Source: Clostridia bacterium
Lineage (GTDB): Bacteria; Bacillota; Clostridia; Oscillospirales; CAG-272
Direction of reading: 5' to 3'
Length of the DNA stretch: 64,000 bases
Assembly (NCBI GenBank): GCA_017467085.1
Contig: JAFTSW010000053.1
Span: 7,782-71,781, forward strand
In this document: piece by piece, positions 1 through 64,000 of the stretch
Layout of the letters: each line of letters opens with the position of its first letter
How positions within the stretch are numbered: the first letter of the stretch is position 1
Position numbers and translations under genes: made by a program
Notes under the pieces: generated by a model
Databases searched by the model: none
What the model saw: only the letters and a program-made list of their open reading frames with translations
What the model was told of the DNA's origin: nothing

Positions 1-906
1 CTCCAACAGCTTCATAATCAGCGCCATACGGATAAACTTGCCGTTCTTCGCCTGGCGGAAATAGGCGGCGCGGGGGTCCAAATCCACGTCGGTGGTAATC
101 TCGTTGACACGGGGAAGGGGATGGAGAACCACCATATCCTTCTTGGCGAGGGTCATCTTCTCGGGGGTGAGAATGTAGCTGTCACGCAGACGCAGATAGT
201 CCTCCTCGTTGAAGAAGCGCTCCTTCTGTACACGGGTCATATAAAGCACGTCAAGCTCGGACATCGCATCGTCCAGCGAGGTGGTCTGGCGGTAGGGAAT
301 ACCCTTTTCCTTGATGTATTTGTTCTTGACGTAGCTGGGCACCTTCAGCTCCTCGGGGGAGATGAGGACGAAGCGAATGCCTGCGTAACGGGAGAGGGCG
401 GCAATCAGCGAATGCACCGTTCTTCCGAACTTCAGGTCGCCGCAAAGCCCTACCGTCAAGCCCTCGAAGCGTCCAAGCTCACGGCTGATGGTAAAGAGGT
501 CCGTCAGGGTCTGGGTGGGATGAAAGTGACCGCCGTCCCCTGCGTTGATGATGGGAACGTCACTGCGGGACGCCGCCACCAGGGGTGCGCCCTCCTTGGG
601 GTGACGCATAGCGATAATATCGGCATAGCCGCTGACGATGGCGGCGGTATCCGCCACGCTCTCCCCCTTGGCGGCAGAGCTGGAGGACGCCTCCGAAAAG
701 CCAAGCACCTGTCCGCCAAGCTCTAACATTGCCGCCTCAAAGGAAAGACGGGTACGGGTGGAGGGCTCAAAAAACAGGGTCGCCAGCTTCTTGTAACGGC
801 ATTTTTCACGATAGGCGTCGGGGTGGGCAACGATGTCGGACGCCTTAGCAATCAGCCCGTCAATCTCCTCCACCGACAAATCCATGATATCAATCAGGTG
901 CCGCAT
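1..906 (-). CDS. pyrB: aspartate carbamoyltransferase catalytic subunit (C-terminal end cut by the window edge)
   Basis: Absent from the ORF track because it runs off the left edge. Minus-strand translation from the ATG at 906 reads [65 protein letters not shown]. The ATCase motifs STRTR, HPTQ and HPLPR follow further on. ATGA start/stop overlap with pyrE. Confidence 0.9.
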
Positions 907-1556
907 CAGTTTGCTTCTCCCTTAATCCAGCTTTCATCGGAGGGATTGTTGCGGAAGGCAATCAGTCTTGCCACGTCCTCGGGGCGAATGTATTCCTCCT
1001 CGGCGGCGATTTCGGCAATCACGTCGAAGTTGGTGAGGCTTACGTTCTTCACGTTGCTCTCCTCCAAACGGACAAGACCCTTCTTCATACCGTAGGTGAA
1101 GATGCTGACAATGCCCAGCACCTCGGCGCCTGCCTCGCGCAGCACGTTAACAACCTCGATAACGCTGCCGCCCGTGGAAATCAAGTCCTCCACAACCACA
1201 ACCTTCTGTCCCTTCTCCAGGCGACCCTCAATCTGGTTGCCTCTGCCGTGGTCCTTGGCGCCCGAGCGCACGTAGCCCATAGGCAGTCCCATAATGTGGG
1301 CGGTAATGGCGGCGTGGGCAATGCCTGCGGTGGAGGTTCCCATCAGAACCTCAGCCTCGGGATATTCACGCTTGATGGTTTCCGCCAGGGCGTTTTCCAC
1401 GTCGTTGCGGACGGCGGGGCTGGTGAGGGTCAGACGGTTGTCACAGTATACAGGGCTCTTGATGCCGCTTGCCCAGGTAAAGGGCTGGTCGGGGCGGAAA
1501 AATACGGCTCTGATAGAAAGCAAATCCTTGGCAATCAGTTTTTCAATATTGGTCAT
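906..1556 (-). CDS. pyrE: orotate phosphoribosyltransferase
   Basis: ORF 906..1634 trimmed to the internal ATG at 1556 ([10 protein letters not shown]) behind a GGATGG RBS. PRPP-binding motif [13 protein letters not shown]. Confidence 0.88.
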
Positions 1557-1626
1557 TTCAGTTCCATCCTTTCTTATTATCAAAAGGCGTCCTTTGGAAC
1601 ATAGTGCCTTGGGACGCCAAGCTTTA

Positions 1627-2325
1627 TCAGTCAACGAATTCCGCTACGGCGCGGCGGTAGGCGGCAACGGGGTCAGCGGCGGCGGTGATGGGTCTGCCCA
1701 CCACGATGTAGTCCGAGCCAATCTCCTTTGCCTTCTCGGGGGTGGTGATACGTACCTGGTCGCCTACGTCCCCACCCGCAAAGCGCACGCCGGGGGTGAC
1801 GGTCAAAAAGTCCTTGCCGCAAACGGTATGGACCTTTTCAGCCTCCAAGGGAGAGCAAACAACGCCGTCAAGTCCCGCGCGCTTGGCGTTCTCGGCGTAG
1901 TGCATGACCACCTTGTCCAGAGGCTCGTGAATGAGAAGGTCCTCCTCCATACGCTCCTGGCTGGTAGAGGTCAGCTGGGTCACGGCGATAAGCAAGGGAC
2001 GGGTGCCATCGGGACGGGTCAAGCCCTCAAGCGCCGCCTCCATCATAGAGATGGTGCCTGCGGCGTGCAGGTTGCACATATCCACGTCCAAGGAGGACAG
2101 AACACGCATAGCGCTCTTAACCGTGTTGGGAATATCGTGCAGCTTCAAATCCAAGAAAATCTTGTGACCTCTTCTTTTGATTTCACGCACGATGTCGGGG
2201 CCTGCTCCGTAGAACAGCTCCATACCGATTTTTACGTAGGGCTTTTCTTCCTTGAACAAATCAAGAAACTCGAAAACTCTTTCCTTGCTGGGAAAATCGC
2301 AAGCAATAATAACGTCCTTACCCAT
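1627..2325 (-). CDS. pyrF: orotidine-5'-phosphate decarboxylase
   Basis: ORF 1627..2349 trimmed to the ATG at 2325 ([11 protein letters not shown]) behind a [20 protein letters not shown] motif. Confidence 0.88.
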
Positions 2326-3232
2326 GGGCACCTCCAATAATATCCTCAAGATTTTGTATGCCGTATTTTTCCATAGCGGCAGGCAACGCCGCTACAATGT
2401 CCCGCGAGGCGTAGGGATTCACAAGGTTTGCCGCCCCTACCTCCACGGCTCTTGCCCCTGCCAGCATCATTTCAATCACCTGCTCGGCAGAGGAGATGCC
2501 GCCCATACCGATAATCGGAATGGAAACGGCTTCGTACACCTGGTACACACAGCGAAGCGCCACGGGGAAAATGGCGTCCCCTGAGAAGCCGCCCATCTTG
2601 TTGGCAACCACAGGACGCCGACGGGCAATATCGATGCGCATACCCAAAAGGGTGTTAATCATCGTCAGTCCGTCCGCACCCTCTGCCTCGCACGCCTTGG
2701 CGATAGACACGATGTCGGTGACGTTGGGGCTGAGCTTAATGTAAACGGGCTTTTTGGAAACCGCCTTGACACGGGCGGTGATTTCCGCCGCGCTTTCGGG
2801 AGAGCTTCCGAAGTTGACGCCACCCGCGTGCAGGTTGGGGCAGCTGATGTTGACCTCCAAAAGCCCTACCTGCTCCTCCTCGGAGAGGCGTGCCGCTACC
2901 TCGGCGTATTCCTCGGGGGAAAAGCCGCAGACGTTGGCGATAACGGGCTTATGGAAGCAGGCTTTAAGCTTGGGAAGCTCCTCGGTGACCACCTTTTCCA
3001 GTCCCGGGTTTTGCAGTCCGACGCTGTTAATCATACCCGAGGGACACTCGGCGATACGGGGCGTGGGGTTGCCGAAGCGAGGCTCCCTTGTGGTGCCCTT
3101 GAAGGAAAAGCTGCCCAGGCAGTTGATATCGTACAGCTCGGCAAACTCATAGCCGTAGCCAAAGGTGCCGCTGGCAGGGATAATGGGGTTGTCAAGCACC
3201 CAAGAGCCCAGGGAAACAGAGGTTTTTACCAT
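2318..3232 (-). CDS. pyrD: dihydroorotate dehydrogenase, class 1B catalytic subunit
   Basis: 304 aa with class 1 DHODH motifs (NISCPN active-site Cys, GGISS). Preceded by and overlapping a PyrK-type subunit gene. Confidence 0.9.
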
Positions 3233-3954
3233 AGGATTTCTCCTTTCCGCATCACGGGGCCTTCCTTGCAGATGCGCTTGTAGCCCGTCAGTGTCTTGCA
3301 GGAGCAGCCCATACAGGCGCCAAAGCCGCAGCCCATTCTTTCCTCAAAGCTCAGCTGACCGTCCGTTTCGGTGGCACGATGCACCGCCTTCAGCATCGGC
3401 TCGGGGCCGCAGGTGTAAAAGTGGGTGTAGTGCGAGGGAAGGGCATCGGTGACGAAGCCTTGCTGTCCGTAGCTTCCGTCTACCGTGGTGACGGTAACGG
3501 CAGCGCCCAGAGCCTCAAACTCCTTCTCGTAGAAAACCTCCTCCTTGGTGTTGAAGCCAAGGATAACAGTGGGGCGCTTGCCCTGCTGGATAAGCTCCTT
3601 GCAGAGCAAATACAGGGGCGGCACGCCGACGCCACCGCCCAAAAGCAGGGGCGCCTCGCCCGAAAGGGAGGTGTCGTAGCCGTTGCCAAGCCCCGTCAGA
3701 ATATCCAAACGGGTGCCCTTTTCGTAGGCAGCCATCTTCTCGGTGCCACCGCCTACCACCTTGTAAACAATAGTTAACATTCCATCTGCTCTGTCGCAGA
3801 CGGAGATGGGACGGCGCAAAAAGCTGCCGTCCAGCTTAAGGTTGACGAACTGCCCGGGGGCGGTGATGGCAGAGGTATCGCCGAGAAGGGTCATCTTATA
3901 GACCTTTTTGGCGATTTGCACGTTTTCGTCAACGGTGAAAAAAGACTGTTGCAT
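3226..3954 (-). CDS. pyrK: dihydroorotate dehydrogenase electron-transfer subunit
   Basis: 242 aa. Ferredoxin-reductase-like RRPISV motif and C-terminal 2Fe-2S cysteine cluster CGFGACMGCSC. 7-nt overlap with pyrD. Confidence 0.85.
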   Translation of the reverse strand: MQQSFFTVDENVQIAKKVYKMTLLGDTSAITAPGQFVNLKLDGSFLRRPISVCDRADGMLTIVYKVVGGGTEKMAAYEKGTRLDILTGLGNGYDTSLSGEAPLLLGGGVGVPPLYLLCKELIQQGKRPTVILGFNTKEEVFYEKEFEALGAAVTVTTVDGSYGQQGFVTDALPSHYTHFYTCGPEPMLKAVHRATETDGQLSFEERMGCGFGACMGCSCKTLTGYKRICKEGPVMRKGEILW

Positions 3955-3973
3955 GGTGCTTCCTTTACGTATA

Positions 3974-6900
3974 TTAGCTGTCGATGGTAGAGATGCAGAG
4001 GGTGGTTTCCTCCAGAACGTCTAAAACCGTTGCAACCGTATCCAGGGAGGTGAAGATATTCACGTTGTTTTCGGTGGCAAGGCGGCGAATCTGGTGACCG
4101 TCATTCTCGGCGTGCTCAGAGCCGCCCAACATACTGGTATTCACGATGTACGCGATATAGCCCTGGCGAATGGCGTCGGCAATTTCCTCGCTGCCGTCGC
4201 TGATTTTGCCCAGAATGTGGGTGCGGATGCCGTTAGCCTTCAAAAATTCGCCCGTACCCTTGGTTGCCTGGATGTTGAAGCCCAGGTTATAGAAGCGGCG
4301 CACCAAGGGGAGAGCCTCCTCCTTGTCGCAGTCGGCAACCGTGACGAACACGGTACCGTAGTTTTGCAGCTTCATACCCGATGCCTGCAACGCCTTGTAC
4401 ATCGCGCGGTAATGCTTGTCGTCATAGCCGATAGCCTCGCCCGTGGATTTCATTTCGGGAGAGAGGTATGCGTCAAGCCCTCTGATTTCGTTGAAGGAGA
4501 AAACGGGAACCTTTACGTACCAGCGCTTCTTTTCCTCGGGGTAGATATCGAAGATGCCTAACTCCTTCAGGCTCTTGCCGAGGATAACCTCGGTGGCGAT
4601 GTCCGCCAAGCTGTAGCCCGTTGCCTTGGAAAGGAAGGGAACGGTACGGGAGGAACGGGGGTTCACCTCGATGATATAGACGTTCTCGTTCTTGTCTACG
4701 ATAAACTGGATGTTGTAAAGTCCTACGATGCCAATGCCAAGACCCAGCTTCTTTGCGTATTGCAGGATAATGCCCTTGACCTTGTCGGAGATGCTGAAGG
4801 GAGGATATACGCTGATGGAGTCGCCCGAGTGAATACCCGTGCGCTCTACAAGCTCCATAATGCCGGGGACGAATACGTTGCGTCCGTCGCAAATGGCGTC
4901 AACCTCCACCTCCTTGCCCACAATGTATTTGTCTACCAATACGGGCTTGTCCTCGTCGATTTCAACGGCGGTTTTCAGATAGTGGCGCAGCTGTGCCTCG
5001 CCGCCTACAATTTGCATCGCGCGGCCGCCCAGTACAAAGCTGGGACGCACAAGCACGGGATAGCCGATTTTGGCAGCGGCGGCAACGCCGTCCTCAATGC
5101 AGGTCACGGCGCAGCCGTTGGGTTGGGGAATGTTCAGGTCCTTCAGAATTTTCTCGAAGGCGTCCCGGTTCTCGGCTCTCTCAATAGCGTCGCAGTCGGT
5201 GCCGATGAGCTTGACGCCGTGGCGCATTAAGGGCTCTGCCAGGTTGATGGCGGTCTGACCGCCCAGGGAGGCGATAACGCCGTCGGGCTTTTCGAACTTG
5301 ATGATGTTCATCACATCCTCCACCGTCAGAGGCTCAAAGTAGAGCTTGTCCGCCGTGGTGAAGTCGGTGGAAACCGTTTCGGGGTTGTTGTTGATGATAA
5401 TGGCCTCGTAGCCCGATTTCTTGATGGTCTGCACGGCGTGGACGGTGGAATAGTCAAATTCCACACCCTGGCCGATACGGATGGGGCCCGCGCCCAATAC
5501 CACAATCTTCTTTTTGTCTGCCATTCTTACCTGGGTTTCGCCCATATAAGAGGAGTAGAAGTAGGGAATGTAGGCGTTTGTATGGCAGGTGTCTACCATA
5601 CGGAAGGCAGGGAACATTCCCTCCTTCTCACGCAGGTCGAAGATTTCTCTTTCCGTCTTGCCCCAGAGCTTGGCAATATACTTGTCCGAGAAGCCCATGC
5701 TCTTGGCGGCGTAAAGCGTCCGCAGGTCGCCCTTCTTTTCGGAGAGAATGGCTTCCATTTGAACGATTTGCCCGATTGCTTCTAAGAAAAGCTCGGTGAT
5801 GGCGGTGATGCGGTGCAGCTCCTCTACCGAGTGACCGCGGCGCATAAGCTCCGCCACGGCGTAGAGGGTATCGTCACGGTATACCGTGATGTAGGAGAGA
5901 AGCTCCTCGTCGGTCTTCTCGTCAAATTTCTTCATCCAAAGGTGGCAAACGCCGATTTCCAGGGAGCGCACGGATTTGAGCATACACTCGGTTAAGGTGG
6001 AGCCGATGCCCATTACCTCGCCCGTTGCCTTCATCTGGGTGCCTAACTTATTGGTAGCGGAGGCAAACTTGTCGAAGGGGAAGCGGGGGAACTTTGCCAC
6101 GATATAGTCCAAGCGGGGCTCGAAGGCGGCACTGGTGTTGGCAACCTTGATTTCGTCTAAGGTCATACCCACGGCAACCTTGGCGGTGACACGGGCGATA
6201 GGATAGCCCGATGCCTTGGAGGCAAGGGCGGAGGAACGGGACACACGGGGGTTGACCTCAATCAGATAGTATTCGCTGGAGTTGGGGTTCAAGGCAAACT
6301 GCACGTTACAGCCGCCCTCAATCTTTAACTCACGGATAAGCTTGATGGCGCTGTCGTTCAGCATCTTCATATCCTTCTCGGAGAGAGAAAGAATGGGCGC
6401 AACCACCACCGAGTCGCCTGTATGGACGCCAACGGGGTCAACGTTTTCCATACCGCAGATGGTGATGGCGTTGTCAGCGGCGTCGCGCATAACCTCAAAC
6501 TCAATTTCCTTATAGCCCTTGACGCTCTTTTCAATCAGCACCTGGTGAACGGGGGAGAGCTTGAAGGCGTTGATGCCTATCTCAAGCAGCTCCTCCTCGT
6601 TGTTGGCAAAGCCGCCGCCCGTGCCGCCCAGGGTGAAGGCGGGACGCAGCACAACGGGGTAGCCGATTCTCTCGGCTGCCGCCTTAGCCTCCTCTAAGGA
6701 GTAGGTGATTTCCGAGGGGATAACGGGCTCGCCGATGGACTGGCAAAGCTCCTTGAACAGCTCTCTGTCCTCGGCACGCTCGATGCTCTCGCTGCCCGTG
6801 CCTAAAAGCTCTACGTTACATTCGGCAAGGACGCCCTTTTTCTCTAACTGCATAGCCAGGTTCAGACCCGTCTGTCCGCCGATGCCGGGGACGATGGCGT

Positions 6901-7150
6901 CAGGACGCTCGTAGCGAAGGATTTTTGCCACGTATTCCAGCGTCAGCGGCTCCATATACACCTTGTCGGCAATAGAGGTGTCGGTCATAATGGTGGCAGG
7001 GTTGGAGTTCACCAGCACCACCTCGTAGCCCTCCTCCTTCAATGCCAGACACGCCTGGGTGCCCGCATAGTCGAATTCAGCCGCCTGCCCGATAACGATA
7101 GGGCCGGAGCCGATAATGAGAATTTTTTTCAGGTCTGTTCTTTTTGGCAT
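3974..7150 (-). CDS. carB: carbamoyl-phosphate synthase large subunit
   Basis: 1058 aa. N-terminus MPKRTDLKKILIIGSGPIVIGQAAEFDYAGTQA, duplicated ATP-grasp halves (second half KKIVVLGAGPIRIGQGVEFDY), MGS-like C-terminus. Confidence 0.95.
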   Translation of the reverse strand: MPKRTDLKKILIIGSGPIVIGQAAEFDYAGTQACLALKEEGYEVVLVNSNPATIMTDTSIADKVYMEPLTLEYVAKILRYERPDAIVPGIGGQTGLNLAMQLEKKGVLAECNVELLGTGSESIERAEDRELFKELCQSIGEPVIPSEITYSLEEAKAAAERIGYPVVLRPAFTLGGTGGGFANNEEELLEIGINAFKLSPVHQVLIEKSVKGYKEIEFEVMRDAADNAITICGMENVDPVGVHTGDSVVVAPILSLSEKDMKMLNDSAIKLIRELKIEGGCNVQFALNPNSSEYYLIEVNPRVSRSSALASKASGYPIARVTAKVAVGMTLDEIKVANTSAAFEPRLDYIVAKFPRFPFDKFASATNKLGTQMKATGEVMGIGSTLTECMLKSVRSLEIGVCHLWMKKFDEKTDEELLSYITVYRDDTLYAVAELMRRGHSVEELHRITAITELFLEAIGQIVQMEAILSEKKGDLRTLYAAKSMGFSDKYIAKLWGKTEREIFDLREKEGMFPAFRMVDTCHTNAYIPYFYSSYMGETQVRMADKKKIVVLGAGPIRIGQGVEFDYSTVHAVQTIKKSGYEAIIINNNPETVSTDFTTADKLYFEPLTVEDVMNIIKFEKPDGVIASLGGQTAINLAEPLMRHGVKLIGTDCDAIERAENRDAFEKILKDLNIPQPNGCAVTCIEDGVAAAAKIGYPVLVRPSFVLGGRAMQIVGGEAQLRHYLKTAVEIDEDKPVLVDKYIVGKEVEVDAICDGRNVFVPGIMELVERTGIHSGDSISVYPPFSISDKVKGIILQYAKKLGLGIGIVGLYNIQFIVDKNENVYIIEVNPRSSRTVPFLSKATGYSLADIATEVILGKSLKELGIFDIYPEEKKRWYVKVPVFSFNEIRGLDAYLSPEMKSTGEAIGYDDKHYRAMYKALQASGMKLQNYGTVFVTVADCDKEEALPLVRRFYNLGFNIQATKGTGEFLKANGIRTHILGKISDGSEEIADAIRQGYIAYIVNTSMLGGSEHAENDGHQIRRLATENNVNIFTSLDTVATVLDVLEETTLCISTIDS

Positions 7151-7209
7151 AGTAGTTGCTACCTTTCTTGCAATATGTGCATTCCTCGCATAGGCAAGGA
7201 GAATTTTTA

Positions 7210-8391
7210 TCAGAAAATGGGCTTTCCCTTGTAGACGGTGAGAATGTGCCGCCCGTAGACCTCCCTGCCCGCAAAGGGTGTGGCGCGTCCGAGGGTGCGG
7301 AATTCGTCGGGGTTGACGGTGTAGGCGGCGTTCAAATCCCAGAGGGAGAAGCCGTCAAGGGGAAGGGAGAAGCGGCGGTGCGGGTTGACGCTCATCAGCT
7401 CTACAAGCCTTTCCAAGGAAATGACGCCCGTTTTGACAAGCTCTGTGTATAGGACGGGAAAGGCGGTTTCCAATCCCACAACGCCCATAGCGCTCTTTTC
7501 CAAGCCCCTTGCCTTTTCCTCGGCACTGTGGGGCGCGTGGTCGGTGGCAATCATATCGATGGTGCCGTCCTGAATGCCGAGAAGCAGCGCCTCTCTGTCC
7601 TCACGGGAGCGCAGGGGGGGATTCATCTTGAAGCGCCCGTCCTCTTCCAAATCGTTCTCGTCCAGAACCAGGTAATGGGGGGCGGTTTCGGCAGTGATGT
7701 CAAGCCCCTCCGCCTTGGCGGCGCGGATAATGGCAACGCTCTCCTTGGTGGATACGTGGCAGATATGCTCGGAGGCGCCCGTCTTGCGAAGCAGGGCAAC
7801 GTCCCTTGCAATCTGCTCATACTCGCTGGCGGAGCAAATGCCGCGATGCCCGTGGGCTTTGGCGTAGGCGCCGTCGTGAATATAGCCGCCGTGCAAGAGG
7901 CTGTTGACCTCACAGTGGGCAACGATAAGCTTGCCAAGCGCCTTGGCCTTTTCCATTGCGCTCTCCATCAGCCCATCGTTCTGCACGCCGCGCCCGTCAT
8001 CCGAGAAGCCCGCCACGTACGGCGCCATCGCCTCCATATCCGAAAGCCGCTCACCCTTTTGCTCACAGGTGATGGAGCCGTAGGGGTAGACGCTGACTTG
8101 CGCGTCCCTTTCGAGGATGGCTCTTTGCGCCTCTAAGTGGGCAAGGGAGTCGGGGACGGGGGAAAGGTTGGGCATAGAGCAAACGGCGGTGTAGCCGCCC
8201 TTTGCCGCGGCGGCGGTGCCGCTTGCCACCGTTTCCTTATAAGAAAAACCCGGCTCTCGCAAATGCACGTGAACATCTGCAAAACCGGGCAAAATAACAA
8301 ATTGATGAAAGGGAATAACGGAAAGACAATTTTTGGAGATAGAAACGGTGTGCAACAGCTCCTCCAGCATCGTCTTGTCCAAAACCTGCAT
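7210..8391 (-). CDS. pyrC: dihydroorotase
   Basis: Metal-binding DVHVHLREPG and ATDHAPH motifs. The ORF-track start at 8421 is a TTG with no RBS. The ATG at 8391 (MQVLDK) follows GGGGA with 6-nt spacing. Confidence 0.85.
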   Translation of the reverse strand: MQVLDKTMLEELLHTVSISKNCLSVIPFHQFVILPGFADVHVHLREPGFSYKETVASGTAAAAKGGYTAVCSMPNLSPVPDSLAHLEAQRAILERDAQVSVYPYGSITCEQKGERLSDMEAMAPYVAGFSDDGRGVQNDGLMESAMEKAKALGKLIVAHCEVNSLLHGGYIHDGAYAKAHGHRGICSASEYEQIARDVALLRKTGASEHICHVSTKESVAIIRAAKAEGLDITAETAPHYLVLDENDLEEDGRFKMNPPLRSREDREALLLGIQDGTIDMIATDHAPHSAEEKARGLEKSAMGVVGLETAFPVLYTELVKTGVISLERLVELMSVNPHRRFSLPLDGFSLWDLNAAYTVNPDEFRTLGRATPFAGREVYGRHILTVYKGKPIF

Positions 8392-8449
8392 AACGCATCC
8401 CCAATCTATCAGAATTTTCAAAGCATATAGGCTTTTTACGCCTTATTAA

Positions 8450-8478
8450 AGTATACACTATTACGGCGATTTTGTCAA
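8450..8478 (-). promoter_or_regulatory. candidate sigma-A promoter of the pyr operon
   Basis: Minus strand reads TTGACA, a 17-nt spacer, then TG-extended TATACT, about 60 nt upstream of the pyrC ATG. Confidence 0.45.
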
Positions 8479-8602
8479 GAAAAAAGCCGAAAAAATCCTA
8501 CCTTTTTTTTATTATATAAAAGAGGCAGGCAGAGGCGGCGAAAAGAGGACGCTTCATAGGAAAGAGAATGAGGCGAAAGCCAAGTGCGCCGCTTCCGCAA
8601 AT

Positions 8603-8633
8603 GAGCGCAAAAACGAATGCCGTTTTTGCGCTC
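8603..8633. terminator. stem-loop downstream of copZ
   Basis: Perfect 13-bp stem gagcgcaaaaacg / cgtttttgcgctc with a 5-nt loop, 12 nt after the copZ stop. The U-tract on the minus strand is weak. Confidence 0.5.
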
Positions 8634-8644
8634 ACGCTATTCCG

Positions 8645-8839
8645 TTATTGAATCATGGTAGGCTCAAAGCCCAAATCCTCTAAAAGCTCCATGACGGTGG
8701 GAGCATCCGTTTCGCTTTCCACGGCAACGGTTTTTTCCTTCAAATTGATGAAGGCGTGCATCTTTTCCGCCTCAAATGCAGCCTCGATGCGCTTGACACA
8801 CATTTCACAATGCATGCCCTCGACCTTAAAAATGTGCAT
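8645..8839 (-). CDS. copZ: heavy-metal-associated (HMA) copper chaperone
   Basis: 64 aa from the ATG at 8839 (MHIFKVEGMHCEMCVKRIE) with a GMHCxxC metal-binding motif and GAGGTTGG RBS. Lies directly downstream of copA. Confidence 0.8.
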   Translation of the reverse strand: MHIFKVEGMHCEMCVKRIEAAFEAEKMHAFINLKEKTVAVESETDAPTVMELLEDLGFEPTMIQ

Positions 8840-8875
8840 GATATCAACCAACCTCACTATATATAATACTGTTTT

Positions 8876-11128
8876 TTAACGGGAGGATAAGCGCCGCCGC
8901 CCCAGTGACAGGGCGTTGCTCAGCACGAACAGAGAGCTGAAGCACATAGCGGCAGCTCCCACCATCGGGGAGAGCAAAAAGCCAAGGGGGTATAGCGCCC
9001 CTGCGGCGACGGGAATACAAAGGGCGTTATAGAAAAATGCCCAAAAGAGATTTTGCCGAATGTTGCGGACGGTGAGCTTTGAGAGGGTCAACGCCTCGCA
9101 CACCCCGAAAAGGGACTCGTTCAAAAGCACGATATCGGCGCTTTGCATAGCAATATCGGTGCCGCCGCCCAAGGCGCAGCCCACGTCTGCCGATGCTAAG
9201 GAGGGGGCGTCATTGACGCCATCGCCGACCATTATAACACATTTGTTTTGGTTTTGCAAGCCCTTTATATAAAAAGTTTTTTCTTCGGGAAGAACCTCGG
9301 CGCAGAAATCGGTAATGCCCAATTCCTTAGCGGCGCAGGCGGCGGCAGGACGGGAGTCCCCCGACAAAAGATGCACCGAAATGCCTGCCCCTTGCAGACG
9401 GGCAACCGCCTCCTTGGCGTCGGGCTTTAAGGGGTCGCGGATGGCGAAAACCCCAAGCGCCGCGCCCTTCTCCGCCAGGTAGACCAAAGCGGCGCCCTCC
9501 TCTGCCTCCGCTCTTGCCGCCTCGGCAAGAGAGTCGGGAAGGGACACACCCTGCTCGGAAAGCAGGCGCTCGTTGCCTAAGAGAAGGGAGGAGCCCTCCT
9601 CCCATTCCGCCAACAGTCCCTTACCGCCAAAGGAGGTGACCCTTTGGGGAAGCGGATGGGCGGGGGCGCCGTCTTGGGCGGCAAGCGCCTTGATAGCCAA
9701 GGACAGAGGGTGGGTGGAGGTTTCCTCCGCCGCGGCGGCACGGGCAAGCAGCGCCTCTCTTTGCGCCTCGGCGTCCTCCCTCAGCAAAAAGCGGTGAACG
9801 GCAGGGCGACCCTGGGTCAGCGTCCCCGTTTTGTCAAAGACGGCGGTGTCTACACGGCACGCCGTTTCCAGCGCCTCGCCGCTGCGAATGAGAATACCGT
9901 GCTTGGCGCCAAGCCCCGTTCCGACGGCAACCGCCGTGGGGGTGGCAAGACCCATCGCGCAGGGACAGGCAATTACCAAAACCGAGGTGAAAATACGAAG
10001 GGCAAAGCCAACGCCCTTGCCGAGAATCAGCCATAGCACCCCTGCCAAGAGGGCAATCAGAAGCACCGCGGGAACGAAAACGCCCGCGATTTTATCGGCG
10101 GCACGGGCAATAGGGGGCTTTTTCTCCTGGGCGTCCTCCACGAAGCGGATGATGGAGGAAAGGGTGGTATCCTCCCCCAAGCGCTCTACCGAAAGAGTCA
10201 GGGAGCCCGAAACCAGAACGGCGCCCGCTACGGCGGCGTCCCCCTCCGCCTTGTGAACGGGAAGGCTCTCTCCCGTCAGCATAGACTCGTCAACACCGCC
10301 CTCCCCCGAAAGGACGCGGGCGTCTGCGGGGATGCGCTCCCCCGTGCGAACCAGAAGGGTGTCGCCTACTTGCAAGGCGGAAAGGGGAAGCTCCTCCAAA
10401 AGCCCGTCCTCACGAACAACGCGTGCCGTGTCGGGCAAAAGCGCCGCCAAGGCGCGAATGGCGCCCGCCGTTTTCTTTTTGCCGCGCTCCTCCAACGCCT
10501 TGCCAAGGGAAACTAAGGCAACCACTATAGCGGCAGACTCATAGTAAAGCCCCATCACAAGGGAGGGGTCCTTCGGTAAAAGCAGGGTCAGCACGAAGCT
10601 GTAAATAAAGGAAGCAAGGCTACCGAGCGCCACCAGCGTATCCATATTGGGCGCAAGGCGCAGAGCGGCGGTAATCCCGCTTTTATAACGGGAAAAGCCA
10701 AGCCCCATCACCAGAAGCGCCAGCACCATCTGGGTATAGGCGTAGACAAGAGGGGAGGTGGCAGGGGCGAGAAAGGCGGGAAGAGGCGCGCGAAGCAGCA
10801 TATGCCCCATAGAGAGATAGAGGAGAAGGAGGGAAAGTGCCAGGGAGAGAATCAATCGCCCGTGAACCTGCCAGAGGGAGGGCGCCTTGGGGGGCGCCGC
10901 CTTTTCCCTTGCCTCCGTCATCAAAATGGCGGTGAAGCCTGCTCTTCTGACTCTTGCGGCAATTCTGGCGGAGGAGGTGACTCCCTCGTCAAAGGAAACG
11001 CGCATTTTTTCGGTAATCAGGTTGACGGAGCAGTCAGACACCCCCGCCTCCCGACGCACTGCCTTTTCTACGGCGGCACTGCAAGCGGCGCAGTGCATAC
11101 CCTCAATGCGGAAAAGCTCTTCTTTCAT
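8876..11128 (-). CDS. copA: copper-translocating P1B-type ATPase
   Basis: N-terminal HMA domain (GMHCAACS), CPC motif in a TM helix ([11 protein letters not shown]), DKTGTLT phosphorylation site, GDGVNDAP hinge. Start taken at [10 protein letters not shown]. Confidence 0.9.
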
Positions 11129-11234
11129 AAAAAATCCTGTTGCCCCCACTTGGAGGCATCCTTTCTACGGCGCAAAGCGCCAGGACGGGTACCTGCAAGA
11201 CAGGCGCCCGAAATGTAAACAATTCTTTACGTGT

Positions 11235-11987
11235 TCAGGAGGCGAATTTCTTGCGCAAATGCCCCACGACCTTACCGCAGCAGAGAAAATCGTCAAAGCG
11301 GCAAAGGGGAATATCGGGGTATTCGGGGTTCAGGGAATGAAGCCTATCTCCCATATAGCGCTTGAAATAGCCCTCCCCGTTGGCAATAAAGATGCCAAGC
11401 TCACCGAAATTGACCGAGGGCTGCTGGTGGACCAGGACGATGTCCCCGTGACGGAAGCGGGGCTCCATACTGTTGCCGCTGACACGGAGCGCAAAGTCTG
11501 CCTTTTCCGTGGCGGCGTCGGCGCGCACGTCGATGCTTTCCCTGTCCGCGTGGTCAAGGAAGGTGCCCGTTCCCGCGGAAACGGGAAGAATATACAAGGG
11601 AATGGTAATCATCGCGGCACTCTTGCTGTCGGCGGCGAGGCTTTGGTTTTTCTCGTTTTCGGCGCCTAAGGCGTCTGCCGTTCTGCCGCTTTCCATCTCG
11701 GCAACGGCGCGGACGGCCGCCTTGCCGTATCCGTCGCTGTTACGGTAATCCTTCAAGAGCTTTTGCTCGTCCTGGGAAAGAGAAACGGCGTCTTCCTCCA
11801 GAAGGGCGCCCAAGGACACCCCTAAGGCACGGCAAAGAGCAAGGGCAACGGAGAGCTTGGGCTCCTCGATAACACCCGACAGGAGCTTGTTCAGCGTTCC
11901 CAAGGGAATGCCGCTTTTCTGACTCAATTCTTGGGTGGTCAGCCCCTCTTTATTCTTAATGGAACGGATTTTTTCAAAAAAACGCAT
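11235..11987 (-). CDS. XRE-family HTH fused to an S24 (LexA/CI-like) self-cleaving peptidase domain
   Basis: N-terminal HTH (LTTQELSQKSGIPLGTLNKLLSG). C-terminal SGNSMEPRFRHGDIVLV Ser nucleophile motif plus a downstream Lys (GYFKRY). Confidence 0.8.
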   Translation of the reverse strand: MRFFEKIRSIKNKEGLTTQELSQKSGIPLGTLNKLLSGVIEEPKLSVALALCRALGVSLGALLEEDAVSLSQDEQKLLKDYRNSDGYGKAAVRAVAEMESGRTADALGAENEKNQSLAADSKSAAMITIPLYILPVSAGTGTFLDHADRESIDVRADAATEKADFALRVSGNSMEPRFRHGDIVLVHQQPSVNFGELGIFIANGEGYFKRYMGDRLHSLNPEYPDIPLCRFDDFLCCGKVVGHLRKKFAS

Positions 11988-12366
11988 AAAGCAGTCCTTT
12001 CCGCGCCGTATTTTCGGCGGCTTTTGTCAAGTCGGTGGATGTCACGGCTATATTGTAGCATAGCAAAACGAAAAAGTAAATACCTTTTGGAAAATTTCTT
12101 GAAAATATTTTCCTTTTTAGGTAAAATGCACAAAGAGGGAGGAAGCGCTTGCTGTGCCTTGCGCATCTTTGACAAGGGCGCCACAAGACGGCTAAAAACG
12201 CAAAAAAGGGGAAAACGGAAAAATTTTTGACACCGCTTATATATAATATAAAGGAAGAAAAGGAAAAAAAGCATCCGATTTTCGGAACAGGCGGGAAGCA
12301 AAAATGGGCAAAATGCTAAAAATTACATAAATGAAGGAAAAAACGGGAGAATTTTTTTGTACTTTA

Positions 12367-12395
12367 TTGACAAACGAAAAATAATATGGTACAAT
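12367..12395 (+). promoter_or_regulatory. candidate sigma-A promoter
   Basis: TTGACA, 17 nt, TG-extended TACAAT, about 75 nt upstream of the ATG at 12471. Confidence 0.5.
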
Positions 12396-12470
12396 GCATA
12401 GTAGAGGTGTATACCACAAAAGGCGCCCTTGGGAGCCTTTGCGTATCAATATTTTCAAGGAGAAAGAACC

Positions 12471-13556
12471 ATGAAGAAAAAAGTTTTACTTCCGCTCTTG
12501 CTCGTGGCAGTTATGCTGCTCGTTTCCATGATGGTATTTTCCGTTCATGCAGACGAATGCTCCGCAGGAGGCTCCCATGAGCCCAGCCCCCTTCCTCCCA
12601 CGTGTACAACGGGTAGATTTTGTACCAAGTGCTTCGAAGAGTTAGAGCCCCCCGCCGGTCACGCGTGGGATGAGGCTACCTGTGCTGCCCCCAAGACCTG
12701 CCGTACCTGCGGTGAGACGGAAGGCAAGAAGCTGCCCCACGACCCTAAGAATTACGACAGAGCAGAGCCTACCTGCACGGACCCCATCATTTGTACCGCT
12801 TGTATGCGTGAGGTTGAGCCCGCAAAGGGACACAACCCCGGCGCCGCTGCTGACTGCGGTCACGCACAGTGGTGCACCGATTGCAGCGCTTTGATTGCCA
12901 ACGCAACGGGTGAGCACGATTTTTCCGGTGCGGGTGAGGTTGTAAAGGCGCCCACTGCCGCCGGCGGCTTTGGCGAATGCCTGATTACCTGCGCTAACTG
13001 CGATGAGAAGATTCTGCAGCACTTCACCACCTTCGTTGCCTCGGATGATGCCAAGGCAAGCACCGTTGGCGGTACCGCCCAGCTTGCTTTGCAGTCTTAT
13101 CTTGACGTAAAGACCTTGAAGATTGCCAACTATTCGGGCGTCAAGCTGAACGGTAGCGACAAGCTTTTGCAGGTTGCGGACATTACGCTGTACGATGCAG
13201 AGGACGAGAGCTATCAGCCTAACGGAACTCTGCAGGTAAAGATGCTTCTGAACAAGTCCGCTGTTAAGTTTAACAAGGATGAGCTGAAGGTTTACCACAT
13301 CGCGGAGGACGGCAAGGCTACCGAGCTGACCGTTATCGCTGTTGAGGACGGTTACGTAACCTTTGAAACCACTCATTTCTCCGTTTTCGCCGTCGCCGTT
13401 GAGGGTGAAACCGGCGTTGCGGTTCTTGGCGGTTCCACGGGTATGCCCATTGGCGCCATCATCGGTATCATCGCAGGTGCCGTTGTACTGGTAGGCGGAG
13501 CCGCTGTTGCCGTGGTACTGATTCTGAAAAAGAAGAAGTCCGCTGCCGCACAATAA
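12471..13556 (+). CDS. cysteine-rich, C-terminally membrane-anchored surface protein (hypothetical)
   Basis: AAGGAG RBS. Signal peptide MKKKVLLPLLLVAVMLLVSMMVFSVHA. Five C-x(4-6)-C-x2-C repeat units. C-terminal TM helix followed by KKKKSAAAQ. Confidence 0.7.
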   Translation: MKKKVLLPLLLVAVMLLVSMMVFSVHADECSAGGSHEPSPLPPTCTTGRFCTKCFEELEPPAGHAWDEATCAAPKTCRTCGETEGKKLPHDPKNYDRAEPTCTDPIICTACMREVEPAKGHNPGAAADCGHAQWCTDCSALIANATGEHDFSGAGEVVKAPTAAGGFGECLITCANCDEKILQHFTTFVASDDAKASTVGGTAQLALQSYLDVKTLKIANYSGVKLNGSDKLLQVADITLYDAEDESYQPNGTLQVKMLLNKSAVKFNKDELKVYHIAEDGKATELTVIAVEDGYVTFETTHFSVFAVAVEGETGVAVLGGSTGMPIGAIIGIIAGAVVLVGGAAVAVVLILKKKKSAAAQ

Positions 13557-13679
13557 TTGCCAATCAAAGGGAGTGCCGCAAAACGGCATTCCCTTTTTGT
13601 TTCAAGCCAAGGACAGAGGGGCGCTGGGCGCTGTGCCTTTGTCTATGGCGAAAATTCCAAGAAAAGGAAGCGAAAAGCA

Positions 13680-14789
13680 ATGAAGAAACGATGGCTCGCC
13701 CTTTTGCTGGCGGCGGTGCTGTGTATCAGCGTCCTTGCCGTGTCCGCAGAGGGAGAGGCGGTTGTATTCCGCTTGAACGGAGAGGAATATGCAAAAGTCG
13801 GGGTAGGGGAGATTACCCTGCCTGCTTCGCCTGCCTTAGAGGGCGGCGAGGTCTTTATCGGCTGGAAAACCGACGTGGGGGGCGAGGTGCGCCTGTTCCC
13901 TGCGGGCGCTGTCTTTTTTGCCACAGGAGAAACCACCTTTGACGCAGTCACCGTGACAGCGTCCACCGCGGAGGCGGCGTCCGTTTACGCCGTTGGCGAG
14001 AACGTGGGACTGCGCTTTACCTCCCAAATAGACAAGGCAGACTATAACGGGCTGCTGTCGCTTTTGGGGAAGGATGGCTTTACCCTTGGCACCCTGATTG
14101 CCACCACCGACTACACCGCTAAGATTGGAGGACGGCTGACTGCCGCGCTTCTGGCGGCAAAGGGCTATGAGTATCTGGAAATAGAAACCTCCAAGATTTA
14201 CAAAACCACTGCCAGCTATGAGGAATGGGCAGGGTCGGTGGTCAATCTGAAGGCGGAGAATCTCTCCCGTCGCTATGCCGCTATCGGCTATCTGGATATC
14301 CGTTACGCAAACGGTGAAGAGGGCAGGGTATACTTGAAGGCTGCCTATATTAATTCTCAAGGAAACAACGCATACCGTGAGTTTAGCTCCGTGCAGGCGT
14401 ATGACGCCTTCTTGAACGCCTATGATGACAGAAACGCAGGCTATCAGAACATCGTCAAGGAGGGGGATATTATTACGTACAGCCCCTATACCGAGGCGCA
14501 GCTGCAAAAAATCAAGGCGTATTTAGACGGGGCAGTCAGTATCAAGATTAACGGGGCGGGCAAGTACGCCGTAGAGGAAAAGGGCTATTACAGCTCTCCC
14601 TACCAGGTAAGCTATGACGCCAGCCTTAACAAGGACAAGGTGACAATCACCGCCAAGGACGGCGGCGCGCTGACAGGGCGGCTGGTGGCGATTGTCTTTG
14701 CGGGCTCTCATCTCTCCTTTGCGAGTCTGGAAAAGACAGATGACACCGCCTGGCGCTTCAAGACCACGGCGCAAACTCCCGACTATTAA
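13680..14789 (+). CDS. secreted protein with an N-terminal Listeria-Bacteroides (Flg_new-like) repeat (hypothetical)
   Basis: Start at MKKRWLALLLAAVLCISVLAVSA (signal peptide). VVFRLNGEEY...VFIGWKTD resembles the F-x-GW repeat. Confidence 0.65.
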   Translation: MKKRWLALLLAAVLCISVLAVSAEGEAVVFRLNGEEYAKVGVGEITLPASPALEGGEVFIGWKTDVGGEVRLFPAGAVFFATGETTFDAVTVTASTAEAASVYAVGENVGLRFTSQIDKADYNGLLSLLGKDGFTLGTLIATTDYTAKIGGRLTAALLAAKGYEYLEIETSKIYKTTASYEEWAGSVVNLKAENLSRRYAAIGYLDIRYANGEEGRVYLKAAYINSQGNNAYREFSSVQAYDAFLNAYDDRNAGYQNIVKEGDIITYSPYTEAQLQKIKAYLDGAVSIKINGAGKYAVEEKGYYSSPYQVSYDASLNKDKVTITAKDGGALTGRLVAIVFAGSHLSFASLEKTDDTAWRFKTTAQTPDY

Positions 14790-14816
14790 CGTGAAATGAT
14801 GCACCAAAAGTGAAAA

Positions 14817-14841
14817 GGGGCTGTCTCAAATGAGACAGCCC
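14817..14841. terminator. bidirectional stem-loop terminator
   Basis: ggggctgtctc aaat gagacagccc, between convergent genes ending at 14789 and 14851. Confidence 0.55.
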
Positions 14842-14850
14842 GTTCTGTTA

Positions 14851-16071
14851 TTATGATTGATGATAGGTTTCCAAGAAGTCGCCGATGTCAAGCATTGCCT
14901 TTTCCATTTGGGGAGCCTCGGGGAGCATAACCACACGGAAATGGTCAGGCGCCTGCCAGTCAAAGCCGCTACCGGGGATAATGAGAATTTTCTTCTCGTG
15001 GAGCAGGTCAAGGGCGAATTTTCTATCGTCGGTGATGCCGAAGCGCTTAACGTCCAGCTTGGGGAAAATGTAGAACGCCGCCTTGTTCTTGACGCAGGAA
15101 AGCCCGTCAATCTTGGCAAGGGCACGGAAAGCCGCTTCTCTTTGCTCGTAGAGTCGCCCGCCGGGAATCAGCATCTGACGGGTGCTTTCGGTGTCAGCCA
15201 GCGCCGCAGGGATAACCAGCTGGGTCAGGGCGTTGGAGCAAAGACGCATGGTGGCAAGCTTGGTGATGCCCTCCACAAAGCCGCGGTTGCGCTCCTTGGG
15301 ACCCGAAATCACCATCCAGCCGCAGCGGAAGCCGCAGATGCAATGGGACTTGGAAAGACCGTTGGTGGTGATAACCGTCACGTTGTCGGGCGCCAGCGCC
15401 GCTACGGAATAGTAGGGCTCATCGTCCATAACCAGGCGGTCATAAATCTCGTCGGACAAAATCACCAGGTTGTGCTTCTCGGCAAGACGGATAATCGCCT
15501 CTAAGGTTTCCTTGGAATAGATGGCGCCTGTGGGGTTGTTGGGGTTGATAACCACGATAGCGCGGGTCTTGGGGGTGATGCTTTTTTCAATATTGGCAAT
15601 ATCGGGATTCCAGCCGTTTGCCTCGTCGCAGACGTAGTAGACGGGCTTGGCTCCCGCAATATGGGTGCAGTTCGCCCACAGGGAATAGTTGGGGCAGGGC
15701 AAAAGAATTTCATCTCCGTAATTGAGAAGGGCGGTGATAATCATCTGCACCAGCTCGCTGACGCCGTTGCCGATAAAGATATCGTCGGGGGAGATGTTTC
15801 GGAAGCCACGGGAGATATGATAGGCGCAAATCGCCTCACGGGCAGAGGGCATACCGCGGTAATCACAGTAGGGTACCGCCTTGTCCATATTCTCCATTAA
15901 AGCTTTTTTGACACTTTCGGGCATGGTGAAGCCGAAGGTGCCGGGGTTTCCTGTGTTGAGTTTCAGAACCTGCTCGCCTTCCTCCTGCATACGCAAGGCT
16001 TCCAAAAAGATGGGGCCGCGAATGTCGGAATGGACGGGAATGAGCTTGTCGGTGCTACGCAATATTTCCAC
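14851..16071 (-). CDS. class I/II PLP-dependent aminotransferase (alanine aminotransferase-like)
   Basis: 406 aa. SKSHCICGFRCGW contains the PLP lysine context. LNTGNPG and NPNNPTG motifs. The start codon is GTG behind GGAAAGGAA. Confidence 0.85.
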   Translation of the reverse strand: MEILRSTDKLIPVHSDIRGPIFLEALRMQEEGEQVLKLNTGNPGTFGFTMPESVKKALMENMDKAVPYCDYRGMPSAREAICAYHISRGFRNISPDDIFIGNGVSELVQMIITALLNYGDEILLPCPNYSLWANCTHIAGAKPVYYVCDEANGWNPDIANIEKSITPKTRAIVVINPNNPTGAIYSKETLEAIIRLAEKHNLVILSDEIYDRLVMDDEPYYSVAALAPDNVTVITTNGLSKSHCICGFRCGWMVISGPKERNRGFVEGITKLATMRLCSNALTQLVIPAALADTESTRQMLIPGGRLYEQREAAFRALAKIDGLSCVKNKAAFYIFPKLDVKRFGITDDRKFALDLLHEKKILIIPGSGFDWQAPDHFRVVMLPEAPQMEKAMLDIGDFLETYHQS

Positions 16072-16196
16072 GGTGTTCCTTTCCCGGACAGAGTCCGTTT
16101 GATGGTTTGGCGCTCGCTATAAAAGCGCTATAATAATACATTATAGCATAATGGGAAAGGGTTGTCAATGCGTAAAGAGAGGTTTTTTCATTTTTC

Positions 16197-16225
16197 TTGA
16201 CAAAAAGAAAGGGGCGTGCTATAAT
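16197..16225 (+). promoter_or_regulatory. candidate sigma-A promoter
   Basis: TTGACA, 17 nt, TATAAT, about 30 nt upstream of the MFS gene RBS. Confidence 0.5.
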
Positions 16226-16256
16226 AGGCGCAATAAAATGAGAAGGAGGGACGGCA

Positions 16257-17528
16257 ATGAAAAGAGAAAAAGCGGCGGTGGGCGGCAAAAAGACCAATGC
16301 CCTGATAGCGGCGTCCCTACTGCTCTATATGTCCACCATTTGCATCAAAATTCTATACAGCGCCGAGGCGGTGATGCTTCTTTCCGCCCTCTCGGAAACC
16401 AAGGCGAGGGTTGGCTTTGGTTTGACTCTGTATTACCTATGCTACGCCGTTTTGCAAATTGTTCTTTACATCGTGATGCCAAGGCTTCGGATGAAGCCGT
16501 ATCTCACCGTAACCCTGGCTCTCTCCGCCGTTGGCTTTGCCCTTGTACCCTTTTGCGGCGCTCTATGGCAAATCTGGGTGCTGATGGGGCTGATGGGCTT
16601 CCTGCAGGCAGGAACGGTGGGCGGCTTGATGCACTTTCTGGGTCTGTACGTCCCCAAGGAAAGAATGGGGGCGGTTTGCCGCTATATGGCGGCAGGGCTT
16701 GCCCTTGGCACCGCCTTTGCGTATGTACTCGGCTCGCTTTTCGTCTTTCTCGGCGCCTGGCGCCTGTCCTTCGTGCTTATGGCGGCGGTGCATTTTCCCC
16801 TGCTTGCCTGGCTTTGGCGCCTGTTAAGCAGAGAGGAAAGGAGAGAGGCAAGGGCAGATGCCGCTGACGCTTCAGGTGTCGGGACGCCCGACTCCTTTAC
16901 GCCTGAAGATACGGCACCCTCCGCGCCACCCTCGGTGGCGCCTCGCGGCATTCGTTTGCCGCGGGCACTTTTGCTTTGCGCTTTGCTTGCCTGCATCTTT
17001 TCTATTGCCTATTACGGGCTTTCGGGGTGGTTCCCCACCCTTTTGAAGGAGTCCTTCGGCTTTCAGGACGCCTATTCCGTTCTGTTAAGCGCCCTTTTGC
17101 CGCTGGTCAGCGCCGTGGGGCCCGTTGCTTGCTTTGCTCTGTGCGACAGGCGAGGCAGGGCGCATTTTCAAACGGGGCTATGGCTGTATCTGCCTGCCGT
17201 GCTTCTTTCCCTGCTTATGCTGCTTCTTTACCGTCTGAACGGGATTTTGACCTTGGTTATGGCGGTTTTGCTGATTTTGTTCGTCAAGGGTGTCAGCGGC
17301 ATTTATGCCACCTATATTCCTGCTCATAGCAAGGACAAGACCGCCATTGGGCGGAGCGTTGCCTTAATCAACGCCTTTTCTGCCCTTGGCGCCTCGGTGG
17401 CGCCTACCTTGGCAGGGAGCATCATTGATAAAGGGGGGTACGATGGACTCTTCCTTCTGATGCTGGCGCTTGCCCTTTTGACCCTTCTGCTTTCCGCTCT
17501 GGGGGCGTGGACGGAAAGGGACAAGTAA
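16257..17528 (+). CDS. MFS transporter
   Basis: 423 aa, about 12 hydrophobic helices in two halves separated by a charged/Pro-rich central loop. GAAGGAGGG RBS. Confidence 0.8.
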   Translation: MKREKAAVGGKKTNALIAASLLLYMSTICIKILYSAEAVMLLSALSETKARVGFGLTLYYLCYAVLQIVLYIVMPRLRMKPYLTVTLALSAVGFALVPFCGALWQIWVLMGLMGFLQAGTVGGLMHFLGLYVPKERMGAVCRYMAAGLALGTAFAYVLGSLFVFLGAWRLSFVLMAAVHFPLLAWLWRLLSREERREARADAADASGVGTPDSFTPEDTAPSAPPSVAPRGIRLPRALLLCALLACIFSIAYYGLSGWFPTLLKESFGFQDAYSVLLSALLPLVSAVGPVACFALCDRRGRAHFQTGLWLYLPAVLLSLLMLLLYRLNGILTLVMAVLLILFVKGVSGIYATYIPAHSKDKTAIGRSVALINAFSALGASVAPTLAGSIIDKGGYDGLFLLMLALALLTLLLSALGAWTERDK

Positions 17529-17560
17529 AGGGCGTCGGCGCCTTTGCCGCGCCGTCAAAA

Positions 17561-17600
17561 AAGCCGATACGGTTTGCTTCCGTATCGGCTTTTGCTTTTT
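17561..17600. terminator. rho-independent terminator
   Basis: aagccgatacgg tttgctt ccgtatcggctt followed by a T-rich tract. Lies between convergent genes. Confidence 0.6.
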
Positions 17601-17620
17601 GTGACAGCCCCTTTGATAGG

Positions 17621-18757
17621 CTATGGCTCCAAGGAGCCGTAAAAGATTTCGCCTTGGTAGTCGAGAATACCGTTCATCTTGTTCAGCGCCACGAAAAAGC
17701 GGTTGCCCACCACCGTAAAGGCAAGGGGCGGCACGGCGCTTTCAAAGTAGGCGATAAGGGTGAGAGAGCCGTCCTCCTCGTAGCGGTAGAGGTTGTTCAA
17801 GAGGGTGACGCCGTCCTCCTTGGGGGTGAAGCCCAAGGCGTATACCTTTCCTTCTGCCTCAATAATATCGGCAATATAGGTGGTGTCCTTGGGGGTTATA
17901 TCGGTAAAGGAGCGCATATCCTCCGTTCTGTATAGCTTGCCTGTGGAGAACAGAAGAGAATCGCCAACGGGCACCTTGCTGATGATGGGAAAATAGCGCA
18001 GACGCACGTAGGTGAGGGCGTCGGAGAGAGGGCATACGTAGTGCATTGCCCCGTCGGGAGCATAGTAGTACAGCAGTCTTTCCGCCTTGGCGCCTGCCTC
18101 GGTGTACCGTGTGACGATGGCGTAAAGGTCCCCGTCCACCTGCATCAAATCATAGACGCGCAGGGCATAAAAGGGAGTGGTGTAAAGGACCTCGCTGCCG
18201 TCTGCCTCCACGAAGGGTACTTCCTCAAAGTGGGCGCCGTCCTCGGAAACCAGAAGGGGCGAATCTCCCTCCACCGAGCCAAGGCTTGCAAAGAGCTTGC
18301 CGTCATAGGACGCCATATCCCACACGTGCACCCCTCCCTGCAAAACACGGTGCTTGCGAAGGGTATCTCCCTCGACGGTGTAATAGTTGCCGTAGCTCCA
18401 ATCCTCCTTGGCGTCAATGCCGGGGATATAGAGCTTGCCGTCCAACAGAAGAAAGCGCTCTATTTGCTCGTCCTCGTAGCCCGAGAGCGCCTCCCACTTT
18501 AAGGTGTCCAAGGACATTCGCATTAAGACATCGGGAGAAATATTATCATCGTAATCCCCCGCTCCCACGTATAAATATCCCCCGTAGGCTATCATATCCC
18601 AGGGGTTGCGGGCGGAAAGTCCTTCGTAGGGTACCCCAAGAGAGGAGAGGGAGAGGGCGACAGGCTCCTTGACGGTGGGACCGCAGGCAGAAAGCGCCGC
18701 GACGCAAAGACAAAGCGCAAGCAAAAGAAGCAAGGCGCGATAAACTCGGATTTTCAA
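17621..18757 (-). CDS. lipoprotein (hypothetical, probably beta-rich)
   Basis: Signal peptide with lipobox MKIRVYRALLLLLALCLCVAALSAC-G. TTG start. No recognisable catalytic motif. Confidence 0.7.
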   Translation of the reverse strand: MKIRVYRALLLLLALCLCVAALSACGPTVKEPVALSLSSLGVPYEGLSARNPWDMIAYGGYLYVGAGDYDDNISPDVLMRMSLDTLKWEALSGYEDEQIERFLLLDGKLYIPGIDAKEDWSYGNYYTVEGDTLRKHRVLQGGVHVWDMASYDGKLFASLGSVEGDSPLLVSEDGAHFEEVPFVEADGSEVLYTTPFYALRVYDLMQVDGDLYAIVTRYTEAGAKAERLLYYYAPDGAMHYVCPLSDALTYVRLRYFPIISKVPVGDSLLFSTGKLYRTEDMRSFTDITPKDTTYIADIIEAEGKVYALGFTPKEDGVTLLNNLYRYEEDGSLTLIAYFESAVPPLAFTVVGNRFFVALNKMNGILDYQGEIFYGSLEP

Positions 18758-18852
18758 GATAAAACTCTCTTTCTTTTTTGTCGTTTCCTGCCTTTATTAT
18801 ACCGCACGGGCATATTTCTGTCAAGTAAGAGGAGGATTTTGGGCGGATAAGG

Positions 18853-18881
18853 TTGACATATTTCGTAAAATGTGGTACAAT
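18853..18881 (+). promoter_or_regulatory. candidate sigma-A promoter of trkAH
   Basis: TTGACA, 17 nt, TG-extended TACAAT. Confidence 0.5.
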
Positions 18882-18939
18882 ACCCCTATACTGTTTTTTT
18901 ATAGAGCCTGCCCAAACGGGCGGCGCAAAGGAGAAAGCA

Positions 18940-20301
18940 TTGAAGATTTTAATTGCGGGTATCGGAACGGTGGGAGAAACCTTGGTACAGGATTTGACCG
19001 CCGACGGACATGACGTAACCTTAATAGATGTAAAGAGTGAGGTTTTGGGCGCCAATATTGAGTCCTATGACGTGATGAGCGTGGAGGGCAACTGCGCCTC
19101 GATGGCGACTCTTTTAGAGGCAGGCGTGGAAAACGCCAACCTTTTGATTGCCGCCACGGGCAAGGACGAGGTAAACCTGCTGTCCTGTATGACGGCGTAC
19201 CGACTGAACCCTAACATTCATACGATGGCGCGCATTCGCAACCCTGAATACAGGGAGCAGGCGTTCCGTATGCGTGAGGCGTTCGGTCTTTCTATGGTTT
19301 TCAACCCCGAGCAGCAAACCGCCAAGGAAATTGAGCGTCTTTTGAAATTTCCCGGCTTCTTGAAGCGGGATTCCTTTGTCAAGGGGCGCGTGGAAATCGT
19401 GGAGCTTGCCATTGATAAGAAGAGCAAGCTGAACGGCGTATCTCTTCTGAAGCTGTACGATATCGTCAAGTGTCGGGTGTTGGTTTGTACCGTTTTGCGT
19501 GACGGGGAGGCCATTATGCCTGACGGTCAGTTCGTTTTGGAGGAGGGGGACAAGATTTTTGTTACCGCTCCTACTGAGCAGCTTTCCTTGCTGTTGAAGA
19601 ATCTGGGTATCGTTAGCCGCAAAAACCGCCGCGTGATGCTGGCAGGAGGCGGCACAGTTGCCTATTACCTTGTCGAGGAGCTGCTGAAAAGCCATATCGA
19701 CGTGCGTATTATCGAGCAGGACGAGGAGCGCTGCGCTATTCTTTCGGAGCTGCTGCCCCAGGCATCCGTTGCCCTGGGCGACGCGGCGCGCGAGAGCTTG
19801 CTTGAAAGCGAGGGGCTTTCCTCGTGTGACGCCTTTGTAACCCTGACGGGAACGGACGAGCGCAATATGATTCTTTCTCTGTACGCCCAAGGGAAGGGCG
19901 TGCCCCAGGTGATTACCAAGGTCAGCCGTATGGACGATAGCCGCCTGCATGATGCCTTGGAGCTGGGAAGCGTGGTCTGCCCCAGAAATCTTTGCAGCGA
20001 CAACATTGTGCGCCACGTGCGCGCCATGGAAAACCAGACAGGCGCCGCCGTGACAGGACACAGCCTGGCTGAGGGCGAGGCAGAGGCGTTGGAATTTATC
20101 GTAGATGAATCCGCTCTTCATATTGGTGAGCCTCTGCGTAGCATTCGTCTGCGGAAGAATATTCTGCTGGTCAGCATTTCTCACGGCACGGAAATTGAAA
20201 TTCCCAACGGTGACTCGACCTTCCAGGTAGGGGACAGCGTGGTAGTCGTGGTGGGACACGATACGGACGTTGTGCAGTTTAACGATATTTTTAAGCATTG
20301 A
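18940..20301 (+). CDS. trkA: Trk/Ktr potassium uptake system, NAD-binding subunit
   Basis: TTG start behind an AAGGAG RBS. Two RCK-N Rossmann motifs (KILIAGIGTVGETL and VMLAGGGTVAYYL), each followed by an RCK-C region. Confidence 0.85.
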   Translation: MKILIAGIGTVGETLVQDLTADGHDVTLIDVKSEVLGANIESYDVMSVEGNCASMATLLEAGVENANLLIAATGKDEVNLLSCMTAYRLNPNIHTMARIRNPEYREQAFRMREAFGLSMVFNPEQQTAKEIERLLKFPGFLKRDSFVKGRVEIVELAIDKKSKLNGVSLLKLYDIVKCRVLVCTVLRDGEAIMPDGQFVLEEGDKIFVTAPTEQLSLLLKNLGIVSRKNRRVMLAGGGTVAYYLVEELLKSHIDVRIIEQDEERCAILSELLPQASVALGDAARESLLESEGLSSCDAFVTLTGTDERNMILSLYAQGKGVPQVITKVSRMDDSRLHDALELGSVVCPRNLCSDNIVRHVRAMENQTGAAVTGHSLAEGEAEALEFIVDESALHIGEPLRSIRLRKNILLVSISHGTEIEIPNGDSTFQVGDSVVVVVGHDTDVVQFNDIFKH

Positions 20302-20327
20302 CGGAGTAATAAAACGGAGAACTTTCT

Positions 20328-21785
20328 ATGAATTATAAGATGATAGGCAAAATCCTTGCCCTCATTTTAGGCACCTGCGCCGTCTTTATGCTACCTGCTT
20401 TGTTTATCAGTCTTGGCGTTTCGGCTCTTTCGGCAGTAAAGGGCTTTGCCATCAGCATTGCGGTAACGGGAGGGGTAGCGGCGCTGTTAGGGCTATTGTC
20501 CCGTGGCGCTAAAAAGGACTTCTTCACGGGAGAGGGCATGGCGTGCGTGGGGCTTGGCTGGGTCTTGATGAGTCTGTTTGGCTCCCTGCCCTTTGTGATT
20601 TCGGGGGAAATTCCCCGTTTCATTGATGCGCTTTTTGAAACCGTGTCGGGCTTTACCACCACGGGCGCCTCTATTCTTGGGGACGTGGAGACCCTTTCGG
20701 CAGGTATCCTCTACTGGCGCAGCTTTACCCACTGGATTGGCGGTATGGGCGTGCTGGTGTTCGTCTTGGCGGTTGCCCCCGTCAGCGGCAAAAACGAGGG
20801 CTTTACGATGCACCTGCTTCGGGCGGAAAGCCCGGGCCCCAGCGTTGGTAAGCTAATGCCCCGTATGCGGCAAACGGCAATCGTGCTGTATCTGACCTAT
20901 ATCGGGCTGACGGTGCTGGACTTTTTACTGCTTTTGGTGGATTTGCCCGCCTTTGATGCCCTTCTGACTGCCTTTGGCACGGCGGGAACGGGCGGCTTCG
21001 GCGTGAAAAACACCAGCATGATGGAGTATAGCGCTTATACGCAGATAGTCACCACCGTGTTTATGCTGCTTTTCAGCGTAAACTTTACCTGCTATTATTT
21101 ATTGATGCTGCGCCGTTTGCGCGACGTCTTGAAGGACGAGGAGCTTCGTTTGTTCGGGGCAATTATCCTTGTCAGTGTAGGGCTTATCACCTGGAATCTC
21201 TTGCAGTCGGGGCTCTTTGGCTCCTTTGGGGAAACCCTGCGGCACGCCTTCTTCCAGGTGGCAAGCATTGGCTCCAGCACGGGCTTCGTGTCAGCGGACT
21301 TTGAACTGTGGCCATCCTTCTCTAAGGCAATTTTGTTTTTCTTAATGTGTATGGGCGCCTGCGCGGGAAGCACGGGCGGCGGCTTTAAGGCGGCGCGGCT
21401 GTTGATTGTGGTAAAGATTTTGCTCCGCAACGTCTACCAGGTGCTTCGCCCTCAACGGGTGAAGGTTATCCGTATCAACGGCAAGGCGGCAGAGGAGAAG
21501 CTTCTTGCCAATACCTCCGCCTACCTGATTTTGTATTTAGCCATATTCGTAGTGAGCTTTCTTCTGGTGTCCTTAGACGGCGAGAGTGTTCTGACAAATG
21601 CTTCCTCCGTTCTGGCTTGTATCAATAATACGGGTCCCGGCTTTGAGGCGGTAGGCGCCACCTGCAACTACGGCGGGCTTGGGATTCTTTCCAAGTGCGT
21701 CCTGATTTTCGATATGCTGGCGGGACGCTTGGAGTTTTTCCCCATTCTGGTTCTGCTTCGTCCGGGCTCCTGGAAAAGAGAATAA
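20328..21785 (+). CDS. trkH: Trk/Ktr potassium uptake system, membrane subunit
   Basis: 485 aa polytopic protein with repeated pore-loop-like GFTTTGAS / TAGTGGFG / SSTGF / NNTGPG motifs. Immediately follows trkA. Confidence 0.85.
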   Translation: MNYKMIGKILALILGTCAVFMLPALFISLGVSALSAVKGFAISIAVTGGVAALLGLLSRGAKKDFFTGEGMACVGLGWVLMSLFGSLPFVISGEIPRFIDALFETVSGFTTTGASILGDVETLSAGILYWRSFTHWIGGMGVLVFVLAVAPVSGKNEGFTMHLLRAESPGPSVGKLMPRMRQTAIVLYLTYIGLTVLDFLLLLVDLPAFDALLTAFGTAGTGGFGVKNTSMMEYSAYTQIVTTVFMLLFSVNFTCYYLLMLRRLRDVLKDEELRLFGAIILVSVGLITWNLLQSGLFGSFGETLRHAFFQVASIGSSTGFVSADFELWPSFSKAILFFLMCMGACAGSTGGGFKAARLLIVVKILLRNVYQVLRPQRVKVIRINGKAAEEKLLANTSAYLILYLAIFVVSFLLVSLDGESVLTNASSVLACINNTGPGFEAVGATCNYGGLGILSKCVLIFDMLAGRLEFFPILVLLRPGSWKRE

Positions 21786-21825
21786 GAAGAGGGACATCGC
21801 TTTTTGGTTCTTCAAATAAAAAATA

Positions 21826-21860
21826 AAAAGCCGCTTGCGGATTTCCGCAAGCGGCTTTTT
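21826..21860. terminator. bidirectional rho-independent terminator
   Basis: aaaaagccgcttgcgg attt ccgcaagcggcttttt, with A/T runs on both sides, between convergent trkH and the dehydrogenase gene. Confidence 0.7.
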
Positions 21861-21874
21861 GTATGGGAAAAATA

Positions 21875-23113
21875 TCAGAAATTGCTAAGCAGGTATGCCT
21901 CTGCCTCGGCGCACCAGAGTCCCTTGTTCTTGGCAACCAGCTCCGCCAGCGTCGCAAAGCGGGCGTCCTTCTCGCCCAAGGCGGCGAAATCCGCAATGGC
22001 GGTCAAGGGCATATTGATGTGGGTGTAAATCAGCTTCTTACCGCCCTGAATGTGCGGCAGATTCAGCGTGGTGTCAATAGCGGCGTCAATACCGCCAACG
22101 TGGGTCACCATCACCGCAGGGTCGATGCGTCCCTCGCCAATCAGACGGACGATGTCCTTCATATCCTCGGGGGTGCTGCCGCTGGTGCCTGCGTAGTGGT
22201 GCTGGGTGTAATGGACGTTGTAGAAGTTTACCGTGGCGCTGAAGGCCTTGTCCATAGGACCCGCAAAGAAGTTCAGACAGCCGTCAAAGCCGAGAATGGC
22301 GTCCCCTAATTCCACAACGGCGGGAACGGGGGCGTAGACGAATACGTCGTCGTAGCCCTTGCCCTCGGTGAAGCCCAACAGGGTATCCTTGTCGGAGGTG
22401 TTGGCGAAAATCAAGGTGATGCCTCTCTTTTTTGCCTCGGCAGGGCTGAAAATCTCCTCGGCGCGGCGAAGCCTTTGCTCGTCAAGGTCGGTGATAACCA
22501 CCAAGGAGGGGGTCACATCCCCGTGCAGGGCAATATCAATAGCCACAAGGCCCATAGGACCGCAGCCTGCTAAAATAGCAACCTTGCCGCCCTCCTTGAT
22601 GTTGACAACAGGCAACAGCGCCTCGTCTAAGTGGTAGTTTGCCTTGTAGCCGCGCAAAACGCAGGAGGCAGGCTCAATGAGCGAGCCCTTGAAGTAGGCG
22701 TCGCTCTGGAGCTTAATCAAAAAGCCGTTTTGAATGATATGCTCGTATACAACGGAGTAGGTGGACACGCCGCCGATGTCGTGGAAGGAGTAGCCGATGG
22801 TCTGGTGACCGCCCAGGTAGCTCAAAACGGGAGGGATAATCACCTTCTCGCCTACCTTGTACTCGTCCTTCCAGGTGTCGCCTACCTCTACTATCTCGCC
22901 GCAGAACTCGTGACCGATAATAACGGGGTTTTCCGCTACGTTGTCGGGCACACGCAGGTGCTTGGCGCCCTGCATCGCTGTCTTGTAGGTAGACATACAA
23001 ACGCTGTCCGAAATGATTTTAATCAGAATTTCGCCGCTTTGGAGGGTGGGAAGGGTAAATTCCTCCAAGCGCAAGTCCTTTTCGCCGTACAGGCGCACTG
23101 CTTTGGTGTTCAT
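21875..23113 (-). CDS. zinc-binding medium-chain dehydrogenase, L-sorbose-1-phosphate reductase (SorE)-like
   Basis: 412 aa. N-terminus MNTKAVRLYGEKDLRLEEFTLP...DSVCMSTYK...GHEFCG (catalytic Zn ligands), Rossmann motif ILAGCGPMG, long C-terminal extension. The specific substrate is inference. Confidence 0.75.
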   Translation of the reverse strand: MNTKAVRLYGEKDLRLEEFTLPTLQSGEILIKIISDSVCMSTYKTAMQGAKHLRVPDNVAENPVIIGHEFCGEIVEVGDTWKDEYKVGEKVIIPPVLSYLGGHQTIGYSFHDIGGVSTYSVVYEHIIQNGFLIKLQSDAYFKGSLIEPASCVLRGYKANYHLDEALLPVVNIKEGGKVAILAGCGPMGLVAIDIALHGDVTPSLVVITDLDEQRLRRAEEIFSPAEAKKRGITLIFANTSDKDTLLGFTEGKGYDDVFVYAPVPAVVELGDAILGFDGCLNFFAGPMDKAFSATVNFYNVHYTQHHYAGTSGSTPEDMKDIVRLIGEGRIDPAVMVTHVGGIDAAIDTTLNLPHIQGGKKLIYTHINMPLTAIADFAALGEKDARFATLAELVAKNKGLWCAEAEAYLLSNF

Positions 23114-23149
23114 CGCTGTATTCCTTTCTTGCTTGGCGTCGGGGTTCTC

Positions 23150-24019
23150 TTATACGCGGCCGTTGCTACCGAAGACACGAATCTTGGTGCGAATGGCTTC
23201 CTTCATCTTCACCCGCGCCTCCTCAAAGACGAATGCGGGCCAGGTGGAGGGGTTCTTGATGGAGTTGAGCTTGTTCTTCAAGCCCTCGTTCATCGCGCCG
23301 ACCACGTCGGAATAAATGTTGATTTTGGTGATACCGTGATGAATAGCGGTCTGCATCTGGTCGTCGGGGGTGCCACTGCCGCCGTGAAGCACTAAGGGGC
23401 GGTCGCAAACGGCAGTAATCTCGTCCAAGCGGTCAATACGCAGGGTGGGGGTCTTTTTGTATACGCCGTGGGCGGTGCCAATGGCAACTGCCAAAGCGTC
23501 CACGTCCGTCATCTCTACGAACTTGATAACCTCGGCGGGCAGCGTCAGGGTGTCCTCGGGGTCCTCGTTCTCCACGGAATCGTTTTCGTTGCCAACCATG
23601 GCGTTTCCAACGTGTCCAAGCTCAGCCTCTACGGTGACGCCGTTTGCGTGGGCATAGTCGACTACTGCCTTGGTCATAGCGGCGTTCTCGGCAAAGGGAA
23701 GCGCCGAGCCATCGTACATCACGGAGCTGAAGCCTGCCTCTACCGCCGCCTTGATGTCCTCCATATTGGTGGCGTGGTCCAGATGCAGACAAACGGGAAC
23801 GGTGTAAAACTCGGAAGCGGCGCGCACCATCGAGGACAAGAGGGGAAGACCCTTGCCCGCCAAATCCACGCCCAGCATCATCAACAGGGCAGGGGAGCGC
23901 TCCTCCTCGCACACGTCCAGCACCGCGCGCATCATTTCGTAGTTGCTCACGTCAAAGGCGGGAATGGCGTAATGATGCTCCTTGGCGTGTCCGAGCATCT
24001 CCTTCATGGTAACTAACAT
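23150..24019 (-). CDS. class II ketose-bisphosphate aldolase (fructose/tagatose-bisphosphate aldolase family)
   Basis: Start MLVTMKEMLGHAKEHHYAIPAFDV behind AAGGAGAA. LHLDH and HGGSG metal/phosphate motifs. About 289 aa, as in GatY/KbaY-type enzymes. Confidence 0.85.
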   Translation of the reverse strand: MLVTMKEMLGHAKEHHYAIPAFDVSNYEMMRAVLDVCEEERSPALLMMLGVDLAGKGLPLLSSMVRAASEFYTVPVCLHLDHATNMEDIKAAVEAGFSSVMYDGSALPFAENAAMTKAVVDYAHANGVTVEAELGHVGNAMVGNENDSVENEDPEDTLTLPAEVIKFVEMTDVDALAVAIGTAHGVYKKTPTLRIDRLDEITAVCDRPLVLHGGSGTPDDQMQTAIHHGITKINIYSDVVGAMNEGLKNKLNSIKNPSTWPAFVFEEARVKMKEAIRTKIRVFGSNGRV

Positions 24020-24166
24020 ATTTTTTCTCCTTGCACTATGTATTTTGAGTGGTTGACATTTTGGTAATGTCCTGTTATAATTATAGCATTCAAACATTTC
24101 GAAATCAAGATATGTTCGAAATGTTTGCAAATAAACGATTTTTCAAACAAAAAGGAACAAACGGGT

Positions 24167-24865
24167 ATGGAGTTAGAGGGACGGAAAAAGGAAATAATGG
24201 CGCTGCTGTACGAGCGGGGCAAGGTGTCGGTGGGGGAGCTTTCCCGTACACTCTACGTGTCGGAGATGACGGTGCGACGGGATTTGACCGAGATGGAGAA
24301 GGACGGCTTCCTTCGCCGCTATCGAGGCGGCGCGGTTTTGAAAATCAACGAGGGAGAAATGCCCATCTCTCAGCGCTTTTTGCTTGGCAAAAGCGAAAAG
24401 GAGGAGCTGTGCCGACGGTGCGAGGGATATTTACGGGACGGAATGACCGTCTTTATTGATAGCTCCTCTACCTGCCAGTACGTGATACCCCTGGTCGCCA
24501 AGCACCAGAATATGACCATCGTCACCAATTCCGTCAAGGCGATTCTGACGGCAGGGAGCCTGCATATCCCCGCCATTCTTATCGGCGGCGAATATTACGA
24601 GCAGGATATGTGCTTAGTGGGCTCTATTGCCGAGGAGAACGTGCGGGAGCTGAACGTGGATATTGCCTTTTTCACCACCGCCGCCTATTCCGAGGAGGAG
24701 GGGGTCATATCGGATTTTGACCTGCGCCAGACGGCTATCCGCAAGCTGCTGATGAAAAACGCCAAGGAAAGCATCTTCCTCTTTGAAGCCCACAAGCTGC
24801 ACAAGCGGCTGCTCTATACCCTCTGTCGCAAGGAGGACGCCACCGCTATTATCACGGCAGAATAA
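24167..24865 (+). CDS. DeoR-family transcriptional regulator
   Basis: N-terminal wHTH (RKKEIMALLYERGKVSVGELSRTLYVSEMTVRRDL) and a C-terminal sugar-phosphate sensor domain. Divergent from the aldolase gene. Confidence 0.85.
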   Translation: MELEGRKKEIMALLYERGKVSVGELSRTLYVSEMTVRRDLTEMEKDGFLRRYRGGAVLKINEGEMPISQRFLLGKSEKEELCRRCEGYLRDGMTVFIDSSSTCQYVIPLVAKHQNMTIVTNSVKAILTAGSLHIPAILIGGEYYEQDMCLVGSIAEENVRELNVDIAFFTTAAYSEEEGVISDFDLRQTAIRKLLMKNAKESIFLFEAHKLHKRLLYTLCRKEDATAIITAE

Positions 24866-24869
24866 AAAG

Positions 24870-24912
24870 AAAAGCACTTATGACAAGAACTGTTTACATA
24901 AGTGCTTTTTTA
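24870..24912. terminator. bidirectional stem-loop terminator
   Basis: aaaagcacttatg ... cataagtgctttttt, between convergent deoR-type and eutH-type genes. Confidence 0.55.
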
Positions 24913-24924
24913 TTTTCGGGAAAA

Positions 24925-26034
24925 TCAGCCCTCTTGGGGGTCTTGGAGAGGCTGGGGCGCTTCGCCCGGATTCATACGCTTGTAGAGAATATGGGCGACC
25001 AGAAGTGCCAAGACGCCTGCTGTCAGCTTGCCTACTATCATCGGGAAAATATAGGAGGCGTCAAACGCCATCGTAAACGCCAGATGTCCCGCAAAGGTAA
25101 AGGCGGCGGAAATCAGGAAGGCGGCGTTATATACCGTTCCCTTTTTGTCCATCTTGCCCATCATTTCAAAGGTGGGCATACTGGTGGCAAGGGTGGAGAG
25201 CAGTCCCAAGGCGGAGGTTTCGTTGATTTGCAGCTTGCGGCTGGCAAAGCCCAGAGGCTTGGCAAGCACTTTGCCCACCAGGAACAAGAGAGGGAACGCG
25301 CCCGAAATCACCGCCGCGGCGTTGACGCAAATCATACTTGCCTCCTCTAAGGAAGCAAAGGCGGGGACGATTTCCCATTTTGTCAGATACTCGATAACGC
25401 CAAGCACCAGCCCCACGGTGATAAGGGCGTTCATCAAAAAGCCCAGCCACTCGAAGATTTTGACGCAGACGTTTGGGCAGAGGTAAAGCCCCACCGCCAC
25501 CAGGGCGGCAAAGAGAAAGAGGGGCAAGAGATTCAAAAGAAGCGCTAAAACGGGAATGCCGCAGACTAAACCTGCCACAAAGCTGCCGAAGGGAATGGTC
25601 ACAATGCCGCAAAGAAAGCCCGTCAGCATATCCTTGTGGTGGGATTTTGCCACCACGTTAAGGGAAACGGGAATGGTGTAGGAAATGGTGCAGCCCATCA
25701 TAGAGGACACCACTAAGCCGTTGAAGCCCCCAAGCAACGGGTCCTTGGCGATGCTTTGGGACAGGGAGGCGGCGCCCATATCGTTGGCAAAGAGAGAGGC
25801 GGGAATAATCGAGGGGTCAATGCGAAAGACGGAATAGAAAAAGTCAAAGAAGGGGGCAAGCAGCTGGGCTAAGAAGGGAGATATGACTATCATACCTATC
25901 ATAGAGAGCGCCATAACGCCCAAAAGCATAAAGCCCTTTTCAAATTCCTTTCCCAGCCCCAGCCTGTTGCCAAAGATGCGGTCGATGGCGCCGAGTGCCG
26001 AGAAGCAAAGCATAACGACGGTAATTGCGTTCAT
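24925..26034 (-). CDS. eutH: EutH-family permease (ethanolamine transporter family)
   Basis: 369 aa. Blocks shared with my recollection of E. coli EutH (FEKGFMLLG, MGCTISYTIPVSL, MPTFEMMGKMDKKGTVYNAAF, IFPMIVGKL). No other eut genes are present. Confidence 0.8.
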   Translation of the reverse strand: MNAITVVMLCFSALGAIDRIFGNRLGLGKEFEKGFMLLGVMALSMIGMIVISPFLAQLLAPFFDFFYSVFRIDPSIIPASLFANDMGAASLSQSIAKDPLLGGFNGLVVSSMMGCTISYTIPVSLNVVAKSHHKDMLTGFLCGIVTIPFGSFVAGLVCGIPVLALLLNLLPLFLFAALVAVGLYLCPNVCVKIFEWLGFLMNALITVGLVLGVIEYLTKWEIVPAFASLEEASMICVNAAAVISGAFPLLFLVGKVLAKPLGFASRKLQINETSALGLLSTLATSMPTFEMMGKMDKKGTVYNAAFLISAAFTFAGHLAFTMAFDASYIFPMIVGKLTAGVLALLVAHILYKRMNPGEAPQPLQDPQEG

Positions 26035-26080
26035 TGTAAACAGTTCTTTACAAGCCGAGGCTTATAAAGCGCGGCTCCTT

Positions 26081-26905
26081 TCAGATAAACTCCTTGAGCT
26101 TCATAGGGACAAAGCCCTCTTTTGTCAGAATGTAGACGGAATCGAAGCCGTGCGCCTCCAAATAGAGAGCCGACTCCTTGAAGTGACAGGTTAAGTCCTC
26201 CTTGGCGTGACAGTCGGAGGTGATAACCGCCCCAAGCCCCAGACGGCGGCATTCGTCCACCAAGAAGGGAGCGGGATAGGGGGAGGTGCGGTAGCCGCGG
26301 GCAATGGCGCCCGTGTTGACCTCGAAAAGGGGAATGGAGCTTGCCAGGGTCCGCAGAGAGTCAAGCGCCGCCTCGCGGTAGAGGGGGGACTCGGTATCAA
26401 AGAAGGGAACCTTCTCGGCGTGCTTGGTTACCAGGTCAAAATGCCCGATAATGTCAAAGCTTCCGTACCGGGGAAGCAGCGCCGCCTGGCGGTAGCACTC
26501 CACGGCGTAGGCAAGCCCGTTGCCGTTAAAATAGGTATCAATGACGGAGCCGACCTCCTCGGCGCTTCTGTCAAAGCCCACCTTCTTGCCGTCAATATCC
26601 AGGTAGTGGCAGGAGCCTATGAGATAATCGTAGCCCACGAGGGGTACCTCGGAGTACATTTCCATCTCCAAGCCGCAGAAAATATCCAGCCTGTCCCCGT
26701 ATTTCTCCTTCAAGCGGAGAATTTCCTTTTTATATGCCTCAGTGCCCTCCAGGCTCATAGAGCGCGAAGGGGCAAAATACATATAAGAGTGCCCCGAAAA
26801 GCCAAGGGACTGCACGCCGTGCTCGATGGCGTACAGTACCAGCTCCTCAGGGGTATCCTTTCCGTCGCAAAAGGCGGTATGTAAATGTAGGTTTTGCGTA
26901 TACAT
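26081..26905 (-). CDS. PHP-family histidinol-phosphatase-like phosphoesterase
   Basis: N-terminal HLHTAFCDG and GFSGH metal-binding motifs typical of HisJ/PHP enzymes. 274 aa. Confidence 0.75.
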   Translation of the reverse strand: MYTQNLHLHTAFCDGKDTPEELVLYAIEHGVQSLGFSGHSYMYFAPSRSMSLEGTEAYKKEILRLKEKYGDRLDIFCGLEMEMYSEVPLVGYDYLIGSCHYLDIDGKKVGFDRSAEEVGSVIDTYFNGNGLAYAVECYRQAALLPRYGSFDIIGHFDLVTKHAEKVPFFDTESPLYREAALDSLRTLASSIPLFEVNTGAIARGYRTSPYPAPFLVDECRRLGLGAVITSDCHAKEDLTCHFKESALYLEAHGFDSVYILTKEGFVPMKLKEFI

Positions 26906-26921
26906 AGGGTTGCTCCAAAAA

Positions 26922-28028
26922 TCAGGTTACTTCAAAGAAATGCTCTACCACCAGGCTTCCTGCCGCCAAAACGGCGCTATCCATACGGGAGAGCAGAACC
27001 TCCACGCTTTGCTTGGTGATAACCTTGTCCTTCAGCTTCTTGGAAATGGCAGTCGCCAGCGCCTCGCCCTTGTATACCAGGTCGCCGCCGATGACGACGG
27101 TTTGCAGGTCAAAGAGGTTAATAGCGCTTACCAAGGCGACGGAAAGATATTCCGCTTCCTTTTCCACCAGCGCCTCGGCGTCCGCATCCATTGCCTCCTG
27201 CCAGGAGGAGAACGCGGTGCCCTCCAGAATGTTGGGGATGGAGGCGTAGCATTCTAAGCACCCGCGGTTGCCGCAGTTGCATTTTTTGCCCTGGTAATCA
27301 ATAGAGATATGCCCGATTTCGTTGCCAAGCCCCTTCTTGCCGCGGTACATCGTTTCGTTGAAGATGCCGCCGCCAACGCCGTCGTTGACTAAGAGGGAAA
27401 TATAATGGGTCTTACCCACGCAGCAGCCAAAGTGGCATTCGCCAATGGCGTACGCCGTTGCCACGTTTTCCACGTAGCAGGGCATATGCAGCTGCTCGGA
27501 CAGCACCGTCAAATCCACGTTGTGCCAGGCGGTGAAGCGAGGGGGCGTTAAAATTTTCTTGTTGCGATAGTCCACAGGACCCGGGGCGGTGACGCCAACG
27601 CCGCGAATAAGGGCAGGGTCAATGCCTAACTCCTTGATATCCGCCTTCACCGTTTCCACTATCTGGGAAAGCACCTCGCGGGGGGTCATGGTGTGAGTAG
27701 CGAAGCGCTTTTTTATCAGCACCTTGCCCGACAGATTGAGAATACCAAGCTCACAATGGCGACGGGAAATATTGACGCCAACGGCGTACAGAGAATCGCC
27801 CGCAATCCTTAAGAGAATGGGACGGCGACCGATAGCCGACTGCTGGGCGCCGCATTCGTACACCAAGCCCTCCGCCAACAGCTCGTCAATCAGAACGGTG
27901 ATGGCTGCCTTGGTCAAGCCCGTTGCCTTGGCAAGAGCGGCACGGGAGCAGGGGTTTTCGTATATGGTGCGCAAAATCAGCTTTTTGTTTTGCTCCTTCA
28001 TCAGAAGCGCGTTGGTTGCGTGTTTCAA
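26922..28028 (-). CDS. ROK-family transcriptional repressor (NagC/XylR-like)
   Basis: N-terminal wHTH (CSRAALAKATGLTKAAITVLIDELLAEGLV), ROK sugar-kinase fold and zinc motif CNCGNRGCLECY. TTG start behind AAGAGGAA; an ATG 9 codons downstream is an alternative. Confidence 0.8.
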   Translation of the reverse strand: MKHATNALLMKEQNKKLILRTIYENPCSRAALAKATGLTKAAITVLIDELLAEGLVYECGAQQSAIGRRPILLRIAGDSLYAVGVNISRRHCELGILNLSGKVLIKKRFATHTMTPREVLSQIVETVKADIKELGIDPALIRGVGVTAPGPVDYRNKKILTPPRFTAWHNVDLTVLSEQLHMPCYVENVATAYAIGECHFGCCVGKTHYISLLVNDGVGGGIFNETMYRGKKGLGNEIGHISIDYQGKKCNCGNRGCLECYASIPNILEGTAFSSWQEAMDADAEALVEKEAEYLSVALVSAINLFDLQTVVIGGDLVYKGEALATAISKKLKDKVITKQSVEVLLSRMDSAVLAAGSLVVEHFFEVT

Positions 28029-28213
28029 TATATTCCTCTTTCTGCCGCCCTGAGGCTATCACTGGCAAAGATTGTCATACATCTAAAATTGTAGCATACC
28101 CGACCCGACTTGTCAAGAGGAATAGGGACTTCCACCCACAAAAGAAGGCGAAAAAAATTACTTTTTCACGAAAAAAGAGAGCCTTGGCGCGCCAAGGCTC
28201 TTCTGTATGGGAT

Positions 28214-29023
28214 TTATGCAAAAATATAATCGAGCAGCTTTTCGTATTCGGAAAAGTCGGGGATGATGACGGAAGCCCCTGCCTGCAAAAGGCGGCCTCT
28301 CTTCCAATCGTCCACCTCGCCGCTGCGGTTCGCCTCGTCCGTGGCAACGCCCACGGTGTAGCCGCCGATGTTGGCAACCAGCTCAATTTCCACGTACCCG
28401 TCGCCAAAGGAAATCAGCTCCTCGGGACGCAGCTTGCCCTCGTTGATAAGGGAATTGATAACCATTTCCTTGGAGCAGTCGGTCATATAATCGTGGGCGC
28501 CGTAGATGTGCCCGTCAAACGCCTTGTCGAGTCCCAGAAGGCTTGCCTCGTACAGAACGTCCTTTTCGTCGGTGCCGCTGGCAAGATAGCAGGAAATGCC
28601 GCGCTCCTTTAAGGCATTGACAAACTCAATGCAACCGGGAACCACCATATCGGCAGGGGCGTACTTGCCGCTTTTGAGCCCCTCTATTCTGTCCTTGGTG
28701 TGAATGGAAAGACGGCGCAGGTACTCCCGCTTGTATTCCATAGGCTCCACAAAGGCGCCGCCGCGCTTGACGACCTCCTCGGTGAGCTGCATACACTGGA
28801 AAATGGTCTGCTTGCCCGTCAGAATGTCCACGAAGTCCCGTACGATACGGGGAATGTCCTCCATTTCCTCGGGGGCGGCAACCTCGGACAGCACCTCAAT
28901 AAAATAAGGCACCATAATCTCCTGCCAGCCGCTGCGAATGAGGCTGACCGTTCCGTCAAAATCAAAAAGGGCGGTTTTGAAATGGGGCTTCTCCAAGGGC
29001 TTGACAATTTCCATATTCCACAT
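28214..29023 (-). CDS. HAD-superfamily hydrolase
   Basis: Motif I ALFDFDGTV. Cap and core motifs (LASGT, GDG). AAGGAG RBS. Confidence 0.7.
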   Translation of the reverse strand: MWNMEIVKPLEKPHFKTALFDFDGTVSLIRSGWQEIMVPYFIEVLSEVAAPEEMEDIPRIVRDFVDILTGKQTIFQCMQLTEEVVKRGGAFVEPMEYKREYLRRLSIHTKDRIEGLKSGKYAPADMVVPGCIEFVNALKERGISCYLASGTDEKDVLYEASLLGLDKAFDGHIYGAHDYMTDCSKEMVINSLINEGKLRPEELISFGDGYVEIELVANIGGYTVGVATDEANRSGEVDDWKRGRLLQAGASVIIPDFSEYEKLLDYIFA

Positions 29024-29301
29024 ATGCGTTTCTCCTTATACCAGATGATTAAATGAATGAACTATCTTTTGTATTGTAGCATAAAAGTATGGACTTGTCA
29101 AGAGAATGGGGCAACGCATCGAGAAAAATCCGCAGATGCGGGTTTTCTCATATCCAATTGCCGCAAAGCGGCAATAGCTCGAATTTGTCAAAGGCAAATA
29201 TATCAAGTGGACGTTGGCGCAACGCCAACGTCCACATCTCGACAAAATTCTTCATACCCGTCAGGGCAATTCATTGCGCTCTGCCCTTGGCGCAACGCCC
29301 T

Positions 29302-30282
29302 TTACTTCTTTCCTTTGCCGCCGATGGCGTTGGTGATAACGTCCACAAGGGGCGAGAGGGCGCCGCCAATGACGAAGGCAAGCCAGGTAATGTGCCAGGC
29401 GTGGGTGGTGAAGCTGACGGTGAGATAGATAGCCACGATAAGGCACCAATACAGGGTATCGATGCTTTCCTTCAAGCGGCTCTTTTCCTTTTCGCCCTCG
29501 GCAAACTCGCCCTCCTTCAGGAGGCGTTTGACGGCTTCGTTCTCCACGCCGCAGCGGATAAAGAGGAAAACGCCAATGGCAACCAACAGAAGCAGCACGC
29601 CGACTGCCGCTGCCGTCAGCATATCGTTTTGCATAAAGGTGGAGAGAATCAGCGGAACGGGCGAAAGCACGCAAAGGCAAACGGCAACCACGTTGCCGAG
29701 AATGTAGCCGCCGCGGGCGGCGTCCCGTTGGTCTGCAAGGGCGTCCTTGACGCCTGCGGCAAGAATAAACTCGCCTTTTTCAATAAAGCGGTAGGCTTCT
29801 CCCTTCAAGCCGCTGTATACGAACATAGCCACGGCAATTGCCACCAGCAGGAAAAGGGCAATAAAGCCCACCACCCCTGCCACCGTTTCGGTGAGCATCG
29901 GGGAGGGAAGCGAGGCGGCGGCGCCAAGCAAAATGAGCGCAACGGGGGAGAGAATACAAAGAAGAGTGGCGAAGCCGATTTGCACGGCGGCGCGGCGCCG
30001 TCCTGCCAGATACGCCTCTGCCTCCTCGCCCGTCAGCCGCCGAGGTTCTGCCTTGGGGGCGGCGGTGTCCTCCGCCTCCTCCTCTACGGACTCCTTCAGA
30101 AGATAATCGGTAGAAACCTCAAAAAGGGCGCTGAGCTGTAAGAGCTTTTCCAAATCGGGAAGCGCCTGTCCGCTTTCCCACTTGGAAACCGCTTGTCTGG
30201 AAACGCCCATCTTGTCGGCAAGCTCCTCCTGGGACCAGCCCTGTCTTTTCCGCAATTTGATAATTTTTTCAGCCGTTGTCAT
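29302..30282 (-). CDS. membrane-tethered XRE-family HTH protein
   Basis: N-terminal HTH_3 ([33 protein letters not shown]), an acidic linker, then about 6 predicted TM helices. Confidence 0.75.
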
Positions 30283-30537
30283 GTCTGTAACCTTCCTTTC
30301 AGTATAAGCTAAGCCTTTTTCGGTATAGGCGGCGTCTGGCTATCGTCTGCAAGAGAAAACCAAAGCTCTTGCCTTTCCTTGCACCCCTATTATAGCACAA
30401 AACTTGGTTGCGTGCAACCAACCGCCACCAATCATTTTGTCAACCGCAGGTTGCGAAATGCAAAAAACGCCCCTTTTCGGTGACTCTACGCAAAAAAACC
30501 GCCCGTGCAAGTCGCACGGGCGGCAAATTTTTAACCG

Positions 30538-32496
30538 TCAAGGCTCGTCAAAACCAACCTTAGCACCGATAAAGGCGAGAATGTTATCTACGGTAAAGAG
30601 GTCCTTGTTCAGAATGAACACGTCAACACAGGTATCGTAGTCCGACTGTATCTTGTTCAAGTCGGCGGCGTTGACCGCTACCGAAACGGTGACGCCGTTG
30701 GCGTCCTTGACATCCTTGGTAAGGTCGCTGTACTTTTCCTCCTGCACGAACAGCATGGGCACCTGTACGGCGTGCTGGACGTATTCGTCCTTGGCGCTGT
30801 CATAGGAGTAGAAATACTGGGTGCGGAACTCAATGTCAAAGCGGCGGGAGAACATCTTAGCGCCGATTCCACCGAAGTTGACGGTTTCCCAAGCCGTAGA
30901 GGAGCCGTTGATATAAAGCATAGCGGGAGTGGTTTCCTCCTCCCCGTTGGCGCCTTCTGTGGTAGTTGCGGGAATGTACTTGATGGAGTTGATGCCGCTA
31001 ATCATATCCAGGTCAAACCAAAGGGTATTATAAGTAGCGGTTTTGCCGAGAATGGTCATTTCCTCTCGCACCTCATAGCCCAAAAGCTTGCCCGTGGCGG
31101 TCTTGTATACCTCGCTGATATAGCCCTTGAAGCCAATCATTCCGTCTGCCTTGTTGCCAACGGCGGTAACGTAGGAGTCGGTGATGTAGAAATCAGCGGC
31201 GCTGGCAACCTCTACGGAGGAAACGGTAAGGTATTCATAAATGTGTCCCGTCACGTCCCCGTTTGCTGCCTGCTGCATAGAGAAATATGCGCGTCTGACG
31301 CCAAGATATTTGATGGCAAACTCATAGCTGTTCGGTGTCATCACATAGGTCAGCGCATTGGCGTCGCCCAGCTGTATGCGCACGGTTTTGGTTCCCGTAG
31401 TAACGTCCATAGCAAGGGCGATTTGCGCCGCTGCCTCGCCAATGACAGGGAAGGTTGCGGTATAATCCAAAACATAATAGAGAATTCTGCCGTCAAAGTC
31501 AACGGTTACGTTGTAAATACCGTTGGCAAAGGCGTGGTGCGCCGTGTCAGCAGGGTTTTTGTCGATGTAGTTGTTGAAAATGGTGATAGAGGAGGAAGCT
31601 ACGGTTTCCACAACCGAAAGCGCATTGAAGAAAACGCTGGACTGGCTGATGTTCTCTAAAACCATATTCCACTGCTCGCCAAAGCCGTGGCTTTCAATAG
31701 CGGAAACGTTCACAAAGCTCGAGTAATCGGGTGAAACGTCCGAGGGAGAAACGAGGTTAGCGGCATAATCGGGACGCATAGCCTCCGGAACGTATTTGTA
31801 GGGGTTCAAGGTGTAGCCGCTCAACAGTGTCCGCAGGTAAGCCACAATATCCACCGTTTCATTCCACGCCGCATAAAAGGTTGTAGGTGCGGTGATGGGC
31901 TTGGAAAAATCGGCAGGGGTTTGCAGAGAAGCATCGGTAAACCAGCCAACAAAACGATGGTTTTTATAAGAAGGCTTTTCGGGACAGGTTGCCAGAGAGC
32001 CGCTTGCCACCGTTTGAGAAGGAACCGCAGAGCCGCCGTTGGAAACGAAGGAAACGGTAAAGGTGGTAGTGGTCGAGTCGCCACCCTCGGTGTTTCCACC
32101 GCCCTGGGTGTTGTCGCCACCCTCGGTGTTTCCGCCGCCCTGGGTATTGTCGCCACCTTCGGTGCTTCCACCGCCCTGGGTGTTGTCGCCACCTTCGGTG
32201 CTACCGCCGCCCTGGGTGCTGTCGCCACCTTCGATGTTTCCACCGCCTTGGGTGCTGTCGCCACCCTCGGTGCTACCACCGCCTTGGGTGCTGTCGCCAC
32301 CCTCGGTGCTGCCACCGCCCTGGGTGTTGTCGCCACCTTCGGTGCTGCCGCCGCCCTGGGTGTCGTTGCCACCCTCGGTGCTGCCGCCGTCCTCGGTGGA
32401 GCCTCCGCCTTCATTTCCGCCGCCTTGACCGCCGTTGCAGGCGATTAAGACGAGGGATAACAGGCATACGAATAAAAGCAATAAGATTTTTTTCAT
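30538..32496 (-). CDS. lipoprotein with a G/S/T/E-rich tandem-repeat linker, a Flg_new repeat and a large uncharacterised C-terminal domain
   Basis: Lipobox MKKILLLLFVCLLSLVLIAC-N. About 11-12 copies of GGSTEGGDNTQ. Canonical Listeria-Bacteroides repeat TFTVSFVSNGGS...HRFVGWFTD...FYAAW. Confidence 0.75.
   Translation of the reverse strand: MKKILLLLFVCLLSLVLIACNGGQGGGNEGGGSTEDGGSTEGGNDTQGGGSTEGGDNTQGGGSTEGGDSTQGGGSTEGGDSTQGGGNIEGGDSTQGGGSTEGGDNTQGGGSTEGGDNTQGGGNTEGGDNTQGGGNTEGGDSTTTTFTVSFVSNGGSAVPSQTVASGSLATCPEKPSYKNHRFVGWFTDASLQTPADFSKPITAPTTFYAAWNETVDIVAYLRTLLSGYTLNPYKYVPEAMRPDYAANLVSPSDVSPDYSSFVNVSAIESHGFGEQWNMVLENISQSSVFFNALSVVETVASSSITIFNNYIDKNPADTAHHAFANGIYNVTVDFDGRILYYVLDYTATFPVIGEAAAQIALAMDVTTGTKTVRIQLGDANALTYVMTPNSYEFAIKYLGVRRAYFSMQQAANGDVTGHIYEYLTVSSVEVASAADFYITDSYVTAVGNKADGMIGFKGYISEVYKTATGKLLGYEVREEMTILGKTATYNTLWFDLDMISGINSIKYIPATTTEGANGEEETTPAMLYINGSSTAWETVNFGGIGAKMFSRRFDIEFRTQYFYSYDSAKDEYVQHAVQVPMLFVQEEKYSDLTKDVKDANGVTVSVAVNAADLNKIQSDYDTCVDVFILNKDLFTVDNILAFIGAKVGFDEP
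32055..32433 (-). repeat. 33-nt tandem repeat array inside the lipoprotein gene
   Basis: Near-identical 33-nt units (ggtggagacaacacccagggcggtggaagcacc-type). They are read in frame as GGSTEGGD(N/S)TQ and give PPSV(L/F)PPPWVLS in the antisense shadow ORF. Confidence 0.85.
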
Positions 32497-32521
32497 TGTT
32501 TTTGCTCCTTTTTATAGTTTA

Positions 32522-32932
32522 TTAGTCTAAGGGGTCCTTGAAGCTTTCGTAAAGCGCAAAGGGATACACGAATACAGAGCAGACCATACCGAGCGCAATT
32601 GCCAACGCGCCGAACAAAAGGCTGATGAGCGTGCTGATAATCCAAAACAGGACCTTTACGCCGATGAGGAACAGACATCCGTCAAGGCTCAGCTCAAAAA
32701 TGATACCGGGCATACGGACGAAGCCCCACCTGAATACCGTTGCGACCATTCCACCCACAAAATTGTTGCACAGAATGATGCAGGAAATCAGGGTGAACAG
32801 CAAAATGCCTGCCACAATGAAGAAGAGAATGTTAGAAAAATCCTGGGTGTTTACGCCTACGGCGATGCCGATGCCAATGGAAAGGGCGCAGGCAAGCCCA
32901 CCCCAAACAAAAGAATGCGTTCTTAATGACAT
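32522..32932 (-). CDS. small integral membrane protein (hypothetical)
   Basis: 136 aa, four hydrophobic helices. Divergent from an XRE HTH gene. Confidence 0.6.
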   Translation of the reverse strand: MSLRTHSFVWGGLACALSIGIGIAVGVNTQDFSNILFFIVAGILLFTLISCIILCNNFVGGMVATVFRWGFVRMPGIIFELSLDGCLFLIGVKVLFWIISTLISLLFGALAIALGMVCSVFVYPFALYESFKDPLD

Positions 32933-33068
32933 AGTGGAAAACTCCTTTGGAAAAATAAGATTGCACCACTATTATACACCCATAGGTGATAAAAGTCAAC
33001 CTATAAGTGATTAAAAAATAAACCCATAGGCGATATAATCAAGGTATAAAAGGGTGAGAGGTGTTGCT

Positions 33069-33383
33069 ATGGGTGATGAGAAGCTATTAAAGGAAATGGG
33101 TGTACGCATTGGGGAAAGACGGCGAGAGCTGCATTTTACCCAAGAGCTTCTGGCAGAGAAAATGGACGTTTCCGTCCAGATGATTTCTAATCTGGAGCTG
33201 GGCAAAAAAGCAATTCGCCCCGAAAATTTGATTAAGCTCTGCGACGTGCTTGGCGTCAGCGCCGACTATATTTTGCGTGGCAACCGCTCGGACGGAGAGC
33301 TACACAGCTTTATGGAAGCGTTTTCTGCTTTATCCTACGAGAAGCAAAGATTGCTCGAAAGTATCGTTGATACCTGGAAATAA
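33069..33383 (+). CDS. XRE-family HTH transcriptional regulator
   Basis: ATG at 33069 behind GAGAGGTG. HTH_3 motif LHFTQELLAEKMDVSVQMISNLELGKKAIRPENL. TATAAT at 33033-33038. Confidence 0.8.
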   Translation: MGDEKLLKEMGVRIGERRRELHFTQELLAEKMDVSVQMISNLELGKKAIRPENLIKLCDVLGVSADYILRGNRSDGELHSFMEAFSALSYEKQRLLESIVDTWK

Positions 33384-33401
33384 AAAAGCCCCAAAGGGGC
33401 A

Positions 33402-33426
33402 AAAAAGCAGCCTTTCGGCTGCTTTT
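33402..33426 (+). terminator. rho-independent terminator
   Basis: aaaaagcagcc tttc ggctgcttttt, directly after the HTH gene. Confidence 0.7.
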
Positions 33427-33433
33427 TATAGAG

Positions 33434-33461
33434 AAGGGGCTGTCCGCTTGGACAGCCCCTT
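33434..33461 (-). terminator. stem-loop terminator for the nagA/ROK operon
   Basis: aaggggctgtcc gctt ggacagcccctt, 8 nt beyond the stop at 33469. Confidence 0.6.
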
Positions 33462-33468
33462 TGGGTTT

Positions 33469-34860
33469 TTAGTTGATTTTGGGAAGGCTTGCGGCAGCCA
33501 CAGACTGACCGACGCGGCGGCTCTTCTCATCGGGAAGAGCGATGCTGATTTTCTCTGCCAGCTCGGGGAACTCGGCGGCAAGCGCCTTCTTGGCGAAATC
33601 GAGAACGATGTTTCCACCCTCACCGGAGGAAACTCTGCCCAGAAGCAGCACGTGCTTGATATCGTAGAACATAGCGTAGTATGCAACGGCATAGCCGAAG
33701 TAAACGCCGATGGTTTCGTAAATCTTGCGGGCGCCCTCGTGACCCTCCAGCATCAGACCCTGCACAACCTTCAGCTTTTCAGCGGGGCTGAGAGCGGGGT
33801 CAAGCTCGATGCCTGCGGCAGGAGCCAGCTTGATAACGGAATCCTGGGAGAAATACTTAACGCCGCAGCCGTAGTCGCCAGACCACTCGTCTACCATAGC
33901 GTTCTTGTTGAAGTCAACGGGAACGAAGGCAAGCTCGTTGAGCCAGCCGGTGATGTTGCCAGCCATATCCACGTAGCCGCCTGCTTCGCTGGTACCCATA
34001 GCGATACCGAGAATGCCGTTGTCCTCCAAGGACATAGCACCTGCCAGCGCCGTTACGTCACCGTCATTGGCAACCTCAACGGGGATTTCGCAGCCAAGCT
34101 CACGGCCCAGCTCTGCGGCAACGTCGAGATACATGTTCTTAACGTGCTTTTCAAAATCCTCATCGGAAACCTTCAGGAAGAGGGAGGCAATCATAATCTT
34201 GTTGTCTACGTAAACGCCTGCGGAGGAAACACCGATGCCGTCTACACGGGGCATATGGGAAGCCGCCGTCTTCATAGCGTCTAAAATTCCCTCGTAGTGG
34301 TACTTGGGGTCGGAGTTGGTCTTAGGGAACCAAACAACCTCCTCGGAGTACACAGGCTCGCCGTCAATAACGGCGCTGACCTTACGGTCGCTTCCGCCTG
34401 CGTCAAAGCCGATGCGGCAGCCTGCCAGGTGTCTGCCAACGGGCTCAGCCGCCTCGTTCTCGGCAGGGGCGTTCTCCAAGGAAACCACGGAAACCTCGAA
34501 GGGACGCTCGTACACTCTTGCCATAAAGCCACGGTCAAACTCACGCAGACCGCCGAAATCGTACGCCGCCTTGATTTTGTTGCCAATCACGTCGGAGCCC
34601 GCGATAATAACCTTGTAGCCGCCGCGTACCCACAGAAGGGACTTGACAACACGCTCCACAACGTCGAAGTTCTCGTCGTCGTGACCCGTGCCATCGGCAA
34701 ATACGGTCATTTCGTAGGTGGAAATATAGCCCTTGTTTCTCTCAATTCCAATTACAATCTTTTGGCCGCCCTCTTTCTTGGCTCTTGCGTCAAAGTCCTT
34801 CAGAACCAGCGCCATAGGCGTATAACCAAGGTCAAGGGGTGCAATCGTCTTAAGCTTCAT
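33469..34860 (-). CDS. ROK/ASKHA-type sugar kinase-like protein with an N-terminal extension of about 130 aa
   Basis: 463 aa. Phosphate-1 motif IGFDAGGSDRKV, GVSSAG and GTSEAGG motifs. No ROK zinc CxCGxxGC motif. Start overlaps the nagA stop by 11 nt. Confidence 0.7.
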   Translation of the reverse strand: MKLKTIAPLDLGYTPMALVLKDFDARAKKEGGQKIVIGIERNKGYISTYEMTVFADGTGHDDENFDVVERVVKSLLWVRGGYKVIIAGSDVIGNKIKAAYDFGGLREFDRGFMARVYERPFEVSVVSLENAPAENEAAEPVGRHLAGCRIGFDAGGSDRKVSAVIDGEPVYSEEVVWFPKTNSDPKYHYEGILDAMKTAASHMPRVDGIGVSSAGVYVDNKIMIASLFLKVSDEDFEKHVKNMYLDVAAELGRELGCEIPVEVANDGDVTALAGAMSLEDNGILGIAMGTSEAGGYVDMAGNITGWLNELAFVPVDFNKNAMVDEWSGDYGCGVKYFSQDSVIKLAPAAGIELDPALSPAEKLKVVQGLMLEGHEGARKIYETIGVYFGYAVAYYAMFYDIKHVLLLGRVSSGEGGNIVLDFAKKALAAEFPELAEKISIALPDEKSRRVGQSVAAASLPKIN

Positions 34861-35995
34861 AAATCGTGTTACCTCTCTTTATTGTTCTCTTGATATTGAA
34901 TACTTCGTCCGCAATGATAATGTCGGCGTCATAGCCTGCCAAAAGGGCGCCCTTGCCCTCTGCCTTGATGGCGCGGGCGGGGTTGTAGCTTGCTGCCGCA
35001 ACCACCTCGGGAACGCTCAAATCCGTGTTTGCCAGCACGTTACGCACGGCAACGTTCAGCTTGAGGACGGAGCCCGCAATAGTGCCGTCAGCCAGGCGGC
35101 ACTCGATGCCCTTCAGGAAGATGGGCTGACCGCCAAGGTCATACTCGCCGTCGGGCATACCGCCAGCTCTGGTGCAGTCGGTGATAAGGCAAAGCTTGCC
35201 CGGCTTCTGCTTGGCGATAATGGAGAATACACCGGGATGGATATGGAAGGTGTCGCAAATCAGCTCAACGGTAACGTCGGTGGACAGGGCAGCGCCCACA
35301 ACACCGGGGTCACGGTGCGCCAACGCCGTCATAGCGTTAAAGAGGTGCGTTGCGTGACCAACGCCGTCCTTTACAGCGGAAACGGCTTCCTCAAAGCCTG
35401 CGCCCGTGTGTCCCATAGAAATGAGAATGCCCGTCTTTTCGGCAGCCTCCTTAATGGCGGCGTGCCCCTCGTCCATTTCGGGCGCCAGGGTGACGATGCG
35501 GATGATATCCTGGTTATCGATAAGGAACTGAGCATTGGGCTTCTGAATGTTTTCTTCCTTTTGCGCGCCCTTCTTGGAGGGGTTGATGAAGGGACCCTCG
35601 GCGTGCACACCGAGAATTTCGGCGCCGCCCCAGGTCTTGGACTCCTCCTTCAAGGAACGGACGGCGTTCAGCGCGGCGTCAATTTCTGCCTGGGATACGG
35701 TCATCGTGGTGGGCAGGAAGCTGGTAACGCCGTTTTCAGCCACGCCGTACGCCATCTTTCGGATGCCCTCGGGCTTGGCGTCGGAGGTGTCCTCGTTGAG
35801 ATATCCGTGAATATGGATATCCACAAGGCCGGGCGCTATGTAATTGCCTTCCGCATCGATGACGGCCGCATCGGCGGGAACGGACTCAACAAGACCGACA
35901 ATCTTTCCGCTTTCGCTGTCAAAGGCAAGCGCTTTGCCCTCAACAACCGAATCGGGAAGGACGATTTTACCGTTGGTAATGTATGTCAATGCCAT
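34850..35995 (-). CDS. nagA: N-acetylglucosamine-6-phosphate deacetylase
   Basis: 381 aa. APGLVDIHIHGY metal motif, HAEGPFI, SMGHT, ATHLFNAM, LITDC amidohydrolase signature blocks. Confidence 0.85.
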   Translation of the reverse strand: MALTYITNGKIVLPDSVVEGKALAFDSESGKIVGLVESVPADAAVIDAEGNYIAPGLVDIHIHGYLNEDTSDAKPEGIRKMAYGVAENGVTSFLPTTMTVSQAEIDAALNAVRSLKEESKTWGGAEILGVHAEGPFINPSKKGAQKEENIQKPNAQFLIDNQDIIRIVTLAPEMDEGHAAIKEAAEKTGILISMGHTGAGFEEAVSAVKDGVGHATHLFNAMTALAHRDPGVVGAALSTDVTVELICDTFHIHPGVFSIIAKQKPGKLCLITDCTRAGGMPDGEYDLGGQPIFLKGIECRLADGTIAGSVLKLNVAVRNVLANTDLSVPEVVAAASYNPARAIKAEGKGALLAGYDADIIIADEVFNIKRTIKRGNTIYEA

Positions 35996-36162
35996 AGTAA
36001 AATAACTCCTTTTTTTCTAAATTTTTTGTCATTATAAGTATAACAAACCAAGCCTCGTTTGTTGTGAATTTTCTGTGAATTTTAAGGGCAACTGCTTTAT
36101 TTTTTATGCCTTTCGTGGTAGCATAATTTCAGTATAACCAGCGAAAAAGAATGGAGATTGCT

Positions 36163-36981
36163 ATGTATATTGTTAGCGCGGCTATGGAGAAGGGCGAAGC
36201 GAGAGCTGCCCTGTATGACGGGGCGTATACGCTGCTTGTGAAAAAAGAGGGCAAGGACCTTGCGAAGCTTTCGAAGGAGCTGCTTGCCGAAGGAGGCGTT
36301 GACGCCTCTGCCGTTGCCTACGTTGGCGCTGCTACGGATAATGCCGAGGGCTCTCCCGAATGCTTTGCGGCAGAGCTTGAAAAGAAAATCGGTATCAAGT
36401 GCTACGGCACCTCCCTGATGAGCGCCAAGGCGTTAGGCGAAGCATACCTGGCAAATGACGTTGGCGGCTTGGTGCTGCTGGAGATTGACGACTTCGTCAA
36501 GAGCGGTATCGTTATTGACAAGAAGGTATATGCAGGCGTCGCGCAGTTAGGCGGCAAACTGGGGCATTTGACCGTGCAGCACGGTGGCTATCCCTGCGCC
36601 TGCGGCAGAACAGGCTGCTTTGAGGCATATGCCGCCAACAGCGGCGTAAAGCGCATTGCCAAGGATGCGGGCGTAAAGGAGGCTGACTCCTTGACGGTGA
36701 CGGAGCTTTTTACCCTGAATACCCCCGAGGCGGAAAAGGCGAAGAAGGTGTATACCGACTATCTTGCCTGCGCCATTACCAACGTTATCAACCTGTTCCA
36801 GCCTAACGAGCTGGTGTTGGACGGTCCCTTCACCCAGGTGGGAGATGCTTTGATGAAGCCGATGATGGAGTTCGTTCTCCGTGAGCAGTACACCCGTAGC
36901 TCTCCCGATAAATGCGCCGTCCGATTCCCCAACAAGGAAGAGGACACCGCGCTTCTCGGCGCCGCCCTTTTGGGAAGATAA
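36163..36981 (+). CDS. ROK-family protein with a degenerate ATP-binding N-terminus
   Basis: ROK zinc motif CACGRTGCFEAY is present. The N-terminus reads MYIVSAAMEKGEARAAL instead of the usual DxGGT phosphate-1 loop. ATG at 36163 behind GGAGA. Confidence 0.7.
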   Translation: MYIVSAAMEKGEARAALYDGAYTLLVKKEGKDLAKLSKELLAEGGVDASAVAYVGAATDNAEGSPECFAAELEKKIGIKCYGTSLMSAKALGEAYLANDVGGLVLLEIDDFVKSGIVIDKKVYAGVAQLGGKLGHLTVQHGGYPCACGRTGCFEAYAANSGVKRIAKDAGVKEADSLTVTELFTLNTPEAEKAKKVYTDYLACAITNVINLFQPNELVLDGPFTQVGDALMKPMMEFVLREQYTRSSPDKCAVRFPNKEEDTALLGAALLGR

Positions 36982-37062
36982 ATGGCGTGCGCCAAAGGCG
37001 CAACGCATTTCATTCAAAAAGGAACAGACAAAAGTCTGTTCCTTTTTTATTTGTATAGGATA

Positions 37063-37569
37063 TCAGCCGCGAATGACCGAAACAAGCAGGCAGATATTTA
37101 CAATAGCCAGGACAATGGGAATTAACCATATCAGAAATCCTAAAGATGACAAAGCAAAGATGGAAAGGATATACGTTATAAAGGCGGAGCCGAAGAAGTT
37201 TTCGAAGAAGCCGCCTGATATGGTTTTGCTCAAATCGATGCTGTCCTTGGATATGGAAAGCGTATAGCTTCCGTCCCAATACGTGTCAAACACCTCTGCG
37301 CTCATTGAGAAGAGATAAGAAAAAGTATACAGAACAGCGAGGTAAATCGCATATTCAAATACAATACCCGGCTCCGCATCTTTGGCGTTAGGAAGAATGA
37401 GCCCGACAACGAAGGAACCAATGGCAACCAGAATCCCCGCGATTCTGCTATATAGGGGATGGTGGAAAACCGCTATAATGAGCTTCACGAGAAGAACGAC
37501 CAATATTATTCCTACAATGGCGACTATCCACGCAACCGGCAACGGTAAACTAGAAAGGAATTCTCTCAT
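37063..37569 (-). CDS. small integral membrane protein (hypothetical)
   Basis: Start MREFLSSLPLPVAWIVAIVG at 37569. 4-5 hydrophobic helices. AT-rich codon usage. Confidence 0.6.
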   Translation of the reverse strand: MREFLSSLPLPVAWIVAIVGIILVVLLVKLIIAVFHHPLYSRIAGILVAIGSFVVGLILPNAKDAEPGIVFEYAIYLAVLYTFSYLFSMSAEVFDTYWDGSYTLSISKDSIDLSKTISGGFFENFFGSAFITYILSIFALSSLGFLIWLIPIVLAIVNICLLVSVIRG

Positions 37570-37694
37570 TTTATAGCTCCTATCGTCTGTTATTTTTGTT
37601 TGCGCATATATTGTAACACAAATGTGTTCAATTGTCAACATATGTATTCAATAAAAACAGGCAGAAACAGTACAATATTCTTGAGGTGATGAGT

Positions 37695-37949
37695 ATGCTG
37701 CAAGAATATCTGGATTCTGTAATCGTTGGCGAATCTATCGCATATTTCCGTCGGAAGAAAAATGCGTCGCAAGAGGTTTTAAGCGGACTTGCCGATATCG
37801 GCAGAACGCATCTGAGCGCCATAGAACGAGGCACGCGCAAGCCGACGTTGGAAACGCTTTACCGTATTAGCTGCGCTTTGAACGTGAAAATGAGTGAGAT
37901 TGTGACGGATATTGAAAAGCGGCTTGAGGAAGCCAAGGACCGCAGATAG
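37695..37949 (+). CDS. XRE-family HTH transcriptional regulator
   Basis: ATG behind GAGGTG. HTH_3 motif ASQEVLSGLADIGRTHLSAIERGTRKPTLETL. Confidence 0.75.
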   Translation: MLQEYLDSVIVGESIAYFRRKKNASQEVLSGLADIGRTHLSAIERGTRKPTLETLYRISCALNVKMSEIVTDIEKRLEEAKDRR

Positions 37950-38050
37950 TGTGTTATCTTCGTGGCACATATAGTGGGGCTTGTCGGGTAAGAGGGCTTT
38001 TCAAGGCTTCCAAGGAAGCCTGCAAGCTAAGCGATTACAAATAAAGAGAT

Positions 38051-38097
38051 AAAAAAGCAGACACACAAGAGAAAAATCTTGTATGTCTGCTTTTTTT
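38051..38097. terminator. bidirectional rho-independent terminator
   Basis: aaaaaagcagacacacaaga gaaaaa tcttgtatgtctgcttttttt, between convergent HTH and AraC genes. Overlaps the AraC stop codon. Confidence 0.65.
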
Positions 38098-38884
38098 ACG
38101 GATTGTCGGAGGGGGCGTGGCCGAAAAAGGCGGTGTAATTCCGATAAAAGGTGGTGTAGTCCCCGAAGCCGCAGCTTCGGCAGACCGAGGAAGCCTTTTC
38201 CCCTGAAAGAAGCCTTTTTTGTGCCAGCAAAAGCCGCTTTTCCAGAATGTATTTTTTTGGCGTTTGGTGCAGCTCCTGTCTGAACAGCCGAAACAGGTAG
38301 CTTTCGCTGATAAACAGGTGCGCGGCGATTTCCTTGATGCCAGACACGGTAGAAAGGTTCTCGTTGGTGTATTTCAGCGCCTCCGAAATCAAGGGGGAGA
38401 GGGGCGTGGTTCTTGGGGAGGTGGGCTGAGGAAACAGAGAGATATAATAAAACAGCTCCGACAAAAGATGAGGGAGAATTTTTTCAAAGGTTTTGCTGTC
38501 GCTGCTCTGGCGGTATAGGTCGCACCGCTGGAATATGCTGTCCGCAATACCGTTTTCCGCAAGGCTGAGAACCTCTATGTCCTCACCGAGTCTGTCAATC
38601 CCCTCTACTCCGTGACGCTCGGGGTCAAAGAGGATACCGTAGCGCTCGTATCTGGCAGGGGCATCAATTTGGATAAAATGGTATTGGTAGGGGCGTATCA
38701 GAATGAGGTCGCCTCTTTTGAGCTTGTATTTTCTGTCCTCAATCACGTGGGTGGCGTCCCCGTCCAAAAAATACAGCAGCTCGTAAAGGTTGTGGGTATG
38801 GGCGGAATAGGTGTTACAGGGCAGGTTTTCGGAAACCTCGTGCTTGAAAAAGATTTTCTCGCTTGTCAGGATATAATCGTTCAT
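38096..38884 (-). CDS. AraC-family transcriptional regulator (cupin sensor + HTH)
   Basis: N-terminal cupin (HTHNLYELLYFLDGD). C-terminal double HTH (IKEIAAHLFISESYLFRLFRQ ... SVCRSCGFGDYTTFYRNY). Confidence 0.85.
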   Translation of the reverse strand: MNDYILTSEKIFFKHEVSENLPCNTYSAHTHNLYELLYFLDGDATHVIEDRKYKLKRGDLILIRPYQYHFIQIDAPARYERYGILFDPERHGVEGIDRLGEDIEVLSLAENGIADSIFQRCDLYRQSSDSKTFEKILPHLLSELFYYISLFPQPTSPRTTPLSPLISEALKYTNENLSTVSGIKEIAAHLFISESYLFRLFRQELHQTPKKYILEKRLLLAQKRLLSGEKASSVCRSCGFGDYTTFYRNYTAFFGHAPSDNP

Positions 38885-39023
38885 ACCGTTCCCCCTCTTT
38901 TCGTTGTTTCTATTTTATCATACTTGTTCATTTTTTGCAATATAAAATACAGGTTTTGCTATTTACTTTTCAAAAACCTTTTTGCATAATAAAGATAGAA
39001 AATCCCCAAAAGGAGAGGTGCTT

Positions 39024-40094
39024 ATGAAAAAACTGAATCTTGCCATTATAGGCCAGGGAAGAAGCGGAAAGAACATTCACGGCAGCTATTATCGCAGTGA
39101 AGCCAACCAATACTATACGGTCAAATACGTGGTAGAGGCGGACGAGCGGCGCAGAAAAATTGCCGAGGCGCTGTACCCCGGCTGTAAGACGCTTGCCTCC
39201 TACGAGGCGCTATTTGAGGCAGAGGATATTGACCTTGTGGTAAACGCCAGCTATTCGGAGATGCACTATCCGATAACGAAGGCGCTTTTGCTTCACGGCA
39301 AAAACGTGCTGGTGGAGAAGCCCTTTGGACGCTCTCGCTACGAGTGCGATGAGCTGATAAAGATTGCCAAGGAAAAGGGAGCCGTGCTGGCGGTGTTTCA
39401 GCAGACCTTTTTAGCGCCCTTTTATACCTTTGTGTATAACACCATCCGCCAGGGGCGCTTAGGCGAGGTCAAAGAGATAAGCATTCGGTATAATAGCCTT
39501 TCTCGCCGTTGGGACTGGCAGACCCTGCAAAAGAAATGCGCGGGCAGCGCCTACAATACAGGGCCCCACCCCATTGGAATGGCGCTGGGCTTTTTGGACT
39601 TTGACGAGAACGCAAGGGTGGTATACAGCAGGCTGGATACGGCATTGACCAGCGGCGACGCGGACGACTACGCAAAGATACTGATTGCCGCGCCTCAAGG
39701 CCCCCTGGTGGACATTGAAATCTCCTCGATAGACGCCTATTCCGATTACAATATCAAGGTACAGGGTACGCGGGGAACGCTGAAGGCAACCCCCCTCGCC
39801 TACAAGATGACCTATATTTGCGACGGGGAAAACCCCGAGCGCCCTGTTGTGGAGGGCTTCTTGCAGGATGGGGAGGGAAATCCCCTGTATTGCTCCGAGG
39901 AGCTGGTGAAGCACACGGAGGAAGAAAAATTCGGCGGCACCGCCTTTGACGTGGGGACGGCAAGCCTGTACGAGCAGCTATATTATAAAATAACGGAAGG
40001 CAAGGACATGACGGTTACCCCTGAAATGGCGGCGGCGATTATTTCGGTTATCGAAACGGTCCACGCGCAAAATCCGTTGCCCCTGCGTTATTGA
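39024..40094 (+). CDS. Gfo/Idh/MocA-family NAD(P)-dependent oxidoreductase
   Basis: MKKLNLAIIGQGRSG Rossmann start behind AGGAGAGG. EKP motif (LVEKPF). 356 aa. Confidence 0.85.
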   Translation: MKKLNLAIIGQGRSGKNIHGSYYRSEANQYYTVKYVVEADERRRKIAEALYPGCKTLASYEALFEAEDIDLVVNASYSEMHYPITKALLLHGKNVLVEKPFGRSRYECDELIKIAKEKGAVLAVFQQTFLAPFYTFVYNTIRQGRLGEVKEISIRYNSLSRRWDWQTLQKKCAGSAYNTGPHPIGMALGFLDFDENARVVYSRLDTALTSGDADDYAKILIAAPQGPLVDIEISSIDAYSDYNIKVQGTRGTLKATPLAYKMTYICDGENPERPVVEGFLQDGEGNPLYCSEELVKHTEEEKFGGTAFDVGTASLYEQLYYKITEGKDMTVTPEMAAAIISVIETVHAQNPLPLRY

Positions 40095-40132
40095 GGGCAA
40101 GGACGGCTTAAGAGAGAAAGGAAACAAGCGGT

Positions 40133-40345
40133 ATGAAAAAAATCGTCATACTGGGCTGTGAAAACTCCCACGCGGACGCCTTTTTGCGCTTCTTGCGTGA
40201 AAAGGAGGCGTTTTACGGGCTGCTGTCGGGCAAGGCGCAGACCGAAAGCTACGAGGCGTTTGCAAGCCCCGTATTCATTATGAACGCCATTGACCGTTCC
40301 TTGCGAAGCGGCAAGGAGGAGCTTGTGGGAAGGATGGAAATTTGA
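40133..40345 (+). CDS. 70-aa ORF resembling the fused N- and C-terminal ends of a Gfo/Idh/MocA oxidoreductase (possible remnant or micro-protein)
   Basis: MKKIVILGCENSHADAF looks like a Rossmann beta1 start. The C-terminal part, ending IMNAIDRSLRSGKEELV, resembles the usual family C-terminus. The stop lies 1 nt before the next ATG. Confidence 0.35.
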   Translation: MKKIVILGCENSHADAFLRFLREKEAFYGLLSGKAQTESYEAFASPVFIMNAIDRSLRSGKEELVGRMEI

Positions 40346-40346
40346 T

Positions 40347-41192
40347 ATGCGGCAGTTTAAGCTTTCTGCCTTTGCGGATGAATATGCGGATTCCTTTGAG
40401 GAGCAGCTACAGGGGCTGGGGCGGTTTGGTATCGGAAGCATTGAGGTGCGGTACCTGTTGGGAAAAAACGTGTCTCTTTTGGAGAAGGAGGAGGCAAAGG
40501 AAGCCAAGCGGCTGTTAGAACGCTACGGCGTTGGGGTGTCGGCTATTGGCTCGCCTCTTGGAAAGATAGGGTTAGACGGGGATATAGAGGCACACCTTAC
40601 CGTGGCGCGCCGTGTTTTTGAAACGGCGCGGATTCTGGAAACGCCCTTTGTGCGTATGTTCAGCTTTTATGCCCCTAAGGGGGAGAGCATCACCGACAAA
40701 AGAGAAGAGGTGCTACGGGTATTAGAGCGCTTGGTTACCCTGGCGCGGGAGTACGGCGTTGTGCTTTGTCACGAAAACGAGGCAGCCATATATGGCGACG
40801 TCCCCCTTCGCTGCAAGGAGCTTATGCGGCATTTTCACGGGGAAATGAAATGCGTGTTCGATATGGGGAACTTCGTATTGGAGGGGGTAGAGCCCTACCC
40901 CGATGCCTACACGCTTTTGCAGGAGGATATTGCCTATTTCCATATAAAGGATGCGCTTTTTGCGGGGGCAGTCGTACCGGCGGGCAAGGGCGAGGCAAGC
41001 ATAAAGGAGATACTTTCTGCCCACAGGGCATATGCCAAGGAGGACTTTTTCGTGTCCTTGGAGCCCCATCTACAAACCTTTTCGGGACTGAACGCATTAG
41101 TTGGTCGTCGCTTCCGGAACCCCTATCAGTATACAGACAAACAGGCGGCGTTTGCCGATGCGGTAACCAAATTTAAGGAGTTATTTGAATGA
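40347..41192 (+). CDS. sugar phosphate isomerase/epimerase (xylose isomerase-like TIM barrel)
   Basis: 281 aa from MRQFKLSAFADEY. LCHENE and FHIKD metal-ligand blocks typical of the AP_endonuc_2 / TIM-barrel family. Confidence 0.8.
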   Translation: MRQFKLSAFADEYADSFEEQLQGLGRFGIGSIEVRYLLGKNVSLLEKEEAKEAKRLLERYGVGVSAIGSPLGKIGLDGDIEAHLTVARRVFETARILETPFVRMFSFYAPKGESITDKREEVLRVLERLVTLAREYGVVLCHENEAAIYGDVPLRCKELMRHFHGEMKCVFDMGNFVLEGVEPYPDAYTLLQEDIAYFHIKDALFAGAVVPAGKGEASIKEILSAHRAYAKEDFFVSLEPHLQTFSGLNALVGRRFRNPYQYTDKQAAFADAVTKFKELFE

Positions 41193-41947
41193 AGAGCTTA
41201 CAAAAGGACCTTTTACGGGTGCAGATATACGAAACAAGAGGCGAAATGGGACGGGCCGCCGCCGCGGACATCAAGGCGTGTATGCTTTCACTTTTGGAAA
41301 CCCGAGATGAGCTTCGTATGATTTTTGCCGCCGCGCCCTCACAAAACGAGGTGCTGGAGGCGCTTGTCACCGACAAGGACATTCCCTGGGAGAGGGTGAA
41401 CGCCTTTCATATGGACGAATATATCGGACTTCCTGCCGATGCGCCCCAGGGCTTTGGCAATTTTCTTAAGGCGCATATCTTTGGGCTTGCGCCCTTCAAG
41501 AGCGTTTCCTATATTAACAGCACCGCCGAGGATGCCGAGGCGGAGTGCCTTCGCTATGCCGCTCTTTTGGCAGAAAAGCCTGTGGACATCGTGGTGATGG
41601 GCATCGGGGAGAATGGGCATATTGCCTTCAACGACCCGCCTGTGGCGGATTTTGAGGACAGGCAGGCGGTCAAGCCCGTGACGCTTGACGAAATCTGTCG
41701 CAACCAGCAGGTGAACGACGGCTGCTTTGCCAGCCTTGCCGAAGTGCCGAAAACGGCCATCACCCTGACCGTGCCCACGCTCTTGGCAGGGAAGCATCTT
41801 TTCTGCATCGTGCCTGCCAAGACCAAGGCAGGGGCAGTTTATGCCACCTTGACGGACGCCATTAACGAAAAATGTCCCGCTACCGTTCTGCGCCGCCACG
41901 AAAGCGCCGTTCTGTATCTGGATGCCGACAGCAGCGCGCTGCTATAA
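41189..41947 (+). CDS. glucosamine-6-phosphate deaminase / 6-phosphogluconolactonase-family protein
   Basis: FAAAPSQ, FHMDEYIGL and MGIGENGHIAFNDPP motifs of the NagB family. ATGA overlap with the upstream gene. Confidence 0.8.
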   Translation: MKSLQKDLLRVQIYETRGEMGRAAAADIKACMLSLLETRDELRMIFAAAPSQNEVLEALVTDKDIPWERVNAFHMDEYIGLPADAPQGFGNFLKAHIFGLAPFKSVSYINSTAEDAEAECLRYAALLAEKPVDIVVMGIGENGHIAFNDPPVADFEDRQAVKPVTLDEICRNQQVNDGCFASLAEVPKTAITLTVPTLLAGKHLFCIVPAKTKAGAVYATLTDAINEKCPATVLRRHESAVLYLDADSSALL

Positions 41948-41954
41948 GATTGCG

Positions 41955-43100
41955 ATGAAACGAATAAAATCCGATAAAATTATAGTAGATGACCGTATCC
42001 TTGACGGGTACGTGTATTTTGAGGGCGGCAGGATAGTGGAGCTGACCCAAAGGGAGCTACCCGTTTCCGAGGAATACGATATGACGGGCTATTACGTCAG
42101 CCCCGGCTTTGTGGATATACATACCCACGGCGGTGGCGGCTATCGGTTTGAGGGAAGCGTGGAGGAGATAATCGGCGGCTGCAATTTTCATTTGCGCCAC
42201 GGGACCACCTCTATCTGTCCCACCGTATCTGCCGCGCCCCTTGCGGATATGGCGGCATCCGTTGCCAACGTGTGGGCGGCTATACAGGACAAACGGGTTA
42301 AGGGGACGCTTATAGGCGCCCATTTAGAGGGCCCCTATCTTTCCTTCAAGCAGGCAGGCGCCCAAGCCGCCTCCTTCTTGACGCCTCCCGACGCGGCGGC
42401 GTATATGCCCTTTTTGGAAAAATATGCGCCTGCTATTGCCAGATGGACCTACGCCCCCGAAAATGATAGGGACGGGCGCTTTGTACGGGCGTTGCAAAAG
42501 CACGGCATTGTTGCCTCTATGGGGCATACCGACGGGGTGTACGAGGATGCGGTACGGGCATATGAGGGCGGGTGCGAGCTGGTTACGCATCTTTATTCCT
42601 GCACCTCTACCGTCACACGGGAGCAGGGCTTCCGGCGGCTTGGCGTGATTGAGAGCGCTTATCTTTTGGACGGAATGAAGGTTGAAATTATATGCGACGG
42701 AAAGCACTTGCCCCCGGAGCTTATCCGCCTGGTTTACAAAATAAAGGGGGCAAAGAGCATTGCCCTTGTCACCGACAGCCTTGCCCTGGCAGGGACAGAC
42801 AAGACGCACGGCTTTATGCAGGGCACCGAGTTTATCATAGAGGACGGCGTTTGCAAGCTGATGGACAGAAGCGCCTTTGCGGGAAGCATCGCAACGGCAG
42901 AGCGCCTGGTGCGTGTGGCGGTAGAGGAGGCGGGGCTTCCGCTGACCGAGGCTGTCAGTATGATGACCGCAACCCCCGCAAGCATCATGAAGCTGGCGCG
43001 CAAGGGCAGGCTTGCCCCCGATATGGATGCGGATTTCGCCATCTTTGACCCCGCCTTCACCGTGCAGGCGGTGTTTGTCGGCGGCGAGCGGCAGGTATAG
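41955..43100 (+). CDS. N-acetylglucosamine-6-phosphate deacetylase paralog
   Basis: SPGFVDIHTHGGGGY, HLEGPYL, SMGHT, VTHLYS, LVTDS blocks. Divergent from the nagA at 34850..35995. Confidence 0.8.
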   Translation: MKRIKSDKIIVDDRILDGYVYFEGGRIVELTQRELPVSEEYDMTGYYVSPGFVDIHTHGGGGYRFEGSVEEIIGGCNFHLRHGTTSICPTVSAAPLADMAASVANVWAAIQDKRVKGTLIGAHLEGPYLSFKQAGAQAASFLTPPDAAAYMPFLEKYAPAIARWTYAPENDRDGRFVRALQKHGIVASMGHTDGVYEDAVRAYEGGCELVTHLYSCTSTVTREQGFRRLGVIESAYLLDGMKVEIICDGKHLPPELIRLVYKIKGAKSIALVTDSLALAGTDKTHGFMQGTEFIIEDGVCKLMDRSAFAGSIATAERLVRVAVEEAGLPLTEAVSMMTATPASIMKLARKGRLAPDMDADFAIFDPAFTVQAVFVGGERQV

Positions 43101-43183
43101 CACCCTACAAAAATGAAAAAGAGAAAATAAATCGGCAAAACCGAAATATCCTCTCTTTTTTGTTATCTTTTGCAGCGTAGAAA

Positions 43184-43678
43184 TCAATAAAGGGAGAGCA
43201 GAATAAAATTCGCGACCATGGAGCACTGCCTAATCGTTAAAAGAAATATACCAAACCACATAAAAAGCTTGTAGCCTACCGGCTTTACGTGCTTCATCAA
43301 AAACAGATTGATGCAAGCGCTTAAACCGCTAATCGCGCCGCCTATGGCGCCACCGACAATGGGCATAATCATACAAAGCTGTGGAACATTTCCCCATACT
43401 AACACAAACACAAAAATCAAGGCAGAGCAAAGGAACTCGTACCACTTGTAAGACTCGGATAGCTGTATCACGTCCTGATCGATGTATAAGGTTGCGCCTG
43501 TTAAAAAGCTTCCTTTGATTCGGCAATCCAAATCTCCGTTTTCACTGCTTAACGTAAAGACGTTTCTCTTTTTCTTTGTCAATTTTTCTCCATTAACGGT
43601 AAGCTCGCGTTTCCCCGTCCAAAAATTTTCATTATACTCTATTTGGCCGTATCCAACGTGGTGTGTACTTGCTTTCAT
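43184..43678 (-). CDS. membrane protein: N-terminal soluble domain of about 90 aa plus three TM helices (hypothetical)
   Basis: AAGGAGG RBS. 164 aa. Last gene of the AT-rich cassette. Confidence 0.6.
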   Translation of the reverse strand: MKASTHHVGYGQIEYNENFWTGKRELTVNGEKLTKKKRNVFTLSSENGDLDCRIKGSFLTGATLYIDQDVIQLSESYKWYEFLCSALIFVFVLVWGNVPQLCMIMPIVGGAIGGAISGLSACINLFLMKHVKPVGYKLFMWFGIFLLTIRQCSMVANFILLSLY

Positions 43679-43699
43679 ATCAATAAGCCTCCTTTTTGG

Positions 43700-44407
43700 T
43701 TAATTGGCTTTTAGAAGCTTGCATTTTTGCTCTCTTTTTTTCATCAATTCAATAAGCGAGGCGGCATTTGCTTTCGCGACGTCTACGTCCTCTGCTTCGA
43801 CAGCATCAGCAAAGGCTTTGAACTGTCCTTCTATTTGAGAATCAAGCGCAGAGAGCGCATCGTTTGTCATAGAATCGCTATAACGTATTGCTTCGTACAC
43901 CTTTTTAGCTTCCTCAAAAAGCTCATCTGTTTTTGCCGCGTTCATAAGAGCTTGTGCATCAACGGTAAGGCTCTTCATGAAAAATGTTTGTGCTTTTATT
44001 TTCTCGTCTATATCGCTGACAACACCTGCGGCGGCAGTTGCTTTGAGAACGGCAACGGTCTGGAACGCAAGTGTTATTGCGCATACGATGATGCCTATCC
44101 ATTCAGGAAGCACGGGGATTACCATAAATATGCTTCCCGCAATCAGCATAGCACCAAGTCCATCGTAGCTAAGAGAAATCAGCGGAATTCTGTAAAAAAA
44201 CTTTTTGAGGTTATTTGCCTTAAATGCGAAAAACGCACAAACAAGTTGACCGACAAATGCTACCGTGATGAATATGTAGCCTATCCAAAAGGAATGGGTG
44301 AATTTGCTGGCACCACCGATTTCTTTCGGGGTAACAAAAACGATAACGTTGAAAACCGCAAGGCATAACGCCCATATTAAAGAATATATTCTGAAGCTCT
44401 TTTTCAT
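43700..44407 (-). CDS. membrane protein: four TM helices plus a helical C-terminal domain of about 100 aa (hypothetical)
   Basis: GGGAGGAA RBS. 235 aa. C-terminal amphipathic/coiled region (KVYEAIRYSDSMTNDALSALDSQIEGQF). Confidence 0.65.
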   Translation of the reverse strand: MKKSFRIYSLIWALCLAVFNVIVFVTPKEIGGASKFTHSFWIGYIFITVAFVGQLVCAFFAFKANNLKKFFYRIPLISLSYDGLGAMLIAGSIFMVIPVLPEWIGIIVCAITLAFQTVAVLKATAAAGVVSDIDEKIKAQTFFMKSLTVDAQALMNAAKTDELFEEAKKVYEAIRYSDSMTNDALSALDSQIEGQFKAFADAVEAEDVDVAKANAASLIELMKKREQKCKLLKAN

Positions 44408-44422
44408 TCGTCTTTTCCTCCC

Positions 44423-45595
44423 TTATCTCTTTGTTCCGCACTTGGGGCAGAATTGACCGGGACGTTCAAATTTGTAACCGCAGCTTGCGCAAGTGTCATT
44501 TGCCTTGGCTACTGCCGTTCCGCACGCATCGCAGAATGCCGCATTGGGAACGAGCTTTGCGCCGCAGTTGTCGCAGAAGCCGCCTTCTGCCGCGGCAGGA
44601 GCAGCGGGGGTGGTATTATGGAGCGCATCGCCTACGGCGTTGCCAACAACACCGCCTACGACACCGCCAACCCCCGCCATCGTGCCGAGCCCAACGCCCA
44701 GGTTGGTCATCTGACCGACAGCTTCGTTGGAAGCCACCTTTTCCGCAACGTCAAATCCACGCTCTTGCGCATAGGTGTATCCCTCCTGCGCGCGCTTGGT
44801 TGCCTGCGCCTGCGAATCGATAACAAGCCGTTGTGCCTCGGTTTCCGCGTCAATCACGCTAACCTGCTGACGAAGCTTTGCCTCGGCAATATCAGCATAC
44901 TGACGGAAATGGAGTTCCTTGAATTTTTCGTACTGTCTTTCACCGTCAGGCTTGACAACAGTGGTAACAAAGAACTGTTCAAGAGCAACGCCGTATTCCG
45001 CAAAATCGTTGATAAGGAGCTTTTTGATGGCATCGGAGAAAGTGGCAAGGTTCTCATCAATCTCAAAAACATTGATAGCATTCGACTTCATTACTTGCGC
45101 AATATAGGTTTTGACTCTCGTCATAAGGAATGCGCGGAAGAAGCTGACAAGCGTTTGCTGGTTGAGGAGGGTTTCCGTTCCCACCAATTTGAGAAGCATC
45201 TTTTTTGCGTTGTCAGCGCGCAGGGACAGCTCGCCCGATGCGCCTATGGAGATTGGAAATCTGTATGTGGGTTCAATATACTGTACCTTAGAATCCGTCC
45301 CCCATTTGATAGACATTTGCTCGGTCTTGTTGATAAAATAGACCTCGCAATGAAAGGGGGTTGCGTCGCCCGTGGCAAGGTTTAGCGCCTTGCCAATCAA
45401 CGGAATGTTCTGTGTTTCCAGTGTATAGCGACCGGGACCGAACGAGTCAAGCGCCTGACCGTTCAAGAAGAAGATAGCTTCCTGGCTTTCGTGAACGATA
45501 AGCTGTGTCAGAGAATTAAAATCCTCGTAAGGATGCTTCCAGATAAAGGTGCTGTTGTCACCCTCATATTTAATGATATCTGCAATTTTGGGCAT
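44423..45595 (-). CDS. SPFH/Band-7 domain protein with a C-terminal Gly-rich linker and a double zinc ribbon (COG4260 / YdjI-like)
   Basis: N-terminus MPKIADIIKYEGDNSTFIWKHPYEDFNSLTQLIVHESQEAIFFLNG. Coiled region AEAKLRQQVSVIDAETEAQRL. C-terminus CDNCG..CDACG..CASCG..CPKCG. AAGGAGG RBS. Confidence 0.8.
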   Translation of the reverse strand: MPKIADIIKYEGDNSTFIWKHPYEDFNSLTQLIVHESQEAIFFLNGQALDSFGPGRYTLETQNIPLIGKALNLATGDATPFHCEVYFINKTEQMSIKWGTDSKVQYIEPTYRFPISIGASGELSLRADNAKKMLLKLVGTETLLNQQTLVSFFRAFLMTRVKTYIAQVMKSNAINVFEIDENLATFSDAIKKLLINDFAEYGVALEQFFVTTVVKPDGERQYEKFKELHFRQYADIAEAKLRQQVSVIDAETEAQRLVIDSQAQATKRAQEGYTYAQERGFDVAEKVASNEAVGQMTNLGVGLGTMAGVGGVVGGVVGNAVGDALHNTTPAAPAAAEGGFCDNCGAKLVPNAAFCDACGTAVAKANDTCASCGYKFERPGQFCPKCGTKR

Positions 45596-45660
45596 AAGGT
45601 ACCTCCTTAATGTGTGGAAAATTTTGTTTTATAAATCCTAAAGATTGGTTTTTGCGCTTC

Positions 45661-45689
45661 ATTCTACCGTCACAAAAACGCATAAGCAA
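45661..45689 (-). promoter_or_regulatory. candidate internal sigma-A promoter for the SPFH/membrane genes
   Basis: Minus strand reads TTGCTT, 17 nt, TAGAAT, about 65 nt upstream of the SPFH ATG. Confidence 0.4.
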
Positions 45690-45735
45690 AACGGCGATAA
45701 GGATAAGAGAGAAGGTTTGTGGCTGTATCGCCGTT
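45690..45735 (-). terminator. stem-loop directly after the TIR gene
   Basis: 10-bp stem aacggcgata / tatcgccgtt with a 26-nt loop, followed on the minus strand by TTGCTT. The large loop makes it a weak terminator. Confidence 0.4.
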
Positions 45736-45741
45736 CAAATT

Positions 45742-47742
45742 TTACTTAATTGCCTGTTCCTCGTTAATCCAGGTTGCCTTGAAAACGAAATCAAAATGCT
45801 TTTTAGCCTCTTGATATTGATATATCTCACATTTCCAACCCACAAAATGGTATCCCGCTCGTTCCGAGGTAAGCAAGCCCGAAAACATCGCTTCGGAGGT
45901 ATAGAGTATCTCGTTGGAATCTGAGCCTATAAGAATTCCGCCCTCGCATTGGTACACGATATGCACGGTGATGCCACCCTCCAAAAAGTCGCGGATAGAG
46001 GCTTCGTAGCCTACATTTTTTTCGACTATTTGTTTAAGCTTCGCCTCTTCTATTGCTTCGTCAAATTTTGGAATTGTTTGCTTTAGCAGGGTGGTTTCCT
46101 TCGCTTCCTTCAAAAGAGCGATGGCATCGTCAAACTTTTTCTCTTCTATCATTTCTAATGCGGCATTGTATTGTGCATTGGGAACGACAATGCGAGAAAT
46201 AAGAACGTATGCCACAGCCGAGATGAGAGCGGCAATCAGTACACATATACCGATAATCAAAATTCTTTTCTTGGCTTTTTTTATGGCAATCTTGCGGTCT
46301 TCTTCTTTTCTTCGTTGCTCCAGACGCAGTTGCTCCCATTCTTCCTGAAGGGCATCTATTTTTTCTTGGCAGGCTGCCACGCATTGCTCCGCATCAAGAT
46401 AATCCAAAACAGACAGAAAAAGCTTTTTGGCGCTCTTACAGGTGGGGATATCCCTTGCGTTGTTCAACAAGGCTTTCGCCTTTTCATAAACCTCGTTCTT
46501 CTTTTTATTATCAATACGAGTATGGACCGTTTGCAGCGTATGCAAAAGCTCGTTTTTAAGTTTTTCGCTTGCAAATTGCAGGGCCTTCTTAAAATTATTG
46601 CTATCTGCGAAGGATGTTTCACTGTTGGCAAGCTCGCCCTTGCTTTTTAAGCGCAATTCCACTAACAGCTTACCCACATAACCCTCGGCGTTTTCGGGCT
46701 CCTGATTCAATATCTGCTCATAAAAGGCATCCGCAATGTCAAATTCTCCGTCTGCCAATGCCATGGACGCTCTTTTGAAAAGGGGCTCTGTAGCGGCATT
46801 AAAGCCTGTAGCGATAGTTTTTTTGTTAACTGTATTGCTTTGATTATCGAATCCAATAATCTTTTTGATTCCGCGAATCAAATCCTGCATAAAGCCCAGC
46901 TTTGACATATCCTGCGCCTGCAGATGAGAAAACTCCTCGGGCAGGTCATACGGGTCCATATATCTGTATGCCGGGATAAGCACCTTCTTTTCGCCGCTTT
47001 TGATAAGCGCAAGGAATCGACTCCACTCGTTCCTTACCCAAACGGCGTTGAAGTATTCGGGACGAGTGCCAAGAACCACCATTATCTTTGCGGAATGCAA
47101 TGCCGCAAATATGTACGGCTCGTATGCTATACCAAGTTTGTCTTCCAAGGTGATGCGAGAGAAAAACACCTTGAAGCCCTCGCGTGTCAGCTCGTTATAA
47201 AGCTCGGTCGCAAGGACGCTGTCCGGCGTTCTTCTGCCACTTGCGTCGGTTTCTTTATAGCAGATGAACACATCAAAAGGATCTTCCTTTTGCGAGATGG
47301 CAAGGAACCCCTTCTGAATTTCGTTGATAGCCGTTGCTTCCGCTTCATATATCTCACGCTGGTGCTCGTCGGCGTTAGCAATAGCGGATTTGTAGTCTTC
47401 ATCGTCAAAGATGGAGGTGAACTGTGCGCGGTTTACCGTGGGAACCCTCTTATGCGTCACAGGATCTTCTACGTATTCAACTCCATAGCGGCAAAGAACA
47501 ATCGACCAATATGCCTCGGCATCGGTGCTGTCCTCGTCCAGAATGGTTTCATAAATGCCCATCGCCTTGTCAAAATCATTGTTGCGACGAAAGTGATTTG
47601 CTCTGTCATAGTGATTGGCGCGGCGCTCATTGTCAAGCTTTGGCAGCGTTTGTCTTGTACCGCAGTATTCGCAAACAGCGACGGACTGCGCGCTACCTAA
47701 TTCAAGCGAGCCGCCGCAGATTTTGCACTTAAAGATTGCCAT
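45742..47742 (-). CDS. Zn-ribbon / TPR-like / TIR domain / coiled-coil / single TM / extracellular Flg_new-repeat protein
   Basis: 666 aa.
- Zn ribbon: CKICG...CEYCG (aa 6-28).
- TIR blocks: FDVFICYKE (aa 156-164), GFKVFF, IMVVLG, FNAVWVRNEWSRF (aa 231-243).
- TM: a basic stretch RRKEEDRKIAIKKAKKR followed by the TM helix ILIIGICVLIAALISAVAYVLI (aa 494-515).
- C-terminus: GYHFVGW...ATW repeat. Confidence 0.85.
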   Translation of the reverse strand: MAIFKCKICGGSLELGSAQSVAVCEYCGTRQTLPKLDNERRANHYDRANHFRRNNDFDKAMGIYETILDEDSTDAEAYWSIVLCRYGVEYVEDPVTHKRVPTVNRAQFTSIFDDEDYKSAIANADEHQREIYEAEATAINEIQKGFLAISQKEDPFDVFICYKETDASGRRTPDSVLATELYNELTREGFKVFFSRITLEDKLGIAYEPYIFAALHSAKIMVVLGTRPEYFNAVWVRNEWSRFLALIKSGEKKVLIPAYRYMDPYDLPEEFSHLQAQDMSKLGFMQDLIRGIKKIIGFDNQSNTVNKKTIATGFNAATEPLFKRASMALADGEFDIADAFYEQILNQEPENAEGYVGKLLVELRLKSKGELANSETSFADSNNFKKALQFASEKLKNELLHTLQTVHTRIDNKKKNEVYEKAKALLNNARDIPTCKSAKKLFLSVLDYLDAEQCVAACQEKIDALQEEWEQLRLEQRRKEEDRKIAIKKAKKRILIIGICVLIAALISAVAYVLISRIVVPNAQYNAALEMIEEKKFDDAIALLKEAKETTLLKQTIPKFDEAIEEAKLKQIVEKNVGYEASIRDFLEGGITVHIVYQCEGGILIGSDSNEILYTSEAMFSGLLTSERAGYHFVGWKCEIYQYQEAKKHFDFVFKATWINEEQAIK

Positions 47743-47753
47743 GATGCTCTCCT

Positions 47754-47948
47754 CTATTTGTTGTCAATAACTTCTATGTTTTCAATAGAAAACGCGAGGC
47801 ACTTCTGAATGATTTCGTTGCGCGTGCGCCCCGTTTGCTCTGCAATCGTATCGAGCTTTTCTATCATATCATTAGGAAGCCTTACAGACACCACAGAAGA
47901 ATCTCCGCGAAATTTTTTGGATGATATTACAAGCTTTTTGTCAGACAT
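47754..47948 (-). CDS. ribbon-helix-helix (CopG/Arc-like) DNA-binding protein
   Basis: 64 aa. VVSVRLPNDMIEKLDTIAEQTGRTRNEIIQKCL fits the beta-strand / helix / helix RHH pattern. AGGAGGAA RBS. The stop lies 11 nt before the TIR gene ATG. Confidence 0.75.
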   Translation of the reverse strand: MSDKKLVISSKKFRGDSSVVSVRLPNDMIEKLDTIAEQTGRTRNEIIQKCLAFSIENIEVIDNK

Positions 47949-47987
47949 TGTTTGTATTCCTCCTATTTGTAGTTCGTTGCTATGTAT

Positions 47988-48017
47988 AGTATATCACATT
48001 TGTAGTGTTTTTGTCAA
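47988..48017 (-). promoter_or_regulatory. candidate sigma-A promoter of the RHH-TIR unit
   Basis: Minus strand reads TTGACA, 18 nt, TG-extended TATACT, about 40 nt upstream of the RHH ATG. Flanked and overlapped by a 9-bp direct repeat ACTACAAAT. Confidence 0.6.
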
Positions 48018-48065
48018 CGGTTTTATAAAAATATTGTAATTAAGGGGCAACAAAGCCTGATGCTT

Positions 48066-48166
48066 GCGCTTGTTTCCGCACATACCTGCTTCAAATCTGA
48101 AAGCGACTATCTTCAAAAGTTAATAAAAAAACCAAGCCTTTCGACTTGGTTTTTGGTGCTAGGTAG
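48066..48166. repeat. direct repeat copy 1 (about 100 nt)
   Basis: gcgcttgtttccgcacatacctgcttcaaatctgaaagcgactatcttcaaaagttaataaaaaaaccaagcctttcgacttggtttttggtgc. Matches 48682..48781 with 2 substitutions and 1 indel by eye. Confidence 0.85.
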
Positions 48167-48360
48167 AAGCGGCGCATTTGGCGAAAGCATCGGGCGCGCT
48201 TGTTTTGCGCCGCCTGCAAATATCCCTTGCGGTCTCATGACCGCATTTTGCAAGCAAAAACGGGATATTTCGCGATTGGTTGCGTTTTTAAGCTGTTGAA
48301 CCTTCATTCCGCTTCGCAGAATGAACGAGGTTCAACCCAAAATCAAGGCGTAAGCCTTGC

Positions 48361-48513
48361 ATATCATCCGCAATTTATTGCGGCATATCATCAGCCCGAA
48401 GGGCTGGATATCATCATTGCGAAAGAGTATACAGCCTACGGCTGATGATATACTCGCCTTGACGAGAGGTGCTCGTCAAGGCGGATGATATACACGCTAA
48501 GGCGTGATGATAT
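48361..48513. repeat. three direct plus three inverted copies of ATATCATC with interleaved short hairpins
   Basis: ATATCATC at 48361, 48385 and 48408. GATGATAT at 48444, 48484 and 48506. Each pair of motif copies is separated by a small GC-rich hairpin. Confidence 0.8.
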
Positions 48514-48580
48514 ACCATTGCTTTCGCAATGGATAAAAAACAACCTAAATTGTCCCTTGCGGTTCAATTTAGGTTGTTTT

Positions 48581-48705
48581 TGGTGCAGGTATGAAACTTG
48601 CTTTGCAAGTTTTGGAGTTAGAACCTGTATGCCCGTGAAGGCACTAGAACCTGACGCTCGCGCGTCTGCCGAAGCGCCTCGGCGCTTGTTTCCGCACATA
48701 CCTGC
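48581..48705 (-). pseudogene. degenerate tRNA-Leu-like copy with hairpin insertions
   Basis: Minus strand reads GCAGGTATGTGCGGAA[ACAAGCGCCGAGGCGCTTC]GGCAGACGCG..TCAGGTTCTAGTGCCTTCACGGGCATACAGGTTCTAACTCC[AAAACTTGCAAAGCAAGTTTCA]TACCTGCACCA.
- The acceptor stem, variable arm and CCA are identical to the neighbouring tRNA-Leu.
- The 5' strand of the anticodon stem and the 3' strand of the T stem are disrupted. Confidence 0.6.
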
Positions 48706-48781
48706 TTCAAATCTGAAAGCAGCTATCTTCAAAAGTTAATAAAAAAACCAAGCCTTTCGACTTGGTTTTTGGTGCAGGTAG
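48682..48781. repeat. direct repeat copy 2 (about 100 nt)
   Basis: See copy 1. Spans the 5' end of the tRNA-like copy, a spacer, a terminator hairpin and the 3' end of the intact tRNA-Leu. Confidence 0.85.
48741..48769 (-). terminator. rho-independent terminator after tRNA-Leu
   Basis: Minus strand reads aaaaaccaag tcgaaagg cttggttttttt, immediately 3' of the CCA end. Confidence 0.7.
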
Positions 48782-48856
48782 CAGGAGTTGAACCTGTATG
48801 CCCGTGAAGGCACTAGAACCTGAATCTAGCGCGTCTGCCAATTCCGCCATACCTGC
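48770..48856 (-). tRNA. tRNA-Leu (anticodon CAG), type II with a long variable arm and encoded CCA
   Basis: Minus strand reads GCAGGTATGGCGGAATTGGCAGACGCGCTAGATTCAGGTTCTAGTGCCTTCACGGGCATACAGGTTCAACTCCTGCTACCTGCACCA.
- 7-bp acceptor stem GCAGGTA / TACCTGC.
- Anticodon stem CTAGA / TCTAG with loop TTCAGGT.
- T-loop TTCAACT. Confidence 0.85.
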
Positions 48857-49284
48857 ATATTAACTTTTGGAAGCAACCTGCTTTTGAAAGCAAGCTTGCT
48901 TTCGATTCCGCTTTAGTGTCATTGCTTTTTCGCCGAGCCAAGGCCCGTCGAAAAGCAAGACACCCGAGGATACCCTTTAGGGTGTCCTACCGTTTGCACG
49001 GCACGTTGCAACCGTCCATTCCGCTTACGGCGAATCATCACCTTGTGCGGAAAACGGCTTTACTGTCTGCGCGATGTATCCCGAGGATACCCCGCAGGGG
49101 AGCAAAATCGCAACGAATGAATTGTATCACAAGTCAATGGTTTTGTCAAGCCCTTTCACAAAATTTTTTCGTTCTTATCGCAAAAAAACCAAAAAAATCG
49201 CAAAAAAGCGTTTTTTTGTAGGTTTTTTCAAGAAAAAATGGGAATTTGCGCCACAATTAGGGGGAAAATGGCGTGTTTTTTGCG

Positions 49285-49313
49285 TTGCAAAGCGCCGCCT
49301 TCTATGCTACAAT
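49285..49313 (+). promoter_or_regulatory. candidate sigma-A promoter
   Basis: TTGCAA, 17 nt, TACAAT, about 70 nt upstream of the ATG at 49381. Confidence 0.5.
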
Positions 49314-49380
49314 GAACAAAGCGGGGGCAGATGCTCGCCGCTTTTCGACACAGACGATAGAACCGAAAGGACGAAACAAT

Positions 49381-50496
49381 ATGAAGGATACGAAAATCCC
49401 CACCCTTTGTGAAAAGGGCGCTGTCAGCCATCTGGAGGGCTCCTCCTTTTGCTACCAGGGGTGGCCTACCGTTTGCCGAGATGAGGAGGGAACGCTTTAC
49501 GCGGCTGCCTCCTCCTTCCGCTGCGCGCACGTTTGCCCCTTTGGCAAGAACGCGATGTTTATCAGCAAAAACGGCGGCAAGACCTGGTCGCCCCCTATCG
49601 TGGTAAACGATACCTATTCGGACGACCGTGACGCGGGGCTTCTCTATATGGGAGAAGGGCGGCTTTTGCTTTCCCATTTTCATCACCCTGCCACCTATTA
49701 CGAGTCCAACAAGGACAGTCTTTTAACCTGGGCAGGAAGCGACGAAATCAAGAAGGGCTTTGCAGGAGTTATCGAGGGGCTTGCCTCTCTTCCCGAAGAG
49801 GCGCGGCAGGCAGGCTCCTTTGTCCGCCTGTCCGAGGACTACGGCATAACCTGGAGCGAGAACATCCGTGTTCCTGTGACGGCGCCCCACGGTCCCTGTC
49901 TTTGCCCCGACGGAAGCCTTTTGTATCTGGGAAAGGGTAGCTTTTCCAGAGAAGAGGACGGCATCGACAAGGACGAAATCTGGGCATACGCCAGCCTTGA
50001 CGGGGGCAAGACCTGGGAAAAACGGGGCCTTTGCCAAAAGCCCGCGGACATTTCCTGGCGCGTGCTGCACGAGCCACATGCTTTGGCGCTTCCCGACGGC
50101 AGCCTTTTGGGCGCCATTCGCTCCGAGGCGGGCAGCACGGGAGGCGGCTGCTTCGCTACCTTTATCACCAAGTCCTATGACGGCGGACGCACCTGGAGCG
50201 CTTGGCGCGACCTGGGCGTTATCGGCTCGCCGCCCCACTTGCTGCTCCTTTCCACGGGTGAGGTGCTTTGCAGCTACGGCAGACGGGAAAAGCCCTACGG
50301 CATCCGCGCCATCTTCAGCGCTGACGGTGGCGAAAGCTGGGGAGATGAATATATCCTCGATGAGGATTTTGAAACCTACGACCTCGGCTATCCCTCCACG
50401 GCAGAGCTGGATGACGGCAGCCTCATCACCGTCTATTACGGTCACCACGGCGGCCCCAAGCCCAATGATGTTCTGTATACCAAGTGGAAAAGATAA
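49381..50496 (+). CDS. BNR/Asp-box repeat protein (sialidase-like beta-propeller), no signal peptide
   Basis: Asp-box motifs SKNGGKTWS, SLDGGKTWE, SYDGGRTWS, SADGGESWG. Start MKDTKIPTLCEKG has no hydrophobic leader. Confidence 0.75.
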   Translation: MKDTKIPTLCEKGAVSHLEGSSFCYQGWPTVCRDEEGTLYAAASSFRCAHVCPFGKNAMFISKNGGKTWSPPIVVNDTYSDDRDAGLLYMGEGRLLLSHFHHPATYYESNKDSLLTWAGSDEIKKGFAGVIEGLASLPEEARQAGSFVRLSEDYGITWSENIRVPVTAPHGPCLCPDGSLLYLGKGSFSREEDGIDKDEIWAYASLDGGKTWEKRGLCQKPADISWRVLHEPHALALPDGSLLGAIRSEAGSTGGGCFATFITKSYDGGRTWSAWRDLGVIGSPPHLLLLSTGEVLCSYGRREKPYGIRAIFSADGGESWGDEYILDEDFETYDLGYPSTAELDDGSLITVYYGHHGGPKPNDVLYTKWKR

Positions 50497-50525
50497 GCTA
50501 AAAGAAGTAAACTTTATGCAAACAA

Positions 50526-50555
50526 AAAAGGCTGACTCGTTTGAGTCAGCCTTTT
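50526..50555 (+). terminator. rho-independent terminator
   Basis: aaaaggctgactc gttt gagtcagcctttt followed by cttt. Confidence 0.7.
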
Positions 50556-50621
50556 CTTTAACGCCCGCAGGAGCCTTACGCTTGCGAAGCAGGTGCTTCA
50601 CAAATCCCGAAGGGATTTATT

Positions 50622-51776
50622 TCACAGCGCCGCTCCCTCGGCGGGACGCCGCAGGTACACGGTATAGGGGGCAGGGACGTCCTTGCCCATAGCGAAGCCC
50701 TCCAAGGAGCCGACGTTGCGGATATGGAAGGTGACCTTGTCCTCTTCCACCTCCATCACCAGGTACTGGGCGAACTTGGGGGTAGCGGTCTTGGGGAAGA
50801 GCTTGTATTCCTCCTCGCCTCCGTAGCCCCAGATGCCGTCCTCCTCGAAGTTTTCGGCGGCGAAGGGGCGAAGCCCTCCCATATGCACCAGAGAAAAGGC
50901 GTAATCGGGCAGGCGCAGGGAATCCTTCTGCCCTTGGTTGTTATCGTAGGGAAGGAAGGAGCCGTCCTCTTGCTTAACGATATGCAGAACGGCGGAGGAG
51001 GAATCACGGTACATACAGTCCTCGCCGTGCATATGCCCGTAGAGGTAAAAGAGGTTGTGGTGTCCCTCCAAGGCAGAGTAAAAGCGGGCAACGTCCCCGT
51101 TTATCATCGTTTCCTTCAGGTCGGTGCCGCCGTAGTAGAACCAGGCGGAGAGATGTCCCACAAGGAAAACGGGCTTGTAGCCGTCAGGGTCAATTTCGTC
51201 CAGCTTTCTTGCCACCCAATCCACCGTTTCATCGGTGTAGTAGCCCTCGTGGGAGTTGAAGGCGGTGTTGGGGTCAATGTTGATGCCGATAAAGTCCACC
51301 CCGTCCACCACGTAATGAAAGGCGTCAAGATAGGGAAGCTCCGCAGGCTTTTTGTCACAGCGGACGAAAAACGCCTCGCTTTCGGGAAGGGTACCCAGGG
51401 TTTCGTTCATAGGCCCCGTCAGATAAAACTCGGTGGTGCTGTACGGCTCCTCGCCAACAGGGGCGTCCCCAATGTACATATCGTTGTTGCCCGCTACGTA
51501 CAGCACTCGCTCTCCCTTGGCGGAGGGGGCGAAGCAGCGGACGTATTTCTCCTTGATGTCCAAAAAGTTCTTTTTGGGCAGACCGCAGGAGCGCTCCCAA
51601 TAGGGATAATCGGACAGGTTGTCGCCGCCGCAAAGGGAAAGGTCCGCAGGACCGAAGGCGGCAAGGGCGTCCTCTACTGCCAGGTATGCCGAGCGACGCA
51701 CCCGGGTGGGGTAATCCAGCTGCGCTTGCTGGGAATGTACGTCGGTAAAGCCGAATACGGTTAGCTTTTTAGCCAT
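50622..51776 (-). CDS. calcineurin-like metallophosphoesterase
   Basis: FGFTDVH, GGDN, GNND, GHLS and GHMHG blocks in the canonical order. Confidence 0.75.
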   Translation of the reverse strand: MAKKLTVFGFTDVHSQQAQLDYPTRVRRSAYLAVEDALAAFGPADLSLCGGDNLSDYPYWERSCGLPKKNFLDIKEKYVRCFAPSAKGERVLYVAGNNDMYIGDAPVGEEPYSTTEFYLTGPMNETLGTLPESEAFFVRCDKKPAELPYLDAFHYVVDGVDFIGINIDPNTAFNSHEGYYTDETVDWVARKLDEIDPDGYKPVFLVGHLSAWFYYGGTDLKETMINGDVARFYSALEGHHNLFYLYGHMHGEDCMYRDSSSAVLHIVKQEDGSFLPYDNNQGQKDSLRLPDYAFSLVHMGGLRPFAAENFEEDGIWGYGGEEEYKLFPKTATPKFAQYLVMEVEEDKVTFHIRNVGSLEGFAMGKDVPAPYTVYLRRPAEGAAL

Positions 51777-51804
51777 ATTTCAATATCCTTTCGGGTTGTG
51801 TAAA

Positions 51805-52734
51805 CTATTCTTTACAAAAAGCGGAAAATGCCTCCAAGGAAAAGCCCAGCGCCTCTGCCGCCTCTTGCATATCGGGGGCAAGAGGAGAAAGAAAGGAAAG
51901 GGGCTCCCCTGTGGTAGGGTGGGGGAAGGAAAGACGGGCGGCGTGAAGCGCAACCCGAGGGAAAACGCCCGAAGGGGCGCCGTACATCGTGTCGCCCAGA
52001 AGGGGATGACCCAAGGACGCCATATGGACGCGGATTTGGTGGGTTCTTCCCGTTTCGGGAAAGACGCGCACAAGAGAAATGCCGCCCTTTTCTCCAAAGG
52101 TATAAAAACGGGTGAGGGCTTCGTCGCCCTCCTCCTCATCGGGGACGGTACAGCGCTTGATAACCGAGGCGCCCTCGCGGCGGATTTTCTTGCGGATTTC
52201 GCCCTGCGCGGGTGTCTTGCCGTGGACCAGCGCCCAGTATTCCTTTCTGATTTCCCCTCTTTGCAGGGAAAGGGAAAGGGCGTGGGCGGCGGTTTTGTGG
52301 AGCGCCAACAGCGTCAGCCCGTCCGTTTCTCTATCAAGACGGGTGATGGCACGGAACACGAAGGGACGCCCACGGTAATAATAGGCAAGGGCGTTGGCTA
52401 AGGTGTCCTCTCTATGGCGGTAGGAGGGATGGGTGGGCATTCCCGACGGCTTTTCGGCAAGGCAGATATCCTCATCCTCATATAAAACGGAAACGGGAAG
52501 CGGCAAGGGCAAAATTGCCTCGTTGACGTCCTCCCGTGTATCCTCGGTATGAAGCTGTATACGGTCATTCTCGCGCAAAACGGCGCGCACCGTGACACGC
52601 TGTCCGTTGAGAAGAATGCCGTCCTCTCTTGCCTTCAGCTCCACCAGCGCCCGATGGGAAAGACCCAGTCGCTCTCGCAGGAGGGTACGCAATAAGAGCC
52701 CGTCCTCTTCCTTTTTGACCGTATACGAAAGCAT
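51805..52734 (-). CDS. RluA-family 23S rRNA/tRNA pseudouridine synthase
   Basis: S4-like N-terminus. Catalytic motif ITRLDRETDGLTLLA. HQIRVH motif. Start MLSYTVKK at 52734, adjacent to the hom stop. Confidence 0.85.
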   Translation of the reverse strand: MLSYTVKKEEDGLLLRTLLRERLGLSHRALVELKAREDGILLNGQRVTVRAVLRENDRIQLHTEDTREDVNEAILPLPLPVSVLYEDEDICLAEKPSGMPTHPSYRHREDTLANALAYYYRGRPFVFRAITRLDRETDGLTLLALHKTAAHALSLSLQRGEIRKEYWALVHGKTPAQGEIRKKIRREGASVIKRCTVPDEEEGDEALTRFYTFGEKGGISLVRVFPETGRTHQIRVHMASLGHPLLGDTMYGAPSGVFPRVALHAARLSFPHPTTGEPLSFLSPLAPDMQEAAEALGFSLEAFSAFCKE

Positions 52735-52735
52735 A

Positions 52736-53938
52736 TTAATACAGGCGGATGTGGCTGACAATTCTGCCGCCGCAAGCCGCAAAGCGCTCCTTGCAGCTTT
52801 CCCAGTTGCTTTCGGAAAGCATAGGAGTCAAAAAGGCGTTTTCCTCGCCCGAGATGGGCTCGATTTCGCCAAAGATAATGCCGATAGCGCTCTGCTCGGC
52901 GCCCTCCGCTACCACGTAATGACGGCAGAAGAAGGAGGAGAAGTCGCTGGGAGTGCCCTCCTTGGCATCCGTCCAGGCAGGACGGGCAACGGTGCCTCTG
53001 GCAATATGGTCAACGTCTGCCACCACGGCAGAGGCGGTGGGATAGGAGCCTGCGCCGCGGCCGTAAAGCATCACGTCCCCAACGAAGTTGCCCCGAATGA
53101 GGACGCCGTTATACACGCCCGAAATCTCGGCAAGGGGAAGGCTCTTGGGAATGAGGAAGGGGGCGACCATAATATAGAGGTCCCCATCGTTTTCCTTGAT
53201 GGCACGGCCAAGAAGCTTAATGGAGCAGCCGATTTTCTCCGCTGCCGCCACGTCCTCCTTGCGGATGGCGGTAATGCCCTCGGTATGAATGGCGGCGGCA
53301 GGCACCATAGCGCCAAAGGCAAGCGCCGCCAGAATGGCGATTTTGCGGCAAACGTCAATGCCCTCGATGTCGGCGGTGGGGTCCTTCTCGGCATAGCCCT
53401 TGGCTTGCGCCTCGGCAAGCGCCGCGGAGAAGGGGGCGCCTTGGGTAAACATCTGGGTCAGAATATAGTTGGTGGTGCCGTTAAGAATGCCCGATACCTC
53501 GGAAATTCTGTTGTGGGAAAGGTCGTCCACCAGGGGCGAAAGGGCGGGAATACCGCCGCCAACTGCCGCCTCAAAGAGGTAGTAGACACCCTTTTCCTTG
53601 GCAATCGCCAAAAGCTCGGTGCCGTGGGTGGCAACCAGCTCCTTGTTGGAGGAAACCACGCTTTTGCCTGCTAAAAGGGCACGCTTGGTAAATTCGTACG
53701 CCTTGGTGGCGCCGCCGATAACCTCTACAACCACGTCAACCGAGGGGTCTGCCTCGATAACGGAGAAGTCCTTGACGAAAAGCTTTTCGTAGGGAGAGTT
53801 GGGGAAGTCGCGGATGTCGAGAATATACTTCAGCTCCACGGGCGCCTCGGCTCTGGCGTAGAGTACGTCCTTGTTCTGGGTCAGCATATCCGCAACGCCG
53901 CTTCCTACCGTTCCGAAGCCTAACAGTGCAACATTCAT
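52736..53938 (-). CDS. hom: homoserine dehydrogenase
   Basis: MNVALLGFGTVGSGV Rossmann start, NKELVA and LFEAAVGGGIP blocks, C-terminal ACT-like domain. Confidence 0.9.
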   Translation of the reverse strand: MNVALLGFGTVGSGVADMLTQNKDVLYARAEAPVELKYILDIRDFPNSPYEKLFVKDFSVIEADPSVDVVVEVIGGATKAYEFTKRALLAGKSVVSSNKELVATHGTELLAIAKEKGVYYLFEAAVGGGIPALSPLVDDLSHNRISEVSGILNGTTNYILTQMFTQGAPFSAALAEAQAKGYAEKDPTADIEGIDVCRKIAILAALAFGAMVPAAAIHTEGITAIRKEDVAAAEKIGCSIKLLGRAIKENDGDLYIMVAPFLIPKSLPLAEISGVYNGVLIRGNFVGDVMLYGRGAGSYPTASAVVADVDHIARGTVARPAWTDAKEGTPSDFSSFFCRHYVVAEGAEQSAIGIIFGEIEPISGEENAFLTPMLSESNWESCKERFAACGGRIVSHIRLY

Positions 53939-54079
53939 ATGAATATCCAATCCTTTCCTGGAAGCCCGACAGGCGCAGCTTCTTCCCTTACGAGGGCGGC
54001 TATGGCGCTTGTCAAGCGGTTATTCTGATAAGTCCTTCTTATCATACCACAAAGCCTTGAAAAAATCAAGCCTATACGA

Positions 54080-54116
54080 AAAAATTTGCGCCGCCAAGGA
54101 AAATTCCTTGGCGGCG
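54080..54116 (-). terminator. rho-independent terminator after the P-type ATPase gene
   Basis: cgccgccaagg / ccttggcggcg stem, followed on the minus strand by CAAATTTTTT. Confidence 0.7.
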
Positions 54117-54120
54117 AGGG

Positions 54121-56790
54121 TTATGCGCGGCGGCTCTTGGCTCTTGCCACCGTTCTTTGGAGCAGCTTGACAAGCTCCACAAGGGGGATTATCAGAATGG
54201 AAAGACCAAGGCTGACGAGATAGTGAGAAAGGTCAAGTCCCGTGGGAACGAAATCAAAGAGGACTGCCAAGAAGGGCACCTCGATGATAAGGGTGCTGAA
54301 AAGAACCGAGGCAAGCATAGCCAAAAGCAGAGGCTTGTTGAGGGTGCGCAGGGAAAAGAGGGAATGGCGTCCCGAGCGCATATTCAGCGAATGGAAGATT
54401 TCACACATGGACATAGTGAAGAAGGCCATCGTAATACCCAAGGCGCTCTCGCCGCCTGCTACGTAGGCAGGGTCGGTGAGCTGTCCGATAAAGTAGGCGA
54501 CAAGGGTGAGAATGGCGACCAAGGTGCCCTGGTACAGCACGTCAATGCCCAAGCCCCCTGCGAAGATGCCCTCGTGAGAGCCGCGGGGCGGACGCCGCAT
54601 CGCGTCCTTTTCCGCTTTTTCCACGCCCAGCGCCAAGGCAGGGAAGGTGTCGGTTATCAGGTTGATAAAGAGAAGGTGGGTGGGCTTCAGCACGGTGACG
54701 CCCAAAAGAGATGCGGTGAACACCGCTAAAACCTCGGCAAGGTTGGAGCCCAGAAGAAACTGAATGGCCTTGCGGACGTTATCGTAAATGCGGCGTCCCT
54801 CTGCCACGGCGCCCACGATGGTGGCAAAGTTATCGTCTGCCAGCACCATATCCGCCACGTTTTTGGTAACGTCGGTACCCGTGATGCCCATACCGATGCC
54901 GATGTCGGCCGTCTTGATGGAGGGGGCGTCGTTGACGCCGTCACCCGTCATAGCCGTGACACAGCCCTGCGCCTGCCAGGCGCTGACAATACGGGTCTTA
55001 TGCTCGGGCTGTACTCTGGCGTAGACGAAAATATCCTGCACACGCTGACGGAAGGTTTCCTCGTCCATTTCCTCAAGCTCAGCACCCGTAATGGCCTGAG
55101 AGGCGTCGGTGATAATGCCAAGCTCCTTGGCAATGGCAATAGCGGTATCCTTGTGGTCGCCCGTAATCATCACGGGGGTGATGCCCGCCTCGCGGCATTG
55201 GCGAATGGCGTCCTTCACCTCGGGGCGAACAGGGTCTATCATACCCGTCAGTCCCACGAAAATCAGCTCCTGCTCTATAGCGGCGGCAGAGGTGTCGGCA
55301 GGAAGGGCGGGGTAGAGGCGCTTGGCGCAGGCCAAAACGCGCAGCGCTCTGTCTGCCATTTCCTTGTTTTTGGCGAGAATTTCCTCTCGCTTTTCCTCGG
55401 TTAAGGGAAGAAGCTGCCCGTTTTCCTCGTAGCTGACACAGCGCTTCAGAATTTCATCGGGCGCGCCCTTGGTGTATTGGAGAATGCCTGCTTCTGCCCT
55501 GTGCAGGGTAGACATCATTTTGCGCTTGGAATCAAAGGGCGCCTCTGCCACACGGGGCAGCGCCGCCTTCAAGGCCGCCTTTTGCAGGGAAAGGGACGCG
55601 GCAAAAGCAACCAGCGCCGCCTCGGTGGGCTCGCCCACAATCTCTCCCGACTCGTTCATTTCGGCATCGGAGCAAAGCGCCATCGCCGTGGCAACCGCCT
55701 CGGCGTCCCCCATATGGTCGGTAACGGTCATTTTGTTCTGGGTCAGCGTCCCCGTTTTGTCCGAGCAGATGATACGGGCACAGCCCAGGGTTTCAACGGC
55801 CGTCAGCTTGCGGACGATTGCCTGCTTTTCCGCCATATGGGTCACGCCCATAGAAAGCACCACCGTCACCACCGCCACCAGTCCCTCGGGAATGGCGGCT
55901 ACTGCCAGGGAAACGGCAACCATAAAGAAATTCAGGAAGGGAATTTCCATAAACGGCGTGCCCGAAACGAGGGCGCGGACGCTGTTAAAGAGGAGAATAA
56001 AGACGCAAATGCCGATAACCGCAAAGGTCAGAATACGGCTGAGCTGCGCCAGCTTCTTCTGCAAGGGGGTCAAGCCCTCCTTGGCTTCGGTAATGGCGGC
56101 GGCGATTTTGCCCATTTCGGTGTCCATACCCGTTGCCACCACTAAGGCAACGCCTCGCCCGTAAACGGCAACGCTACCCATATATACCATATTTTTGCGG
56201 TCGCCTAAGGGCACCTCCTTGCCGTTTTCCTCCTTGGGAATGGCAAGCTCCTTGTGTACGGGCAGGGATTCACCCGTTAAGGCTGCCTCCTCTACCTGCA
56301 GGTCGGCACACTCCAAAAGACGGCAGTCGGCAGGAATAGCGTCCCCTGCCTCCAGCAGCACCACGTCCCCTACAACCAGCTCCTCGCTTTTGACACGGAC
56401 AACCTGCCCGTCCCGTAGCACGCGGGTGGTGGCGGCAGACATTTTTTGCAGGGCTTCAATCGCCGCCTCTGCCTTGTTTTCCTGGACAACGCCCAAAATG
56501 GCGTTCAGAAGCACCACGAACAGAATAATAAAGGAATCGTAGGGAATGGCTCGCTCCACCACGTCAAGGACGGTGGAAATCAGACAAGCCGCCAGCAGAA
56601 TGAGAATCATCGGGTCCTTCAGCTCGGCAAGGAAGCGGCGCCAGAGGGGCACCTTGGGCTTTTCATTCAGCTTGTTGGGACCGTTCTGAGCCAGGCGCGC
56701 CTGCGCCTCTTGGGTGGAGAGCCCCTCTTTATCGGATTTTAGCTCCCGATAAAGCTCTTCAACGGTTGATTTGTAAACAGAAGTTGACAT
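54121..56790 (-). CDS. P2-type cation-transporting ATPase (Ca2+/Mn2+ family)
   Basis: 889 aa. TGES, IPEGL (TM4), [28 protein letters not shown] motifs. 10-TM architecture. Confidence 0.9.
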   Translation of the reverse strand: MSTSVYKSTVEELYRELKSDKEGLSTQEAQARLAQNGPNKLNEKPKVPLWRRFLAELKDPMILILLAACLISTVLDVVERAIPYDSFIILFVVLLNAILGVVQENKAEAAIEALQKMSAATTRVLRDGQVVRVKSEELVVGDVVLLEAGDAIPADCRLLECADLQVEEAALTGESLPVHKELAIPKEENGKEVPLGDRKNMVYMGSVAVYGRGVALVVATGMDTEMGKIAAAITEAKEGLTPLQKKLAQLSRILTFAVIGICVFILLFNSVRALVSGTPFMEIPFLNFFMVAVSLAVAAIPEGLVAVVTVVLSMGVTHMAEKQAIVRKLTAVETLGCARIICSDKTGTLTQNKMTVTDHMGDAEAVATAMALCSDAEMNESGEIVGEPTEAALVAFAASLSLQKAALKAALPRVAEAPFDSKRKMMSTLHRAEAGILQYTKGAPDEILKRCVSYEENGQLLPLTEEKREEILAKNKEMADRALRVLACAKRLYPALPADTSAAAIEQELIFVGLTGMIDPVRPEVKDAIRQCREAGITPVMITGDHKDTAIAIAKELGIITDASQAITGAELEEMDEETFRQRVQDIFVYARVQPEHKTRIVSAWQAQGCVTAMTGDGVNDAPSIKTADIGIGMGITGTDVTKNVADMVLADDNFATIVGAVAEGRRIYDNVRKAIQFLLGSNLAEVLAVFTASLLGVTVLKPTHLLFINLITDTFPALALGVEKAEKDAMRRPPRGSHEGIFAGGLGIDVLYQGTLVAILTLVAYFIGQLTDPAYVAGGESALGITMAFFTMSMCEIFHSLNMRSGRHSLFSLRTLNKPLLLAMLASVLFSTLIIEVPFLAVLFDFVPTGLDLSHYLVSLGLSILIIPLVELVKLLQRTVARAKSRRA

Positions 56791-56811
56791 AACGGTTTTC
56801 CTTTCTTTTTA

Positions 56812-56944
56812 ATGAAAAAGACCTTTACCGAGAGAAAGGTCCTTCGGTAAAAGTCTTACTCGTTTCTTTTGCAAGAAAGGTACCCGGCGGGCAAGATGCC
56901 GTGATGACGCCGGATACGCGCATATAGCGGAGTTACTCCCTTTT
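56812..56944 (-). promoter_or_regulatory. candidate yybP-ykoY (Mn2+) riboswitch plus terminator in the ATPase leader
   Basis: Minus strand reads AAAAGGGAGTAAC ... CCGGCG..CGCCGG ... TTTCTTGCAAAAGAAA CGAGTAAGACTTTT. This compares with the L. lactis element recalled as AAAGGGGAGUAGC ... UUUAGCAAGACCUUU. It is followed by GACCTTT CTCTCGGT AAAGGTC TTTTT. Confidence 0.55.
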
Positions 56945-57013
56945 ATACTTCTATTATACGCAATTTCCAGGAAAATACAATAGGCTTCGGGTGAAATTTT
57001 TGTGTTTTTCAGG

Positions 57014-59569
57014 TTAATGCTCCGCCGAGAGCCAGTTGTCGCCGATGCCGATGCTGACGGTCAAGGGAACGGGCAGGGATACAGCGCCCTCCATTTCCTC
57101 CTTGAGAATAGCGGCGACCCTGTCGGCTTGGGATTTGTGAGCCTCCACAATCAGCTCGTCGTGCACCTGCATCACCAGGGAGGCGTCCAGCCCCTCCGCG
57201 GCAAGGCGACGGGCAACCCGAACCATAGCCAGCTTGATGATGTCGGCGGCGCTACCCTGGATGGGGCTGTTCATAGCCACACGCTTGCCGAAGGCACGCA
57301 GCTGGAATCGGGAGGAGGAAAGCTCGGGGATATAGCGGCGGCGCCCTAAAAGGGTGTCGGTGTAGCCCACCGCCTCCGCCTGCTTCACCAAGCCCTCCAA
57401 ATAGGCGGAAATGGCGGGATATTTGGCAAAATAGCGCTCCATATATTCCTTTGCGGCGGCAACGCTGACGCCGATATCCCCTGCCAAGGAGTAGGCACCA
57501 ATGCCGTAGACGATGCCGAAGTTTACCGCCTTGGCGCATTTGCGCTCCTCGTCGGTGACCTGGCTTTCCTCTACGTGAAAGACGGCGGCTGCCGTTTGTC
57601 TGTGAATGTCCTCCCCTGCGATAAAGGCGCGGCACATAGCCTCGTCCCCCGAGAACGCCGCCAGAAGGCGAAGCTCAATCTGGGAGTAGTCGGCATCCAC
57701 AAGCAGGTAGTCCTCGCCCTTGGTGATAAAGCAACGGCGCATTTCTCTGCCAAGAGGGGTGCGGATGGGAATGTTTTGCAGGTTGGGCTCGGCAGAGGAA
57801 AGTCTGCCCGTAGCGGTGAGCGCCTGCTTGAAATCGGTGTGAATACGCCCGTTTTCGTCCGCCGCCTCGCAAAGCCCCACGGCGTAGGTGGAGTAGAGCT
57901 TGGTCAGCTGACGGTAGGTGAGGATTTCCTCTATGATGGGGTGGGCGTACCGCAGGGATGCCAGGGTGTCCGCATCCGTGGAATAGCCGTTCTGGGTCTT
58001 TTTGATGCCCTTGGTGGGAAGCCCCAGGCGGTTGAACAGCACGTCAGCCAGCTGCTTGGGGGAGTTGATGTTAAAGTCTACCCCTGCCATCGCCACAATG
58101 TTCTCCGCGTAAAGCAGAGAGCGCTCAAACAGCTGCTTGCCAAAGGCGGTCATCGCCTCGGTGTCCATACGGAAGCCAATCCGCTCCATACGGAAAAGGA
58201 TGGGCGCAAGGGGAAGCTCCACCTCCTCCAAAAGGGACAAAGCCCCCGTTTCCTCCAAGCGGCGGCGCAAAACGCCCTCTAAGCGATAGAGCGCCTCGGG
58301 CATAGAGGCAGTGGAAATGCCCTCCTCCTCGGCAAGGGCGTCCCAGCCCTTTTTGCCGTTCTCCGAGCGCAAAACGTAGGCGTACAGATGCACGTCCTTG
58401 GGCACGAAGAGCGGGTCGGGGGACATATCGGCGTCTGCCAGGGCGTGCAAAAGCTGCTTGCCGTCAAAGCAGATAACCTGGTTTTTCGGGGCAAAAAGAG
58501 GGGCAAGGGGCGCAAGGGCGCCTGTGTAGGCAAGGGTTCTCTCGCCGTTATAGAACAGCGCCCCCTCTTGGGTTAAGGCAACGGCAAAGCGGGAGCCTAA
58601 AGAAGAGAGAAGGGTGCTGGCGTCTACCGCCTCGTAGGCAGAGGAGGCTTCCTCCTGCTTTTCGTCGCAGAGGGCGCAGGGGGTCTGGGCGGCAGGGCTT
58701 TCTGCCATTTGGGATAAACGGCGGTGCAGCTGCATCAGCTCCAAAGAAAGGCATTTTTGGCAGATTGCCTCGGTGTGTACCCCCGAATAGGCAATATCCT
58801 CCAAGGAGGAAAGCCCTAAGGGTACCTGGCGGCAAATACGGGCGAGCCACTGGGAATCGTAGGCGTCGCTCTTGTAGGTCTTTAATTTTTCCCGTACACC
58901 CTTGGCAATCGAGGGGTCCTCGATATGCTCGTACAGGGCGTCAAGAGAGCCGAAGGCGGAAATCAGCTTGACGGCGGTTTTCTCTCCTACCCCCGCAACG
59001 CCGGGAATTCGGTCGGAGGAGTCGCCCATTAACGCCTTCAAATCCACCAGCTGCTCGGGCTCAATGCCGTACTTGGCGAAAAAGGCGTCCCTGTCAAAGA
59101 CGTGGGTTTCTCCCGTCTGGGCAAGCAGAACGGTGACACGGGGGGAAATCAGCTGCAATAAATCCCTGTCCCCCGACAGCACGTAGGCGTGCACGTCCTC
59201 CTCGCTCTCCGCCATAGCGGAAAGGGTACCTAAAATATCGTCAGCCTCGTAGCCCTCCTGCTCTATGGTGTGAAAGCCCAAAAGGCGCAGACATTCCTTG
59301 GCGTCGTCAAACTGGGCGAGAAGCTCGGGAGGCGTTTCGTGACGCCCCTCCTTGTAATAGGAGAAGCGCTGCTTGCGGAAGTTGGGCGCCTTCAAATCAA
59401 AGGCAACGGCGGCATATTCGGGCTTGCAGGACTCTAAATGCCGCAACACGATGTTCAGCATACCGTAAATGGCGTTCGTGGGTCTGCCGTCCTTGGTGGA
59501 CAGGGGACGAATGCCGTAAAAGGCACGGTTAATAATGCTGTTTCCGTCAATAATTAAAAGCTTTTTCAT
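57014..59569 (-). CDS. polA: DNA polymerase I
   Basis: 851 aa. 5'-3' exonuclease N-terminus (LLIIDGNSIINRAFYG). Family A polymerase motifs DYSQIELR, RRCAKAVNFGIVYG and QVHDEL. Confidence 0.95.
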   Translation of the reverse strand: MKKLLIIDGNSIINRAFYGIRPLSTKDGRPTNAIYGMLNIVLRHLESCKPEYAAVAFDLKAPNFRKQRFSYYKEGRHETPPELLAQFDDAKECLRLLGFHTIEQEGYEADDILGTLSAMAESEEDVHAYVLSGDRDLLQLISPRVTVLLAQTGETHVFDRDAFFAKYGIEPEQLVDLKALMGDSSDRIPGVAGVGEKTAVKLISAFGSLDALYEHIEDPSIAKGVREKLKTYKSDAYDSQWLARICRQVPLGLSSLEDIAYSGVHTEAICQKCLSLELMQLHRRLSQMAESPAAQTPCALCDEKQEEASSAYEAVDASTLLSSLGSRFAVALTQEGALFYNGERTLAYTGALAPLAPLFAPKNQVICFDGKQLLHALADADMSPDPLFVPKDVHLYAYVLRSENGKKGWDALAEEEGISTASMPEALYRLEGVLRRRLEETGALSLLEEVELPLAPILFRMERIGFRMDTEAMTAFGKQLFERSLLYAENIVAMAGVDFNINSPKQLADVLFNRLGLPTKGIKKTQNGYSTDADTLASLRYAHPIIEEILTYRQLTKLYSTYAVGLCEAADENGRIHTDFKQALTATGRLSSAEPNLQNIPIRTPLGREMRRCFITKGEDYLLVDADYSQIELRLLAAFSGDEAMCRAFIAGEDIHRQTAAAVFHVEESQVTDEERKCAKAVNFGIVYGIGAYSLAGDIGVSVAAAKEYMERYFAKYPAISAYLEGLVKQAEAVGYTDTLLGRRRYIPELSSSRFQLRAFGKRVAMNSPIQGSAADIIKLAMVRVARRLAAEGLDASLVMQVHDELIVEAHKSQADRVAAILKEEMEGAVSLPVPLTVSIGIGDNWLSAEH

Positions 59570-59572
59570 AGG

Positions 59573-60499
59573 TTAACGGCGCTTTCTGTCAAAATCAATG
59601 GTTGCCTCCGCGGAGGTATCGTACATAGGATTGTCGGGTCGGGGCAGGGGCGCCTTGTCCTCGTCGGTCAGCACCGCCTTGGGGCGGTGCTCCTCGCTCT
59701 GCTCTGCCTGCAACAGCATAGGAAGCAGACGGGACAGCACGTAGAGGAAGAAGGCAAGCACCAGAAAATCGTGCATAAAGGAGCCAACGAGGGGGGACTG
59801 CTTGGCGGCGAAGTAAATCAAGCCGGGCAGGGAGTTGGCTGCGGTCAGCACCAGCGCCGTCATAGCGGCGAAGAGATAGAAGGCGCGGCCTCGCTTGCCC
59901 AGGCGCAGACGGGACTCCGCTAAGAAGAAGAGAAGAAGGGCAAGGAAGGTGACCTGGTCTAAAATCTTGATGGGGCTATTCAGGGTAAAGGCGGTATTGA
60001 AATAGGCAAGCATCGCATAGAAGATAGAAAAGAGCGCTGTTGCCATTGCCGCTCCTGCGGTCAGGGTAAGAGAGGTGGCGGAAAGCACGGTGGACGCCAT
60101 GTAGACAATCACGCCTACGGCGAAGAGCAGGGTCAGAATGAGAAGCACGGTTTCCGCGGTGGTGGCCGTCTTGCCCATAAGGGAAAGGGCGGTGTCCAAA
60201 AGCCAGGCGAAGGAGGCAATAGCCACGAAGGCAGACGCCAGCATCTGGAAGGGGGCGGTGGCGAGAGAAACGGCGGGGGTGCTTTCTCTGGTCATAATGA
60301 CGAAGAAAAGGAAGGCGATAACCGCAACGGCGCCCAAAAGCGCAAAGCCGTAGTCCGCAAAGAACCCGGGGGCAAAATGCCCAAGCAGGGGGTCATACGC
60401 CGTTAAAACCAGAACCGTCCGCGCCACCGTAAGCAAAAGGGCGAAGGCGAGGGCGACAATCAGGGCGATAAGGTGCAGTTTCTTGGTAGAGAGCTTCAT
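59573..60499 (-). CDS. polytopic membrane protein (hypothetical)
   Basis: ORF 59573..60778 trimmed to MKLSTKKLHLIALIVALAF at 60499. About 8 hydrophobic helices. The stop lies 3 nt before the polA start. Confidence 0.6.
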   Translation of the reverse strand: MKLSTKKLHLIALIVALAFALLLTVARTVLVLTAYDPLLGHFAPGFFADYGFALLGAVAVIAFLFFVIMTRESTPAVSLATAPFQMLASAFVAIASFAWLLDTALSLMGKTATTAETVLLILTLLFAVGVIVYMASTVLSATSLTLTAGAAMATALFSIFYAMLAYFNTAFTLNSPIKILDQVTFLALLLFFLAESRLRLGKRGRAFYLFAAMTALVLTAANSLPGLIYFAAKQSPLVGSFMHDFLVLAFFLYVLSRLLPMLLQAEQSEEHRPKAVLTDEDKAPLPRPDNPMYDTSAEATIDFDRKRR

Positions 60500-60831
60500 G
60501 GTGCAAATCCTTGGCTTTTGTGAAGCAAAAGCTTCCTTTCTTTTCTGAATAGTGGAATGAGAGATGGAAAAAGGGGCGAAAAACGCGCCGTTTCCTTCCA
60601 TTTTAATATATATAATATATACGCGCGCCGCCAGCCCCCGAAAAAAGGCTTCGCGAAAGGGAAGGCGCCGCCTGCTTTTATTGCCGTTGGGCAAGAAAAG
60701 GCTGCTTTTATTGTAGCTTAAATATATTAATAAAATGTAACTCTTTTCCATTTTGGGGGAATATTGTGAAAAATGCACAAAAAACTTCCAAAAATTTTTG
60801 AAAAATTTTCTACTTATTTTGCCAAAAGGGG

Positions 60832-60860
60832 TTGCAATTTTAGGAAAAATGCATTATAAT
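60832..60860 (+). promoter_or_regulatory. candidate sigma-A promoter of the S10 operon
   Basis: TTGCAA, 17 nt, TATAAT. Leaves a leader of about 220 nt before rpsJ. Confidence 0.55.
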
Positions 60861-61079
60861 AGTAAGGCTTGATATGCGATGAAGCGGGAGGTTGCCGTGA
60901 AAACGGGTAATTTCCGTGGAGTATGTCCGAAAAACGGGCGAAGCAAGACGCACACTTGTTTCCGGGGATAGCCCCCAAAAGGGCGATAGAATCCCGGATT
61001 TTAACAGGGCTGTTCGGAAACGCACGGCACAGTGTGAATGAAAATCGCCCTCCGAAAAAAACAAAGGAGGCAAACCAAA

Positions 61080-61388
61080 ATGGCACAGGAAAAAATCAGA
61101 GTGAAGCTCAAGAGCTACGACCACACCCTCGTTGACGCGGCAGCGGCAAAGGTTGTTGAGGTAGCCAAGAGAAACGGTGGAACGGTATCGGGACCCATTC
61201 CGCTTCCCACCGACAAAGAGGTTATCACCATTCTCCGCGCTGTTCACAAGTACAAGGACAGCCGCGAGCAGTTTGAAACCCGCACTCACAAGCGCCTGAT
61301 TGACATTCTCAATCCCCAGCAGAAGACGGTTGAGGCTTTAATGAACCTCGAGCTGCCCGCCGGCGTTGAGATTGAAATCAAAGCGTAA
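61080..61388 (+). CDS. rpsJ: 30S ribosomal protein S10
   Basis: [19 protein letters not shown]...[19 protein letters not shown]. Confidence 0.95.
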
Positions 61389-61476
61389 AACACAGTTCAC
61401 CCACATCCAGTGGTCAAGTTGATGCTGTCGGGCAACCGATAATCCAAAGCATCAACCAATAATCATGGAGGAAAAA

Positions 61477-62106
61477 ATGAAAAAAGGCATTATCGGAAAG
61501 AAGCTGGGTATGACCCAGATCTTCGATGAAGTCGGAAACGTCATCCCCGTAACCCTGATTGAAGCAGGTCCTTGCGAGGTGGCACAGAAGAAGACCGTTG
61601 AAAACGACGGCTACGAGGCTGTTCAGCTTGCTTACGTTGACGCAAAGGAAAAGCACCTGACCAAGCCTGAGCTCGGCCATTTCAAGAAGGCCGGCATCGC
61701 TCCTAAGAGACACTTGAAGGAATTTCGTCTTGCAGATTGCTCCGCACTGGACGCAGGCTCTGTAATTTCTGTCGATACCTTCGCCGCAGGCGAAAAGGTC
61801 GACGTTACGGGAATTACCAAGGGTCACGGCTACTCGGGCGTTATCAAGAGATGGAATCATCACCACCTTCGTATGACCCACGGCACCGGTCCTATCCACC
61901 GTCAGCCCGGCTCTATGGGAGTTATCGACCCCGCCAGAATCTTCAAGAACAAGAAGATGGCAGGTCAGTACGGTAATGAGCAAGTGACCATCTTGAATCT
62001 TACCGTTGTTAAGATTGACGCAGAAAAGAACCTTATCGCAGTGAAGGGCGCTGTTCCCGGTGCAAAGGGCGGCATCGTCTTCATCCGCGATTCGGTGAAA
62101 GCATAA
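61477..62106 (+). CDS. rplC: 50S ribosomal protein L3
   Basis: MKKGIIGKKLGMTQIFDE...GHGYSGVIKRWN. Confidence 0.95.
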   Translation: MKKGIIGKKLGMTQIFDEVGNVIPVTLIEAGPCEVAQKKTVENDGYEAVQLAYVDAKEKHLTKPELGHFKKAGIAPKRHLKEFRLADCSALDAGSVISVDTFAAGEKVDVTGITKGHGYSGVIKRWNHHHLRMTHGTGPIHRQPGSMGVIDPARIFKNKKMAGQYGNEQVTILNLTVVKIDAEKNLIAVKGAVPGAKGGIVFIRDSVKA

Positions 62107-62124
62107 CGGAAGGAGGAAGAACGA

Positions 62125-62769
62125 ATGTCTATTATGAAAGTTGTGGACATGTCCGGTAAGGAAGTTGGCGAGATTGAGCTGTCCGACGCAGTTTTTGGCG
62201 TAACCGTCAATGAAACTGTCCTCCATACCGCTGTCAGAGCATATTTGATGAACCAAAGACAAGGCACCCAGTCCACCCTGACTCGTACCGAGGTTTCCGG
62301 CGGCGGCAAGAAGCCCTGGAAGCAAAAGGGAACGGGCCACGCAAGACAGGGCTCTACCCGCGCTCCTCAGTGGACGCACGGCGGCGTAGCGCTGGGTCCC
62401 AAGCCCCGCAGCTATCGCATCAGCCTGAACAGAAAGACCAAGAAGGTCGCTATGCTCAGCGCCCTCAGCAGCAAGGTTGCCGCAAACGAGATGATTGTTG
62501 TGGACAAGATTGCTACCGAGAGCTACAGCACCAAGACCATGGTTAGCATGCTGAAGGCTATCGGCGCCTCCAAGAAGACGCTGATTGTTCTGCCCGGAAT
62601 CGAGGAGGCTAAGCTTGACAACGCAAAGGTCGTAAAGAGCTGCGACAACATCGCGGGCGTTAAGACCACCGTCAGCAACTCCTTGAACGTGTACGATATC
62701 CTGAACTGCGATACGTTCGTTGTGGCGCAGGGCGCAGTTGAAAAGATTCAGGAGGTATACGCGAAATGA
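62125..62769 (+). CDS. rplD: 50S ribosomal protein L4
   Basis: GGGKKPWKQKGTGHARQGSTRAPQW motif. Confidence 0.95.
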   Translation: MSIMKVVDMSGKEVGEIELSDAVFGVTVNETVLHTAVRAYLMNQRQGTQSTLTRTEVSGGGKKPWKQKGTGHARQGSTRAPQWTHGGVALGPKPRSYRISLNRKTKKVAMLSALSSKVAANEMIVVDKIATESYSTKTMVSMLKAIGASKKTLIVLPGIEEAKLDNAKVVKSCDNIAGVKTTVSNSLNVYDILNCDTFVVAQGAVEKIQEVYAK

Positions 62770-63062
62770 GAAACGCAGCAGATTTGATTTTGAAGCCCAT
62801 CATCACCGAGAAATCGATGGATATGATTGCTTCTAAGCGTTACGCATTCAAGGTTGCCAAGGACGCAACCAAGGCCGAAATCGCACACGCGGTTGAGGAA
62901 ATGTTTGCAGGCGTTAAGGTTGCAGACGTAAACACCATTACTATGAAGAAGAAGCCCAAGAGACTTGGCGCTCATATGGGCTACACCGGCGAGTGGAAGA
63001 AAGCGATTGTGACTCTGACGGAAGATTCCAAGAGCATTGCCTTCTTCGACGGCTTGAACTAA
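62766..63062 (+). CDS. rplW: 50S ribosomal protein L23
   Basis: ILKPIITEKS... 98 aa. ATGA overlap with rplD. Confidence 0.93.
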   Translation: MRNAADLILKPIITEKSMDMIASKRYAFKVAKDATKAEIAHAVEEMFAGVKVADVNTITMKKKPKRLGAHMGYTGEWKKAIVTLTEDSKSIAFFDGLN

Positions 63063-63080
63063 TCGGGAGGATAGAAGAGA

Positions 63081-63908
63081 ATGCCTACCATGAATTATAA
63101 GCCTACAACTCCTTCCCGCAGAAATATGACGACTCCCTCTTTTGACGAGGTTACCAAAAGCACCCCCGAAAAAAGCCTGGTAGTCACCAAGAAGAAGCAT
63201 GCGGGACGCAACAGTTACGGCAGAATCACCGTTCGTCATCAGGGCGGCGGCAACAAAATCAAGTACAGAATCATCGACTTCAAGCGCCAGGATGAGGGTG
63301 CTGCAAAGGTTATCGGCGTTGAGTACGACCCTAACCGCACCGCCTACATTGCATTGCTTGAAAACGAGAACGGCAAGAAGAGCTACGTGATTTCTCCCGT
63401 TGGTCTGACCGACGGCGACGTGGTTTACTCCGGCGAGACCGCCGACATTAAGCCCGGTAACACGCTGCCCATCTCCGCTATTCCCGTTGGTACCGTTATT
63501 TACAACATCGAGCTTTACCCCGGCAAGGGTGCCCAGCTCGTCCGTTCCGCAGGCGCAGCTGCTCAGCTGATGGCTAAGGAGAACGGCACGGCACAGGTTC
63601 GTCTGCCCTCCGGTGAGGTTCGCATCGTTCGTCTGGACTGCAAGGCAACCATCGGACAGGTCAGCAACGTTGAGCATGACACTATCAAAATCGGTAAGGC
63701 CGGTAAGAAGCGTCATATGGGCATCCGCCCCACCGTTCGCGGCTCTGTTATGAACCCTGTAGACCATCCTCACGGCGGCGGCGAGGGCCGTGCGCCCATC
63801 GGTCATGCCGGACCGCTTACTCCTTGGGGCAAGCCGGCTCTCGGTTATAAGACCAGAAGCAAAAAGGCGAGAACGAATAAATTTATCGTGAAGCGCCGCG
63901 GCAACTGA
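63081..63908 (+). CDS. rplB: 50S ribosomal protein L2
   Basis: [16 protein letters not shown] and [13 protein letters not shown] motifs. Confidence 0.95.
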
Positions 63909-63923
63909 TAAGGAGGAAGAGCA

Positions 63924-64000
63924 ATGAGCAGAAGTTTGAAAAAGCCCCCCTTCGTGGAAGCCAAGCTGTATAACAGAATCGTGGCTATGAACGAAAAGGG
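63924..64000 (+). CDS. rpsS: 30S ribosomal protein S19 (N-terminal part, cut by the window edge)
   Basis: ATG at 63924 behind AAGGAGGAA. Reads MSRSLKKPPFVEAKLYNRIVAMNEK. Not in the ORF track because it has no stop in the window. Confidence 0.9.
   Translation, partial: MSRSLKKPPFVEAKLYNRIVAMNEK

Follow-up and report, generated by a model that had tools for sequence, protein, structure and literature searches.

A conserved TIR-SPFH-g4 gene trio in gut and rumen Clostridia, tentatively read as an SPFH-gated, outside-in TIR receptor system

In the Thoeris defence systems several thsB genes can accompany a single thsA, and the ThsB proteins are typically short and soluble. Many of the newly described Thoeris effectors are transmembrane (TM) proteins or of unknown function (10.64898/2025.12.03.692087). 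In the PspA-SamGHI (YdjGHI) system of B. subtilis SamG, a Zn-ribbon TM protein, and SamH jointly bring the soluble SPFH protein SamI to the membrane, and SamI restrains SamG/SamH signalling (PMC8581546; 10.64898/2026.02.06.704340; PMC9239133); the Zn_Ribbon_TF Pfam type has been reported for YdjG (PMC9239133). SPFH proteins also form cages round membrane clients, as in HflK/C-FtsH and QmcA-YbbJ (10.64898/2026.02.06.704340). The conflict systems that are diversified by DGRs employ STAND or MoxR-vWA NTPases and are found in cyanobacteria, Chromatiales and similar hosts (Kaur 2020 PMC7159879; Dore 2024 PMC10907252).

The TIR-SPFH-g4 locus described here belongs to no named system. In the window (the whole stretch of 64,000 nucleotides that was analysed) it lies within a minus-strand operon of five ORFs, whose intergenic gaps of 11, 146, 15 and 21 nt agree with the original prediction.

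47754..47948, minus strand: g1, ribbon-helix-helix (RHH) protein of 64 aa (Pfam RHH_1, E = 6.9e-7)
45742..47742, minus strand: g2, single-pass TIR receptor of 666 aa (Pfam TIR_2 and TPR, AF2 model, hydropathy)
44423..45595, minus strand: g3, soluble SPFH protein of 390 aa (Band_7_1, E = 1.4e-35; DZR, E = 6.4e-9)
43700..44407, minus strand: g4, orphan 4-TM protein of 235 aa with a cytoplasmic C-terminal helical bundle (hydropathy, AF2)
43184..43678, minus strand: g5, protein of 164 aa with a soluble N-terminal domain and three TM helices (hydropathy), in a variable slot after g4
43132..43144, minus strand: weak terminator-like hairpin 3' of g5 (pattern scan alone)

The domain content predicted for g1, g3, g4 and g5 was recovered in each case. 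PADLOC gave no match among the five proteins, and NCBIfam offers no specific model for them. Neither the cassette nor about 10 kb of flank contains the partner genes by which Thoeris, CBASS, Pycsar, SPARTA and Avs are defined, as had been claimed along with the lack of a named system. A literature search found no paper describing a TIR-SPFH-g4 system, and the terms SPFH, Band_7 and zinc-ribbon do not occur in the 2025 systematic TIR survey or in its supplements.

To assess co-occurrence, every ORF of 85 related loci, which come from gut and rumen Clostridia, was entered into an unbiased clustering. Three families recur, namely TIR (79 loci, 102 ORFs), SPFH (63-65 loci) and g4 (about 60), and no fourth family does so. 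Their genes are always co-oriented, and the gene order is repeated in dozens of unrelated genomic contexts. Since the three are found together in about 60 of the 85 loci with unrelated flanks, TIR-SPFH-g4 is a conserved, co-inherited unit and the adjacency is not accidental. A locus often has more than one TIR paralog, and several of these can share one SPFH-g4 pair (e.g. L020, L043 and L046). In six loci whose flanks extend 4 kb or more in each direction, a TIR paralog occurs without SPFH or g4. The distribution is patchy, with 410 matching stretches among 185,579 species representatives. The five-gene cassette originally proposed thus shrinks to a trio: TIR, SPFH and g4 recur, whereas the RHH gene is optional and g5 is confined to the closest clade.

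The same-strand SPFH gene adjoins the TIR gene in the 63-65 loci that carry it. Its product in the window, g3, consists of an SPFH domain, a coiled coil, a Gly-rich hydrophobic segment (about residues 294-320) and a C-terminal double Zn-ribbon; the segment is glycine-zipper-like, with near-invariant Gly positions. Like the genes for the SPFH cages, g3 adjoins membrane-protein gene(s) whose products it plausibly encloses or regulates, but it lacks a TM anchor, neither NfeD nor a protease is present as a partner, and comparison of its profile with QmcA (E = 0.27) and Erlin (E = 0.64) was not significant. The gene for g4 follows the SPFH gene in about 60 of the 85 loci and is its constant partner. 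AF2 modelled the protein as four TM helices plus the C-terminal bundle; it found no match in Pfam, PADLOC, NCBIfam or PHROGs, a fold search returned nothing with an E-value below 0.2, and its 846 homologs are all unnamed. In contrast, g5, which has no Pfam family and 87 homologs, joins the cassette only in the window and in L001 and L006-L010, its closest clade among the 85 loci; homologs with 43-64% identity are found elsewhere, in unrelated contexts without the cassette. It is a lineage-specific passenger and not specific to the system. In some related loci the slot after g4 is occupied by HEPN or DUF2971 genes, and one of the DUF2971 proteins matches PADLOC PDC-S31 (E = 6e-27).

The TIR protein g2 has more than 8,000 homologs, and its head matches 4,918 representatives of 50%-identity clusters. 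It is composed of an N-terminal Zn-ribbon, TPR, TIR, helical repeats, a long helix, a TM helix and a short extracellular C-terminus.

46900..47271, minus strand: TIR domain, residues 158-281 (TIR_2, E = 2.5e-11, above the gathering score)
46192..46263, minus strand: TM helix, about residues 494-517 (hydropathy peak 2.83; preceded by the basic stretch RRKEEDRKIAIKKAKKR)
45745..46185, minus strand: ectodomain, residues 520-666 (helical linker and one degenerate Flg_new-like beta unit, GYHFVGW)

The Zn-ribbon, TPR-like and TIR parts had all been foreseen. The Zn-ribbon cysteines C6, C9, C24 and C27 are unchanged in 99 of 99 full-length paralogs, and the TPR is a TPR_14 match (E = 8.8e-8). The TIR block is the best-conserved stretch in these paralogs; W235, V236, N238, E239 and W240 are invariant in all 99, and E239 (encoded at 47026-47028), in a WxxxE-type motif, is the candidate catalytic Glu. 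The AF2 model is poor over the TIR core (pLDDT 45-70) and a fold search with it yielded TPR matches and no TIR fold, so that the TIR fold and active site are assigned from sequence alone. The one TM helix, also expected, is flanked by seven K/R on its N-terminal side versus two on its C-terminal side, which by the positive-inside rule indicates an N-in, C-out orientation; the Zn-ribbon, TPR and TIR, all very highly conserved, are accordingly predicted to be cytoplasmic and the C-terminal part to lie outside the cell.

This arrangement of ectodomain, single TM helix and cytoplasmic TIR is shared with animal Toll-like receptors, and some g2 paralogs (P0023 and P0040) even carry LRR ectodomains (LRR_5 or LRR_8). 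The profile of the g2-family TIR matches the TIR of TLR15/TLR2 (7ylf_A; E = 9.7e-5), the sole PDB sequence matched, with the family WVKNE aligned opposite the TLR WCQYE. Common descent of the whole receptors is not implied, since the likeness is confined to the TIR domain. Unlike in TLRs, the polarity is reversed, with an N-terminal TIR and no signal peptide, the ectodomain in the window is not an LRR, and the TIR probably acts as an enzyme instead of recruiting an adaptor.

The window's g2 has a minimal ectodomain of about 147 aa, which contains a single degenerate repeat and may have little binding capacity. A Flg_new-type repeat had been claimed for it. The last 70 or so residues do resemble such repeats, residues 592-658 aligning to the true Flg_new repeats of a relative (P0003; BLAST E = 4e-4), but a Pfam scan of the ectodomain found neither Flg_new nor any other match. 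Relatives P0001 and P0003 possess 3-5 extra canonical Flg_new repeats that are absent here. Across the family a constant g2-type head bears exchanged ectodomains, with DUF6273 and RCC1 found besides Flg_new and the LRRs; DUF6273 is a DGR-variable domain of phage target proteins (PMC11792537). In loci L057 and L012 a DGR is aimed at the 3' end of the TIR gene, and of the mismatches between template and variable repeats 18 of 20 and 16 of 17, respectively, fall on template adenines. The window cassette itself has no DGR. As in the DGR-diversified conflict systems, these related loci hypermutate a C-terminal CLec-type sensor attached to a TIR; here, however, there is no NTPase, the sensor is extracellular, the partners are SPFH and g4 and the hosts are gut Clostridia. 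A tyrosine recombinase lies just 5' of SPFH in eight loci, and in 4 of 4 loci examined it adjoins a phase-variable (invertible) promoter. The family ectodomain thus appears to behave as a ligand-binding, fast-evolving module.

The trio, which is widespread and has no name, may be an immune receptor by which bacteria perceive extracellular threats. We propose, with a probability of roughly 0.45, that the locus is an outside-in TIR receptor conflict system with a three-protein core, gated by its SPFH scaffold. The gating idea derives from the restraint that SamI exerts upon its membrane partners. An oligomeric g3 scaffold, anchored at the membrane by g4, would keep one or several TIR receptors apart and inactive, possibly by contact with their Zn-ribbon heads. 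The trigger would be either a local membrane disturbance or an external ligand on the ectodomain, the likeliest ligand being a surface structure of a phage or competitor, and the receptors would respond by clustering or quitting the scaffold. Their TIR domains would then assemble into an active enzyme, which would either use up NAD+ or produce an ADPR-derived signal and so arrest or kill the cell. RHH would repress the operon and g5 would be accessory cargo. A possible defence function gains indirect support from the DGR ectodomains, invertible promoters and HEPN or DUF2971/PDC-S31 cargo of related loci.

A Thoeris-like arrangement is unlikely. In it the g2 TIR would be a sensor making a diffusible ADPR-derived nucleotide and SPFH-g4 a membrane-disrupting effector; either the helical bundle of g4 or the Zn-ribbons of g3 would bind the signal, and disruption might proceed via the g3 Gly-rich segment, whose conserved, glycine-zipper-like character speaks for it. 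The Thoeris types (I-XI) likewise have a TIR with a conserved catalytic-type Glu and often several TIR genes per locus on one constant partner module, and the several TIR paralogs per SPFH-g4 pair resemble multiple thsB per thsA. Some types have membrane-protein partners, and TM or unknown-function effectors are common among the new types (10.64898/2025.12.03.692087). The g2 TIR also gives a match to NCBIfam Thoeris ThcB4 (E = 2.3e-6), but at 26.7 bits against a cut-off of 220 this is sub-threshold and generic. Unlike a typical ThsB, g2 is membrane-tethered in a single pass, with a large conserved Zn-ribbon/TPR head and an ectodomain, and its partner is an SPFH scaffold instead of a known Thoeris effector. 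Pfam and PADLOC detected no SLOG, Macro, SAVED, SLATT or other known signal-binding domain in g3-g5, and the SPFH homolog SamI is a regulator and not a killer (10.64898/2026.02.06.704340).

Less likely again is an envelope-stress or membrane-surveillance module of the SamGHI type, in which a Zn-ribbon TM protein gained TPR and TIR and the output, NAD-linked or via protein-protein contacts, is physiological and not anti-phage. The architectures are indeed parallel: g3 has that of SamI/YdjI (Band_7 SPFH, low-complexity Gly-rich region, C-terminal Zn finger), g2 combines an N-terminal Zn-ribbon with a TM helix as SamG does, and g4 is a second small membrane protein alongside, likened to SamH by its placement. 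The g2 homologs give weak matches (residues 4-29) to Zn_Ribbon_TF, the type reported for YdjG (PMC9239133), and the genes flanking the window cassette are ordinary metabolic ones (nagA, nagB and a BNR-repeat protein) with no defence island. However, no PspA gene is linked to the cassette in the window, nor does any further family recur in the 85 loci, and SamG lacks the TPR, TIR and variable ectodomain of g2. The present family is patchy, multi-paralog and mobile-element-associated and its cassette is of low GC; hypervariable and DGR-mutated ectodomains, paralog arrays, invertible promoters and HEPN/DUF2971 cargo would be unexpected for a housekeeping sensor.

It is improbable that the g2 family are variable surface adhesins or host/glycan-binding proteins, with the ectodomain as the working part, providing adhesion in the gut, and the head, SPFH and g4 serving only in anchoring, sorting or turnover. 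Flg_new, LRR_5 (BspA-type), RCC1 and DUF6273 are domains typically seen in surface or binding roles, and the DGRs and invertible promoters of related loci recall gut-bacterial surface adhesins, which are commonly varied by both according to one preprint (bioRxiv 10.1101/2024.11.15.621889). Against this, conservation is highest in the cytoplasmic TIR block, with its invariant catalytic-type Glu, which an anchoring role leaves unexplained; the window's g2 retains the whole head and almost no ectodomain, and the operons contain HEPN and DUF2971 cargo.

The cassette region (43-49 kb) has a GC content of 43-51% versus 52-59% in the flanks, and the compositionally distinct block, the tRNA-Leu neighbour and the repeat scars of the original prediction were all located.

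48770..48856, minus strand: tRNA-Leu(CAG), adjoining the cassette (ARAGORN; Rfam 47.9 bits)
48066..48775, no strand: repeat scars beside the cassette (repeat families D1, D2 and D6)

The scars include a 94-nt direct repeat with copies 98% identical (48066-48159 and 48682-48775), the second of which overlaps the tRNA-Leu 3' end. Part of the tRNA is also copied over 50 nt (48621-48670), and its 3' end over 16 nt (48576-48591). The distal end of the cassette has no counterpart of these scars, and no integrase was found.

Upstream of g1 we recognized a promoter and a candidate operator.

47988..48017, minus strand: operon promoter, TTGACA-18 nt-TATACT with a TG extended -10 (11 of 12 consensus positions)
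47965..48006, minus strand: candidate RHH operator with two direct ACTACAAAT boxes (read from sequence)

In an alignment of 12 related loci, whose remaining upstream flanks are unrelated, TTGACA is unchanged and the extended -10 is kept. The first box (47998-48006), inside the promoter spacer, is nearly invariant in these loci, and the second (47965-47973), 3' of the -10, is kept in most of them. The product of g1 matches a PHROG CopG-like repressor (E = 4.9e-8), and an RHH gene lies immediately 5' of a TIR gene in 27 of the 85 loci. It is probably the autoregulator of the operon, and would bind the ACTACAAAT boxes and repress from both, overlapping as they do the conserved promoter. That the operon is instead an RHH-TIR addiction module of the toxin-antitoxin kind, carried by a small mobile islet on which SPFH, g4 and g5 would be passengers, is very improbable, for although g1 resembles the BrnA, RelB and CopG antitoxins (below cut-offs) and ends 11 nt 5' of the TIR gene in a low-GC, tRNA-adjacent cassette with repeat scars, RHH is missing in about two thirds of the loci while SPFH and g4 are almost always present, type II toxins do not resemble a membrane receptor of 666 aa, and the promoter and box layout fits simple autoregulation.

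A neighbour scan of the related loci, which had no baseline set, revealed housekeeping genes mixed with mobile or defence-candidate genes, and integrases, resolvases and Tn7-like genes lie near these loci.

The cassette comprises five minus-strand open reading frames, located exactly where the original prediction placed them and separated by gaps of 11, 146, 15 and 21 nt:

47754-47948, minus strand: g1, RHH protein
45742-47742, minus strand: g2, TIR receptor
44423-45595, minus strand: g3, SPFH protein
43700-44407, minus strand: g4, four-TM protein
43184-43678, minus strand: g5, 164-aa protein with three TM helices
48017-47988, minus strand: operon promoter, near-consensus TTGACA, 18 nt, TATACT with TG extension, just upstream of the RHH gene
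after g5, minus strand: terminator-like hairpin at the operon end

Pfam agrees with the domains predicted for the first three products, namely RHH_1 in g1, TPR and TIR_2 in g2, and Band_7_1 with a double zinc ribbon in g3. Neither g4 nor g5 belongs to a Pfam family; the predicted four TM helices and helical tail of g4 were recovered by hydropathy and in an AF2 model, and the soluble N-terminus and three following TM segments of g5 by hydropathy. The block is also compositionally distinct, as had been noticed (GC 43-51% against 52-59% around the cassette). Upstream regions of the RHH gene were aligned for 12 related loci, the more distal flanks of which are unrelated. The -35 hexamer is invariant; the extended -10 and, within the spacer, a ACTACAAAT box are also conserved, and a second box, ACTACAA, lies downstream in most of the 12. 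The direct-repeat pair overlapping this promoter is a plausible candidate for the RHH operator. Since no separate conserved promoter was found before the SPFH gene, the five genes are probably carried on a single transcript.

Scanning one genome for each GTDB species gave 410 stretches encoding a g2 relative, the best 80 of which, together with five metagenome loci, form the set of 85 related loci (L001 onwards). The hosts of the best 80 are almost all gut or rumen Clostridia, belonging to the Oscillospiraceae, Acutalibacteraceae, Ruminococcus, Lachnospiraceae (including Roseburia intestinalis and a complete Hominifimenecus genome), Christensenellales and Anaerovoracaceae, with one record labelled Absicoccus. 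By tblastn, 65 of the 85 loci have SPFH beside the TIR gene in the same orientation, and g4 is present in approximately 62; loci lacking the SPFH partner are mostly short contigs, and in six loci flanked by 4 kb or more on either side the TIR paralog stands alone. When all 1,483 ORFs were clustered without bias, only three families recurred widely: TIR (79 loci, 102 ORFs), SPFH (63 loci) and g4 (60 loci). Their layouts include RHH-TIR-SPFH-g4 (the window's own), SPFH-g4-X-TIR, and arrangements in which up to four TIR paralogs surround one SPFH-g4 pair. These synteny data rule out accidental adjacency. The genes recur together across genomes, but what had been proposed as a unit of five is, across the 85 loci, a conserved unit of three (TIR, SPFH and g4).

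Gene g5 accompanies the cassette only in the window and six close relatives. Among 5.8 billion proteins it has just 87 homologs, and where identity is 43-64% these occur in unrelated surroundings that lack TIR, SPFH and g4; for these reasons we regard g5 as cargo and reject it as a component of the system. At other loci, the position after g4 is occupied by variable small soluble proteins, for example:

L067:1999-2592, slot protein
L016:9528-9989, slot protein
L031:9408-10001, slot protein
L026:8418-9086, slot protein
L047:6562-7386, slot protein

Matches from this slot were to HEPN RiboL-PSP (E = 6e-14) and, weakly, to HEPN pEK499_p136 (E = 4e-5 to 5e-6). DUF2971 proteins also occur here, the L026 member matching the PADLOC defence candidate PDC-S31 (E = 6e-27). 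The slot proteins may act as alternative effectors or may be cargo independent of the system. A SIR2 protein in the L024 slot is not claimed, since it has no Pfam match and a weak PADLOC SIR2 score (E = 2.6e-4).

The TIR_2 domain of g2 scores 44.6 bits against a Pfam cut-off of 28 (E = 2.5e-11). Homologs form more than 8,000 clusters at 90% identity; their first ~545 residues are 52-75% identical and their C-terminal parts differ. A single TM helix (approximately residues 494-517) is preceded by the basic stretch RRKEEDRKIAIKKAKKR, and by hydropathy and the positive-inside rule the N-terminal 490 residues are therefore cytoplasmic and residues 520-666 are outside. Across 99 full-length paralogs the four cysteines of the zinc ribbon (CxxC...CxxC) are invariant, as is a set of TIR residues including W235, V236, N238, E239 and W240; conservation peaks in the TIR block and falls to about 45% after residue 420. 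Against the PDB, a profile of the TIR region gave a single match, the TLR15/TLR2 TIR domain (E = 9.7e-5), in which WVKNE of the g2 family aligns to WCQYE of TLR. E239 occupies what we take to be the position of the catalytic glutamate of TIR enzymes, and is thus a candidate for that role. The AF2 model of g2 is confident at residues 30-150 and 320-480 and poor in the TIR core; a Foldseek search with it returned TPR proteins only, and a PDB sequence search with g2 and g3 returned TPR proteins and noise only.

The N-terminal 150 residues of g2 match 4,918 representatives of 50%-identity clusters, 2,435 of them at E <= 1e-30. In the best 150 of the 4,918 matches this module lies at or near the N-terminus (nearly always from residue 1), and the proteins range from 216 to 3,073 aa. 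The head is a constant module on a very large variety of bodies. An extracellular Flg_new-type repeat had been predicted for g2 itself. Pfam detects none, and only the last ~70 residues resemble the Flg_new of P0003 (E = 4e-4), a 924-aa relative with genuine repeats of this type, and g2 ends where its relatives continue with three to five canonical copies. The ectodomain in the window contains no LRR; LRR_5 or LRR_8 are confined to some of the paralogs at other loci.

In five loci (L012, L032, L041, L057 and L059) the components of a diversity-generating retroelement (DGR), namely an Avd-like gene (bAvd), a template repeat (TR) and a reverse transcriptase, lie just downstream of the TIR paralog. 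The repeats were delimited in two of them:

L057:12312-12435, variable repeat (VR)
L057:13026-13149, TR
L012:12424-12550, VR
L012:13117-13243, TR

In both loci the VR lies at the 3' end of the TIR gene, encoding a DUF6273 ectodomain, and the mismatches fall on template adenines (18 of 20 in L057, 16 of 17 in L012), which is the signature of a DGR. DUF6273 is a DGR-variable domain in target proteins of Faecalibacterium phages (PMC11792537). The window's own cassette and scanned flanks contain no reverse transcriptase or Avd gene, and a repeat search of 42800-49300 found no template/variable repeat pair.

In eight loci a tyrosine recombinase lies directly upstream of SPFH, and in the four examined, perfect inverted repeats of 21-31 nt with a shared core flank 116-236 nt between the recombinase and the SPFH start:

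L048:7281-7548, inverton segment, recombinase gene just upstream
L026:6154-6422, inverton segment, recombinase gene just upstream
L012:6954-7131, inverton segment, recombinase gene just upstream
L066:7797-8076, inverton segment, recombinase gene just upstream

A promoter faces SPFH in the L048 segment, and the arrangement is opposite in L026 and L066. The reverse complement of the L026 segment aligns with the L048 segment at a score of 92 (26 in the forward direction), even though the flanking genes are co-oriented, which indicates an invertible promoter caught in its ON and OFF states.

The g3 product is a soluble protein. It combines a Band_7_1 domain (E = 1.4e-35) and a coiled coil with a conserved hydrophobic stretch rich in Gly and a double zinc ribbon (DZR, E = 6.4e-9). 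G4 has 846 unnamed homologs, and its AF2 model gave no fold match; SPFH and g4 profiles found nothing significant in the PDB, and RHH was the sole meaningful match when the cassette proteins were searched against PHROGs. Several architectural variants were found:

L024:6202-8052, long SPFH, four extra N-terminal and three or four C-terminal zinc ribbons
L046:3664-5523, long SPFH, four extra N-terminal and three or four C-terminal zinc ribbons
L043:14016-15341, long g4, N-terminal TM helix and LRR_5-like outer domain added
L038:3956-5059, long g4, N-terminal TM helix and LRR_5-like outer domain added
L013:7597-8247, mini-paralog in one operon, same zinc-ribbon head, TM helix and DUF6591 ectodomain, no TIR

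From the TIR-less mini-paralog and the other variants, the zinc-ribbon head looks like a docking module common to the clients of the SPFH-g4 pair.

We propose, at a probability of roughly 0.45, that the locus encodes an outside-in TIR receptor system. In such a system g4 would anchor the SPFH scaffold, which would keep the receptors apart; ligand binding by the ectodomain, or local membrane damage, would allow the TIR domains to assemble, and the assembly would then consume NAD+ or produce a signal. RHH would set the expression of the operon. Gene linkage, topology, the pattern of conservation, targeting by DGRs, the inverton and the conserved promoter are observed directly; all physical interactions, the enzymatic activity, the ligand and the outcome are inferred. 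Three observations count against a defence role: no cassette protein has a PADLOC match, the flanks in the window are metabolic genes, and the neighbour content of the related loci is mixed and has no baseline, for which reason enrichment in defence islands is not claimed.

It is unlikely that the cassette instead works as a Thoeris-like circuit with SPFH-g4 as its effector. With g2 it possesses a TIR-domain (ThsB-like) protein bearing the invariant E239, but it fails on the effector and on the curated models: recognised domains for signal binding or killing, such as SIR2-SLOG, Macro-TM, caspase-like, DUF2270 and SLATT, are absent from g3, g4 and g5 (Pfam, PADLOC) and from the flanks, the PADLOC Thoeris models gave 0 matches, and NCBIfam ThcB4 scored 26.7 bits against a cut-off of 220. 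The partners that define CBASS, Pycsar, SPARTA and Avs (CD-NTase, cyclase, Argonaute and STAND NTPase) are likewise missing from the cassette and ~10 kb of flank according to PADLOC, as had been read from the sequence, and are not among the recurrent families listed in neighbour scans of the related loci.

Somewhat less probable still is an envelope-stress sensor resembling SamGHI (YdjGHI) of B. subtilis. The architecture of YdjI/SamI is described as that of g3 (PMC8581546), and the protein is brought to the membrane by YdjG/SamG, a zinc-ribbon TM protein, and YdjH/SamH (PMC8581546, PMC9239133). A possible counterpart of SamG is g2, in which an unvarying N-terminal CxxC...CxxC is combined with a single TM helix; its homologs match Zn_Ribbon_TF only weakly (E = 0.04-0.13). 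The architectures appear alike, but the linkage to pspA is not shared: the window's cassette has no linked pspA, and the 85 loci have no further recurrent family. SamI is reported to restrain SamGH signalling, its loss giving a constitutive stress signal (2026 preprint 10.64898/2026.02.06.704340); by analogy, this is the best available precedent for how g3 might act on g2. Were the cassette such a stress sensor, it would still show elaboration of the SamGHI module outside Bacillus.

That the g2 family are variable adhesins with an anchoring head is improbable. An RHH-TIR addiction module is very improbable, and type II toxin-antitoxin was rejected, since RHH occurs in only 27 of the 85 loci and has as its partner a 666-aa membrane receptor rather than a small cognate toxin.

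The outside-in reading invites comparison with Toll-like receptors, which g2 resembles in having an ectodomain, a single TM helix and a cytoplasmic TIR (hydropathy, positive-inside rule). The logic is in common, but the polarity is reversed in g2 and shared descent is not implied. Conflict systems of multicellular bacteria (PMC7159879, PMC10907252) likewise have DGR targeting in common with the present loci, but not the NTPase core. SPFH, Band_7 and zinc-ribbon terms are absent from a 2025 systematic survey of TIR systems and its supplements, and full-text searches on TIR with SPFH, on membrane-anchored bacterial TIR and on DGR with TIR in gut bacteria yielded no account of this system. The suspicion that the cassette belongs to no named system held for PADLOC (0 matches) and for the literature searched, within which the system is undescribed.

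The bacterial TIR systems known so far detect infection from within the cell. If true, a TIR receptor in the membrane whose sensor is extracellular and hypervariable would define a new sensing compartment for bacterial immunity, be the nearest functional counterpart yet of animal Toll-like receptors, and give SamI/YdjI-class SPFH proteins a first defence-type role. It would explain a large unnamed family of gut and rumen metagenomes (the >8,000 clusters of g2 homologs) and account for the 4,918 cluster representatives with the common N-terminal head. A DGR-targeted TIR receptor connects programmed hypermutation with a putative immune receptor of bacteria that live in association with humans. 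It is possible, if doubtful, that gut Clostridia hold a very large family of Toll-like-receptor-like outside-in innate immune receptors. In these, a variable extracellular domain would be connected by a single TM helix to a catalytic TIR; the binding domain would be exchanged between LRR, Flg_new, RCC1 and DUF6273 types, with continuous rewriting by a DGR in some genomes, and a flotillin-like SPFH cage would silence the receptor. Phages or competitors would then be detected at the surface, before DNA entry, by a somatically diversifiable repertoire. The chance that the locus represents a new sensing logic of this kind, combining surface recognition with a diversifiable receptor repertoire, is realistic, albeit well short of even.

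The tRNA gene reported beside the cassette is tRNA-Leu(CAG), at 48770-48856, and the repeat scars noted nearby were found between the two. They comprise a 94-nt direct repeat (98% identical) with one copy overlapping the 3' end of the tRNA, a partial copy of the tRNA spanning 50 nt, and a third copy of its 3' end, and suggest past integrations. No integrase is present, and the distal end of the cassette lacks an att-like repeat. An identical NagA is encoded on three contigs, all of which carry the cassette, hence there is no empty site among them. Between both copies of the 94-nt repeat, 48340-48500 contains short repeats and palindromes built on GATGATAT(A/C), which may be the remnant of an earlier inserted element:

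48440-48457 / 48480-48497: direct repeats of the GATGATAT(A/C) cluster
48358-48371 / 48481-48494: inverted repeats of the GATGATAT(A/C) cluster
49149-49121, minus strand: near-consensus promoter TTGACA, 17 nt, TACAAT, ~265 nt upstream of tRNA-Leu

The leader of this last promoter contains two 20-nt repeats (48963-48982 and 49080-49099, CCCGAGGATACCC...), and an Rfam search of the tRNA-Leu leader region (48860-49150) gave no match. Two small XRE-type HTH proteins are encoded in the upstream flank (33054-33383 and 37632-37949); they match the PADLOC control-protein, capH and PDC-M69A models (best E = 1e-11 to 7e-13), probably through generic HTH similarity.

Carriage by phages or plasmids was rejected: tblastn gave no match to the cassette in annotated phages (INPHARED) or plasmids (PLSDB), and the 2.9 million contigs of IMG/VR contain one locus only, a prophage edge beside the module. 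There (L086:1836-4908) a GH25 lysozyme-like gene and a serine recombinase abut SPFH-g4-TIR, so that the system adjoins a phage and is not clearly phage-encoded. In another locus (L002:1-6182), an RHH-TIR-SPFH-g4 cassette is directly preceded by a Tn7-like transposition module (TnsA-like, TnsB-like and two TniQ genes) and followed by a second TIR paralog of ~2,625 aa.

Follow-up and report, generated by a model that had tools for sequence, protein, structure and literature searches.

The bacterial TIR proteins known to us either act in the cytoplasm, as sensors or effectors (Thoeris, CBASS, SPARTA, STAND), or are secreted as virulence factors, and we know of no bacterial TIR defence system described with a large variable ectodomain. 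An N-terminal cytoplasmic output domain followed by one transmembrane (TM) helix and C-terminal extracellular repeat or binding domains is the arrangement of PASTA Ser/Thr kinases and RsgI anti-sigma factors. According to one survey, TM and LRR features of the type found in Toll-like receptors (TLRs) seem absent from bacterial TIR systems (PMC11350192). In B. subtilis, the membrane proteins YdjG, which has an N-terminal Zn-ribbon, and YdjH recruit the SPFH protein SamI/YdjI, and loss of SamI leads to constitutive signalling (PMC8581546; bioRxiv 10.64898/2026.02.06.704340); YdjI itself is soluble and has, besides SPFH, a low-complexity linker and a Zn finger at its C-terminus (PMC8581546). C-lectin sensors that are diversified by DGRs and coupled to STAND/VMAP and TIR effectors have been proposed to be antigen sensors (Dore et al. 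2024, PMC10907252); these systems are mostly cytoplasmic, centred on NTPases (STAND, MoxR-vWA) and found in multicellular bacteria, in Proteobacteria and Cyanobacteria. DUF6273, a C-type-lectin-like receptor-binding domain, is a DGR target (PMC10743442; bioRxiv 10.1101/2024.10.15.618418), and in a global survey most cellular DGR targets were membrane-anchored binding proteins (PMC8144416).

Here we describe a TIR gene in a 64,000-nucleotide stretch of Clostridia DNA, referred to below as the window, together with the family to which its product belongs. In this TIR-TM family a catalytic-type TIR domain stands directly behind a membrane helix and is combined with a diversifiable ectodomain. A literature search returned no description of the family, nor of a link between TIR and SPFH proteins.

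Domain layout and topology of the TIR-TM protein

The TIR-TM gene (45742-47742, reverse strand, as are all features given below) starts with ATG behind a ribosome-binding site, GAGGAG, and encodes 666 amino acids (aa) in the order Zn-ribbon, TPR, TIR, TM helix and ectodomain. The coordinates of the initial annotation proved exact, with the Glu239 codon at 47026-47028 and a basic stretch at aa 477-493 followed by ILIIGICVL... from aa 494. The N-terminal Zn-ribbon (C6-x2-C9 ... C24-x2-C27; 47662-47727), which had been placed at aa 6-28, has its four cysteines invariant across 73 aligned relatives (alignment A1); Pfam gives weak matches alone for this segment (e.g. A2L_zn_ribbon), and the AlphaFold model draws it as four short beta-strands with pLDDT of about 75-84. 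It is followed by a TPR unit at aa 44-78 (47509-47613; TPR_14, E = 8.8e-8), and the N-terminal module that includes this unit (aa 1-148) is strongly conserved, with a median identity of 75% over 79 GTDB loci. Similar N-termini had been said to occur in other gut Clostridia under the bare name 'TIR domain-containing protein', and this is how we found them annotated. A second TIR-TM copy was sought within the window and none was found.

The TIR domain, earlier put at about aa 155-295, is matched by Pfam TIR_2 (PF13676) at aa 158-281 (46900-47271; E = 2.5e-11), scoring 44.6 bits where the gathering cut-off is 28, and it contains the DVFICY block; in our Pfam survey TIR_2 was matched in all 55 sampled relatives. 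Within it, Glu239 of the segment W235-V-R-N-E239-W is the candidate catalytic glutamate. This W-x3-E glutamate is invariant (264/264 family members), as are the whole WV[K/R]NEW motif and many further TIR residues across the same 264 proteins. The proposal that Glu239 occupies the conserved glutamate position of TIR domains was borne out by alignment, in which Glu239 pairs with the glutamate of 'WCQYEL' in 7ylf, a TIR structure of TLR15/TLR2. We take the W-x3-E / SxWCxxEL position to be that of the catalytic Glu of NADase TIRs (SARM1, AbTir, ThsB, plant TIRs). TIR NADases require this conserved Glu plus self-association. On sequence grounds, the TIR domain has an intact catalytic-type glutamate, and its NADase activity is putative.

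Structure 7ylf was the sole match in a sequence-profile search of the PDB (E about 1e-3); the search did not reach a bacterial NADase TIR. Similarity to TLRs is confined to the TIR domain, which indicates an architectural analogy and not orthology, and we found no evidence of common descent with TLRs past the shared domain. In the full-length AlphaFold model the TIR core is of low confidence (pLDDT 38-63), and a model of the TIR domain alone also scores low (mean pLDDT 62.7), with the WVRNEW region drawn as a strand; the order of secondary structure in these low-confidence models is compatible with beta-alpha repeats. Foldseek placed hSARM1 first for the TIR-only model, although weakly (E = 0.013, TMq 0.37), and returned generic TPR matches alone from the PDB for the full-length model (TM-score <=0.14). 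The TIR alignment is too shallow for structure prediction because all relatives are >76% identical. Word-indexed and exhaustive searches for divergent TIR relatives that could deepen it were both saturated by the family itself, every one of the 150 matches listed being 69-91% identical.

The protein has just one hydrophobic segment (Kyte-Doolittle 2.84 at aa 494-512), a single TM helix at aa 494-516 (46195-46263) that is preceded by the basic stretch and lies within a continuous helix, aa 451-533, in the AlphaFold model. Eight K/R residues flank the helix on its N-terminal side and one on its C-terminal side; the same bias holds family-wide (means of 6.5 and 1.5, N-side greater than C-side in 239 of 245 proteins), and no signal peptide is present. 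These charge distributions back the single-pass topology first proposed, N-terminus in and C-terminus out, with the N-terminal 490 aa in the cytoplasm. Read from sequences across the family, this topology is strongly supported, and with it a layout in which a recognition domain outside the cell is joined by one TM helix to a TIR domain in the cytoplasm.

The initial annotation had likened this layout to the logic of TLRs. The likeness stands for the general plan, in which a ligand-binding ectodomain is connected through one TM helix to a TIR domain in the cytoplasm, and some family members even have LRR ectodomains. It fails for polarity: TLRs are type I proteins with an N-terminal LRR ectodomain and a C-terminal TIR domain, whereas members of the TIR-TM family are type II, with the TIR domain N-terminal. 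Unlike TLRs, the TIR-TM protein also has a Zn-ribbon/TPR module, its partners are SPFH and 4-TM proteins in place of MyD88-type adaptors, and the ectodomain of the window copy is Flg_new-like where that of TLRs is LRR. The output domain likewise sets it apart from PASTA kinases and RsgI, being TIR in place of a kinase or anti-sigma domain.

The part of the window protein behind the helix is a minimal ectodomain of 150 aa, made up of a helical stalk and one degenerate repeat. The repeat (aa 590-660; 45763-45975), predicted to be extracellular, is probably a diverged beta domain of the Flg_new (Listeria-Bacteroides / InlB B-repeat) type and is modelled as all-beta with pLDDT 85-91. Pfam Flg_new (PF09479) did not match it directly, even at E <= 10; however, an HMM built from the segment and its orthologs matched stretches called by Pfam as Flg_new_2 (E = 6e-9) and Flg_new (E about 4e-4) in the relatives P0003 and P0001. 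The claim of a Listeria-Bacteroides-type repeat is supported through the ortholog HMM and the GYxFxGW...AxW signature seen in the segment, and not through a direct Pfam match; this combination suggests that the repeat is a diverged single copy. We looked for remnants of deleted Flg_new repeats 3' of the gene and found none, so that a recent truncation does not account for the short ectodomain. So small an ectodomain may have little capacity for ligand binding.

The operon and its described counterparts

The TIR-TM protein had been read as standing alone, a reading that overlooked its conserved operon partners (SPFH with Zn-ribbon, 4-TM, RHH) and does not hold. From the arrangement of the sequence, its gene is predicted to be the second of five in an operon encoding, in order, an RHH protein, the TIR receptor, an SPFH protein with a double Zn-ribbon, a 4-TM protein and a small membrane protein; the evidence is tight gene spacing, ribosome-binding sites, a promoter match and a terminator-like hairpin. 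The promoter is sigma-70-like (TTGACA-18-TATACT with TG; 47988-48017) and precedes the RHH start by about 40 nt; it fits 11 of 12 hexamer positions but is no more than a consensus match, and the full scan was not enriched over shuffles. The hairpin with its T-run follows the last gene (43132-43144) and is likewise a consensus match only. Rfam models matched nothing but a tRNA in the ORF-free gap of 820 nt further upstream.

The first gene (47754-47948) encodes a 64-aa RHH protein of CopG/Arc type (Pfam RHH_1, E = 6.9e-7); it has the ribosome-binding site GGAGG and ends 11 nt ahead of the TIR-TM gene. Its product is probably the transcriptional regulator of the operon. The TIR gene is immediately preceded by an ortholog, 55-95% identical, in loci L001-L007, L009, L010, L025, L040, L055 and L078, but most loci lack the RHH gene, including 44 of the 55 that contain SPFH. 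The fifth gene (43184-43678) encodes a protein of 164 aa whose N-terminal half is soluble and which has two or three TM segments towards its C-terminus; this accessory gene is confined to the window-type subfamily, with orthologs only in L001, L005, L006, L007 and L010.

The third and fourth genes are more widely kept. The SPFH protein (44423-45595; 390 aa; Band_7_1, E = 1.4e-35) is soluble, a scan for TM segments having found no true one, and has a Gly-rich linker (aa 299-317) and a C-terminal double Zn-ribbon (DZR, E = 6.4e-9), an organization like that of YdjI/SamI. Among the 79 GTDB loci, 55 have its gene next to the TIR gene on the same strand, as do 23 of the 27 that have enough flank. 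The 4-TM protein, here called TM235 (43700-44407; 235 aa), has four hydrophobic segments and a C-terminal helical domain of roughly 115 aa that would be cytoplasmic; it belongs to an unnamed family, with 846 homologs, none of them named, and no match among Pfam, NCBIfam and PADLOC models. Both genes are present in 21-23 of the 27 loci with enough flank and are kept on the same strand, in two gene orders, amid unrelated flanks.

These features recall the B. subtilis samGHI (pspA-ydjGHI) operon. The window SPFH protein shares the Pfam family and layout of YdjI, compared by description, and in both cases the neighbours of the SPFH gene encode one membrane protein that starts with a Zn-ribbon and another integral membrane protein. 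The TIR operon differs in having no PspA gene, and we found no PspA match among the five operon proteins in Pfam or NCBIfam. Its Zn-ribbon membrane protein differs from YdjG in carrying TPR, TIR and a variable ectodomain, so that the likeness, again by description, is the N-terminal Zn-ribbon; TM235 has neither a family match nor detectable homology to YdjH, both Ydj membrane proteins being known here by description. The analogy with SamGHI is thus partial, because there is no PspA gene and TM235 shows no detectable homology to YdjH.

Thoeris ThsB, Rst_2TM_1TM_TIR and E. coli TIR-TM systems likewise have TIR_2 with a catalytic-type Glu, and some include TM proteins. PADLOC-DB models gave no family for any of the five operon proteins at E <= 0.1. 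Membership of Thoeris was rejected on this lack of a PADLOC match, on a score below cut-off for the NCBIfam Thoeris-III model ThcB4 (26.7 bits against a cut-off of 220) and on the lack of a ThsA-type effector gene beside the TIR-TM gene; Rst_2TM_1TM_TIR and the other PADLOC TIR systems were rejected as no model matched the five proteins. The surroundings of the window operon are housekeeping genes and genes of amino-sugar and sialic-acid catabolism, and are not a defence island.

A constant cytoplasmic module with exchanged ectodomains

At 50% identity the TIR-TM family falls into at least 3017 clusters, and at least 558 Clostridia species carry it; among gut and rumen Clostridia it is very abundant. 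Hominifimenecus sp. rT4P-3 and Anaerotignum sp. MSJ-24 are examples of cultured carriers. The TIR domain is 78-90% identical throughout the 79 GTDB loci, and the genes flanking the TIR operon differ from locus to locus. The part after the TM helix is swapped: we found DUF6273/C-lectin, BspA-type LRR_5, LRR_8, RCC1, WG-beta, FMN_bind, Lcl_C and Flg_new domains, types which were assigned by Pfam survey after an earlier single-linkage clustering had been dropped, as it chained proteins via their shared juxtamembrane stalk. All of these are binding domains of extracytoplasmic type, and the cytoplasmic module is nearly invariant. Tandem paralogs, two or three in number, occur in 10 of the 79 loci. 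Searches of phage and plasmid collections found no copies of the family. That the TIR module is so extremely conserved between bacterial families is not typical of defence genes, which evolve fast, and could reflect a core physiological role.

Some of the ectodomains are targets of DGR hypermutation. Complete cassettes, each consisting of a VR within the final ~50 codons of the TIR gene together with bAvd, an adenine-specific TR and RVT_1, were found in the relatives L008, L018 and L020, partial cassettes in L017 and L067, and remnants in L030, L050 and L070; of the 47 loci whose ectodomain is of the DUF6273 type, eight thus have a cassette or remnant. The VR corresponds to the tip of the ectodomain, and in L008, L018, L020, L017 and L067 the TIR-TM protein is itself the DGR target. 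As in the C-lectin antigen sensors, a TIR effector is linked to a sensor of C-lectin type that can be hypermutated; the family differs from those systems in that it has no NTPase, spans the membrane, is found in gut Clostridia and is partnered by SPFH proteins. The window copy differs further in being without a DGR, a scan of the window having found no TR/VR pair, no RT and no Avd.

Proposed mechanism and alternative readings

We propose that TIR-TM proteins are type II receptors that sense the outside and trigger TIR NADase activity, in a scaffolded five-gene operon, a mechanism which may with equal chance be right or wrong. By analogy with the recruitment of SamI/YdjI by SamG/H in B. subtilis, the 4-TM and SPFH proteins would form a membrane-associated scaffold that keeps the receptors restrained. 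Binding of a ligand by the ectodomain (a phage particle, a foreign cell surface and a glycan are candidates), or local perturbation of the envelope, would cluster the receptors, and the ensuing TIR-TIR association would lead to NAD+ cleavage or signal production and from there to growth arrest or a downstream response. The constant cytoplasmic module with alternative ectodomains, some of them DGR-hypermutated, would provide a repertoire of specificities, in which the window copy would be a minimal-ectodomain member without a DGR. Such a sensing receptor would probably have its role in conflict or defence. Points that count against the proposal are the lack of PADLOC matches, the location of the window operon away from any defence island, the absence of copies from the phage and plasmid collections, the conservation of the TIR module, the low-confidence models of the TIR core, the partial nature of the SamGHI analogy and the tiny ectodomain of the window copy.

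If signalling does run from outside to inside, the family would be a bacterial counterpart of TLR logic and would tie SPFH scaffolds to the control of TIR. In the gut microbiome, where few cellular DGR targets have an assigned function, it would also give DGR hypermutation a defined output in the cell. More tentatively, we consider it possible that the family is an undescribed, widespread class of surface immune or conflict receptors of gut Clostridia, with a constant Zn-ribbon/TPR/TIR module gated by an SPFH cage and 4-TM protein and with interchangeable, partly DGR-hypermutated ectodomains. If so, it would be the first case of prokaryotic sensing of outside threats with a TLR-like layout and, in part, a diversification like that of antigen receptors.

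An unlikely alternative is that the SPFH, 4-TM and Zn-ribbon-TM trio is a sensor of membrane integrity like SamGHI/YdjGHI, with TIR linking damage to NAD+ turnover or dormancy and the ectodomain serving mainly as a tether to the cell wall or surface. An SPFH partner with the Pfam family and layout of YdjI, an N-terminal Zn-ribbon as in YdjG, the chromosomal position of the window operon outside any island, the very strong conservation of the cytoplasmic module and the minimal window ectodomain are all consistent with such an envelope-stress module. However, the massive diversification of ectodomains, together with DGR hypermutation, indicates ligands that are specific and changing, and the operon lacks a PspA gene and has in TM235 a protein with no detectable similarity to known Psp partners.

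Rather unlikely is a surface adhesin or binding protein, whose ectodomain would attach to glycans, host mucus or other cells and whose TIR/TPR part would be non-enzymatic, scaffolding it into SPFH microdomains. BspA-LRR, Flg_new, C-lectin and Lcl_C domains are typical of adhesins, membrane-anchored binding proteins are what most cellular DGRs target (PMC8144416), and the TIR domains of animal TLRs serve as adaptors. Yet the invariance of the Glu, of WV[K/R]NEW and of many other TIR residues in 264 proteins at 78-90% identity exceeds the constraint expected of an anchor, and adhesins of Firmicutes normally have a signal peptide and a sortase or lipid anchor, not a cytoplasmic domain of 490 aa. 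Should the family prove to be an envelope-stress or adhesion module after all, a near-invariant TIR module across bacterial families would still want an explanation.

We think it improbable that the protein is a physiological sensor, of nutrients, glycans or other cells, whose TIR product or interactions regulate expression, for example via RHH. Sensors of the RsgI and PknB type do have this topology, the RHH gene is co-transcribed in the window-type subfamily, and the flanking genes of the window operon belong to amino-sugar and sialic-acid catabolism; but those flanks vary by locus, RHH is missing from the same 44 of 55 SPFH-containing loci noted above, and no known transcription-coupled output domain is present. 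A secreted or injected virulence effector (TcpB/TcpC-like) or a polymorphic toxin delivering TIR to other cells is barely credible: W-x3-E bacterial TIR proteins do include host-targeting effectors, but both readings are disfavoured by the topology and invariance of a TIR domain that is N-terminal, without a signal peptide and on the positive-inside side of the sole TM helix, and polymorphic toxins are marked by variable C-terminal toxin domains and adjacent immunity genes, neither of which is seen here.

Domains and topology of the TIR protein

The TIR-TM protein is encoded on the minus strand at 45742..47742 (666 aa; the start codon is ATG and the ribosome-binding site GAGGAG), and all coordinates assigned in the initial annotation were exact on recheck. 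The Zn-ribbon proposed there is found at the N-terminus as C6-x2-C9 ... C24-x2-C27, with all four cysteines invariant in 73 aligned relatives; Pfam also detects weak TPR units at residues ~44-78 and ~322-356. The TIR domain claimed downstream is matched by Pfam TIR_2 at 158-281 (E = 2.5e-11, 44.6 bits versus a gathering cut-off of 28), and contains both the DVFICY block and W235-V-R-N-E239-W expected of it. Among solved structures the best match by sequence is the TLR15/TLR2 TIR (7ylf; E = 0.004 with the single sequence, 0.0015 with the family profile), in an alignment that pairs AVWVRNEW with SCWCQYEL and places Glu239 on the conserved TIR glutamate. Because the TIR module is so constant, covariation is too low for AlphaFold: pLDDT in the TIR core is 38-63 in the full-length model and averages 62.7 in a domain-only model, and a Foldseek search with the low-confidence TIR model gave hSARM1 as top match at E = 0.013 only. 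The TIR assignment rests on sequence. Between TPR and TIR, residues 78-150 (nt 47293-47511) are very strongly conserved (YWSIVLCRYGxEYVEDP..KRxPTxNRxQxTSIFDDEDYKxA); this segment, modelled as a beta-hairpin plus helices (pLDDT ~67-91) and without a family match, could serve in partner binding or regulation.

The sole hydrophobic segment lies at 494-516 (Kyte-Doolittle 2.84), in agreement with the single TM helix that had been predicted, and its 15-residue flanks carry eight Lys/Arg on the N-terminal side and one on the C-terminal side, bearing out the positive-inside argument for a cytoplasmic N-terminus and an outside C-terminus. Across the family, mean Lys plus Arg is 6.5 on the N-terminal side versus 1.5 on the C-terminal side, with N exceeding C in 239 of 245 proteins; this bias and the extracytoplasmic or surface-type domains that follow the helix independently back the N-in/C-out topology.

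In the AlphaFold model, the C-terminal 150 residues form ~75 aa of helices and then an all-beta domain at 592-660 (pLDDT mostly 76-91). Pfam Flg_new has no direct match to this domain; a profile made from the domain and its orthologs matches segments of the relatives P0003 and P0001 that Pfam annotates as Flg_new_2 (E = 6e-9) or Flg_new (E ~4e-4). The domain is therefore probably a diverged single copy of the Listeria-Bacteroides-type repeat recognised in the initial annotation. The closest relatives (885-1096 aa) have three to five more repeats, and no remnants of further repeats were found downstream of the gene in the window. A similarly short variant is known elsewhere (relative P0005). 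Within its family, the window gene represents the members with a minimal ectodomain.

A constant inside and a variable outside

A word-indexed search scored at least 8000 proteins, and the best 120 were inspected. These align with the first ~74-100% of the query (for nearly all, at least ~490-540 aa) at 52-75% identity and then diverge. The start M..FKCK.CGG is present in 116 of the 120 (in the remaining four it is shifted or the N-terminus is cut short), a single TM helix at 486-566 in 118, and these best 120 carry WV[K/R/C]NEW; the W-x3-E glutamate is kept in 264 of 264 family members inspected. When the TIR region was the sole query, exhaustive HMMER searching returned at least 3017 cluster representatives (50% identity) at E<=1e-30. 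Among the 150 matches listed, TIR identity is 69-91% in all and 80-91% in 148, the domain lies at residues ~149-300 in about 130, and total lengths are 265-3073 aa. Giant ectodomains of >1000-2400 aa stand behind the same N-terminal TIR module in P0227 (3073 aa), P0260 (1786 aa) and P0261 (1619 aa).

Relatives are encoded by at least 558 stretches in GTDB species representatives and, among the matches listed, almost all are from gut or rumen Clostridia (Oscillospiraceae, Acutalibacteraceae, Lachnospiraceae, Anaerovoracaceae, Ruminococcus, Faecousia), with a few cultured carriers, for example Hominifimenecus sp. rT4P-3 and Anaerotignum sp. MSJ-24. The initial annotation placed similar N-termini in other gut Clostridia under the name 'TIR domain-containing protein' only, which is borne out; 'DUF6273 domain-containing protein' and 'PilF' are the other public names where any is given. 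One locus with SPFH and TM235 genes (L046, contig CAVAIH010000017.1) is from a bin labelled Sphaerochaetaceae (Spirochaetota), so that the gene was transferred horizontally or the contig was binned wrongly.

We compared each of 79 GTDB loci with the window protein and with two operon partners, a soluble SPFH protein and the four-TM protein TM235. Median identity is 75% (range 68-88%) for the Zn-ribbon/TPR module (aa 1-148), 84% (78-90%) for the TIR region (aa 149-300), 35% (25-70%) for the post-TIR helical region (aa 301-493), 80% (43-90%) for the SPFH partner and 48% (25-68%) for TM235. In 10 loci where the SPFH partner is <50% identical, TIR is still 83-89% identical; purifying selection thus acts far more strongly on the TIR module than on its partners in the operon.

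The diversity of the family is in what comes after the TM helix. In precomputed and new Pfam scans the ectodomains are DUF6273 (the commonest, 47 of the 79 GTDB loci), Flg_new/Flg_new_2, BspA-type LRR_5, LRR_8 and RCC1, as well as WG-beta repeats, FMN_bind, Lcl_C and Fn3-like domains, while Pfam recognises none in many members. DUF6273 is a C-type-lectin-like receptor-binding domain that diversity-generating retroelements (DGRs) hypermutate in gut phages (PMC10743442; bioRxiv 10.1101/2024.10.15.618418). A repeat-pair scan found pairs with adenine-specific mismatches in five family loci. In L008 the variable repeat (VR; 12424-12550) is located within the last ~50 codons of a TIR-TM-DUF6273 gene (10001..12571). 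After it come a bAvd gene (E = 9e-10), a template repeat rich in AAC/AAT (TR; 13117-13243) and an RVT_1 reverse transcriptase (E = 4.7e-22); 16 of 17 mismatches fall at template adenines. L018 and L020 have the same complete cassette, and L017 and L067 keep Avd and TR. In L067 (6046-13012) a single TR (12853-13012) pairs with VRs at 8376-8535 and 12161-12316, one in each of two tandem TIR-TM-DUF6273 paralogs; there is no reverse transcriptase within the 21.7-kb locus, so that the enzyme may act in trans or be lost. DGR remnants occur in L030, L050 and L070, and no DGR was found in the window.

The operon and its possible role

The operon comprises five minus-strand genes with gaps of 11, 146, 15 and 21 nt, each with a GGAGG-type ribosome-binding site and an ATG start. 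The TIR gene is preceded by that of a 64-aa RHH protein (47754..47948; RHH_1, E = 6.9e-7) and followed by those of the 390-aa SPFH protein (44423..45595; Band_7_1, E = 1.4e-35, a Gly-rich linker and a double Zn-ribbon, DZR, E = 6.4e-9), TM235 (43700..44407; 235 aa, four TM segments and a ~115-aa helical tail, no family match) and a 164-aa protein with C-terminal TM segments (43184..43678). A candidate promoter close to consensus (TTGACA-18-TATACT with TG) is found ~40 nt before the RHH gene, and a terminator-like hairpin 3' of the last gene. The SPFH gene is present in 55 of the 79 GTDB loci, in every case on the strand of the TIR gene; where flanks suffice on both sides (27 loci), SPFH is found in 23 and TM235 too in 21. 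Gene order is RHH-TIR-SPFH-TM235 as in the window or, more commonly, SPFH-TM235-TIR without RHH, and 10 of the 79 loci have two or three tandem TIR paralogs. The TM235 family has 846 detectable homologs, is unnamed and has no Pfam match. In L008 a 296-aa ORF (9114-10004) with a weak DUF2971 match lies directly downstream of a TM235-like gene and overlaps the TIR start by 4 nt.

The layout, the topology signals, the invariant catalytic-type Glu, the constant inside and variable outside, and the conserved SPFH and four-TM partners are the solid part of this picture, and in some relatives the ectodomain tip is targeted by a DGR. TIR NADases require a conserved Glu and are active upon self-association, and SPFH proteins build large membrane-attached assemblies. 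In B. subtilis the SPFH protein SamI/YdjI is brought to the membrane by YdjG, which starts with a Zn-ribbon, and YdjH, and without SamI, SamG-SamH signal constitutively (PMC8581546; PMC9239133; bioRxiv 10.64898/2026.02.06.704340). In the present operon, the SPFH protein and TM235 would scaffold or restrain the receptor, which would cluster on ectodomain engagement or envelope perturbation; the TIR domains could then come together and either cleave NAD+ or produce a signal. Diversified and hypermutated ectodomains suggest changing ligands, for example phage particles or foreign cell surfaces, which favours a conflict or defence role. With moderate confidence we read the system as an SPFH/TM235-scaffolded outside-in TIR receptor, favouring such a role; architecture and topology are much more secure than function.

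A SamGHI-like envelope-stress module with TIR output is possible, if unlikely: the SPFH/Zn-ribbon theme is common to both, whereas PspA is absent from the window operon. An adhesin, its variable outside held by a non-enzymatic anchor, is doubtful and ranks somewhat lower. Lower again, we consider a physiological glycan or cell-cell sensor improbable; the window operon is flanked by amino-sugar catabolism genes (ROK, NagB, NagA) and, on the other side, by tRNA-Leu and then a BNR sialidase gene, and the cassette is found repeatedly with unrelated flanks. A secreted TIR effector or toxin is very improbable, as the topology speaks against it.

PADLOC recognised none of the five operon proteins, and the sole defence-related NCBIfam signal was Thoeris-III ThcB4 at 26.7 bits versus a cut-off of 220; the system is not Thoeris, nor does it match any PADLOC TIR system. 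The initial annotation had seen the logic of a eukaryotic TLR; the layout of outside domain, TM helix and cytoplasmic TIR stands, with LRR ectodomains even in some members, but polarity is inverted (type II) and the likeness is limited to the TIR domain, and the protein is not a TLR. The observation made in that annotation is confirmed, and its interpretation is partly supported and considerably enlarged. According to a 2024 survey of TIR-based defence in bacteria, TM/LRR features of the TLR type seem to be missing from bacterial TIR systems (PMC11350192). DGR-diversified C-lectin sensors with TIR effectors have been proposed for multicellular Proteobacteria and Cyanobacteria, in cytoplasmic STAND/VMAP systems (PMC10907252), whereas the present family is membrane-spanning, SPFH-linked and Clostridial; such a family is absent from that study and from the main text of the global DGR survey (PMC8144416). 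We found no description of it in full-text searches of openly accessible literature. The family is a TIR effector fused to a sensor, a known kind, with a new topology and partner set. Its size, near-invariant TIR module, SPFH partnership and DGR link make the hypothesis of outside-in TIR signalling directly testable.

Genomic surroundings

Around the operon, GC content dips locally to 0.45-0.50 (flanks, 0.55-0.58). A tRNA-Leu(CAG) gene sits at the edge of this dip (48770-48856, minus strand, ~820 nt upstream), and the operon may have been inserted beside it. Neither integrase nor direct repeats were seen at this site, no integrase or defence genes lie near the operon in the window, and a search of phage and plasmid collections turned up no relatives. 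The 820 nt between the RHH gene and the tRNA (47949-48769) have no ORF with a family match and no Rfam match; they contain the operon promoter and terminator-like hairpins at 48359..48344 and 48444..48432 (minus strand), which probably end the tRNA transcript, for which there is a promoter-like site at 49149..49121 (minus strand). The amino-sugar/sialic-acid utilisation cluster on one side (36151-43100, both strands) encodes a ROK kinase, an AraC regulator, a GFO oxidoreductase, a xylose-isomerase-like TIM barrel, NagB and NagA, and the BNR-repeat sialidase-like gene on the opposite side is at 49273-50496 (plus strand).

In the relative loci L002 and L003 (15729-16031 and 2296-3477), the cassette is followed by additional genes without a name and a fragment of an RHS/YD-repeat protein (TEN_YD-shell), and a tyrosine integrase lies ~4.5 kb upstream, which hints at variable or mobile surroundings, unlike those of the window. 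L001, the closest NCBI relative, has, ~1.4 kb upstream of its RHH-TIR cassette, an SLFN_AlbA_2 / HATPase_c_4 protein (4942-6393), which is Schlafen-like, a type often associated with defence. In the window, the Clostridia host is confirmed by a ribosomal-protein leader of the S10-Clostridia type (Rfam RF03136, 47 bits), which lies at 60870-60941 on the plus strand, where the S10 operon begins.
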